A stretch of 64,000 nucleotides of DNA, from the NCBI GenBank assembly GCA_976226885.1, contig OZ320315.1, forward strand, positions 41,044,001 through 41,108,000, given 5' to 3'. Of the stretch, positions 1 to 64,000 are shown one piece after another. Source of the stretch: Iphione sp. A-MEVVRFRX5 (lineage: Eukaryota). How positions within the stretch are numbered: position 1 is the stretch's first letter; each line of letters starts with the position of its first letter. Position numbers and translations under genes: made by a program. Under the pieces are notes generated by a model. That model ran no database searches and had not been told where the DNA came from. It saw only the letters and a list, made by a program, of their open reading frames with translations.

Positions 1-257
1 GAAGCAACAACGTGCAGTGAGGAGGCAAGGGCGGGCAGGATGTATGGAATATACGCCAGTCCCAACGCCACTCTTACGGTGGGGAGCCCCAGCAAGGACT
101 CCAGCCTGGAGTATTGGATGGCTAATGGCCAGCATCACCAGCACCAAGGCCAACACCAGCAGCCGCAGCAGCAGCAGCAACTGAAGCAGCACCAGCACCA
201 GCCCTCAGCCAAGGAGGTCATCTATGCCCAAGGCCATTACTCGCCCGTCTCCATGGT
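1..257 (+). CDS. Partial coding exon (Gln/His-rich, Tyr motifs): either an alternative 5' exon of ena (phase-2 donor at 258) or the last exon of an upstream gene (stop TAA at 259-261)
   Basis: Frame open from base 1: EATTCSEEARAGRMYGIYASPNATLTVGSPSKDSSLEYWMANGQHHQHQGQHQQPQQQQQLKQHQHQPSAKEVIYAQGHYSPVSMV. Mixed CAG/CAA/CAC codons suggest real coding sequence. GTAAGT starts at 258 after ATG GT (phase 2), matching the phase of the ena EVH1 acceptor. An AATAAA at 731-736 keeps the terminal-exon reading possible. Confidence 0.6.
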
Positions 258-3200
258 GTAAGTAGAGGGGAGATTTGCAAAGGGCTGGGAGAGGGCGGGA
301 TTGATATGAGAGTGCCCAAGAGCACTCCAAGTAAGTTCTTGTTTATGTCAGCTAGATGAGGAAGTTCTCCGGCTTTTTGTCACATTAAGTGATTTCCCAC
401 ATGACGGCGTTCAAATACTACTAGCTTGTGCGCTTTTGTATATATTAAAGGTCGCATTCTTAGGTAAAAGTTGGACAGTTACGCTTTAAAAAAAAATGGT
501 GATATATAGCAGTTGAATTTGAGATGCCTCAAGCTGTGTAACTACCAGATTCATTTGGTAGTGCCATGCAAGAAACAGATTATAATGCCTAAGAAAGACT
601 GTACTAGTCCGCCGTGTAGCCAGATCCAGCCATTCTCGGCAACTTTCCTACGAGGACTCCACCATGGAGGCTGAATCGGTATCTTGTTTTAAGCTCAACT
701 TATTTCAGTCGATTCTTAGGATAGCTGTGTAATAAACTTATGGATCTGGGCTTTAACACTTTCATAAGCAAGGCATGCCTAGCATGTGCGCTTTTGCCCT
801 GTTAGAAGGCTTTTAGTAAAGCCGATTCAGTCGATAGAAGCTCGGTAATTCAGACTTGGCTGACTTCTCCTCGATTAAGCGCGATCAAAGGGAAGGGTTT
901 TTAGGTAGTAGACCTGTAACCAAAAAAGATTAAGTGCATGTGATGATAACAATCGCTTGCCTTATTGAAGGCGAATCAAAACAGATGCTACGCAGACCTG
1001 AGTTTCCGTAACAAAACAACTGTTTCCTTTTAGCTTGCCAACTTGCAAACACGTCAAGACCCAGCCAGCACACTACAAGGATGCTGCTGCTGTTTCGATC
1101 TGTGTCGGGGCTTCCCACATCTCCGACTGCGTGGGCCCTGCTTTGTCCCGCTACATGTATATCTCCATTTACATATGCATGTATACAACTGGCCGAATCT
1201 TTTCACCTCTGTGTGTATCTGTTCGGTCCCGCATCCAGTCTCATAAAAGGCCGTCGCTGATGTAGATGCCTTGATATGGTGGTGCCTTGGGCGGTGGGGG
1301 GGGGGGCAGAATAGGGTGAGGACAGACCTGCTGAGGCAGTGTGTCACGGTACGACTCTTTGTTACGGTTACGGCGGGGTTGGGTGTTGGAGGGGGGATGC
1401 TGGCGGGGGTGGGGGTTAGAGTGTCAAGAGAAGCTCGATGGACGACTTGCCAGCTCGGCGTCTGCACTCTGTCCACGTGACCTGTCGTCTGGCGCGCCCT
1501 CTGCCGGTCGTTCGTCTTCACGTCAAGGACGAAGGACGCCAATAGGCAGAGTATGGAAGGCGGGCCATGCCCCAGCCGTCTGTCACCTCCCGGTCCATGA
1601 CCCAACTATGGCCCAGCCATCTTGATACCTCCCTTTAGTCATGCACTGGCCATCCGTCATCTATGTAAACCAGTCATCCTTATGCCTTCTAAGCGTTTGC
1701 CGCGGCTGTCTATTATGCACATACTCCAGCCGTTTTATACGTCCCGAACCATATCCAAAGCATTCGTTTTACTTGCCTACCCTAGCTTCTCGCCTTGCTC
1801 CGGTGATGCTAAGGCGAATCTTTCGTGTGTCCAGTTGAATGTTGTTTGTTCAACACGTATTGATTCTTTACATCTACTGAGTGCACATGAAATTAGATAG
1901 GAAATTCATGTGAGATGTATCCGTTTTTCTCTCAAAACGGACAAGGATGGATTTTTTTTAAACAGCGGTTGGCCCCAGTTTTTATCCGTATCAACGTAAG
2001 ACCGGGTAAACAGACTACCCCTGAGGTACACTTCCACCCAAGCCATGCCGGAGCCATCTGTGACCTTCCTGGCAAATAGCTCGCTGGATCCTTGTTATCT
2101 GTCCCCACCCCAGCCATGTCATGACTATCCGTTAATACCCTAGCCATACCTCTTACACTTATTACCTCCTGAGCCTTCTTCCGCCTGTCCTCTGACCATT
2201 CTGTTGCCACAAAGCTCATTATATCCGTCACACTATGCAATGACGACCTGTTGCCTGCTAGCCATATCGCAGCTCTTAATTACATCTACCTCCTTCGTCC
2301 TTTCTTAGTTATCTGCTGTAAGCCCTCGATATGCCTTCACCATCCGGTACCTCCTTGGCCATGCCCTTGACCTATCCTACGAGCCCACTTCCCTTCTTAC
2401 CCTCTGATCATGTCACATGTACTTATAACTGCCACGGGCATCGAATTGCTAGAAGCACTGGATAGAGCCCGACATAAGCTTCTTTCTCAGGTGGAAAGTT
2501 GACATGACAGAAAGACAGTTGAAAACGATATATTAAGATCTCATTTAAAAGATCTTCACTTGAAATGAATTATACCGCTGTCAACGCAATTTTTGATAAG
2601 GAAGTAGTATTTTGGAAGGCATCAACTGTGTCCATAGAGGTATACTTATATTTCGTATTGAACCAGAGCGAGGGAGCGCAATTGGTTGCAACTAAATTGT
2701 CGGGCATGTCTCTCTCTGGCTTTGAGAAATTATTATTAGTTCAGGTCTTTGGCTGGACATTAAATTCGAATCCTAAATAAAAATCGGTAGTCTTCTGCCA
2801 GGAAAAACTAAAATAAATAAGCTGACCACGAAGGAAAGACGACAAGTGCGGGGAGGATGCAGTAACCGGATTGGGCGGGCTGCAGGCCGGTATTAGTGGA
2901 TGGCAGAGAGGACATTACACAGGGCCGTCCCCCTCAGCCTCCCTGTTTGACGGTTTAATCCCGTACAGTGGGTAATGGTGGGAGAGCCGTCCATGGAGCG
3001 GGCTGGCCCTGCAGATGGCGGGACTCGACCACCGACATAATGCTCGAGATAAGATTGCGGGCCGGAGCACCCCGTCCCTTCCGTCTTCATTCCGTGTCTT
3101 CTAAGTTGATTCTTTCTGCGGAATGTGTTTTCCACGCAATCGCCAAACTCCCATAAGCTCCATTCCGGTCGTCATATTACATTCCAGCGAAGAGCCACAA

Positions 3201-6200
3201 TGGATGTTTTTTTTCTCTCCACCTATGCAGGAGTGTAAATGTGAAGCCGTGACATGGTAGAGGGTGATAAGTAGATCACATGTCGGTACAGGGTAGTGAT
3301 CTGGAGGAGATGGAGGAGTCTCTCATGTGATACATACACACGAGCATGTTTTCATATGCTGATCATGTTGTTGGCTGTTTATAACAGGCAACGCCANNNN
3401 NNNNNNNNNNNNNNNNNNNNNNNNNNNNNNNNNNNNNNNNNNNNNNNNNNNNNNNNNNNNNNNNNNNNNNNNNNNNNNNNNNNNNNNNNNNNNNNNNNNN
3501 NNNNNNNNNNNNNNNNNNNNNNNNNTACACTACCTATATAAAATGTTGCCCAAAAGTAGTCCGGCCATGGGGGCTGCCATGTCATTCTGATGTGATTATA
3601 CCAAAATACATTATTTTTGTTAGTACTTCATGCATAATGATATTGTAGGACAAAAGAAGGATGATTATTCATCTATTGTGTATGTAAAATGTTTAAATTA
3701 CTAAAAACCATATGACATATGTGGCTCTACTTTCTACACAAAGTGGTGTATTCCTACCCCTCTGTTCAGTCAAGCAGAACCAAGGGTTGTAAACTTGGAA
3801 GAGGGGTCAAAGTACAAGGTACTATTTTGCAACCCTCCCTCCCCACCTCTCTTTCTCCCTCTCTCTTGCCAAAGGCGCTTGTATATATATACAATGTATG
3901 TGTGTGTGCGTGTATGTAAAGCGATGCCAATAATCCATTTTATCATATAGGGGCCGTCTATCAAGAGCGGTTCTTTATGGAACCACGAGATTTTCAGCTT
4001 CTGATTACGTTTACAGGGGTGGTAAGACCCGTCAGCTCCCGTCAGCTGTGGCAGCGAATATTTGTCATGCGGAATAAACCAGTGCTTTTTTTGTATACAG
4101 ATGTCCTGTATAATCTCAGATTATTACAAACTACTTTCGATGAAGAGCGGCGACGTAACGGCGCTGCAAAAGAAGTAATCACTATTTTGATAGAAGAAAA
4201 GTAAATTGCACCGTTAAATGGAAGATTGGAACGCCCGTAGTCAGGATACCGATGACAGGTAACAACTAGTAGGGTTTCAGACTCAACGCTGCCTTCCTGT
4301 TTCTGTATTATTAGACCTTCAGTGCTCAGGAGAAGTATTTACCGAGAGGGGAATTGAGAATGCGTTCACTGTTAAATATCTTAAAAAAAAATATTAACCC
4401 GCCAAGGTGCACGATCTTTAGCTCACACGAAGATGACCTTTCTGAGATGTTATAATGAGCCGTGCACCCTGTTCATATTCACGGTACTTTAAGGTGAGCT
4501 CTCGTTTTACCCGTCCTAGACCGGAAAAAATCTCAGCCAAGAAAAAGAAACAACTCCACCTCCAGTAAAGAAGGTGGAGTAACTTTGGCGAAACACCAAA
4601 AAAGAAGTGTGCATTTTTCCTGGTTTTCGCCCGTTCGTACGTCACGAACGGGGAAGGTCGACCTTCCGGAGACATATCTGGTATAGATACACACGGTGGG
4701 ATACAAAGGGAAATCACGGCTGATATGAATTTCCTCCGACATCAACGCTGTACATCAGCAGCTCCGAAACAATGACAGCACTTGACAATAAGCAGCCAGA
4801 TTAGAAAAGTCAAAGGGTTATCTTTGACAGAGAAATGCCGCTCGCCTCTTACTGTCGTTTTGGTCCTGTCTCCCTCTTATTTCATGCAAGTCAACCCGGT
4901 CTGTTGATATCTGCAGGGCAACAGCGAGATTCACCCGGTTTTTCATCGATCGAAAAAAAATGTGAGAGTCGAGGGTAATAGGGTGTTTTTTCCCGTGTTT
5001 ACTATTCAGTGATAGCTTTTAGTGACTGTAATTTGTTTCCGCCCTCCTGGGGCTCCTGCTGTCAACTCGGCCGAATCAGAAAGACCTGCTGGACTCCCAA
5101 AATGTCTTCCCACAAGGACTGGGCGTCTGGTCCGGACAGATCGTCACTCAGAGTGGCGGTGCTAAGGTGCCGGTCACATGACGCAAAGGCCAGGGAGCTG
5201 GTATAATCGGCCTCGTCACTCGAGCGGGGTTACAAAACACTCGCAGGAATGGATGATTCTCGGGAGCAGGCGAAGAAAAATCGCGGCTTTATTCATTGTT
5301 TCGACATAGGACAGAGACGCGGCCGCCCCTGCACTGGGACATAGCTCGCTCTCTCTCTCTCTTCACACAATGCCCTCCAGCTTCCCGTACTACTCGTAAA
5401 CGTCTGGTTCGAAGTGGCCGCGAAGTCGTGTGCGATATATAAAATGTTAACCACCGCAGTACAATGTGTAGAATCGGATTTGAGGCCTGTTTTTCAATGT
5501 GTTCCTGAGTTAGCCTTAGTGTATCTAGCTGTCATTCTACGTAGATCCCCTTACTTACATCTCATTAACAGTGAATTAATTGAATACCCCCAAAAGGCAC
5601 GGCCTCGATGTCAGCAGCACAAATGTGCACCAGGCAGGGTCTCAAGGGGAGCTTGTTATAGCCCACCTGCAAAACTTGACGATGAGTGGTGGGAAATTTT
5701 ACCTGACCGCCTCACTCCCTCGCCCTGGGTGATCCTACGGGTAACACCCACGGGCAACGCATACAAGGTGCATGACATTGTGTAACCTTCATTAAGTACC
5801 TGTCAGAGAGTGTCCCACAGCCACTTTGTCAAAACAGTTCTGGTTTTTTTTTCACTACTGCGGGTCCTTGTGCAGCTACCTTTCCGTTGGATCTTTTACT
5901 GCTATAGGACAGAGCTCTCGAGAGCATCTATATACCAACACACCAGCAGTCTGTACCCACGTTTCTTATTAGTATCTGAACATAACAGCCTAAAACACAT
6001 CCACCTACCCAAAACAAGGTTCAATATTACCTGTCACGTTGTCGTGTCTTTAATGTGTAGGGGTAGACATTGAAAGCATGTGTCATAGGTAGCCTATATA
6101 ACAAAAACTAGACTTGTCGTCAGGCTAAACACAAACAAGACTTCGGGAGAGGTCGTACGAAGGTACATTTACATGTACAAATGTACATCTGTAGCATATA

Positions 6201-9200
6201 CTCTGTTTGTATCATTCAATATTCAAGATCTTTATTCACTTCTCAGTTTCATTCATTTGTGTATGTGATATAGTCTATGTGTGTGTATGTGTGTGTGCGT
6301 ATTTGCCTATGGGTTTGTATGCAACCGCCGGCACTCTAGATGAGTGACAAGTGATGATGACATGGTAGGACTGCTGACCAGTGTCATAATGACAGGAAGG
6401 TCTAATAATAAGATCGGCAGGATGCAGAGCGGTGCGGGCCATGACGTCGGCGCAATGAACCGGCAGCCCAGTTCCCGCCGATCAGCCTACGACCCCCCCC
6501 CCCCCCATGCCTTATTACACCCCCCCACGGCCCCACCTCCCACGCCGTGTGGGCCACCCTTGTGTCGTGACCTTCATGTCCCATGCACAAATTAGCGCCC
6601 GTTTCAGGAGTACTTTGTGTCCGGAGGGGTGGTCCACTCCTGCGGGTCCTGTCAGAGGCAGCTCTAGCAGGTTACAGTGGATGTCAACAGAGGCAGGTGT
6701 AAGGGGCGTGAGGGAGTGGGGGTCAGGTAAATGGGCAGCTTTGGTACGTCGTCTCTCTGCGGCGTGCGGCTAGCAATGGTCTTGTTGTGCAGTCTCTTAG
6801 CTTGAGAACCTCGGCCACACATCAGGCTCTGGATCCCTAGCTCGACTCCCCCACCCCCCGCGCGTCCAACCCTCTTCATCCCTCCGCTTCCACCTTGCCC
6901 TCCTCACTGCCCCCAGGCCGGGCCCCGAGCCGCTCTCCCTGCCCCGACCACGCCTCCTCTCTCCAGCTGGGCATCGTGAGCAGCTCAGGTTGTGACAGAC
7001 CTCCTGGCGTCGAGCAGTTAACACTAGGGGGCGTTTCTCGCGCTACACGGGCTTCCACTTTACCCTTTACATTTAAGTGGCACACATATAGCGGTGTTTG
7101 TGGCTGGCGGGGTCGGATCGGGAAGCCAGAACCGAGAGAAAGTCTTAAAAACGGTAGCTTGAAGACAGCTGCTTGAAGCGTGAGGTCTAGCTGGACAACT
7201 TCTTCGTGGAAAAACAAATGGAGTAGAGATATAGTGAGATCACCCTGGGAAAATTGTTGGGAAATGTATGTGCATATGTATTTAGTGTACTGTAATTTGA
7301 ATGATTTAGATTTCATTTCATTTCATTGTATCTTTACCAGGAACTAGATATTCCCTATCACATAACAGGGGTCTTCCATATCCTCCTGGGGTAGCATACT
7401 ACCATCTATTGTTGAGAATTGAGAGACCAGAATACCCGGGGTTGCCCCCTACTCTTATTCTGAATAGGTTTCTGGGGGTCTTTTTGTGCATAGGGGATAG
7501 AATCCTATACACCCATGTTATTGTACAAATGTATTTGAATAGAAAAGGCTCAGGAATGAACGTACATTTGTATTAATATAAATAATATTCTTTATCGTAT
7601 TATTCACACAAATTAATGACTGGCAAAGGAATAAATATACGGGGGATTCTTCTTACGTTTAACGCATGGACATAACGATATCTAAAGGACTTCCACAGCT
7701 ATCATTCCATTTTCTCTCCTCATCTCTGAATAGGATGGGGGAGTCAGGTTTGAGCAAGGTCAGACAGGTGGGTAATAGTAACAGCGAGACACTTTATCTC
7801 CTGGGACATATCATCATAGTCCCATCAATATTTCGGGAGTGGTCATACTAGGTAGCCTTTTTTAAAAAAAAGAATTAGAAGTACTTTAATTCATTTTGAA
7901 GTGGCCTTATTGGGGGAGAGTGGTCTTAGTGGTCTGCTGTGTAGAGAAGTTTTACTGTACAGAGCAAGTGTGGAAAGAGAGGTAGAGGAAACGATTATGG
8001 AGAGCAACAGTTCGCAGTATTTAATTTTGATAATTTACTCGTTATTTGGTGCATTCTGTAATGTGGCCAAACCAGTTGTTGACATTTTTTCCTTTTTTTA
8101 AAGACTAAATTGTCCGATCAACACTCGTCTGAGAGCATGCGGAAAAATACCATTGTTTTATATGGTACTATACTATCCAAGGAGGATATGGAGGAACACC
8201 TTCTTTTTAGATATCGAGTTTCTGGTTAAAGATACAGTGAAAAAAGTCTTAAAAGGTAATTGCTCCCTTTCTGTAAATACATATGGGAACATTGAATATA
8301 CAGGGTAAGTTGTGCTTTTAAAAAAAAAGTGGTCTTAATTAGGTAGTCTTTAAGTCAAGGTTGTGATAAGCTACATCTATCAGTGTGAAACAAATATCGG
8401 AAACGAACAGGCTAATTCGACATTTTAAAGTATATACACGGATAGCGCTTCAGCCTTGGTTGTATTGTAATTAGTGAATTTAGTAACAGGTACACTTATC
8501 CAGGCACTAACAACTGGGTCACAAAGTTGTATGTATTAGTCAGTTAAGAATTTTAAAAAAAGACATTGTCATTTATTTCGGTTTATTCCATGAGGTTGAT
8601 AGTGTTACAGGAAGCAGGAAACTGTAAGCTCCATTGCAACAAGTGCTGCCGGGAATAAAATAGGTCGTAGCCATGATAGGTTACAATGAGAAAAAACTGC
8701 GTGTTATTTGCATCATTTTCTGCACCTGGTCTCAGTGATGAATAGCTCAAGGGGGTGTATTTTGTGGACTGCTGGCTAACAATTTGACGTTGATGCGGTC
8801 AAAAAAAAGTCTGACATTACCGTTAGCATGTTGACAGACGTTGTCATAATGGATTACCCACAGGAAATATGGTACTGTCAACACTGTCATGACAGCAGCA
8901 GGGTCCCTTGAGCCATGCTGCAACTTTATCGGTTTGACATTCAGCTGAGCAAACTAAAGTCAACTGTCGTCAGTGCAGTCACATACGTTATACGAATTAC
9001 CTACCGGGGAGGGAGTGGTATTTTTTTTTAACGAGGCGAGGAACGATTTCGTGTGCGTTGTACCTTTTATGATCCAGCATGGCCAGTCTTGCTTGAGTAA
9101 ACTTTCGTAGAGGATAACATTATTCTTGCTGCCAGGACATTTGTTTTAAAGGCCAGCTATGTGCATGCCCCAGGCAGTCTATGATTACCAATTGGTTTTG

Positions 9201-12200
9201 ATGTTAAATAATCTGGCAATTTTTTGGCGATAATTAAATGTTTTCCCTTTGTGTCATTAACTTAGTCAACATTGCAGTGTTCACTAACTTATGTGTGTAG
9301 CCCCGTTATGATAAAGTTTTCGTTTTCGTCTTTATATCAGGAGTCAAAATATTGTTGTCTCATCCAGTCTTAGTCTTAATTCACTCACTGAAATGTAAAG
9401 TAATTTATTTTACCCCAGTTGCAAATACATGTACGTTTACATGTACATGCAGATCGCCTTCGCTACTGATTTTCTTTTCCTTTATATGTGCATGTAGTAA
9501 CAAACGCACCGAGAAATATATAAAAAAAAAGTTATTCGCAACATTACATATACATGTACATGTAGGGAATAATGTGCATTTGAGCAGTTAAAAGTGATTT
9601 TTTGCCCCTTTCTTTCTGAACTTTAGGGATACCAGGTGTTTGACGTTATTGCCAACATTACGTAGAGGAATATGGCGAGTGTCTGTGATATAACGGAAAG
9701 GCATTTCCCTGATTACCCAACTCCACTTCCCCAGCCCCTAACCACCGTCCCAAATCATGGCGTGCTCCATCGACCAATTGTATGTCCGGTTTGTAAATGT
9801 CTGATAATGCTGCCTTGACTCACACATCCTTTGCACTGACTGTCCTACTGTGTATAGGCCCGCCAAGGCAAGGAAATCTGTTTCAGCTAGGTCAACTAGC
9901 CGACGGCGTTCACTTGTGATACAGGAAAGTTTACTTTGACATTCATGCCCTCAAGTTTGGTCACGCACGCTCTCCGTATTACCTCATCTAGTCATCTTGC
10001 AATAAGTTAACGCCATAGGCACGGTCTGCTGTTGCCTTGGAATGGCTCTATACACGTTCTCCTCCGTTCGTCCAGATGCCAAAAGTTCGCCACTAACGTT
10101 CAAGTGATCCATGTTTACCGTTCAAGTGTAGCATTATATGTATGTATAATGTATGTAGAATATAATATATGGGTGCCTGTGTCTGAATTGGGAGTTTCCC
10201 ATGCTCCTCAAAGCCCATTCTGGTATAACCCTACCCCCTCTTCCTATTCCCCCCCCCCCCCGCGTCCGACCATCCACCCACAGAGACTCCCGCTTCAAAG
10301 CATTGGGAAATGGTAATGTGAGAATTTCCCACTAGGTGCGCTCCTGTTCACTGAGCATGTCAAAGTTCACGACCCCTCTCATCAGGCAGCGGCATGTACA
10401 GTCTGAGTTCACGTCATGTCTGTTATAGTTACCGGTATATTTTCGATGTATGAAGGACTGGCCCGGCCAGTTCTCACAACTCGCCCCCTTCCCCTTTACT
10501 CGTCACATCACCGGCTAGCGCCAGCTAAACCCAATGTAAATAACAACGCCTTCTGCTTATACATACCCTTGCGTCGTTTCAAGAAATTATCCTACAGTTT
10601 GGACCGGACATCGTACAGAAAGTATCATTCTTCATTTTCTTGCCTAGCCAGAAAACGTCCCCGCGCTCCCTCCTGTGCCTCTCCCCCGGAGTTCTCCTGC
10701 AGGCGCCCGGCCCATGGGCCACATCCATCAGACTAATGTGTGCTGGGTCCGTCGGCAGCGGTCTCTTGGCGTTCTCCTCCAGACCGTGTCGTATGAAGCC
10801 ATGTCACGCTGACCAGGCAGAATCCCGTACGGCCCTAAATAAATAACGACCACATTTTATGTCCACACCACCTGAACGCATGGGTCAGTGGCGACGTCTT
10901 TGTGGGTTTGTGTATGTGTGAGTGTATGTGTTTGTGTGTGTATTTGTGTATGGTACTTAGTACGTGTAGAGGAAGGACGTTCAAAAGACTGGAGGCGGTC
11001 CCCCCCGGGGTGGTGGTCATTGTTACCTCTGGGTGAACATGTACAGGTCACGGTGCTGTAGTTGGAGACAAAAGGAACTTGTCTTACTTCCACCGTGATG
11101 ACCTCTGTGTTTCCTCGAGGGTAGTCGCGAAAGCGGATCCTTCCTACCTTCTTTGTAACCAACTCAGGATAGAGGTGGGTGTTTCGAGGATCACTGTGGA
11201 GGCGGGATATGTGTGGGGTAGAAGTCTATTTATAGGACAAACAGGCTTCAAACCCATGGTCTAAGGCGAATGAGGCTAGTGCCGATAATTGGCATCAGGG
11301 GGCAGCACGGGTGGAGGAAATTCAAGGTGGAAAATCGGTCAGGGGTAGGCCGGGTTACGACTGTCGAGGATTGATTGAGCTACTAACACGAGTGCACACA
11401 CACTCCAGAGCTCTGCATTCATACACAGACGAACATGTATACATACGTACCCACATGGACATTTATACAGAAGCATCATCCACATAATTGCACATAACCA
11501 CGCCTGGATACCTCAGTCGGTGTAATCATCCAACACATGATGTACCCTGGCTGTGTTTAGTTAAATAGGCAGCGGGGGGATCCCGTAGGCATCTGTCTCG
11601 GTGATGTAGACCTACATCACAAAGGGCGCTCGTTTGTCTTAGGTCGGAGCTTCCTGACAAGCGCTACGACCATCTGACACCCCTGGCGCTGGACGTCATC
11701 ACTTCTGGACGGAATGTTCACACGAGCCATTTGACCCGTCCCACTGCTTAATGCCAAGTCCACGCTGTGTGTGGCCTCGTTTTACTTGTGTTTGAATTTC
11801 ATCAGTTGAATCTGGCTTTGCGTTATGCGTACATTTAAAAATGAAAGTACCAAAACATAGGCTCTTTGGAGAGTTGGCTGGGTTTCTCTTTTGGAATTTA
11901 AAATGAAATGATGCTGAAATACCTTTCTCGTCCAGTACATGTACATGTAATAGGTGCCATGTGATAAGACAATATCAATCTATTGAAACAGTGCTAACTC
12001 TTCTATACACACGTGCTGCAGAAAGTAGGAGCTTATCTGATGGATACATTACATGCATATTCCTTCCAGTTGGGCAGCTGGTTGATGTATTTGTAGAAAC
12101 TTGAAATAAGTGGTAATGTCTACAGATGATAACAGGCAAGGCCAACTCCCTGTGCCGTGGAAGTCCCTTAAATTTCATACCGTCCAGTTTTAAAACAAGT

Positions 12201-12748
12201 GCAAGGAGATGGTGGTGGCTACCAGCTAGTAACTTGAGACCCTCTTGGCTGCTCAAATGAGTGCATATTGACCAGATAATTGACTCAATGGCTGGGAGTC
12301 CATTTGTGGAGCTGTCCGGACAAACAGTCAGCTCCGCCGGGAAACGTGTTCCCCACTCATCGGTCACTTTGCCCTCAAGAACACATGCTCCCTCACCTAA
12401 CCTTTGACCCCGCCGATCTGCTCAGGAATACGACGATCTGAGGGAGGCCCCTCCTCCACACGCGGAGAGCTGCTCTAAGGTAACATGAGCTCGTCGAGAG
12501 GCCTCCACAGCAGCACGCCAGAGGGCGGCCAAGTAGCTCCGATCGTCTCGTCCGCAGAGTGTTTGGCTACGGTTGAAGGGATGCCCNNNNNNNNNNNNNN
12601 NNNNNNNNNNNNNNNNNNNNNNNNNNNNNNNNNNNNNNNNNNNNNNNNNNNNNNNNNNNNNNNNNNNNNNNNNNNNNNNNNNNNNNNNNNNNNNNNNNNN
12701 NNNNNNNNNNNNNNNNNNNNNNNNNNNNNNNNNNNNNNNNNNNNNNNN

Positions 12749-12806
12749 ACTTTCTCTCTCCCTCCCGCCTCCACTGTCTCTTCTCTCTCTTTCTCACTCT
12801 CTCACC

Positions 12807-12880
<74 letters not shown>
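12749..12880. repeat. Compound (CT)n/(CTGT)n microsatellite
   Basis: Seen directly; adjacent to an assembly gap. Confidence 0.95.
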
Positions 12881-12883
<3 letters not shown>

Positions 12884-13958
12884 GTTTGAGTACCTAATCA
12901 AAGACGCTGAGCCTGCCACCATAGGGCACCTGTCTTGATTGTCCAGACAGCCATAGTGGACTTCCGTTGTTCTGACTATGCCCGTAATAACATCTTCAGA
13001 GACTGACTAATGTTTGCACTAGTCTTGTGCCGACTAATTATATCCTTCTCCTACTCATGTAGCACGATGCATTAAGAGCAGCTGGAGACCGCCGCGGGGG
13101 GGGGGGGTGAGGGGGGAGGGGATGCAGCGGGCTTCCGCGTCTGTGACACGAGAAGGCGGTCAGTCCGATACGTATTAATGCAATTTGTGTCGTAACTGTT
13201 ACACGGGGGGAAGCTCGTCGTCATCATACTTTGTGTGCCAATTCGGGGAACATAAATGTCAGATCCATATCATATAGCGTGTAGGGTAAGCACGGGTGCA
13301 CTAAAACAGCCGCTGTAATGGTATTACTGTGACGGGGGCCTTTGTGAATTGTAGATTCATATCCATCATGTCAGCGTGCCATTATGGTAACGCGTTCACG
13401 AAAGATGAGACCCTCCTTCCATATTGAGCGAGGTGGTGATGGTGAAGAGGTTGGTGTATTTCCCCCAAATATGACATACTCCTCTTAGGTAATAGTTATC
13501 AATTAGGAGAAATACGGCCGGGGGGGGCGGGGGGCATTTTAGTCACCAATGCCGCGATCCTGGCCATATCTCTGCGCTATCTAGAGGTCAACCCCCCCCC
13601 CCGTTGGTACCCCGCCTTAGTGGTACGCCAGGTATCTCTAGGAAAATTCGACACTGCTGTACTCAAACTGCATCTCTAACAGGACACAGGGCATCCTCTT
13701 GACCCATTCTTGACCTCGCGACTCCAGTGGCCAGGAGTGGAGACTGAACTCTGCCAGGTGGCCAGCAGGTGACCAGAGCGAGGCTGACTGGGAGCCGTGA
13801 CATGCCCTACCTGTCTTCAACGCCCCCTTTTGCAAGAAATGTGAGTTATCGGGTAATGAACCTGGCGGAAGGGGAGGGCAAATCAGGGACCTTCCCCTGC
13901 AGACCACAACTACTTGTTGGTGTTCCTTCTCGTTGCCTCACTTTTGCTCGCTCGCCCG

Positions 13959-14042
13959 CTCACTCACTCACTCACTCACTCACTCACTCACTCACTCACT
14001 CACTCACTCACTCACTCACTCACTCACTCACTCACTCACTCT
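13959..14042. repeat. (CTCA)n tetranucleotide microsatellite
   Basis: About 20 perfect CTCA units. Confidence 0.95.
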
Positions 14043-14703
14043 CTGCCACACGCTCTGTCTGTCATTNNNNNNNNNNNNNNNNNNNNNNNNNNNNNNNNNN
14101 NNNNNNNNNNNNNNNNNNNNNNNNNNNNNNNNNNNNNNNNNNNNNNNNNNNNNNNNNNNNNNNNNNNNNNNNNNNNNNNNNNNNNNNNNNNNNNNNNNNN
14201 NNNNNNNNNNNNNNNNNNNNNNNNNNNNNNNNNNNNNNNNTTACGAACACATACACATTGAGTGCAGTGACCATATATTTGTGTTTTTCCCCCATCTCTT
14301 CACTGATGTCTATATAAAGGGACAGGGTGTGTTTATTTGTGTGTTCCTATTGCAACGATGACAACATAGGATCCGTTAAGTTATTTGGCGTGATAGGAAG
14401 CAAATTGTTCATTCAGTCATGTTTATTAACGTATGGTCACATGAAATCATTAGGAAGCGAAGATAACAGGTTATCCATTGGATCATCTCCACCCATTGAC
14501 ATTGCTGATGTAAGCCGTGTAATAAAAAATGTGAGTTTCCCTTCCATCAGCATAATTACATGCCACTTCATCTAAAATATTTCATTAGATTTTCCGCGTT
14601 GCCAAGAATGGTAAACAATCGACTGTGCACCTTTATATCCTTCTGATTCTCATATCGATTGTGGACCTAAAGTTGTGGACACGCAGGCAGGAACACACTC
14701 GCG

Positions 14704-14704
<1 letters not shown>

Positions 14705-14740
<36 letters not shown>
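14705..14740. repeat. (AC)n microsatellite
   Basis: Seen directly. Confidence 0.95.
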
Positions 14741-14741
<1 letters not shown>

Positions 14742-15320
14742 TGTATACATGTATGTACATACAAGTCATGCACAGGCTACACGACGATACAACGCATGTC
14801 GCATTAATAATAGCCACACCGAATGTACTGCAGCGAGACGACTCATCAGTTCTGCTCTGAGTCACTCGCCAGTAGTAGATCAGTGGTACCAGGCACCTGA
14901 CCCATGACTAGTGGGGAGGGAGGCAGGATGATCCAACAAGTATCTGAGCATCTCAGGTGACTCAGTCTCTACCTGTAAGGCGTCTTCATGAGCAGGTAAG
15001 GTAGTGAATCAAGAGCTGGTGACCTGCGTGCTGAACACCTCCTGGAGGAAGACTCCAGCACCGCGCAGATAATTCACTCGCTCAGTATTCGTGGGATGCG
15101 ACAAAAGATTAGATGGGGTGTACCTGGTGTAACTATCGCGCAACCTATATACGTAGGGGGTGTTTAATAGAGAGGTATACGGGACTCACGAACCTGAATG
15201 TTTTGGGGTATAGATTTCTAGGAATGTTTGCCCTGTGTAATGGTAATGACAATAGTATTTGTTGTTTAGATGTTGCCGGGCGTAACCAGAAACCACTGGT
15301 ATAGAAATACTCGACTTTAA

Positions 15321-15394
15321 TATTTGTCAAAACATCAGCAAACGTGGGCATACAGTAGGGCAATCTTTCGAGTGGGTACCACAGCTTTCTTCAG
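15321..15394 (-). mobile_element. Decayed hammerhead-bearing repeat related to the 37.9-kb insertion
   Basis: Minus strand CTGAAGA-A-AGCTGTGGTACCCACTC-GAAA-GATTG with an imperfect stem II. The flank tatttgtcaaaacatc resembles tatttgtcaaacaacatc next to the 37.9-kb copy. Confidence 0.35.
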
Positions 15395-16689
15395 TGTCTT
15401 CGGTAGAGGGTAATGATCATAAAAATTATCAACGCTCAATCATTTGACAGTTCTGTATTTTAAGAACAAAGTCTTCTGTTTCCTGCCGTGTGGTGAAGAC
15501 AACGAAAAGACAAAGAAAAGGCTACGAAGGTTTTTTTCCCCCCCGAAGTAGTAAGGACACTGTATACCCCTTTGGCTTGATAGTATAGTGTGCGGGGCGT
15601 CCCCTGTCAGCTGCACTATTGACGTGGCGCCTCCTAGCGGCGACTCGGCGTGTGTGGCAGCTACTGCCGTTTGGCGGCTGGCTTGCAGATCAAAGCATTG
15701 GTTGGGGGGAGGCGTATCATCCGCCTGAACACCTGTACCGCCCGGTGCGATCAGGTGGACTGCAATGCCACGGGGAGAAACTGGAGGGGCGTTATGTGTA
15801 GTATGTATGTTTGCGTGAGTATGAGTAGTGGGCGCTTAATAGATGTGTTCGTGCCTCTGTACATGTGTAGAAGATCGTGTTTACCTCGGGTCCCTAGTGG
15901 CAGGAGTCCGTAGGTGGAGAGGGACATACATATGGGAGGCAGCTAGGCCCAGTTGGATGGGCAAGGGAAGAGGTACACATGCACTTACATGTATACACGC
16001 ATGTATATATGTATATTGGAATCCCTCATTCCGGATATCCCTCTTATATCAGTACACGTACATATCACAGTGTGGACAGGGAAAAGACAGAACCAAGTCT
16101 AAATTTATGTTTAAATATTCCTGCTATACCGGACACCCACTATATACGTTTTTACAACGAGTTAAAGCACATTTATATTTTTATTCGGGCTTATTTCCGT
16201 TGCTTTTGATAATGTATTTGAGCAATTACTTGAAGGCAGCGCTACCATTACAGTTAACTCAGCCCACTGTACAGTACTGAAGGTACATGTAATACGCTGC
16301 GCACGATTATGGCGATTCGAGAGTTGTTAGCTACTAGCGCTGGTTGACCTCCAGTCCGTGTCACTGGTCATGTATATGTGATGAGTGGTTCATGGTTAGT
16401 CGGCCCGGCATCTGTATTTTTACGTGTTCCGGGATTAAAGAGACGGATATTCTATATATATTTATGGCGCCATAGGTTTGTCACTAGTGTAAAGGATTTT
16501 TTTTTAGTGTAAAGGAAGCAAATACTCGGGTTTTACCCATATTATCTGGATACCTGTGACACATATATTGCCCCACTTATTTTATAGTTACTGACATTAT
16601 TACCGTAAACCTGTCTGTTTATGCACATCCTCGTGCTACAGTTGAACACATGTGACAGAGTGAATGTGGTTAGTGAGTCGGTGAGTTGG

Positions 16690-17900
16690 TGAGCGAGTGC
16701 ATTTGTGTCGCTCCCCTTTTTCGTACCTCTGACCGCAAGGCACAGTTCCGCGTGCGTTTTCCGCATTCGGGCCTAGATTCTCTACCACAGGCCGCCTGGT
16801 TCTCCACCATTGCACAGTCTGTGTTGAAGAGGAGCGGCCGATGGGCCACTTTACTGGCCGCACCGCGTCTGCGTAGGAGTTCGATGGTGAACGGAAGAGG
16901 CGGGGTGAGCATGGACTACAGCAGCTCTTCCTGCTCAGATTAGTTTTTGGACGTTCCAGCTAGTAGGGAAGGATAAGCTCAGTAGCAGTAGAAAATGCAC
17001 AGTCACCGTAATTGCAGTTAAAAGAAGAGGAGCGAACAGCAGTAAGAAGGAACAGCCAGTAGAACAGGCCCCCCAGTACATCTAGTAGGGCCTATAGCGG
17101 TATTAGTAGACTGCATCCTTCATTGGCCAAAGCTGGCATCTGCATTGCCTGTGTGAGCAGGTGCTTGGGCTGTAACCACCCCACCCCCACCCCAACCTCT
17201 TCGTGCAGCTGTTGTTTCAGCAGAAGCAGCAACAGATGCAGTAGCAGCAGCCGAGGCGCCGGGAGCTAAAACCAGGCCGCCCATAGAGTGAGGAGTGAGT
17301 GTAGTCACGGTGGAACAGACCGATACCCATCACCGTCTTCAGCTGAGTGGGCTAGTCCGCAGCAGCAGAAGCAGCAGCAACAGCAGCAGCGGCGGTGTCA
17401 GCAGCAGCAGCAGCAGCCGCCAGCAGCGTTGTGCATACGGCCAGCCAACGCTGACAGTGTGCGCTAGACGTGTCTCATGTACATGTACATGGTACACGTA
17501 CTGTAGTGGCTGCAGTATTTTAAGGTCGGTGGTAGCAGCAGCAATAGACTAGGATTGAGGAGATATTACCAGAAGCAGGAGGAGGAGGAGAACGGTCATC
17601 TCATCAAAGGACTTTCTCCGGAGAGGGCGGTCTGCTGGGTTCAGTGAGTAGGGAGGGGTCTCCCTTCAACCCCGCCTGCTGTCACTGCCGCCGTCACTAC
17701 CGCCGCTGTCACCGGTCGCCCCCGCTCCCCATCCCCGGCCCTCCAAGGCTGGTGACCGCATTCAGCCCCTTTGCCTGTCAATTTATATACTTCTCGCATC
17801 TCGCCAGGCGATCATGGAGGACAGCGCGAACGAGCTCAGCTCCCTGGGCATTGTCAGGTAGGCATCACTAGGGCATGTCAGTCGTGGCTTAAGACTGGGG
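16690..17900. promoter_or_regulatory. CpG- and CAG-rich island, probable alternative promoter/5' UTR
   Basis: High GC and CpG density, (CAG)n runs at about 17355-17430, ends at a candidate first exon. Boundaries approximate. Confidence 0.45.
17814..17857 (+). CDS. ena: Candidate alternative first coding exon of ena (MEDSANELSSLGIV-S)
   Basis: Kozak-like context gatcATGG, 44 nt (14 codons + 2), donor CAG|GTAGGC. Lies at the 3' edge of a CpG/CAG-rich island. Splicing to 37212 is in frame. No transcript evidence available. Confidence 0.45.
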
Positions 17901-18758
17901 TCGGGCCCGGCATATCAAGGTTAAGCCTCACCCCGCCCACTGTGCATCCTAGTGAACATTTACATGTACAACCAAGAAGAGATTCGGTTAACCTGTTGTA
18001 GCTACATGTATTAGATTAGTCAATACTACCATCAGGTGGACTCATTTACTAAGAAGAGCAGTATTAATTTCAGCATTCAGATACATGTCCACATTCACAT
18101 TGTAGAGCGTATATGTATAATGAAAAGGTCCTCCTGATTCCACGGATCGTGGAAAGTATGCCCAAATCCATTGTTTACTGTGCTGGCCAAGTAAAAACCG
18201 TGTGTCGAAGATCTCCCGTGTTACTTTATGCCCATGTGTACACTTACGTTTTTCCATCTGCCGGTATATATGCGATTATTGCTNNNNNNNNNNNNNNNNN
18301 NNNNNNNNNNNNNNNNNNNNNNNNNNNNNNNNNNNNNNNNNNNNNNNNNNNNNNNNNNNNNNNNNNNNNNNNNNNNNNNNNNNNNNNNNNNNNNNNNNNN
18401 NNNNNNNNNNNNNNNNNNNNNNNNNNNNNNNNNNNNNNNNNNNNNNNNNNNNNNNNNNNNNNNNNNNNNNNNNNNNNNNNNNNNNNNNNNNNNNNATGGG
18501 GCACACCACCAGCTCATCTGATAAGAGACATATCTGCCGACCTATTGTTTGCTTGGGTTCCTATTTTGGATGCAGTCGTGCCGAGGGTATCATGTAGTCG
18601 CTTATGGCTGGCTCGGTTCGGCTGCCCGATCAATAGGAGGATCAGGATTGATCTCTCTATCTCTTTGCGTCGGTATTAACCCTGCTAACCCGAGTACTGA
18701 TTGGGGATGTTACGGTCGCAGAGGGATCGATACTTGCGCTCTCTACTCACTACATGCA

Positions 18759-18760
<2 letters not shown>

Positions 18761-18818
<58 letters not shown>

Positions 18819-18850
18819 TCCCTCTCTCTCACACTCACACACACGTACAC
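18761..18850. repeat. (TC)n microsatellite grading into (CA)n
   Basis: Seen directly. Confidence 0.95.
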
Positions 18851-19990
18851 ACTCTCATAAACACGCATGAAATCACACTAACTCACGAATGCAAACATAC
18901 GCATGCACATAATGTATGTCTCAAATGAGCATTTAGCTGTGTATGCGAAATTTACTGACCGGCGCGAATCGATTACACACATACGCGCGTACAGCAGAGT
19001 GTATGTGTCATAACCCCTACCTTATTTACCGACCCCCCCAACCCCCATCCCACCTTTCCTACACCCACCCTCCTCATCTTGTTTGAGTCATCAGACGTGG
19101 ACCACCTTGAGCAGATTGGGAGTCCCTCAGTCTGGCTCAAAGCCCACATTCCCTTCCCTCTAGTGGCTGTTACCATCTCGTCTAAAAACATGTACTTCAA
19201 GACGGTGTGGTGTAACACTGTGACAAGCTGTATAGCGGCGTAGCTTGGTTATTTTTAGGGAACAGGGGACAGAGTAGGATGTCGGTTCCAGTTGTGTTGG
19301 CACAAGGGGAGGGGGGAGGGGGAGTTCACCATTGTGTTGCATATTAGCCCATTATGGTGCCAGCCAGCCAATCCGTTGATGCATACTAGACGCCAGTGAC
19401 TCATCAGGACAGCATCGATTCTCATAGAGGTCGTCACCCTCCTTGTAAGCCCCCCCTCCCCCCACCATCCTCCCACCCACCCGCGACATCGTCGCCCTGG
19501 TCAAATTCCCAATTTGAACTCCATACGTGACCACTGTGATATCTACCAATTACCTGGGTTCTTGTGATTCTCTGCGGGATTGAAAGGTTCGTCAGGGCCT
19601 CCTAGTTTAGCAAAAGTGCAAGTTCGGCTTTGATGTGATCGCAGCGTGCGCTTTTGGAAGCTGGCTGGGCGGGGCTTGTGGGAGGGGTATGATGAGGGTG
19701 CAGCTCTGCTATTATACAGGTGGGGGTGAGTCACCACGCCACCTGCAGGTCACACCTCGAACTAGCGTGACCGTCCTCACTATCATTAGTGTAGTCGTTC
19801 GTAGCTTTCGTCTGGCTGTCAGTCTGTCCTCAGTCATACCACTTAATTCTCGTATTAATCTGTTCTCTGCAATTTCATCTCGTTGGCTCCTGTTTCTCCA
19901 TTGCTCCTCCTTATTTCTACACGGTATTCCCTCATGTACCCCGTTATCTGTCTTGTTACTGGTTGTTCAGTCGGTGACTTCCCCCCTGCT

Positions 19991-19998
<8 letters not shown>

Positions 19999-20073
<75 letters not shown>

Positions 20074-20083
20074 TCTCTCTCTC
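19999..20083. repeat. (CT)n microsatellite
   Basis: Seen directly, with a few CC interruptions. Confidence 0.95.
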
Positions 20084-23000
20084 TTCCTATGTTATATATA
20101 TATATGCCTATCTCTGCTTCTGCCTCTCCCCCCCACCTCCAAGACAAACCTTTCTATGACCTACACAGCTGTGTTTACCTATTTGAACGACACGCCCACG
20201 CACTCATAACAAGCACGCTATCACAGTCGGTCTTCGGTCACCACTAGCACAGCTGGTCACCATAAACTAGTCGGCGTACCTTATATAAACACATTATACT
20301 AGAGAGAGCCCGTATGGAAGAATCACCATGAAATGCCAAGTTCAAAGGGTTCATTGTTAGCGACGTTGTATGCTGCTGTATGCCACACTTTTATCTTCTA
20401 GACAGTAAAACCTCTGTCTGTCGTATAATTTGTTCAACCATCTGTAAGATATGTTCATATTTAGAGACGGGGGTGTTCATCAGTTTCATGCAAACATGCA
20501 CATCTGTACGTTTTGTATATTACCTACCCTACCCTACCCGTCTCGCTTTGATCGACCTAGTTTCAACCTATCAATCTGCTCTTTCTAACTCACTCTCTCC
20601 TCAAAGTAGAGCTTTTAACCATCTGTTTTACCTGCCCACTGTCTGTCCTCATCTCTGTCTATTGGCATTCATTTCTCGCTCTTCTCACAGAACGACGCGG
20701 TATCTGAGTACAGCACACAATAGACCTTTCGCCATCGGAGAGTTGTTCGAGAGGTGCACATCTGTTATTTATTAAGTGTTAGCTGTCTCTCATGTGTCGT
20801 GTTTAACCATTGTGTGCCTTCTAACCGAACACGGGTCTGATGTAGAGACCTTGTTAAACATACACAGAGCGTCAGGGAAATCGAACGGGATTTTGATTTA
20901 CTGAGTTGGACGTAAGGCCACCCATTGTTCAGGTTCCCGTTCTGGTTGCCTTTTTTTTTATCACATTACTGGAGCTCAACTGCTAGGTTTGTAACTGTGT
21001 TCCTTTTACGTTTTACGCAGCTCACGGTTTCATGTCTCTGTCTGTACTACTGTGCGGATGGTCCTCCGATGATATTTTAACTGAGCGTCTCTGATGGTAC
21101 TTTTAGACATGTATTGAATCAATTCAAAACAGCATCTCCCAGCAGGAACAGAATGTTAAACATTTATGAAACCATGAAACCAAATTGCGCATTTCGAAAT
21201 AGGTTGAACCAGTAAACGTGACATTATCTTGAACCACATGGCTGATGTTCAGATGTTCAACTGCGTTAAATCTGTTTTCAACAAATCTGTCACTTACCTG
21301 AACAGGAGAAGACTGTCCAATTTACTGGGTGAAAAAAAGTGAAAAAGATCGTTGTAATTTAATGAAATACATGTAGTTTCATATGGATCATTTGATGAAG
21401 GGAAAATTGGTCCCACCTTTAAGAGCAGTTTCAGTTAAAATTACATCGGACGGTCTGTTTAAGTGGCAATGTAGTTATTTCTGATAGCATCGCCCTAACT
21501 GATAGAGGATTCAGGTAGGAGATAATCCGGTTGTTAAGCGTCAAGTGTGCATAATGACAGGGCTCGTGCCGGAGTTGGCCCCACTCTGGGTGGAACACGG
21601 AATACAAGATTGGCCTTTTTTCGCCTTAATACTCCCAAGTACGAGAGGAGTCCCACCGGAATACAACTATACATGTACATGTATCGTGAACTCAAACAGC
21701 TGCATGTGTATGTAGTTCCATATGCCACGTCTTCAGATATGAATTATCTGTCGTTATAAGTAGTAGTAGAAGAAAGGGAAGTAGATATACTTGAGAGAGG
21801 AAACGGTTCGGTCGATTAGTGTTGAAATGTCTTGAGCTACAAAAAAAACCCATCACATGGCATTACAGTCTCAGAGGGGCGGGATGTTTATTTTTCGAAC
21901 AGGAGAACGACTTCACATTTAGGGTACAATTTTTTATTTTAGCGAATGATAAAGAATTTGTAACAAGCGTGTAACACTTCCATGTTCTCACATTGTTGTG
22001 GTATGTTATGGCCTATATAATATGTGTCTGATCTCCTTAAAAAATGGCTAATCTGGGGTATCTTATGTTAGTGTGATTACAGCGGACCGTAATCGGGTAA
22101 TCATATTGGTCGTTTCAGTACATAATACGCCCTAGGTCTCCGTGGAACAGATGCACTGCAAGCCTGCAGTATCGCGGGTTTCTGTCCAATACGTCCCTCA
22201 TAAAAGTTGATGCCGCACTAAATCACGGTACGGGATTGGCGTGTGTGCGTGTGACATGATCTCTGGTGTGAAGCCCGCTGTGTGGCAGCAAGGGAAGGAC
22301 GACTGGATGAGGACATGAACATTAAAGTGCGGGGGCTGGGGGTGGGGGTTAGGCAGGGTGTGAGGATGGAGCGAGCCGGGATCTTTACTGCTCAACCAGC
22401 CATGGTGTCTGTGTACAAGGGATGCATATATGCATCAGCAGCAGGGCCAGCCGTGCAGCGAGTGGGCCAGCGTGAGAGGGGCTCCAGGAGGCTGACCCTC
22501 TTGGGAAGGACGCCGCCACTGCCTCCTGGGTTGTTAGGCACGGGGTCCGTTGGGGGGCGGGGTTAGGGAGGGGGTTAAAGGGAGGTCAGGAAAATGATGT
22601 AGAGTTGCCCGTGGAACAGGGTTCCTACTAACCCTATTCATGGATATCACAGGCCAATGATCCATGATGATCGCGTACACTGCATTTACGAACTGACACG
22701 AAAGGGTTAAACTCGCAGGACAGGCGGATATCATGGGTTAATGTGGCTATCGGCGATGCAGATATCGATAACAAAGAAAGGCAAAACAAGGCACGGCTGA
22801 GGAAAATCCATCCACGAGTGAACTTGAATCTTCCTATAGAACCCGGGCTTAGATACATGTAGTTTGTATAACGACAATGGCACACGAGCAGCCACGTCAA
22901 TTTCTTTCCTAAAGGCACATAACTCCGCCTTGAGTTAGCACTACCACATCCTCCAAATACCACAGTCAATTTGTTTGTCATTATGCCTTTATCCATTCCT

Positions 23001-26000
23001 CACTGAAAATAGTCGGGCTGTATCTAGCAGCTATCATCAGCTTCAGTATGTAATTTTTATATTATGTAGTTCACGGTCAGCTGGCAGCGCTTAGCCTGTG
23101 TAGAGATACGTGTACATGAACAAATATGTATTCCTTATTCATGTTTTTATCACAGTTCCTTTAACGGTTCTTAGCATCCATTATACTAAGTGAATAATGT
23201 GTGCGCTTAAGTACAAAATCTAAATCTAATTGTTTAGTCTTTTTTTTCATGATAGTCAAATTAAATCGTTCAAGACTTCTGGTCAAAATTAATCTGATCC
23301 AAGAAGAGGCAGCGCACTGATATGCCATTAGAGTTATTTGAAATTCACATCATTATCTTTTTTCTTTTACCAGTTCGTTCAGTTCACACTAAGTGGATTT
23401 AGAACATCCTTCCACCTGAAAATTGTCAGCACCTAAATTAACTGGCGGAAGACGTAAATGGGATCACCGAAAGGGAATTACCAGCTGTGTTTCATTGAGG
23501 TTACTTCTTAGGCCGACAGGTGTCAGTGCATATTATGAGCAGCTCAGAGAGAGGGAGTTGTTGAACGGAGCACAGCTTACTTGCTTATAGAATGAAGCGG
23601 ACAGCGAGAGAAGAGAGCTAGAGAGATTAGAGAGGGGAGAGTGAAGGAAAAGACAGAGACAAACACAGACAGTCAGACAGTCGGAAATAGACATATAAGC
23701 GGATCCATACAAATGGTCACACGAACAAATAAAAAATGTACGGACTGAGGCGGTATCTGTCAGTATAGTCTTGTCTCGCTTACAAAATGTAGATGAGGTG
23801 GCCTACATGCAGATGTAGACAGACAGACAGACAGTCTGACAGGCAGACTGAGGAAGTAGAGTTGAAAGGATGCTTACAAATCGACAGACAAACAGGAATC
23901 AATCTCCTCTGCAGTAGCCGCCCCCCCCCTCCCCCACGCTCCCATGAAAAGCTCGTTCGCACAGAATAGCGGGACGCAGGGTTCTGATTGAAAAGCGTGT
24001 TGCCTGAAGGCAGAATGTGAATGAGCTGAGGATTCTTTGTAGACGGGAAGTCGATTCTTGTAGGAAACAACCGACAGGCACTACCTACACAGACACACAC
24101 ACGCACACACACGCACCCGGCGAAGCAGGGAGCTTCCAATTAATGTATGGAAGCATTGGACGAAAAAGAGATAATGTTATGTTATTTTCCTCTCTTCAAA
24201 AGTGAGTTGAAAATGAAAGAGAATGCTAGATAGAATGCCTTATTACCCGATCACTCTAAGGCCCTCTACGAAATGATCCCATTACCTTTGATGGGATCCT
24301 TCCCGGAACCATATTTACTGAGCGCATCCCTTTCTTTGTGGCGTGCAAGTGAGACACTACAAATAACAGTTGCCTCCAATCAGCCCAACAGCCCCATCTT
24401 CTCGACAGTTGTGCATTTAGCGGTCGTTGAGATGGTATCCTGTTTAAGCAGGGAGGTGAGCTCGCACAGGCGCGTCTCCTGAGTATTACCTCATGGCATG
24501 TGTCGGGCTGGTAGTGGCTGGGGTCTACAGGGGCAGATCGGTGACGAATCAAGTACTACCACCCGGAACCATCTACCTAACCCCCCCCCCCCCCCCCGCT
24601 ACACCCTCTCCTCAAGAGAGATTCCCTACCGTAACCCCCCCCCCCCCCGGGGGCCCAGACGTCAGCGTTCTCCTCCACATAGACATACCATCTCCATCGA
24701 CCCGCAAACCCTCTGGATCTGTATGACTCACCTGTAGGGTGGGGGTGGGGGTGGGGGGAGGTGTTAACCCTCTGGTTACCGTTCCCATCGACAGGGAGTA
24801 ATCTGCATTCCGTGCATCTGGGTGTTGCTGCGGGCACAGGGAGTGGAGGGTCAATACTACTGGCTAATAAACTCGGCCGACGACCACCTTCAAGTGAGGG
24901 CTTAAGTCGGCGCCATTGACGGATGAAGCGGATGAGGAGGCGTGAAAGAAGGCTATTCATCGCAGCTGCCGTCAGAAAAGCTGCCACTTTTCACAAGCTT
25001 CTCCCTTTATATGTACAGAGGTTAAAAACACGTGGAAAAAATGACGATTCGTTTGTCCAGGACTCAGACGATGATTACTGCCTGCTCTAGAGTGATGACG
25101 ATTGTTGAAATCTTCTCGGAACGTATTCGACCAAGCCTATTTCGATTAGATAACGTCTCATATAAAATTCTTTCAGAATAAGGACTTCTAGCATTTCATA
25201 AGGGTTGACCCACACAAGCACAGGTAACAGAAGTGTCGTATAATCAGACTGGATTGGAAAGGAAAGCCTGAGTTCCACGTTCTGAACGTATAATCAGACT
25301 ACTTCATGTGGTTTCAGTTGTCTGTCTGTCCTTATTTGTCTTTCGGTCTCATGGTTTGTTTCTGTCCATCTCTGACATGTACGTTGTATGCTATTTTTTT
25401 TTAAATTATCCGTCGATGTGTTCACATCTCTGTTTCCACATTTATTTTGTCTCATTGTAACACTATATAACCTCATGTGGGTATCGGCTCTCTTCCTCTG
25501 TCAATCAGTCCGTGTACACATACCACGTTCTCAGTCACCAAGTGTACGACTTTCTTGTCTTCGGACCACGTGCCTTGCTAGCCACNNNNNNNNNNNNNNN
25601 NNNNNNNNNNNNNNNNNNNNNNNNNNNNNNNNNNNNNNNNNNNNNNNNNNNNNNNNNNNNNNNNNNNNNNNNNNNNNNNNNNNNNNNNNNNNNNNNNNNN
25701 NNNNNNNNNNNNNNNNNNNNNNNNNNNNNNNTGAGAAGACGTCGTCCGTGTCGTCGTCTGTTGGCGAGGACAGGTGGCCACGGGCGCACACCAGCCGCGT
25801 GTCTCTAGTTGACCTGGTCGGGTCACCGGGCGGCAGGGGTGGGTGGGTGGGGGATAGACTTTTTATTGATGGTTGGTGGAAGGGGTGGGGAGCGGATGCG
25901 TATATGTGCGTGTGATTAATAGCTAACTGGTCGATATAGTCGTCGAGATGATGTGAGAGGATTAGTAGGTCAAGAGGAGTCTAAGCGGCGATTTAATGGG

Positions 26001-27644
26001 ACTCATCTCCTGATTGTCATTAGAGTCTCTGTGTCTGACCCCTCCCCGCCGTCACGTTGTTTACGTCTGGTGATTTCACATNNNNNNNNNNNNNNNNNNN
26101 NNNNNNNNNNNNNNNNNNNNNNNNNNNNNNNNNNNNNNNNNNNNNNNNNNNNNNNNNNNNNNNNNNNNNNNNNNNNNNNNNNNNNNNNNNNNNNNNNNNN
26201 NNNNNNNNNNNNNNNNNNNNNNNNNNNNGGACCGTGTCTCTCGCGGCGGACATCTCTTTCTTCTTCCTTCTCATCTCGGATAACAATAACCATGTGAACC
26301 CATTTTGACCAACAGTGAATTTGATCGCATCAACAGATGGTGTAATATCCTAGGCGGCCATTAAATGATTGCGTCTATTGCCCTAGGGAATGCATTCGAC
26401 CCAGTTTTAGTTCCACATAAAATTATCAGCACATTGCGTTATCATTAATCGTTGGTAAATTAAATGGACTGAACTTTATTTTATTGTCGACTATGATGCA
26501 TTTCTTCGTGTGACTTTTGCTTCTTTTTAGGCCTGACCTGGTTATGGTGTAGGACTGACTGCCAGAAGGTAGATGCCCTCCTTTCAGAAAAGAGGTGCCC
26601 TTCACCTGTTAACTTCTGTACTCGTATATCGGGTAAAACTAACCCTTTCAAAGGTCGGGAAATTTGGGATATTGAGGACAGACGCGTCCTATTGTGGGGT
26701 AATGACGGATGCAGAGTGCGTCGGGGGGGATGATCTGGGTTAAGGGTGGGATGAAGTAATGGATGTGGACTGAGGAGGGTTTGCGTGTGTAGTAGTGATA
26801 GAGTTATCCACCAGAGGGACCCATGTGGCGGAGGAAGTGGGTTGATTCCCGCGAGATTCAGTCATCGGACAGGTGGAGCGTGAATGCCAGTCCGGTTTCG
26901 GGGAAACATCCTTAGTCAGAACGATACCAAACCCTCCCTTTGCNNNNNNNNNNNNNNNNNNNNNNNNNNNNNNNNNNNNNNNNNNNNNNNNNNNNNNNNN
27001 NNNNNNNNNNNNNNNNNNNNNNNNNNNNNNNNNNNNNNNNNNNNNNNNNNNNNNNNNNNNNNNNNNNNNNNNNATACATTATATCTACTAGGGAGTCAAG
27101 CAAAAGGGAACACATCACGAAATAAATGAATGCGGCAGGGTAGAGAGAGAGAGGAGCCCCTTTTTGCTTAACTTGGCAGAAAGCCGAGGTTTTCACATCC
27201 GTGAGCCAAGTTTGAGTGTCTCTGGAGGCTCTGACTGTCCACTGGATTAGTCAGTTGTGAACGTGGCAGCTAATCAGAAACACTCTTGCGNNNNNNNNNN
27301 NNNNNNNNNNNNNNNNNNNNNNNNNNNNNNNNNNNNNNNNNNNNNNNNNNNNNNNNNNNNNNNNNNNNNNNNNNNNNNNNNNNNNNNNNNNNNNNNNNNN
27401 NNNNNNNNNNNNNNNNNNNNNNNNGGGGGGAGATCACAGTAGTATGTAAGTGGGTTCGGAACACGAGGATTTCCCACACACGAGACCAAAAAAGTATATT
27501 TAAATTGTACTCGGTCGTGCATTATGAGATATGAAAGGTGACTGTCATATTTTCAGGCAGTTATATATGATGAAATCCTAAGGCGTAGACATGTAATCAA
27601 CCCATCTCCCTACTAGTCACCCCTACACGCAGTGAACATACCAC

Positions 27645-27647
<3 letters not shown>

Positions 27648-27736
<89 letters not shown>

Positions 27737-27806
27737 AACTCTCGAACTCTCGAACTCTCTCGAAATCTCTCGAACTCTCTCGAAATCTCTCGAACTCTCT
27801 CGAACT
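27648..27806. repeat. (TC)n microsatellite followed by a CGAA(C/A)TCT(CT) tandem array
   Basis: (TC)n to about 27734, then 8-bp units x2, then alternating CGAACTCTCT/CGAAATCTCT 10-bp units x5. Confidence 0.95.
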
Positions 27807-30800
27807 ACCAACTGAACCGCCTGACCGGAATTTAATTTTATGGAGAGTTACTGTTGGTAGCTTGCCGGACCTCGTCTGCTGCTGCTGTAACAGCCGTAGT
27901 CATTACCTGGCCTGTCACAGGCAGCCACTATCCTCATTCTTCCACATCAATGGGAGACGTGTGTGCTTGACCTCCCCTGTCTCGCAGCATGTGTTCATAT
28001 ACATCATAATATAGCCGTATGAAAGAAATTAAAATTAACCGGTCATTCGTAAACTGAAAGATATATAATGTACAAACAGTTTCAATTGGCTTTGACCGGG
28101 TGACTGACGGGCTAGTTGACGTTTACATGCAGATTCTTTGAAGATGTATCCCTATACCGTAAACATCCACTCGAGTGTCCTAGCAATTTGATAGAACCCA
28201 GATTTTGCCGCCCCTCCCCCCTTACGCCCAACCTCATGATAATCGTTAAGCCATGGAGAAATCATCGCAGTATTTGCAGATAACGGAGGAAGTTGGTCAG
28301 TATGGTGACAAACCGCAGCATGATATCGAAATCGCAGTCCTTCACGACACTAAGAAGTATCCTGATATCTTGTCTGTTGTACCACGTCAGTCTGGCCATG
28401 TGTCTCCCGGTTGATAATCCATTCCTCTTTGTGTTCTTGGATTTACGGAATTTGCATCATTGATGCTACTTGGTCTGTGTGTGAGGAGAATGGTAGACGA
28501 ATGGGCAATAACCCTTAGTACATGGAGACCATATTCCAGTTATTGGAGACAAAGATGAAATNNNNNNNNNNNNNNNNNNNNNNNNNNNNNNNNNNNNNNN
28601 NNNNNNNNNNNNNNNNNNNNNNNNNNNNNNNNNNNNNNNNNNNNNNNNNNNNNNNNNNNNNNNNNNNNNNNNNNNNNNNNNNNNNNNNNNNNNNNNNNNN
28701 NNNNNNNNNNNNNNNNNACCAACCATCTAATAGCAACAGACAAACATCAGCAAGCATGCGCGCAGTCACTGTGGGCTTATCTCTTTCTGCACTCGGAGGT
28801 CACTTCTCTCCGTTCGGCCGCTATCTCCACCCAGCAGACTAGAGGCGATAAGAGGTTTTTGTTGTTTACAGTATGATAATAATGATATTGTCTAGAAGAG
28901 GATCCTCGAGGGGACGGAGGGGGGAGGAGGAGGCCCTTGTGTGAATAGCTTCCTCTGGGTATCGTCCCTTACAGGTGTGATCTCAGGCTTGAAAGGAACG
29001 GCTTTTATGTTTTCGTATGTAGATCATAAGGACAGCAAGTTTCCATTGTCGCCAGTATAATGAGCAAACACAAGGCTTGGCCAGTATAAATTGACTATAT
29101 TGTATATGTACTTCCGATTTCTTTAACAATGTCCATGAGACCTTTCCGTTCTTAAGTCCATTACTGTACCTGTAGAAAATGTTGCCCAACAGCAATCACA
29201 GCCCTGATGGTGAAAATCTCACAATATTTGCCAAGGCCTTGTGTCCATGTAACTGTTTTCATGACTGTGTTCCCTACCATGTTGCCATGTCCTGGTATCA
29301 CTGTTGTCATCCTCTTTCTTCTAGTTTTCTGCTAAACATGGACAAGGGCCGCGGACAGACTGGGGCATGTCCCATTCTGTCCTTTGTCCATGTTTGAGAG
29401 CTAATACACACGGTTACTATGAAATGCCCCTCTCTCTAGAATATATGTGGCAGTTGCTGATGGTCACGTACAAACAAGTAACAAATGAAGAGGAAGGAAG
29501 TGTTAGAAAGGAGGGAGTGGGTAGAAAGGAATTAAGAAAAAGTGATCAGACCGAGTAGACAAGGGTGGTATACAAGGGTTTGATCATATGGAATAAGCAG
29601 GAGGAAAGGCAGAAGAAAGGGAAAAAAACATATGTATAATGCAGTGGTTAAGAGAAAGATACATAACTTTTACAAGCATGTTTATAGGGAAAATCTAAGG
29701 ATTCATTGAATTGAGAATAACGTAGGAATCCTACTTGTGATAATAGTGGAGGGCGGAGCGAGGAGAGAAGAGTGCCGACAGTTCTTGGGCACATATATAT
29801 AGAGAGAGGGAGGAAAGTAAGCATACCTAACTGAAAAGAACAGAGCACTGACAAAGTGTTTGTTATTGTTATTACTGCTGGTTTCATACACCGACATGCG
29901 AAGCATATGCCAAACACACACTTTAAAGAACATAACCCCAATCACGAATGCGAGAACTATCACGGATATCTGCAGCGCAAGTTCATGGCATGGCTGGGGG
30001 AGGATAAGAGGAGATTGATGTGGACGAGGTGCACAGTGCACGATTATCAGTGACGTCATCGCCGATCGACTCTGCTTGTGGCGGCGTGCGTTCTTGGATA
30101 CGAGTCCCCGAGTCACAAGGTGACTGGTTGAAGGAAGGCCTTGACTCTGTGCACGGCCTCTGTGACTGTGAATGAAGGGAGTCTGGTGGATGCTGTCCAT
30201 ATTGCATGCATGGCATGACAGTACAGTCAGTGGGATCGACTGGACTACCGTGACATTTATACACTAGCATTACCGTACTTTCGTCGCTCTTCCCCAGTCA
30301 GGAAATGAACGAACGAGCCGCAGGAACGATAAAGCCGATCCTCGAGACACAAGTAAAGGATTCTAATAGCATCTGCTCAACACAATCGGCCGGGAAAAGT
30401 TTATACAGGTCTCCATGTAAAGTATAGGATCAAGGATCAAAGACTGACGGATAATTGGGAATGAGGAGCCAGTGATTTGTGAGGCAGGCTGTAGAAACAG
30501 ACAGCAATATTCAGACTGACGACAGACAGACAGACTGACTAACTGACCGATTGACAAATAGAGGAGTAGAATGACCAAAGTGGAGCGATACGTAACCGCC
30601 CCCTTACACACAAGCACACATACACACACCCTTATATTCGCAGACACTCACGCACGCACACACACTAACACAAAAGCCAGTTAGGCCAACTCTGTGACGT
30701 AGATAATCCTCTCAGAGCAGCTGAAAAGCAGCAAGGCCCAGGCAAGTAGCCGTCTCTTTTAGTAGTGCTAGCATTAACAGCCCGCTGTCTGTGTCAGTGT

Positions 30801-32366
30801 ATCTGGCGAGGAGAGAGAGGGAGGGATCCCTACCTACCTGCACCAGCCTGCTGCATCCCTGGTAGTGTCCCTGGAGCAGCCTGGAGGACGGGTGGGCGGC
30901 AGGTGGCGCCGTCTGGCCCATAGACAGTCCTCCTCCAGTAGCCTGACTCTCCTCCCTGGTGTGTCTGACCGCCGCCCAGACTTGCTTTTGTACAAGCGGT
31001 ACGGATCACCACGTCTGTGTCCTCCTAGCCGCTTGGATGCCTCTCTCCGCCTGCAGGTAGCTTCGGCATCCCCCCCCCCCTCACCCTCTACCGCCTCCCT
31101 GCACTGCCAGTGCAGCAAAGGGCACACACGACTCAGGTAGGTGGGCGCTAACATCGAGAATCAGCAGAAAGGCAGCAGTAGAGAGGTGGGGCGGACCAGG
31201 GGGCGGGGGGAGGCGGCCCCAAGGTAAAGGCCTACCGTCGGCCGGTGACTCCAGCTACATTGACAAGAGAAGAGTGTCAGCGATGAGGCATCATTGATGC
31301 ATTAGTAGGCTGACTACTCTGTGAGGGAGACAGCGGTGGCTGGCGCACAGGATGTACTGACCTGAACACCTGCGGTGTGTGGAGGAAGGACCGAGAACGT
31401 GGCTGTAAAGGATTGGATTACGTGAGTTAGCATCGAGTCCGGGAATACGTAGAGGATAACAGCATCCACATCGACAGACACTCGCCGCAATGACAGTGCC
31501 TGAACTGTCGGTGCGAGAGAGAATAATAGAAACGTTTTAAAATTTAAGTATGGAGCAAAGAGTGACTTATTCTCGTAGTATAATGAATTGAAAAGTCACT
31601 GGTTCTACCAGAGATTGGTCTTGTGTACAGTCCACACCGGCACACCCACATAGGCACATACACACAAATACAAGCACTTACACGCAAACACACAGAGTCA
31701 ATCAGAGCAGCAAATGGAGCCTGTCAGACAAGCGGACACCGCCTCTCCCACCTCCTAATAGCCTTGTCGCCGAGGACGACGTCAGAGCGCGCGCCACCGT
31801 TAGAGCACGATAGAAAAAGATGTACGCTGATCAAGGAGTTACACCGGTATGCCACCGACGGGGGTCGCTAGATCAATACAGGACCTGCACACCGCCCCCT
31901 GGTGAGGACGCGGCGCAGTGAGGACACAGGACTCCGCGCGCATGCGTGCCTTGTCGGGCGAGCTGTGAGCGTGATCACTAAAACGTCGACGTCTTCCAAT
32001 ACCTCACACCGCAGACTATGACAGGCAAGCTCGAAAGAGCCTTCGCGGCTTTCTTCGTACGTGTTGAGCTAGTTGGACACCACATGAGCGACGGCGCATC
32101 CACTCAGGCAGTGGCGCACCGTGCGAGCTAATCTCCGCAAGGGATAAGCCAAGCACAGGCTGTGGAACATTACGACCGTCTGCAGCCGACCACACATTGC
32201 TGCACAGACGGATCTCTGCGCGACGAAAGGGATTGCAACCGGTGGATCGGGAGTCTCCTTCTAATCTGGATCGTTAAACTGGATCTATGAAACTGGGGGT
32301 CGTTTGGTTTCATTCACTGTCTATACCTCGCTTACGCCCCAATGACAGTTTGCACATACAATAGAA

Positions 32367-32377
32367 ATGACAGCGAG
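32367..32377 (+). CDS. ena: Weaker candidate first coding micro-exon of ena (MTA-S)
   Basis: gaaATGACAGCGAG|GTGAGG, 11 nt, phase 2, inside a CpG island. An out-of-frame ATG lies upstream at 32342. Confidence 0.25.
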
Positions 32378-32748
32378 GTGAGGATCATACCAGTATGCAG
32401 GCAATACTCCCACAGGCACTGTCCGTTGGAAAGCCTTGCTGTCTTGAAATTACTCTCCGGCAGAGGATCGCCAACCAGAGGTGACGCTAGAGACAGTGGA
32501 AGCGAGGCGTCGCAGTCCGGCTAAGATCTGCTTTACAGACCTCATCCCCTATCGATAATCCAAGCCATTCTACCATTGGACATTGGTTCTACCCTGATTG
32601 TGACGTCACGACCTGTTTGGAATCTACGCTGGTTTGAGTGGCAAAAAAAAACTATTGCAAATTGCGCACAGGAGAAAGACGCCTTGGCCTGGGTAGCATA
32701 TATTCGAGTATATTTCTGTGTGATCTGCGTGTTCAACGGTTGCCAGCC

Positions 32749-32765
32749 ATGCCGCGTGATCCGAA
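32749..32765 (+). CDS. ena: Candidate first coding micro-exon of ena (MPRDP-N)
   Basis: ccagccATGCCGCGTGATCCGAA|GTAAGT, 17 nt, phase 2, perfect intronic donor. Lies in the CpG island closest to the EVH1 exon and resembles the very short phase-2 first coding exon of vertebrate ENAH (ATG AG|). Confidence 0.45.
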
Positions 32766-35207
32766 GTAAGTGAACGCTCTCAAGCCGGTCCCCTTTTACG
32801 GTCTTTTTACGGCATGTCTTCCTCTTCCGGTTAAGAGCGGCGCAGGGGTCCGGGGGGGGGGAGGAGAGCTTTGGGCGTGGAGGTCTAGGCTAAGTGCCTG
32901 TTGGTGAGTGGGTTGGGGCGTCAGTTGGGGTAGTAAATCCTCTTATGTCTGCTCAACACACCTATAGACTAACGTAGCTCAGTGTACGAGGGTGGCTCTC
33001 CCGTAGCCGTGTAGAACCTGTGAAATCAATACATGTCCACATAACATCGATGTTTTTGCATTGATATAAAGATGTGACCTCAGGTGATGAAAAGACGCCC
33101 GGTCACGGCCAAGGGCGGCCTAATTCGAGCCTTGCAGGCCGGATGTGTTTGATTTACCGGTCAGCCACGACAAGGTCTTTTCATTTTACTATCACCTGGC
33201 CTCATTGTGGATAATTTATGGAGCTCCCAGCAGATCCTTTGGCAACGTTTTTTCTCTTTCGGGAATCTTTATCACAGAATGCAGGTTCTTTCCCGACCAT
33301 TAGTGCCATATTCGTTTATTTAAGGTTGTATTTAGTAGAGAAAGTCACTAGCATCTTTTTCTAATACAGCTGTCAAGTTGCCCCACCCCCACCCAATGAT
33401 AGTGTTTTACTGTATAATGGCACAGCGCGAAAAAAAACACAGGACCGTTAATCTTCATTAATGCTATATGTGAGTAAATCTTTCTCTGCGTTTTCAAGAC
33501 GAACTCAATCTCAGTTAATCGTCGTCTTTGCATTAAATATGTATGTTCGTGAACGAAGGCGCGGCTGTTCGTCGGTAGACTTTACACCCGATCGACACCT
33601 GTTGTGAGCTCTACCTTCTGTGTCTCCCAGATAGCATGGCGGTATAGAAGATCATGGTTGATATCTGTCGACTGAGTCAGATCAGTGAAAAAACAACCGC
33701 CCCAACATTGGATCTAAATAATGGAACGCGGGCACAAAACGGATGTCTCTGAGGGACTCTTTACGGTTGTCACCTCGGCAGGGGTCATGTCTTTCCACGA
33801 CCCTCAGACACGAGACAGTTCGACGTCGACTTCCACCTTGCCAGGCGAGGTGATGATGAAGGGACGAAGGAGTGTCGGGTTCTGTTTAGATCACTTGCTG
33901 TTAGATGGATTGATGGGGGGATCATTTTAATGCAGAAATGATGGCTTGTTCTCACCGCCGCCGGGGATGAACATAGGTCGGTATGAGATTTAGATGGGAC
34001 GAGTGCCATCGGTCTTGTTGGTGCGTTGCTCACCGGGAGATCTAGCTAGGTCAGTTCACGCCGCGTCTCTAGCTCTTAGGTTGTTCGCACACATTCTGAT
34101 CCATTGACTGCTGGGGGTTGAGCATGTAAAGTGTCACTCGTCGGGAATTCATCCTGCTCCGGCTCAGTGGAAACAACCATAAAAATGTAGGTCATGTGGC
34201 ATCGAGCTGCTCGTTCCTGGGCATCGAGCGGCTCTTGGCCTCGGAGCCAAGGTTCACGATCCGCCCAACTGCTCCATTACTCCTACCTGATGCATGATTT
34301 GCCGGAGTTAACCCGTCTGACAATGTGTGTGTGTTTTTGTTTTTTCTAACCTGACCTGCCATTGTCACCGTCTGATCTGCTAATGCGGAAATTTTGTACC
34401 AACATGTACACTTCCCGGATTTCTTCATGTCACTGGGGAAATCCACGGTTTTCGACCGCACGTATTTTCCGATTATATGTTCGTGTAGATGTAAAGGGGA
34501 AGCTGTTTTTGTCATGGAGACGATATCGTTATCTAACATACCAGATTGTGAGAGATAGTCGCTTGGAAATTCCGTACGATAACCGTCATAGCTCGGTCAC
34601 TTGTTAAGCTTCTCCCTCATGTCCAGGTCAGGAGAGTGGTCATTATTACGCTGCTAACTTTATAACACGACAGTTTGATAAAGGGTATGATGGTATTCTC
34701 TGGCAGATTGCCGGCCTTTGATCTGGGCCTGTCGGGTCAAGGGCTGTCCCCCGACGAGTCATTTTTGCGTGGTATTTTGTGTCTAAGTGTTGACATAGTC
34801 ATCTGGAGTAGAATAGCATTGGTTATACATCCCCAGAATGGTTTGTCTCAATGTGGCTGGAAGTGGGGCAGCCCGGGTGACATTTGCCATCATAATCGAA
34901 GCGAGGTAGTTGTGCCACATGCTGCTATCCCCTGTCATAATGACCCTTGTGCCTTGGTGCACTCATTTTATTAAGTGATACAGCTTTCAATTAACTGAGC
35001 GACATTCGCGGCCGATTTTGGCACTGTGTAGCGAGCCTTTTTGTGGGCTCAAACCGAACCTTCCTTTCCAGTTAATCCTTCTGGGCCTTGCGTGTCTCTC
35101 TTTGTCCGTGTGTCTGTCTCTGAGGGCGGCCAAGTAGAGAGTAAGTACCTCGGGTCGTCCCGTCCACCGACTATTTTGTTAAGGTTAAAAGGGACTTCCC
35201 CGACACG

Positions 35208-35302
35208 TACACACACACACACACACACACAAAGCTTATCAGACACACACACACATATTATAACACACATTCACACACGCACCTTATCCACACCACACAC
35301 AT
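35208..35302. repeat. Interrupted (CA)n microsatellite
   Basis: Seen directly. Confidence 0.9.
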
Positions 35303-36698
35303 AGGCACGCGCGTACTCATTGTCGACCTGCTGCATCCCTGGTCCGTCCGTTGGTGTAACGAGTAGCTCCAAAGTGACCAAGCCACTTCGTCAGGGTTTG
35401 CTGTCCTCCTACAAGTCTTTCCCATCGCTGTCCGTCTACCTCGGGAGCAGGCTTGGTGTCCTCACATCAATGGAGCAGTGCCGCCCCTCTGTCTGGCCGA
35501 GTGATTACCCCTTCCTGGAGGCTGCGGGGAGAATGGATGCGCATGGTGGAGGGCTGGCTTTGATGGAGAGGGGCTGTCGTGGCTAGATGTAGAGACGCCT
35601 GCATTACATGTTGAACACTGACAGGCTCTACTCGGTTATGTCTTGTTTATGTCTGTCACTGTCTTCATGGTTCCTCTCTTAGTCTTAGTCTCCCATCACT
35701 TTGATATCACATAGGGTTGTCCTCTGTCTGGCTGTCTTCTCTGGTGTCTCCTCATTTGCCGTGCTGTTCTCTCTCTGTGTCCTCTGTTTCCTGTCTGCTT
35801 GCATGTAAACATATCTTTTTTACCAAGAGGTTTTATTACAAACCGTTAGGTGCTTCCCTATGTTACACCTTAGGCGGTTAATAACATCATGTGGTAACAT
35901 CAACGCCGCCAGAAATCATGAACCGGGAAAAAACAGCACTCAGCGCCGATATGAAATGACATATTTAAGACGATTCCGCAGTATTTGATTACTTTCCTTA
36001 TCGAGTGCGCCTTCTGTGCCTATCGAATTGAAGTGTGTGACCTTGCTTTCAAATTACTGTTTTCTACGAAATGTGTAATAGGCTGACGCTGTAGCACAAA
36101 GCAAATCAGATTTTGCTAGAGGATGATGCACGCCAGCAGACTGAATTTATAAAGAGTTGCGTGTCCTGAGTGTGACCCAGTTTGTATTCTATTACAGAGC
36201 TCTTCATGTAATGTTCATAATGGCAAAACGCGCGTCATTATAAAGTGATGAATGGAATATGCCAACTGCACGTATATATGCGGACTCGGGCACTATTTTT
36301 CATTAAGTATAGAATCACTGCTGTGTCTGCTAGGGATGTAAATGCTCACTGTGACGAAAATGTTTTTTTCCTTTTCGTTAGGTGCGATTCCCATGTTGTG
36401 TCAGACCCCTGTAAATGTTCAGAATGCAATTGTTGAAGTGGTGTTTCCATGCCTCAGACCTCTTGTGTGGCATCAGTGANNNNNNNNNNNNNNNNNNNNN
36501 NNNNNNNNNNNNNNNNNNNNNNNNNNNNNNNNNNNNNNNNNNNNNNNNNNNNNNNNNNNNNNNNNNNNNNNNNNNNNNNNNNNNNNNNNNNNNNNNNNNN
36601 NNNNNNNNNNNNNNNNNNNNNNNNNNNNNNNNNNNNNNNNNNNNNNNNNNNNNNNNNNNNNNNNNNNNNNNNNNNNNNNNNNNNNNNNNNNNNNNNNN

Positions 36699-36940
36699 GT
36701 GAGTATATGAGAGAGTGTGTTGTGTGTGAACATGTATGTGTATGAGTAAGTGTGGGGGTTGTGTACATGTACGTTTGTGATGTGTGGGTGGTTGAGCTTG
36801 AGTGTGTTGTGTGTATGAGAGTGTTGTGTGTCGGTGTGTATGTGTGCCTGTATGTGTATGAGTATGTTGTGTGGTAGTGTGAGTGTGTTGTGTGCGAGTA
36901 TTTTTGTGTTGTATGCCAAAATATATAAAATGTGTGTGTT
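36699..36940. repeat. Degenerate (GT)-rich low-complexity tract
   Basis: gtgtgt/gtatgagt-type units next to an N gap. Confidence 0.85.
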
Positions 36941-37211
36941 CGCATAATAATAATGGTCTGACAAACTGATGGTCTGATGGCCTAATGAAAAACGGGACTC
37001 AGACGGGTGTGCTCTCAGGCCAGTCAGTCACAGTCTGATGCTGGATTGGATTTTGCAAACATGAAAGTAGTAACTAATAAACACCTGTTGACAAATTGGT
37101 CTGATTTGCAGATAGATACATGGAAAGAGCCCCTTACAGTTACATGTAGTAAATACAGTGCACATCCCAACATGCTGTGCCTAATGGTGTGTTAATTCTT
37201 TGTCTCTGCAG

Positions 37212-37377
37212 TGAACATTCCATCGTGGCGGCCCGGGCGTCGGTCATGGTCTATGACGATGGCAACAAGAAGTGGGTGCCAAGTGGCTCGTCCCAGGGAC
37301 TCTCCAAGGTGCACATCTACCACCACTCGGTCAACAATACCTTCAGAGTGGTAGGCCGCAAGCTGCAAGACCACGAG
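37212..37377 (+). CDS. ena: Ena/VASP-family protein, EVH1 domain exon (N-terminal half)
   Basis: Acceptor tgtctctgcag|, then T+[55 protein letters not shown], donor GAG|GTGAGT. 166 nt, phase 2 to 0. Very close to Drosophila Ena and human ENAH EVH1, including the ligand-binding Tyr and Trp. Confidence 0.97.
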
Positions 37378-37624
37378 GTGAGTGACGGTCCGAGAGAGGA
37401 ACTGGCATCCTCCTCTGGGCAAGCATGGTTCACTTTATGGACACTTTTGGGTCAGTCCCTTTGCTGTCCGTAGTAGAGAGGTTCCATTGTATTAGGAAGG
37501 GGACGGGTGCTACCAAGCAACTGGCGAGAGGGTCCCTGGGTTCGTTGGGCTTTCTGTGGTACAAAGCAAATATAACAGGTCTTGTTAGAAAAGACTACCG
37601 AACTGACAATGGGGTCGTAATCCT

Positions 37625-38845
37625 CTAGATTGATTTCCCTTTTCCATGCTTCCGGATAGCTGTAATGTGAGCCTGTCCCCTATGCAGGGTGTGTCCATCC
37701 CAATCCCAATTCCTCATCTGAATACTATTGGTGATTGGGTCTTGTTTCATCCTGCACATGAGTTCTTCATTTGAGATTCGTTCTGGGCATCTGACGTGCA
37801 GGAAAGACAAGTATTGATGAAAACTGTGACATCCAACAGGATCCTTCTCCAGCAGCAAGAGATTGTTAGGTGATCGATCTGGTTTTCTAGGTTTACGAAA
37901 TCAAAACCAACACACTCTTTCCAGAACTGTCTTGTATTTGTCAAACAACATCCACTCATACATCCAAGCTTTCGGGAGGAGATCCTCCCTTTGTCAGGGC
38001 TCAGGTAGTTGTGCCATAGTTGTGATCTGGTTTTCTTCTGTGTGGGAGGATGGTTCCACCAATAACAAGGTTGTTTTGCTTGCAGAAGTCTGTAAGGAGC
38101 TCTCCATTCTCTTTTATATTCTGGAGGCCATGTCTTCCCATGATTAGCTCTCTCCCTGTGTTGTCACTCCCCACTTTGCCATTCAGGTCACCCACCACAT
38201 TTGTGATATCTCTTTTTGGTGTATTGTCCAACACATCTTGGAGCTGCTCACAGAACTTCTCCTTTGCTTCTTTTTCCATAACATTGATAGGTGCATAGCA
38301 CTAGATAATTGTTCCTTTCAGGAACTTTGAGAGAAAGCAGGCTGTTAGGATCTGTTCACTGACAGGTTCCCATTCAATTAGATTCCTACTTGCTCTTCTT
38401 GTCATCATAAGTCCAACCCTCTTGACATGGTCATGGTCTTCATTTGATGGTCCTGAGTACAGGAGCATATGTCCTGATGATAGTGTCACTTGTTCATTCT
38501 TTGTCCATTGCATTTCACTGAGTCTCAATATCTCCAATCTATATCTCTCCATTTCCCTAGCCACTTAGGCAAATTTCCCTGTTTCATATGTTGTTCTCAT
38601 ATTCCACAATCCAGTCCGTGTGACGGTCTAGGGGAACAGAAGATTCTGTAGCTCAGCTCCACACTGGGATTGGCTGGTCCACTTCAGACACTCTCCCCCT
38701 GGTCATTTCTTTTGGTCCTTTGATGTTGGTCTTGCAGTGTTGGTTTCTGTAGCTGTGGCTTTTTTATGGGGTGGGGACCCTAGACCCATGCCCAACCCTC
38801 CTCCTTTTGCAATTGGGCTTGGGACGGGCTTTGGCAGAGTTGGAC
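37625..38845 (-). mobile_element. Decayed, internally deleted RTE-clade non-LTR retrotransposon (5' UTR, AP endonuclease, C-terminal tail; RT missing)
   Basis: Minus-strand translation gives GLWNMRTTYETGKFA*VAREMERYRLEILRLSEMQW ... *CYAPINV ... VVGDLNGKVG ... ENGELLTDFCKQNNLVIGGT ... ENQIDHL ... WRRILLDV (APE endonuclease). This joins VFINTCL ... PERISNEEL ... GHTL (RTE ORF C-terminus). RTE-type 5' UTR motif CCCGTCCCAAGCCC...GGAGGAGGGTTGGGCATGGG...CCCCACCCCATAAAAA. Stops and frameshifts present. Boundaries approximate. Confidence 0.9.
37876..38036 (-). mobile_element. 135-bp insertion flanked by 13-bp direct repeats, carrying a degenerate minimal hammerhead ribozyme (Penelope/retrozyme-like)
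   Basis: GATCTGGTTTTCT at 37876-37888 and 38024-38036. Minus strand inside: CTGACAA-A-GGGAGG-ATCT-CCTCCC-GAAA-GC-TT-GG (37997-37964). Confidence 0.6.
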
Positions 38846-39545
38846 CTATAATAGTATTGTTATAAAGTGATAGGGAGGTCTTTGAGGTGTCTCCTTGGTA
38901 CAAGAGAGACACAACAAGTATTGGTATAAAAGACTGCACAATCGACAGAAGGGTCTCAGGACCTTGTGTGGTGTGCAAGGTACTGGTGTCGAGCACCACA
39001 CAGCTGACAAGAGGATCTCTGGGTGTTTAGAGCTGTTGCGAGCTGTTCATGGGGTGCAGGTGAAGTTTAATGGGAAGTAGTGTCAGGGACTTTTTGACTA
39101 CCGGTTCCACATATATTGATGCCAGTTCCTGGAACGCAAGTACTATTTGGTACCACCAACTCTAGTGTAATTTACTGAGGAGTCATAGAACTGAAAGCAG
39201 TGCTAGTAACACAGGCGGTATTCTTTTATCGGTAGCTGTGATCATGGCGGTGGACTTGGTCTGTGTCTCCTCCCCCGAGAGTATTTCAACGATGGATCAT
39301 AGAAGCTTGCCTGCAATGAGGAGGGTGGGGAGAAAGTAAAGTGGACGTTGAAGTGATACTGACTGAAATCTAGGAAACTCTCGAGTATGCGAGCTGCTAT
39401 CGGACTTGCGGTCAACGAATTTGCATAAACCACCACTCTCCAAAAGCCCTTTTCAATGCTGCCATGAAGAACTTGCAGCCACAAACCATGCAACTTAGTT
39501 GCGAGAGAAGAGTCCATGATGGGTTAATTATAATGCTTTAGTTCG

Positions 39546-39577
39546 TATGCATTTCGGACTTTCCAGTCCTTCTTCAG
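39546..39577 (-). ncRNA. Minimal type I hammerhead ribozyme core (Penelope-like element type)
   Basis: Minus strand CUGAAGA-A-GGACU-GGAA-AGUCC-GAAA-UGCA-UA. Intact CUGANGA and GAAA boxes, 5-bp stem II with GNRA loop, palindromic stem III (AUGCAU), UH cleavage site. No stem I pairing is evident in the flanks. Confidence 0.55.
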
Positions 39578-54098: not shown

Positions 54099-55979
54099 TT
54101 CTCTGTTTCTCTCTCTATATATGCATATATATTTATCTACATAATATATAGATATAACAGAGAGACAGGATACGCATTCCTTTATATATACCTGGGATGT
54201 GTCTGTTTGGACCGTATTGATGTATGGACCTATTAATCATACAGATGAGCTGTGAGAGCATCGACCCAAACAGTGGTAGAATATGTTAACGCTCAGGTGG
54301 GTTTCCTAATTAGAACGGCCTCAAAGGAGGGCCTGTAGCTTTACCAACCACATACACAGGCACCAAGGACTGCTACTTGTTATTTTGAACATTACTGCAC
54401 GAATAACATGCCCCCACATTAACTAGGTCATAATTATTTGTTTCCTATATTATCATTATCCTTTTTTTCTGTGGCCAACCATGACTATCCATAAATGCAG
54501 TTACATTGGCGGTTCTGTAGTCGACTCCGCGCCTCTACAATCTGAATATGCACGCATGTCATTGGTGCCGCCAGTCGCATTTACGTTTCGTCCGTGCACT
54601 CAGCCGACCCGGCTCCTCGGCCGCTCTGGTCGTGATGTTTCTTGACAGCAACAACTGACTGCTAGAGCCACTAATAACGTTGACAGACGGTGTAGATAAT
54701 TGGTGTGATGGCTGTCAACCCGTCTGCAGCGGGCACGCGCCTCGCTGACCGCTGCAATGCTCGGGTTAGCGGGGCTGCCACACACCTGGCTGTAAGCTGG
54801 CACATAGGGGGTGGGAGGGGGAGGTTTTGCAGGGGAGGTGCGGGGGGAGGGGGTGATAGTAGGGCGGCTCATCACTAACAAGCGGTCGACGTTTGCCGTT
54901 AATGATATGGCATGCCGTTCATTATGGTGCCAGTCCTGGTTGGACATGGCCACAGAAAGCGACAGTGCTGCCCGCCTGCGGCAACAACAGCAGCAGCAGC
55001 AGCAACAGCAGATGCTAACAGTCAGACAGAGCACTGGTATTGATGGGGGACCGAAGTTTATTGATGGTAGAAGTGTAAGTAATGGTGGGCTGGAACCAGT
55101 CTAACACAGCCTGAATGGGCGCATACAATAGGGGTACGCCAAGCATATATGTAAAGCAGCATCAAGATGACGCTAGAGATAGCATGTACCAGCCAGAATA
55201 CAAGGGTGAGCCTTGGCAGTAGGCCAGGGTAAACATTTTTCTTAGAGGGAGTGATTTATGAAACATTTTTACCCAGCAACGTCAGTTTTTATTCCCGTCT
55301 CCGAATAAGAGCATCCACCCTTCTTGGATTGTATCATTACTCCTCCCCACCGTTTCCCTGAATCGTAGACTTCTCTTGATTAGATAAGCTGTAGTAGAAA
55401 TTACCAGAACCCTGACCCTGGCAATTACTGAGAAAAAGGGCTAGCTGAAGGACGAAGGACTTGTCCTGTTTCAAAGAAAATTGCTGACAGTACGCATCGA
55501 TTTTGTTGTCCTGCTGCCTCTTGATGCAACAAAAGTCCCCAGCTGAGTACTCGATGCACCCTTGGCCAGTGGCAAACAGCTGGTGGTGTTTTTGGTGGAC
55601 TTCAGCAGATGCAGGGAGAAATGATCTTTTATAGTTGAAGAGGCAGGGCACAGACGAACTTATGATATTGTAAATAAACGTACGTGTGTATTTGATTTAG
55701 GATATTTCACGTTCCCATAAAACATACTTATACAGATAGGCACACTAGATTTACTTTCATACTTTTACGCTCACATTTGTACATATCAGATATGCATGAA
55801 CAATGTGAATCAGTCTAGAAGTGTGTGGGGTCGGTAGATGTTTTTTTTTTACCACGGATTTTGAGTTGGACAAGTTTATTTCCGATTAAGTCCCATTGCA
55901 AGCCACCAATGGGGAAGTCCTGTGGGGCACAGTCGGAAGCAAGGATCCTGGTGGCTGGACGTTTCTCTAGTGGGGCAGA

Positions 55980-56600
55980 CTGGAGGCAATACCCCCTGAA
56001 CCAATACACGTACATGCAGTTGAAAGCAGCAGCAGCAGTAGCAACACAGGCTACCACCTGCGCCTCGTGCAGCAGCATTGGGTCTGCTGCCAGTGCTAAG
56101 CAGCAGCTGCACCATCAGCTACAGCTGCAGGCCGCCAAAGAACCGCCGCCGCTGCCGCTGCCGTCGGTCAGACATTAGAGCAGCCGGCGACCGGCAGGCG
56201 GCGTGGCAGTGGCGTTATTGGAGAAGCCAGCAGCAGACGGCGACCAGCTCCCCGAGCAGGTAGTCGAGCGAGCAACTCCGAGCGACTTGACCATATAGTA
56301 GTCGTGGGAGGCGCCCCTGGGTGCATCCTTTACCTGCTGCGCCCCTCCTCCAGGGCCAGACGGCCATTCGGCTCGTGGTCGCCGGTCGCCGCAGTGCTAG
56401 CCGCATTTCAGGACGGAGTACGTGTCAGTGTAAGGAGGGGGGAGGAGACGACCAGCCATGGACCGTGTTTGGCGACTCAACCATGCCGTCTGTGCGCGCA
56501 TCTCCAGCCTCTACCGCAAGCTGCACGGTTCGGCCTTCCGCGGAGTCACACAGTGCCTCAGGTAGGACCTAACGGTGCTGGGCAGGGGCTGGGGGGGGAG
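55980..56600. promoter_or_regulatory. CpG/CAG-rich island inside the long ena intron, probable internal promoter/5' UTR
   Basis: GC- and CpG-rich patch with GCA/CAG and CCG runs ending at a Kozak ATG and a phase-2 donor. Confidence 0.4.
56458..56561 (+). CDS. Candidate internal alternative first exon (MDRVWRLNHAVCARISSLYRKLHGSAFRGVTQCL-R/S)
   Basis: ccagccATGG context, in-frame stop just upstream (TAA 56430-56432), 104 nt, phase-2 donor CAG|GTAGGA, at the 3' end of a CpG/CAG-rich island. Same phase as the preceding ena exon. Assignment to ena is inferred. Confidence 0.4.
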
Positions 56601-59600
56601 GGGGCTCCAAGTGAGGTCATGGGGGTCAAGCTCATTCAACTGCAGTTAGTCAACCCTCAAAGGAATGGGACCTTCAGGATCGTGCCTTGCGGTGCGCTGT
56701 CATTAGCGTTGGTAGCTCAGAGAGACCTTCTTCAGTTGACTATACATGTACATTGCATTTGTGTTTGTTGGTGCAGCAATGTCCATGGTCGTAGCTATCA
56801 ATATTAATGATGAAAGAAGTGATTTACAGATCTTAAATATCCAAACATGCTGTGCTGTACCTCATGTAGTTTGTATATATACATTTGTGTATTTGTCTAC
56901 ATAGTCTATGTGGAGAGATGTACTTCCATGTAAAGCGCTTAGAATGTACTGTTTAGGGCGCGGGACTTTTATTATTCTGGATGCTATGTCTGCCTAGGTC
57001 TTTGTCTATCGATCTTGGCCTAGGATTGTTTTTATTTTACAAAATTTCCCTGGCAATCTATTCCCCATTGAAATCGTCTAATTGCCCTTAATCAAACTTT
57101 TATTCAAACCGCACCTCTGCATAGACGGATTCCCCTCCCTCAATTTTATAAACCATTACTATCCTTAGTGAAGGATGCAGCTGCACCTACTTTATAGCAG
57201 CCCAAGATGCTGCTGGATGGGAAGAAGTGTTCTAATTACCACACATTGTCCGCCTTGCGGCAGCTTCTGATCGAATCTGGTTGTCGAGCTATTCTTCATT
57301 GCATGCCACAAAAACCTGTTCATATTGGGCAGCCTCTGAATATTGCACTGCCGGCCAGCACCTCTCAAATTTCAATTGAAAGCTATTGTCTCGCAGATTG
57401 ATTTGCCATTTTTCATCTTGGAGTGCTCGCAGTGCGAGGATGAAGTACAGCATTATTGCGCTGTACATTATACTCTTTACTGTAGAATTGAGCGTAGGCC
57501 TTTGACGGTTTATAAACGAAAAGAACATCCATTCAGTGTTATACTCCTGTCAAACTTCACCGACATTTTTTTTCGGAGTGGTGGATGGATTGCATTGATT
57601 GAGAGACACCAATATGTTTGCGCAGAAATTCAGATTTAGTTTTGTCACTGCCCTTCTCTCCAGTTGGGTCTGATATTTTCGTCATATGAACTGTGTGTAT
57701 GTATATTCTTGTTAGTGGACCCGCCTCGTCCAATTATTTCAATTTTGAGCCAACATAACTTTAATTTTCTCGTATTGCTGTGGGGTACAATCCTGCTCCA
57801 CCAGCCTTTTCTTCTTTCCACTTCTATCTATGCATAATCCGGCCTAGGCCCGTTATCTTTTCTCCACTCACGTCTGCCTGTCGCCTGCTTCCTCCAGACT
57901 GTGATAACCCATGCTGGGTTTTTGCCTCTCCTGCCCGCCCTCCTATCTCTACAACCCACCATGCACACGTTATCCTCTAATCAACCCATCCAGCTTATTT
58001 TTATGCCACAATTTCCAGTCAGTATTGGCCCATGATTTATACTGCTCATAGCCTCTGCCAAACGTATCCATAGGTTGTAAACGAAGTCCAACCGTCTCCC
58101 CTTCCCCCACCCTCTACGAGCTTCCTCCCTACACTCCGTCTTCTTCACTGTTTCTGTCCACACAAGTCACCGTTTCGTCTGAGGTCACAGTCCCTCTGTA
58201 GCTGATTGGGTACGTGCCATTTCGTTAGTGTAGGCGCACACTATGTATAGATCTACATGTAGAGAGGTTTGTATGCGCGCGTTGGCCTACCGTTGAATGG
58301 AATTTTGATTGCTACCCCCCACCCCCACCCCACCCCACTCAAGACGACCACCTTGAATATTGATGTCCGAGCGCAATGTTGTGCCTGCGCCCTTCGATCT
58401 TAACAGCAACAAGAACAACAACCCCCTCCCCCTTCTACTCGGCCCCTCCTCCTTTCCTCTACCTCCATCACCACCGCCAGTCCTGCGAGCCTCACCGTAA
58501 TGGCCCTTGTATTCACCCTGAAAGCTCCCACCTTTAGGAGACAGAGGGCGTAATAGCCGTTGTGGGCAGCTAATGGGTTGTTGTCTGGTACCTGACGCTG
58601 ACAAGTTTAAGGCGGGCATGTAGGCCAGATACAGGTTGACCGGGATTGAGCCAAAGGTGGGCATGGCGGATTGGGTATCTTCCTCTTCGTTGCTAACCAT
58701 CTGCACCTGTCCTCTGTGAGCTTGTTTGTCACACACTTTCTCCCTTCTCCAACGGTTAGTAGGCACGGCCTGATAGAAACGGGTCAAAATGCTACGCAAA
58801 GAATTACCTTTTATTGTCCATAAGCATATTGTTTTAAGTAACTTTCAGATACGATTTCAAAAGAATGAAATAATTTCATGGGTGGACCATTCGAGGAGCT
58901 TTAAATACGAGATATTTACGATATCTAGGTATATGTTCAGTGACGATTTTTTTTTAATTCGCCATCATTGACGGAGAAGGAACGTCGTGACATTAAAGGG
59001 CGGCCATCTTTAATGATCACGTGCGCAGTCACTGCACACAGAGAGACACAGCTGGGGAGAACAAGATCCTGACGGCTTAGTTCACCGGCTGTTCGTCGGG
59101 GGCGCCACGATAGTTCTATCTGTGGTGAGATTTGATGGATGAAGTTGTGTGGACCTGCCCTACTGTCACCCCACCCATTACTCCTGCCCCGTGCTACTGT
59201 CTAGCTCAGTATCCTACCATTCAAAGAAGCCCAGGCGCAGGGCAGTTTCTCCCTTTCTTACTTGTCACCTCGGNNNNNNNNNNNNNNNNNNNNNNNNNNN
59301 NNNNNNNNNNNNNNNNNNNNNNNNNNNNNNNNNNNNNNNNNNNNNNNNNNNNNNNNNNNNNNNNNNNNNNNNNNNNNNNNNNNNNNNNNNNNNNNNNNNN
59401 NNNNNNNNNNNNNNNNNNNNNNNNNNNGATACGCATGCACACCACCATCTTACCGCCACCATGCAGGATGTATGATTCATGACACTGGAGCACGAGCTAA
59501 CGTTTACTTGGAAACAAGAACACAAGGAAGACTGACAGCCAGAGAAGTCAGTGACATGTATGCTGCTGCGTATAATAGCTACTTCTGTATTTATGAACCG

Positions 59601-62600
59601 TGATGTATGTGATGTTGCACTTTTAATTCTGCAAACGCCCTGTCCCGAGAAAATGTTCTTAATAAATGGGAAGATGTCTCCAAACCACTTTACAGTTGAC
59701 AACTTTCCCCAGGAAAGTATTGTGGCTCTCAAGAAACTTAGTGTGCGTCAAAGGGGCAAATTAGTGTGTGTGGTCGCGTGTGTGTCTATGTGTTTTGGGG
59801 ATGATTAATAGTGCCTGGTACAATGCTAGCTGTAAGAATGATGTGTGAGGGCGAGAGGATTGGAGTAGCCAGGCCCTAGAATAGACCTGTCTGCCTGGGC
59901 TTTACCAGTCAGTAGAGGTCTGTTCTGATCTGGATCCCATCAGCGCAGTGACCTTTAAAGGGCCTCGTCCCTACCCACCGTTGACGCCCCGAGTGCTCCA
60001 GTATCCACCCGAATCACATTCCGCCCGCTGTGACAGGCTCGTGGTCACTGGTGGAAAGGACTCGTTGGGTCCGTCCGGTCTCTTGGCTACGGATTAGGAG
60101 GTCAGGGACGCTCAGCTTCCAGTGTGTACTGAAAGGGAATGAATATTGCCAATCCACTCAGTAAACTGCTCCTTGGTTCTAGGGTGACAGAACTACTGTG
60201 AGAAAGTGTACTTTTTATTTGGTTTAACGTGGATCAGTGAACAGTTGTATCATCCTCAGTACGTTCGGCCTACTGTGGAATTTCGTTATTTTGATTTACC
60301 TCCAAATGACTTTGGTTGGTGTTATATTAATGTTTTGGATTTCTTTTTATATCTACTATTTCCGATATGTAGATTTAGTGTGCTGATGGTCATTCATCTA
60401 GTGAATACGTTGTGATGTCCGTGTGAGAGTTATCACAAACAAAGACCAAAGTCCAACTTTGCCAATGCCATTCTGGATACAGACCAAATCTGAAGGCCTG
60501 CTTCGGTTTTTCATGAGATGATTGTGTCGCCCACGGGTAGGCTGGACATGCGTCTCACACTCCAACCCATACCAGCAACAAGTACTGAGTGAAAAATAAT
60601 GGTTGGGTAGATGCCGCTAAGGGCCGTGGTGGCCATCACTAAACACGTGACTGCTCGTCAACGTCACTAATCGCGCGAGCTTCAGCGAGATCCGGAGTCC
60701 GCTTGCGGTTCAGATCATGGTCATAAACAAAAATTACATATTTGCAAGTCTTCCTTGTGGGCTTCTGTTTTGTTTTTTTTTTCAGACGGAAAGGTTTCAT
60801 TACGTTTTTGTTTCGCCGTGTCGCCAAGAACAACATTAACATTCCGTACGATGCCCGCACCGCCATCTGGTGACTCAGCCAAGTGGCTATGACGCGGAGG
60901 TCAGATGTGTCTGTGTGACGGGGGTAGGGGTTGGGTGGGCGGGGGGTGCGAGGAGGGTGGTGTCGGAGTAGGTGGGCAAGCGGGTTAGAGAGAGAGAACT
61001 GTGCCTTTGTCAGCTTTCATATATGTCGTGCCTTGAGTCGGGACACCAGTCGGGAGAGACACAGGACGTCCTGACTGATTGACTCACGAGTAGCTCAAAA
61101 ATAGTTCATGTGACGATGAGGAGAGAATGATTTAACAGCCATCCCTTCATCGTCAGTTCCGTCCTCAACAGACCGTGATCTTTAAAAAACAGGATACTTT
61201 CAGAATGCACAGGAGAGGGCGCTCGTAGGAGTGGTTGAGCAGGGCGCGATGATAGTGGTTCACACGGAGAGAGAGACCTTCATGTGATGCATTAGGATAG
61301 CGACCGTCTGTGTGTGTACACCTTCCTATAAACATCACAGTCGAGGAGGCTATAGTCGGCCACTGTCGAGGAGGCAAGCTCAACAGAAAGGAAATAACAG
61401 GAGACCTCCAGTTCTGCCTACCGATTGGCAGGCGTAGATAAGAGCAAAAAAGAGATTGAAGTTATAAGAAAAAAAAAAGGCTGGAAGAATTACTCTTTGC
61501 AATAACCAAAGGGATCTGCATTCCCTTGGGTTGCAGGAAAGCTCCTGGGGAGTAAGGATTTCATACAGCGGTGAATCCTGCGGACTTGGTGCGTTGATCC
61601 AGTTGTGGAAGGGTCGGATCCAGTCTGGACGTTCATAGAGTTCCACAAGGCAGCTCAGCGGATACATTTGGACGCCACGGGCGTACACTTATTATACTCA
61701 CGTAGGAGCACGGATAAAAACCTTGGCCGATCTGTGGCCCAACATAAAAAAGAGTCCTCTCTCTACCATTTCGCACTGCTCCGGTGGACGTCCAGCCACC
61801 CAGCCTGCCACGGCAGACAGACAGTCAAACAGGGAGTCGCTCCGTCAGCTGCTCACTCGCGCAGCCATACTCACCCATAATGTCGTTTGTTGCAACACAG
61901 AGACTCATGCTGTACGTATATATATTATTTTTTATTCCAGTTCTCTTGTGGCCAAAGATAATTTATCTCAGTGTTAGATACTGGTCCCAAGAGAGGTAAG
62001 GGACAGTACCGAATAGGAAGCATTGGTAATTCTTATGTGAAATGCAATATTTCTTTAGGTTTATCTAGATCGCATGTTCTCATGGGACCAATTCAGAAAA
62101 CCAGTTTGCGTCATAGCATGAAAGATGTGCTCCATAAGTAAATCTGGTCGAGTCTGAAATACGTGTACATCCAATGCATAGTTCTTTAAGGGGATGAAAC
62201 AGACCACTTAAATGTGTTTTCTGGTTTTGTGTGTGTGTGTGTATGTGTGTGTGTTCATATACATTGTATTGTCCTCTGGACTGCCTGTTAGCTTTTCCCT
62301 GTTGTGTTTAATGTAGCTTTAAGATAAGAGCTGCTGATATGGCTGGCTGTTTGCAGAGTGTTTCATAATGGAACAAACTGGTAATATGGAGCCCACTCCA
62401 GCCGGCAGTGGACTCCGCAGGTTGAAAGACAAGCCCTGTTATCTAAATGCATTATTAAGTGGCCACGGCCTCCACCCTCCTTGCGCCGGCCGCCCCTACC
62501 CCAGCACTGGCTATAGGTTTAGGTTACAGCATCAATAACTTACGCAGAAAATCATATGACAGTGGTGCTAATACTGCGTTACCCGGCGACAAGTGATACC

Positions 62601-63789
62601 GCGTTCCCGTTGAGTACATGTATAGCATGGCCGATGTTCTGTGTTGAAATACCTATCTCTGAACCTGCGCATGTGCGTACATGTGCACGTATATCCTTTT
62701 TTTGACAACTGAAAACCATATATATACATATCTCAGTGACGTTTAATGCTGAACCACTCTTTACGAGGATGTAACTTGAAAATACAAGAGATCCACCTTA
62801 TGAATACCCGTAGCACCTTTCCGTTGCCCTGCTTAAATGCATCTGCTTGTTCACACAAGGGTACTTCAAGCAAGCACCCGTGCCTACCTCTCCAATATTT
62901 ATTTGGCCGATTTTTGTCTTATTAAGCATACTCTGTAGAAGGTCTCAGCAGTAAGGCAGCATTGTTGGCTGCGCCGCCCTTGTAGCCCGAGCACAGGAAG
63001 TCTTCAAGGAAATCACTCTGAATGGGCTCTTGGCTTTATGTGAGCACGGCCATAGGGGACAGTTTAGTGGAATAACGAAAGAACTGGGAGCTGAAGAGGC
63101 ATGGGCCAGAATAGTTGGGCGGTGGTGCAGCAAAGGCTGCAGAAAGAAAGGCGTGTCACCATAAGCGCCCTCGGCCACTGATCCTAGCTCGGCTGTGGGC
63201 GGCAATTAAGGAATTTAGTCGTCGTATGGCGGCGTTCATTGCGACGCTTCGACCGCTCGTGCGCACTGGAGATTGGAGAGAAAAGGGTGGCTTTCAGACC
63301 TTACGGGGGTGGGTGGGGGGAAGTCTTATAGAAAAGAAAATTGGTCAGTTACCCTAAGATTGAGCTTTTCAGCGGTGTAAGAACTGATCGGATGCGGGTA
63401 AGTGAAGTGCGTAGCTCTTCAGAACAACTTGGTTTGATATATAGCCCGTGGCTAATAATTTATCCTCATCCATCGAGAAGTTTGCAGATACATTACCAAC
63501 GAATGAAACCTTACTCTTGCCTTTGTACTCTTAGAACGAAAAATAACGGGGTAGTAGGAAGTGAAGTCTATACATGTGCATCTATCATCATTCTTACGCA
63601 CGTCATGTTTAGCAGTATTTATACAGGACGGCCGTATATGATATGCATATCCATTATTCATAATTGATCAAAACACTTTGCTGTAGTGTCACCTGCCAGT
63701 ATGCCGTACTGTCGCCAAGGGCTTGACCGCCTCTGATAAAACCGAGGGGAGCTGGCGACAAAACTGCAGCATCTTGTCACACCAGACAT

Positions 63790-64000
63790 ATTGCTTACAT
63801 GGCCGACGGCTGCATCAAACGGCCGCTTGGTGGCGTTGCGTGCCCGTCGGCGGCCAATTGCGCATGCGTGCTGCCACCCAAGAAAGGTAGCTTTGCCCTT
63901 TTAACAGGCGACCACCCAGGTGGTAGCAGCAGCAGCAGCAGCAGCCACCACCTCTGCCACCTCTACTTCTACTCTTACTGCCTAGTTATCCTGCGAGTGC
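63790..64000. promoter_or_regulatory. Promoter-like CpG patch
   Basis: CCAAT at 63854-63858 abutting NRF1-like TGCGCATGCG at 63859-63868, followed by a (CAG)n run. Confidence 0.35.

What the first reader, a model, noticed from the sequence alone, without database searches (positions are those of the whole stretch)
1..263. Apparent terminal exon may be an Abl-site-bearing N-terminal exon of Ena
The ORF looks like a C-terminus ending in a class I PDZ-type motif (SMV*). However, the stop TAA lies inside a perfect donor (ATG GT|GTAAGT), and a phase-2 donor starting GTAA always creates such an in-frame stop. Spliced to 37212, it reads ...[19 protein letters not shown] in frame with EVH1. The exon contains GIYASP, matching the Abl preference I/V-Y-x-x-P (compare Abltide AIYAAP), plus VIYAQ and a Gln/His tract. 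Drosophila Ena is an established Abl substrate. Inference: an isoform-specific, tyrosine-phosphorylatable N-terminal module about 37 kb upstream of EVH1.
Basis: partly seen in the sequence, partly recalled or inferred. Interest (0 to 1): 0.7.

Follow-up and report, generated by a model that had tools for sequence, protein, structure and literature searches.

The report
Ena first exon with tyrosine-rich extension
This stretch is most likely the first coding exon of the animal's single Ena/VASP actin-regulator gene; it puts a conserved, unstructured, tyrosine-bearing 71-residue tail in front of the EVH1 domain that normally starts the protein, but the splice and any phosphorylation are still unproven.

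Summary
Window 40-258 is an ATG-started 73-codon ORF. Its TAA (259-261) lies inside a perfect donor, GT|GTAAGT. The donor is phase 2 and fits the phase-2 acceptor at 37211|37212, which opens the EVH1 domain.

New evidence:
- A diverged copy of the exon sits on a metagenome scaffold (L013). Similarity starts exactly at the ATG and ends 3 bases past the TAA.
- In-frame dN/dS is 0.27, against 1.2-1.4 in the other two frames. All indels are multiples of three.
- Both copies have an ATG-free leader and a nearby in-frame upstream stop. So this is a start exon, not a terminal exon.
- The last full codon, ATG 253-255, sits where Mena and other Ena/VASP proteins start (M-x-E). This looks like the gene's ordinary exon 1 with its reading frame extended 71 codons upstream, rather than a separate isoform-specific module.
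- The [IV]-Y-A-x-P motif, which matches the Abl preference, and all five tyrosines are conserved. The Gln/His tract is not.

No RNA evidence was reachable, so the 257-37212 junction, isoform usage and phosphorylation are inferred. The result is an ordinary gene with a lineage-restricted N-terminal extension, of modest interest.

The parts
1..39 (+). 3' end of an ATG-free 5' leader. The ATG-free run extends 243 nt upstream of the window, 282 nt in all. An in-frame TAA lies 39 nt before the start codon.
   Evidence: P about 0.005 for 282 nt without ATG; 4 of 374 local ATG-to-ATG gaps are that long
40..257 (+). Coding part of Ena exon 1. It runs from ATG 40-42 to the phase-2 exon end at 257. It encodes a 71-residue extension plus M72 and two bases of V73.
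   Evidence: orthologue L013:748-945; dN/dS 0.27; similarity confined to the stretch from the ATG to 3 bases past the TAA
46..63 (+). G-I-Y-A-S-P (residues 3-8), G-V-Y-A-T-P in the orthologue. Matches the Abl-type substrate consensus [IVL]-Y-A-x-P; once phosphorylated it would be a pYxxP motif.
   Evidence: consensus as quoted in PMC10340426 and PMC13733861
130..201 (+). Gln/His-rich low-complexity tract (residues 31-54). Its length is not conserved: it is 16 codons shorter in the orthologue.
   Evidence: the CAG/CAC-type DNA matches many unrelated places in the genome
217..231 (+). V-I-Y-A-Q (residues 60-64), E-I-Y-A-T in the orthologue. A second conserved I-Y-A motif, without Pro at +3.
253..255 (+). 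ATG at the position of the canonical Ena/VASP start codon. M-V-|E-H-S-I here corresponds to M-S-E-Q-S-I in Mena.
   Evidence: the first residue of exon 2 aligns with Mena residue 3; annotated spider Ena fragment P0050 starts MSEQSV
258..263 (+). Splice donor GTAAGT holding the in-frame TAA (259-261). GTAAGTA is identical in the orthologue.
258..37211 (+). Inferred intron 1, 36,954 nt. It contains repeats and masked N runs, with no Pfam-recognisable ORF and no exon shared with relatives.
37212..37377 (+). Ena exon 2, the first half of EVH1. It has a phase-2 acceptor and a GAG|GTGAGT donor.
40768..40933 (+). Ena exon 3, the second half of EVH1 ([17 protein letters not shown]...).

Best explanation
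Window 40-257 is the first coding exon of the single Ena/VASP gene of this genome.

- Start: translation begins at ATG 40, the first AUG after a long AUG-free leader.
- Product: the frame runs through 71 codons of a lineage-restricted peptide with no confident predicted fold. The peptide is rich in Tyr, Gln and His. It reaches the ancestral start codon (ATG 253) without a stop.
- Splice: the exon is spliced at GT|GTAAGT (257|258, phase 2) to the conserved phase-2 acceptor at 37212. The protein therefore reads ...YSPVSMV-EHSIV... into EVH1.
- Rest of the gene: a Gln-rich exon follows near 43.5 kb, a Pro-rich/GAB exon near +74.7 kb, and the tetramerisation exon at +80.6 kb.

Shown: coding constraint on the peptide, a start-exon signature, donor conservation, phase compatibility, and single-copy status of both exons.

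Inferred: the junction itself; that the extension is a docking or regulatory tail beside EVH1; and that Tyr5 in [IV]-Y-A-x-P is phosphorylated by an Abl-family kinase to make a pYxxP SH2-binding site. I give that last step about 0.25.
For: - Anatomy.
- EVH1 identity: Pfam WH1 E=4.9e-11. Mena 1EVH residues 3-57, E=1.3e-24. The junction therefore falls between canonical residues 2 and 3, and ATG 253 is the canonical start position.
- One relative among 1.84 billion representatives: P0001, 70% identical, ending at the same SMV. Its scaffold L013 keeps ATG...ATGGT|GTAAGTA.
- blastn similarity runs only from the ATG to 3 bases past the TAA.
- dN/dS is 0.27 in frame against 1.37 and 1.23 out of frame. 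Differences by codon position are 10/11/20. Fisher p=0.0009.
- Every offset between the blastn segments is a multiple of 3.
- The 12-14 codons between the upstream in-frame stop and the ATG are unrelated in the two species.
- ATG-free leaders of 282 nt and 193 nt.
- Out-of-frame ATGs at 44, 125 and 224 make leaky scanning to ATG 253 unlikely.
- The ag|T acceptor read as S-E-x-S-I recurs in most of the 110 animal exon-2 fragments returned.
- Only one ATGNNGTRAGT lies on the + strand of the window.
- The peptide and the EVH1 exon are each single-copy in the genome. VASP_tetra has a single hit on the same strand at +80.6 kb. A Pro-rich/GAB exon lies at +74.7 kb.
- AlphaFold2 gives mean pLDDT 50 and pTM 0.14, so no fold is predicted.
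Against: - No transcript, EST or annotated protein joining the peptide to EVH1 could be found or reached. The word search with the peptide was blank. The exon-2 search returned only short, mostly genomic fragments. The JGI metagenome scan was blank.
- Only one orthologue exists, on a 1-kb scaffold that cannot show linkage to EVH1.
- Three relatives with longer contigs have no copy of the peptide within 10 kb upstream of their exon 2. The extension is therefore narrow in distribution, or their intron 1 is also long.
- The exon side of the donor (GGT) is non-consensus.
- A 37-kb intron leaves room for unseen exons or a nested gene.
- Openness of the frame alone is not significant (12-15% by shuffling).
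- The Abl reading rests on a motif match only.
Confidence: 0.65

Rival explanations
1. Canonical Ena exon 1 in which the working start is ATG 253 (M-V-E-H-S-I...). Most mRNAs would then start inside or downstream of the upstream ORF, or ribosomes would skip ATG 40. The extended form would be a minor or conditional isoform, or the upstream frame would be translated mainly for a regulatory purpose.
For: ATG 253 is at the exact canonical start position and is conserved in L013. Other Ena/VASP proteins start there (numbering; P0050). Transcription start sites are unknown.
Against: - The peptide upstream of ATG 253 is under purifying selection at the amino-acid level, and conservation begins at ATG 40.
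- The leader before ATG 40 is ATG-free, whereas three out-of-frame ATGs lie between 40 and 253.
- ATG 253 has T at -3, while ATG 40 has A at -3.
- Because the frame is continuous, anything initiated at ATG 40 on a spliced mRNA is an extended Ena.
Confidence: 0.17
2. A separate small gene. Either a stand-alone 73-residue protein that really ends ...S-M-V-COOH (a class I PDZ-ligand-like tail), translated from an unspliced or differently spliced transcript, or the first exon of another gene nested in the 37-kb interval.
For: The TAA is in frame and conserved. [ST]-x-V at a free C-terminus fits the class I PDZ-ligand pattern (textbook rule). No RNA evidence ties the exon to EVH1.
Against: - The stop is part of a perfect GTAAGTA that is conserved beyond the TAA.
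- The exon ends in ATG+2 nt in the only phase that fits the EVH1 acceptor, at the canonical start position.
- No Pfam-recognisable ORF lies in the interval, and no exon is shared with relatives there.
- AATAAA at 731 occurs at chance frequency.
Confidence: 0.12
3. The last coding exon of an upstream gene, ending in a PDZ-binding SMV tail (the reading the first reader set aside).
For: A possible acceptor (gtgcag) lies at window 12-17, and the frame is open from 38 nt upstream of the window.
Against: - In-frame stops lie 13 codons (window) and 15 codons (L013) upstream of the ATG.
- The codons between those stops and the ATG are unrelated in the two species.
- Similarity starts exactly at the ATG.
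- The 40 kb upstream holds no open frame longer than 221 codons; these frames were not scanned against any family library.
Confidence: 0.03

Closest known systems
Canonical Ena/VASP proteins (Mena/ENAH, EVL, VASP, short Drosophila Ena)
   Same: - EVH1 domain 80% identical to Mena over exon 2.
- A Pro-rich region with a GAB-like motif.
- A VASP_tetra coiled coil.
- The intron after the second codon, in phase 2, read as S-E-x-S-I in most of the 110 animal exon-2 fragments returned.
- An ATG at the canonical start position.
   Different: In the canonical proteins EVH1 begins at residue 3 (M-S-E...). Here a conserved in-frame ORF adds 71 residues before that methionine.
Long annotated isoforms of Drosophila Enabled with extra sequence N-terminal to EVH1 (from my memory of FlyBase/UniProt; not verified here, and literature searches found no description)
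   Same: An Ena protein whose EVH1 is preceded by an extension of unknown function, in an organism where Ena is linked to Abl.
   Different: No sequence similarity was seen: phmmer over 1.84 billion representatives hit only P0001. The fly extensions are, as I recall, much longer and come from alternative upstream exons. Here the extension is contiguous with the canonical start codon in the same exon.
Abl-family phosphorylation sites in Ena/VASP: VASP Tyr39 (IYHNP) and Mena Tyr296
   Same: [IVL]-Y-x-x-P context. Tyr5 here (I-Y-A-S-P, or V-Y-A-T-P in the relative) also has the preferred Ala at +1 and Pro at +3 (PMC10340426, PMC13733861).
   Different: Those sites lie inside EVH1 or after the Pro-rich region and were shown experimentally. 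This one lies in a new N-terminal tail and is only a motif match.
N-terminal extension by an upstream in-frame start codon (alternative translation initiation, a general mechanism)
   Same: The frame is continuous from an upstream AUG through the ancestral AUG, and the extension is under its own purifying selection.
   Different: Whether both starts are used here is unknown.

Membership tests
Ena/VASP family (gene as a whole) | EVH1 (WH1) domain | tested here: met
   PF00568 E=4.9e-11 on exon 2. Mena EVH1 1EVH E=1.3e-24. Exon 3 carries the second half.
Ena/VASP family (gene as a whole) | C-terminal EVH2 with a tetramerisation coiled coil | tested here: met
   PF08776 VASP_tetra at 48.1 bits (cut-off 25.8). 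It is the single hit in the genome, on the same contig and strand, at window +80.6 kb. That it belongs to the same transcript is inferred.
Ena/VASP family (gene as a whole) | Central proline-rich region followed by a G-actin-binding motif | tested here: met
   An open frame at window +74,698-75,300 holds long Pro runs followed by GGLAAALRGAQLKKV. This was judged by eye only, with no profile test.
Ena/VASP family (gene as a whole) | EVH1 at the extreme N-terminus (start M-x-E) | tested here: not met
   The canonical ATG is present (253-255). It is preceded by 71 in-frame codons conserved at the protein level and starting at ATG 40.
First coding exon (as opposed to terminal exon) | Conservation begins at an ATG, the leader is closed and unconserved upstream, the leader is AUG-free, and a functional donor lies at the 3' end | tested here: met
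First coding exon (as opposed to terminal exon) | Observed splice junction to exon 2 | not testable with these tools
No RNA data were available for this genome. The length filter of the word search excludes full-length proteins.
Abl-family kinase substrate site | Sequence consensus [IVL]-Y-x(2,3)-[PF], with Ala at +1 and Pro at +3 preferred | tested here: met
   I-Y-A-S-P in the window and V-Y-A-T-P in L013. Consensus as quoted in PMC10340426 and PMC13733861.
Abl-family kinase substrate site | Phosphorylation of the tyrosine by Abl | not testable with these tools
   Needs a kinase assay or phosphoproteomics.
Class I PDZ-ligand C-terminus | [ST]-x-hydrophobic at a free carboxyl end | tested here: inconclusive
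   S-M-V precedes the TAA. A free end exists only if the conserved donor is not used. The evidence favours splicing.

The most novel reading that the evidence does not exclude
The tail is a lineage-specific phosphotyrosine switch placed directly on EVH1. An Abl-family kinase phosphorylates Tyr5 in [IV]-Y-A-x-P, and perhaps the other four conserved tyrosines. This creates pYxxP docking for Abl, Crk or Nck-type SH2 domains next to the domain that targets Ena. Recruitment of Ena would then be controlled from a module that no described Ena/VASP protein has. In addition, intron-retaining transcripts of the same exon would yield a 73-residue peptide with a PDZ-ligand-like end.
Probability: 0.15. Interest if true: 0.55.

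Novelty: new variant of a known kind. Interest (0 to 1): 0.33.

Why it matters
Ena/VASP proteins are textbook examples of a fixed EVH1, Pro-rich, EVH2 layout with EVH1 at the very N-terminus. Their tyrosine-kinase regulation (Abl with Ena, VASP Tyr39, the recently proposed Tyr16 switch) acts on or near EVH1.

A conserved, selected N-terminal tail carrying an optimal Abl-type motif would be a natural experiment. It would show how kinase input to EVH1 targeting can be added by simply moving the start codon upstream.

For annotation there is a practical lesson. A phase-2 GTAAGT donor always mimics a stop codon, so first exons of this kind can be misread as C-terminal exons or missed altogether. 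The finding remains a lineage-restricted variation of a well-known gene, not a new system.

Tried and rejected
Searches that came back blank or uninformative:
- Pfam on the 73-residue peptide: nothing (DUF2574 at E=0.16 is noise).
- Word search of 5.8 billion proteins with window:1-258: no candidate. The length filter means this says nothing about full-length Ena proteins.
- phmmer over 1.84 billion representatives: one true hit, P0001. The other three hits are bacterial repeat proteins matching 'G..WM..' by chance.
- P0001 is a singleton cluster.
- An exact look-up of the window's peptide in assemblies found nothing.
- JGI metagenome scan with the two-sequence alignment: 115 pattern matches, none confirmed.
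- tblastn of both peptides against three relatives' loci (up to 10 kb upstream of their exon 2): only Gln-run matches.
- tblastx of those loci against the window: only exons 2 and 3 are shared.
- Own genome: no paralogue and no retrocopy that could have preserved the junction.
- Ten long intron ORFs gave no Pfam hit.
- The 40 kb upstream shows no open frame longer than 221 codons.
- Literature searches for N-terminal extensions or long isoforms of Ena found nothing relevant.
- AlphaFold2 of the peptide gave no fold (mean pLDDT 50). The alignment has only two sequences, so this is weak support for disorder.

- Exons were searched separately, by reference.
It was redone from references.
- Several exon-2 hits (P0043, P0045-P0049) carry the vertebrate ENAH sequence and could include human-derived contigs. 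I did not fetch, save or compare their contigs.
- The masked N runs in the window were left alone.
Full report
**Where the window lies.** The window is G000:C4:41044001-41108000 (+) of a 1.18-Gb genome in 89 contigs. Other notes of this scan call the genome an annelid. I did not test that.

**Observation.**
- Frame 1 of window 1-261 is open and ends ...YSPVSMV followed by TAA.
- Reading 1.5 kb further upstream (L001) shows an in-frame TAA 39 nt before ATG 40-42. The ORF is therefore exactly 73 codons.
- The TAA (259-261) lies inside GT|GTAAGT. With the exon ending at 257 the donor is phase 2.
- The acceptor ...tctctgcag|T at 37211|37212 supplies the third base of a Val codon. The frame then reads [16 protein letters not shown]....
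- That peptide is an EVH1/WH1 domain (PF00568, E=4.9e-11; Mena EVH1 1EVH, E=1.3e-24).
- A phase-0 use of the neighbouring GT (ATG|GTGTAA) would run straight into TGA, so only the 257|258 donor is compatible.
AATAAA occurs at chance frequency.

**Is the ORF coding?**
- phmmer against 1.84 billion representative proteins found one real relative, P0001. It is 70% identical, covers the query end to end, and stops at the same SMV.
- P0001's only contig is a 1,007-bp scaffold of an ENA metagenome assembly (L013). There the exon reads ATG 748 ... ATGGT|GTAAGTA.
- blastn between L013 and the window locus finds similarity only from the A of the ATG to 3 bases past the TAA, the end of the shared GTAAGTA. 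Nothing matches in about 750 nt upstream or in the 56 nt available downstream.
- Over 57 aligned codons the differences fall 10/11/20 on codon positions 1/2/3.
- Nei-Gojobori dN/dS is 0.27 with dS 0.73. The same aligned nucleotides read in the other two frames give 1.37 and 1.23.
- Synonymous against non-synonymous gives Fisher p=0.0009.
- Every offset between the blastn segments is a multiple of three.
- Frame openness by itself is not significant: 12-15% of shuffles stay open.
- The peptide is single-copy in the genome. Only its CAG/CAC tract matches elsewhere. It is therefore not a repeat-borne ORF.

**Start exon or terminal exon?**
- In both species an in-frame stop lies 13 to 15 codons upstream of the ATG.
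- The codons between that stop and the ATG are unrelated in the two species.
- The DNA before the ATG is free of ATG for 282 nt in the window (Poisson P about 0.005; 4 of 374 local gaps are that long). It is ATG-free for 193 nt in L013 (P about 0.08).
- ATG 40 has A at -3.
- These are the marks of a 5' leader and an initiator codon, not of a terminal exon.

**Does it belong to Ena?** Direct proof would need RNA, which I could not reach. The indirect evidence is consistent.
1. The first residue of exon 2 aligns with residue 3 of Mena. An annotated spider Ena fragment begins MSEQSV (P0050). The canonical first exon therefore contributes ATG plus two bases. The window's exon ends in exactly that, ATG-GT, conserved in L013.
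2. The word search with exon 2 returned 110 short proteins. Most are genomic exon-2 ORFs from many animals that read ...S-E-x-S-I, the translated 'ag|T' acceptor. The phase-2 intron at this spot is therefore ancient.
3. ATGNNGTRAGT occurs once on the + strand of the whole window, at 253-263.
4. The GTAAGTA is conserved beyond the stop codon.
5. The genome has one EVH1 exon of this type and one VASP_tetra hit, on the same strand at window +80.6 kb. A Gln-rich exon lies near 43.5 kb. A Pro-rich exon ending in a GAB-like GGLAAALRGAQLKKV lies at about +74.7 kb. This is one large (over 80 kb) bona fide Ena/VASP gene with no second candidate partner.
6. Nothing gene-like was found in the 37-kb interval. 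No Pfam hit came from its long ORFs, and no exon is shared with the relatives' loci apart from exons 2 and 3.

The exon is best seen as the gene's ordinary exon 1, with the reading frame extended upstream from the ancestral ATG (253) to ATG 40. It is not a separate isoform-specific module. Out-of-frame ATGs at 44, 125 and 224 make leaky scanning to ATG 253 inefficient on mRNAs that include the whole exon. A short form would need an internal transcription start. Whether both forms exist is open.

**What the tail may do.**
- AlphaFold2 on the two-sequence alignment gives no fold (mean pLDDT 50, pTM 0.14). Together with the composition, this suggests a disordered tail.
- Conservation is concentrated in four short blocks: MYG[IV]YA[ST]PN, LTVGSP.K, EYWM.NG and [VE]IYA.G.YSPVSMV.
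- All five tyrosines are invariant. The Gln/His tract changes length by 16 codons.
- Tyr5 sits in I-Y-A-S-P (V-Y-A-T-P in L013). The general Abl consensus is I/V/L-Y-X(2-3)-P/F (PMC10340426), with preference for Ala at +1 and Pro at +3 (PMC13733861).
- The strict I/V-Y-A-x-P form is unlikely by chance in five tyrosines (my estimate is about 0.2-0.3%). The loose consensus is not unlikely (about 18%).
- Once phosphorylated, the site would be a pYxxP motif of the kind bound by Abl, Crk or Nck SH2 domains (established knowledge).
- Ena was discovered as an Abl substrate (Gertler 1995, cited in PMC13733861). VASP Tyr39 is the experimentally confirmed Abl site within EVH1. Tyr16 is a reported EVH1 phosphosite attributed to another kinase. 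Both affect targeting (same papers).
- A kinase-regulated tail next to EVH1 is therefore plausible, but it is inference only. I give it about 0.25.

**Limits and what was left out.**
- The word-search tool only sees proteins 0.55-1.75 times the query length. Full-length annotated Ena proteins, which could show the extension, were out of reach.
- I built no joined model and ran no junction-spanning pattern.
- Some exon-2 hits carry the vertebrate ENAH sequence and might derive from human DNA. Their contigs were not fetched.
- Masked N runs were not touched.

**Verdict.**
- Confidence that this is a conserved, ATG-initiated coding exon: about 0.85.
- Confidence that it is Ena exon 1 spliced to EVH1 and yields an N-terminally extended Ena: about 0.65.
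- Confidence in the Abl-site reading: about 0.25.
- Class: a new variant of a known kind, an Ena/VASP protein with a selected N-terminal tail. Interest is modest.

Noticed in passing
L019:7430-8794 (+), about 420 nt upstream of that relative's EVH1 exon 2 (L019:9236-9401): A close relative (exon 2 is 93% identical) has a 454-codon ATG-started ORF rich in Gln, His, Glu and Arg. Near its end lies AC|GTATGT, a phase-2 donor that would also be in frame with its EVH1 exon. The ORF has no Pfam hit and no similarity to the window. It could be a different, long N-terminal Ena exon in that lineage, or an unrelated intronic ORF.
   Followed up: partly
window 37210-37216 and proteins P0005-P0060: Most of the 110 short exon-2 'proteins' from metagenomes and genomes of many animals read ...S-E-[HQTV]-S-I. 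This is the translated ag|T acceptor, and it shows that the phase-2 intron after codon 2 of Ena/VASP is very widely conserved.
   Followed up: partly
beyond the window: G000:C4:41118698-41119300 and 41124575-41124655 (+): The rest of the Ena gene lies outside the window. A Pro-rich exon with a GAB-like motif is at window +74.7 kb, and the VASP tetramerisation exon is at +80.6 kb. The gene therefore spans more than 80 kb.
   Followed up: partly
window 43477-43719 (+): An open frame with PPQHVAPPPAAPPQQ, a run of 14 Gln and ...NGPPDPQ. It resembles a Gln-rich stretch that follows EVH1 in L019 (11162-11347), so it is probably the next Ena exon.
   Followed up: no
L001:300-390 (1.1-1.2 kb upstream of the window start) and window 12-17: A CT/GA-rich stretch ends in AAGG|GTGAGA, and a gtgcag lies just before the start codon. 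This could be a non-coding exon and a 5'-UTR intron, which would place the promoter more than 1 kb upstream. This is pure sequence reading with no support.
   Followed up: no
L013 (ENA ERZ23495071, scaffold REYS20-1_SAMN12239304_METAG-scaffold_282900): The only orthologue of the exon comes from animal DNA carried in a microbial metagenome assembly. Other close EVH1 exon-2 copies come from similar assemblies (WANG22-1, ZORZ22-1). Host or animal DNA in metagenomes was the only comparative material reachable here.
   Followed up: no
window 3397-3525, 12587-12748, 14067-14240, 18284-18495, 25586-25731, 26082-26228, 26944-27073, 27291-27424, 28562-28717, 36480-36698, 59274-59427: Eleven masked or gap N runs (1,763 N in all), ten of them inside the inferred intron 1.
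   Followed up: no

Follow-up and report, generated by a model that had tools for sequence, protein, structure and literature searches.

Minimal hammerhead ribozymes (min-HHR) have been reported from the pseudo-LTRs (pLTRs) of metazoan Penelope-like elements (PLEs) by Cervera and De la Pena (2014; PMC4209133); in the part of that paper considered here, most genomic motifs were single, few lay in full elements, and the ends of the single copies were not mapped. According to the portions used of the respective papers, a CX2-5CxxC linker before the endonuclease (EN) marks the Neptune/Nematis elements (Craig et al. 2021; PMC8557442), a short ORF1 is present in a killifish Neptune (PMC12602865), rotifer PLEs have TATA and initiator motifs in their pLTRs, solo pLTRs and target-site duplications (TSDs) of 8-10 bp (PMC3846280), and the promoter of Drosophila Penelope is internal and TATA-less (PMC2377424). 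For an anole element, Frangieh et al. (2024; PMC11167929) showed that the RT begins copying at an internal point of the RNA, depends on sequence downstream of that point and uses unprocessed RNA.

The locus described here lies in a 64-kb window, i.e. the whole stretch of DNA that was analysed. A 135-bp insert with a hammerhead-like motif, nested in a LINE, was confirmed as the preliminary description had reported it (Table 1). As judged from its sequence, the insert is the 3' tip of the pLTR of an endonuclease-bearing (GIY-YIG) Penelope-like element, because it is identical in kind to the tips of full-length RT-GIY-YIG elements found elsewhere in the genome.

Insertion site and host LINE

The insert is flanked by two copies of the 13-mer AGAAAACCAGATC (minus strand), which is absent elsewhere in the 64-kb window, and just one more non-simple exact 13-mer repeat spaced 100-200 bp apart was found there. 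Retrotransposition with a duplication is supported, as first proposed, but the 13-bp TSD is less clean than that description had it, since 41 bp are missing from the window LINE copy directly beside the upstream repeat (38036-38037), joined over AGA. Because this AGA microhomology overlaps the upstream repeat, 10 of its 13 bases are unambiguous and the duplication length is 10-13 bp. The 41-bp segment was kept in all 29 LINE relatives examined (29/29). No second genomic copy of the deletion junction was found with ≤1 mismatch, which makes it unique to the window locus; a LINE subfamily already carrying the deletion was rejected, as the junction occurs once in the genome. Since the deletion adjoins the duplication, the junction may be a repair product and not a textbook TSD.

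The host LINE, which we take from its motifs to be RTE-like, has a relative (L033) with one long ORF containing Exo_endo_phos and RVT_1. CpG o/e was 0.22 in the host LINE region vs 0.72 for the window. The LINE and its insert lie antisense to the host gene, in the intron between two WH1/EVH1 exons (Pfam E 5e-11 and 6e-19, consecutive profile parts), so that the hammerhead motif is absent from the strand of the host pre-mRNA.

Two further observations were made on the LINE. Past its endonuclease fragment, at 37640-37823, the alignment to the fetched relatives ends with an apparent jump, judged by eye, to a later part, which reads as an internal LINE deletion. LINE 5' ends can carry ribozymes, and the host LINE 5' region gave a weak twister-P1 match (38792-38843, minus, 18.3 bits, E 2.1, far under the gathering score); this stretch is conserved in L033 and is probably due to chance.

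Table 1. Positions of the features at the window locus and of two further loci of the family.
Feature	Position	Strand	Remarks
135-bp insert	37889..38023	minus	between two exact 13-bp repeats in the LINE
Family-aligned part of insert	37889-38013	minus	125/135 bp; 3' tip of Penelope-like pLTR
10-nt junction addition	38014..38023	minus	ACAACTA plus TGG; between TSD and start of family homology
TSD, downstream copy	37876..37888	minus	LINE codons of ENQI; begins 77 nt past cut site
TSD, upstream copy	38024..38036	minus	first 3 nt AGA also microhomology of 41-bp deletion
Minimal type I hammerhead	37964..37999	minus	from sequence, family alignment and pair counts
Hammerhead stem I, CC/GG	CC at 37998-37999	minus	from sequence
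Hammerhead core, C3-A9	37997-37991	minus	G8A at 37992; extra A at 37990
Hammerhead stem II	37989-37974	minus	GAAAGCUU at 37973-37966
Predicted cut	between 37966 and 37965	minus	
Decayed host LINE, APE endonuclease region	37824..38841	minus	RTE-like, presumed; ~84% identity to intact genomic relatives
Host gene exon, WH1/EVH1 domain	37216..37380	plus	Pfam WH1
Next WH1 exon of host gene	~40765-40911		Pfam WH1
L095	G000:C1:19803800-19810300	minus	young full-length copy
L148	G000:C1:112700307-112700402		61-bp tandem duplication, natural hammerhead dimer, joined over GGTA overlap

Hammerhead motif and parent Penelope-like element

The motif reads CUGACAA-A-GGGAGG-AUCU-CCUCCC-GAAAGCUU-GG at 37964-37997. 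A loose pattern of it matched once in the window and never in 100 shuffles, a lenient control because the pattern was written from the motif itself. A scan of 36500-39500 against Rfam (E≤10) returned no hammerhead family. Folding of the insert showed no extra stability against shuffles (z -0.66), and stem II was the sole ribozyme helix formed in the minimum-energy fold. The intact CUGANGA / GAAA-UH core is missing from the window copy, which carries G8A, and is present in the family.

Comparison of the insert with the genome yielded 133 candidates; 40 were scored, of which 39 were other loci matching it with 80-89% identity, and L004 and L003 were closest to the window copy (85% identity). A genome-wide family, for which the preliminary description had suggested a search, was found, and the core CUGANGA is present in 22/28 distinct BLAST-selected relatives. 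Over 113 ends the core read CUGAAGA in 83, CUGAUGA in 12, CUGACGA in 6 and CUGACAA in 2, with 10 other or unmatched, and these counts are inflated by the hammerhead pattern used for selection; the palindromic stem III GAAAGCTTGG occurred in 106/113 ends, a partly pattern-selected figure. Stem II was paired in 95.9% of cells for 44/52 distinct rows, the omission of the others (L012, L016, L030, L071, L078, L107, L111 and L113, mostly indels or damage) favouring pairing. Two-sided changes occurred at 2 pairs (GC to AU, AU to UA), each of them one inherited event. The stem II covariation score exceeded all 500 shuffles and all slid controls; the number of two-sided pairs was not exceptional, as it was reached by 102/500 shuffles. 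Overall, the features of a minimal Penelope-type hammerhead, as the motif had been classed, were recovered in the family: an extra base after A9, the palindromic stem III and stem II.

The earlier suggestion that G8 became A by CpG decay of CUGACGA is the simplest one and is likely, as CUGACGA is read by the closest relative of the window copy and by one subfamily, L029 carries G8A likewise, CpG-type changes were seen at the C11.1-G12 dinucleotide in 5/28 relatives and the host region is depleted in CpG. It is not proven, because L011 shows G8A without a CpG. The change is predicted to have probably killed the ribozyme of the window copy. Inspection by eye for an extended stem I showed a third pair that can form in part of the subfamilies but not in the rest, that of the window copy being among the latter. 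Upstream of the core, CCCTAACCCT is telomeric-repeat-like in some subfamilies and variable in others.

Exact patterns gave at least 47 matches genome-wide for the 3' part of the insert and at least 74 for the hammerhead, both lower bounds, and 0 in reversed controls. The insert sequence forms the terminal part of the pLTRs in full-length elements. The 135-bp length first given for the insert was correct, but only 125 bp belong to the family; the remaining 10 nt were added at the junction and repeat the bases with which the element itself begins. Comparable additions were found in other short copies (L030, L149, L150, L156 and L167), that of L156 being a 28-nt re-copy of the element start.

Hit pairs on the same strand and 4.3-4.4 kb apart numbered 21 (9 + 12). 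In each of the fetched pairs (8/8) the two copies stand in direct orientation, measure 126-434 bp and are 98-100% identical, and these pLTR pairs flank an RT-GIY-YIG ORF that is intact in several. The GIY-YIG Penelope partner proposed as a check was therefore found: in L095, two 429-bp pLTRs that are 100% identical, with a 13-bp TSD, enclose a 795-aa ORF with RVT_1 (46.2 bits) and GIY-YIG (23.7 bits), both above the Pfam cut-offs. GIY-YIG is C-terminal to the RT within one ORF, the hammerhead motif is located in the pLTR, and the RT-EN linker reads CNKPRCRTC (CX4CxxC) in L095 and L173. The DKG motif (SADKGG) was also seen. L004/L063, to which the window copy is most closely related, runs upstream into GIY-YIG sequence 58% identical to that of L095.

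In several subfamilies, intact copies contain three ORFs and not one. The first (220-235 aa) overlaps the start of the RT ORF and stops on its IVVNLS codons; splicing or frameshifting could join these two. The third (337-364 aa) carries C2H2 fingers, lies downstream and ends inside the pLTR. All three are under purifying selection, dN being far smaller than dS over four pairwise comparisons; for the third ORF, dS had reached saturation between distant copies. Young full-length copies with identical or nearly identical pLTRs and three intact ORFs are L095, L098, L099, L101, L170, L173 and L174. In another copy (L061:6345-7325), a 1-kb unrelated insertion with short tandem repeats at its end splits the 5' pLTR just upstream of the hammerhead.

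Element ends and origin of the stub

End positions were counted from the predicted hammerhead cut site. The 5' homology limits fell at -62 to -33 in 42/114 de-duplicated ends. An exact TSD of 9-14 bp, the duplication whose presence in relatives was to be checked, was found in 29 of these 42 short ends including the window copy (13 bp in 10), with its onset at +71 to +87; the other 13/42 had no exact TSD of ≥9 bp. The 3' ends of the family are thus fixed ~77 nt past the cut site. A second set was chosen by the 3' motif only, so that its 5' ends were unselected; its 47 matches represent 38 loci, which gave 32 ends after omission of five long copies and one segmental duplicate, three full-length starts being entered by hand. 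The 5' ends of these 32 fell at -62 to -33 in 14 and at -360 to -330 in another 14 (binomial P ~3e-9 per cluster vs uniform, with bins drawn after seeing the data), and 0/32 lay within 10 nt of the cut site.

Of 66 ends in which the motif TATA[AT]AA was detected, 62 have its first base at -78/-79, ~30 nt ahead of the short cluster, which is centred at about -47. A transcription start near -47 is suggested by this TATA motif and the junction positions. In full-length and solo copies, the 5' pLTR begins at a fixed point, near -345 in one subfamily group and near -220 in another. This second cluster has no recognised promoter; it might mark a second transcription start, and a TATA-less internal promoter, by analogy with Drosophila Penelope, could explain it. 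In addition, a 14-base non-coding motif at ~+83 to +107 is conserved across subfamilies (17 ends, all 5' pLTRs) and is a candidate protein-binding site for internal priming. Its position past the 5' pLTR end matches the need for downstream RNA reported in PMC11167929.

The best explanation as a whole, held with good confidence, is that the window copy is a pLTR end which the element's own RT wrote into an old LINE from RNA that the ribozyme had not cut, leaving a stub that would be a dead-end product and not a self-propagating family. The GIY-YIG domain would nick the target with a stagger of ~13 bp, and reverse transcription would begin inside the RNA ~77 nt past the cut site, as measured in the anole element. 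The cDNA would then run off at the 5' end of the TATA-driven transcript near -47 and be joined to the target, at the window locus with the re-copied 10-nt addition, and the CpG change of G8 to A would have come later. The cut site lies unbroken within the insert, which extends 48 nt upstream of it, so the template RNA was probably uncut.

What the ordinary 5' truncation of a long transcript would change is the origin of the 5' end, the identity of the stub as a Penelope pLTR being the same: priming would occur at the 3' pLTR and the RT would stall soon after the hammerhead, with the -47 cluster produced by structure or microhomology. Near -47, cDNAs could indeed be halted or joined by the ribozyme stem or by a favoured microhomology; there are long truncated copies whose ends are scattered (L085, L008, L027, L151 and L158), and the part of PMC4209133 considered gives truncated PLEs as the source of single minimal hammerheads. 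However, subfamilies separated by a dS of 1 or more between their RT ORFs share the pile-up of ends within ~20 nt at TATA+30, and the full-length copy L101 begins at the same place, -47. Truncation is the main rival, but is considered an unlikely source of these ends. The preliminary description had read the insert as a monomeric, ribozyme-processed RNA, possibly of an undescribed retrozyme-like family. As a non-autonomous, retrozyme- or SINE-like mini-element, a unit of 125-135 nt would be transcribed, self-cleaved, perhaps circularised and moved by the Penelope protein. Many near unit-length copies with TSDs are found, animal retrozymes derive from pLTRs according to part of a preprint (bioRxiv 10.64898/2026.07.22.740005), and L148 is a tandem hammerhead dimer. 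However, this 61-bp duplication is the sole match pair <4 kb apart and could be a seed of such an array; no head-to-tail arrays of the unit, which were to be looked for, occur among the 47 and 74 exact-pattern matches, a search that divergent arrays could escape. The short copies also lack the TATA box and follow the sequence of the long copies of their own subfamily, and the retrozymes treated in part of PMC7229834 are described as 150-450 bp units repeated in tandem, those of coral and axolotl carrying canonical type I hammerheads. With no starts at the cut site and no arrays, a ribozyme-cut monomer is not supported; the sequence belongs to the terminal pLTR part of autonomous elements, and a separate mini-element is considered improbable.

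It was also considered whether the motif is chance LINE sequence (CCT GAC AAA, the codons of S-P-D-K) combined with a local rearrangement. S-P-D codons are expected near this point and those 41 bp are absent from the window copy, but at that place the LINE family has TCCCCAGATTCA, which differs from the insert and rules out CUGACAA as the LINE's own codons, and 125 bp of the insert align to a dispersed family distinct from the LINE. The probability left to this explanation is negligible.

The reading of the stub as a pLTR end copied from uncut RNA may tentatively be taken further. The short copies would be strong-stop-like cDNAs primed only in the 5' pLTR, which has the conserved motif downstream of it, full-length insertion would need strand transfer, and the two fixed 5' ends would mark two transcript classes. 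In full, the RT would run to the capped RNA start and a retrovirus-like transfer to the 3' pLTR would follow, in this three-ORF lineage. If true, genomic junctions would map in vivo pLTR regeneration without ribozyme cleavage.

Comparison with known systems

The window locus is a dead stub and has little weight by itself. The family includes Penelope-like copies that are young and intact and whose ends are sharp and can be counted; it is usable test material, and could serve for testing the role of the hammerhead in transposition and pLTR rebuilding. A search of published articles returned no description of a PLE with a C2H2 second ORF or of the 5'-end clustering; the family may already be catalogued.

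The parent element resembles Neptune/Nematis, as given in the part of PMC8557442 used, in its RT followed by a C-terminal GIY-YIG, its CX2-5CxxC linker and its flanking pLTRs, a clade likeness that rests on motifs, of which the linker does not separate Neptune from Nematis. Unlike the canonical PLEs of those pages, it has the extra upstream ORF and the extra downstream C2H2 ORF, and these two depart from the one-ORF textbook PLE.

Like non-LTR retrozymes, as far as the cited portions describe them, the insert is short, non-coding and pLTR-related, with a type I hammerhead and a TSD of >4 bp. It differs from them in having no tandem arrays, a minimal hammerhead and colinearity with an autonomous pLTR.

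Poseidon of Anolis carolinensis (PMC11167929) likewise has the 3' end of the insert inside the transcript, downstream of the hammerhead, and does not need ribozyme cleavage for insertion; AT-rich targets are common to both (here judged by eye). The end map of the family agrees with the in vitro internal priming on uncut RNA. Unlike Poseidon, the window family has one 3' end, no clear 30-40 bp tail or inverted pLTR was seen in it, and its hammerhead lies upstream of the ORFs, whereas that of Poseidon overlaps the start codon.

Finally, the hammerhead corresponds to the min-HHR, as presented in the part of PMC4209133 considered, in its CUGANGA core, the unpaired base between 9 and 10.1, G10.1-C11.1, the long stem II, the palindromic 15.2-16.2 and the short helix I. 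The window copy differs in its family and host and in G8A. pLTR stubs with a minimal hammerhead are known as a kind of object, and the insert is another example of them.
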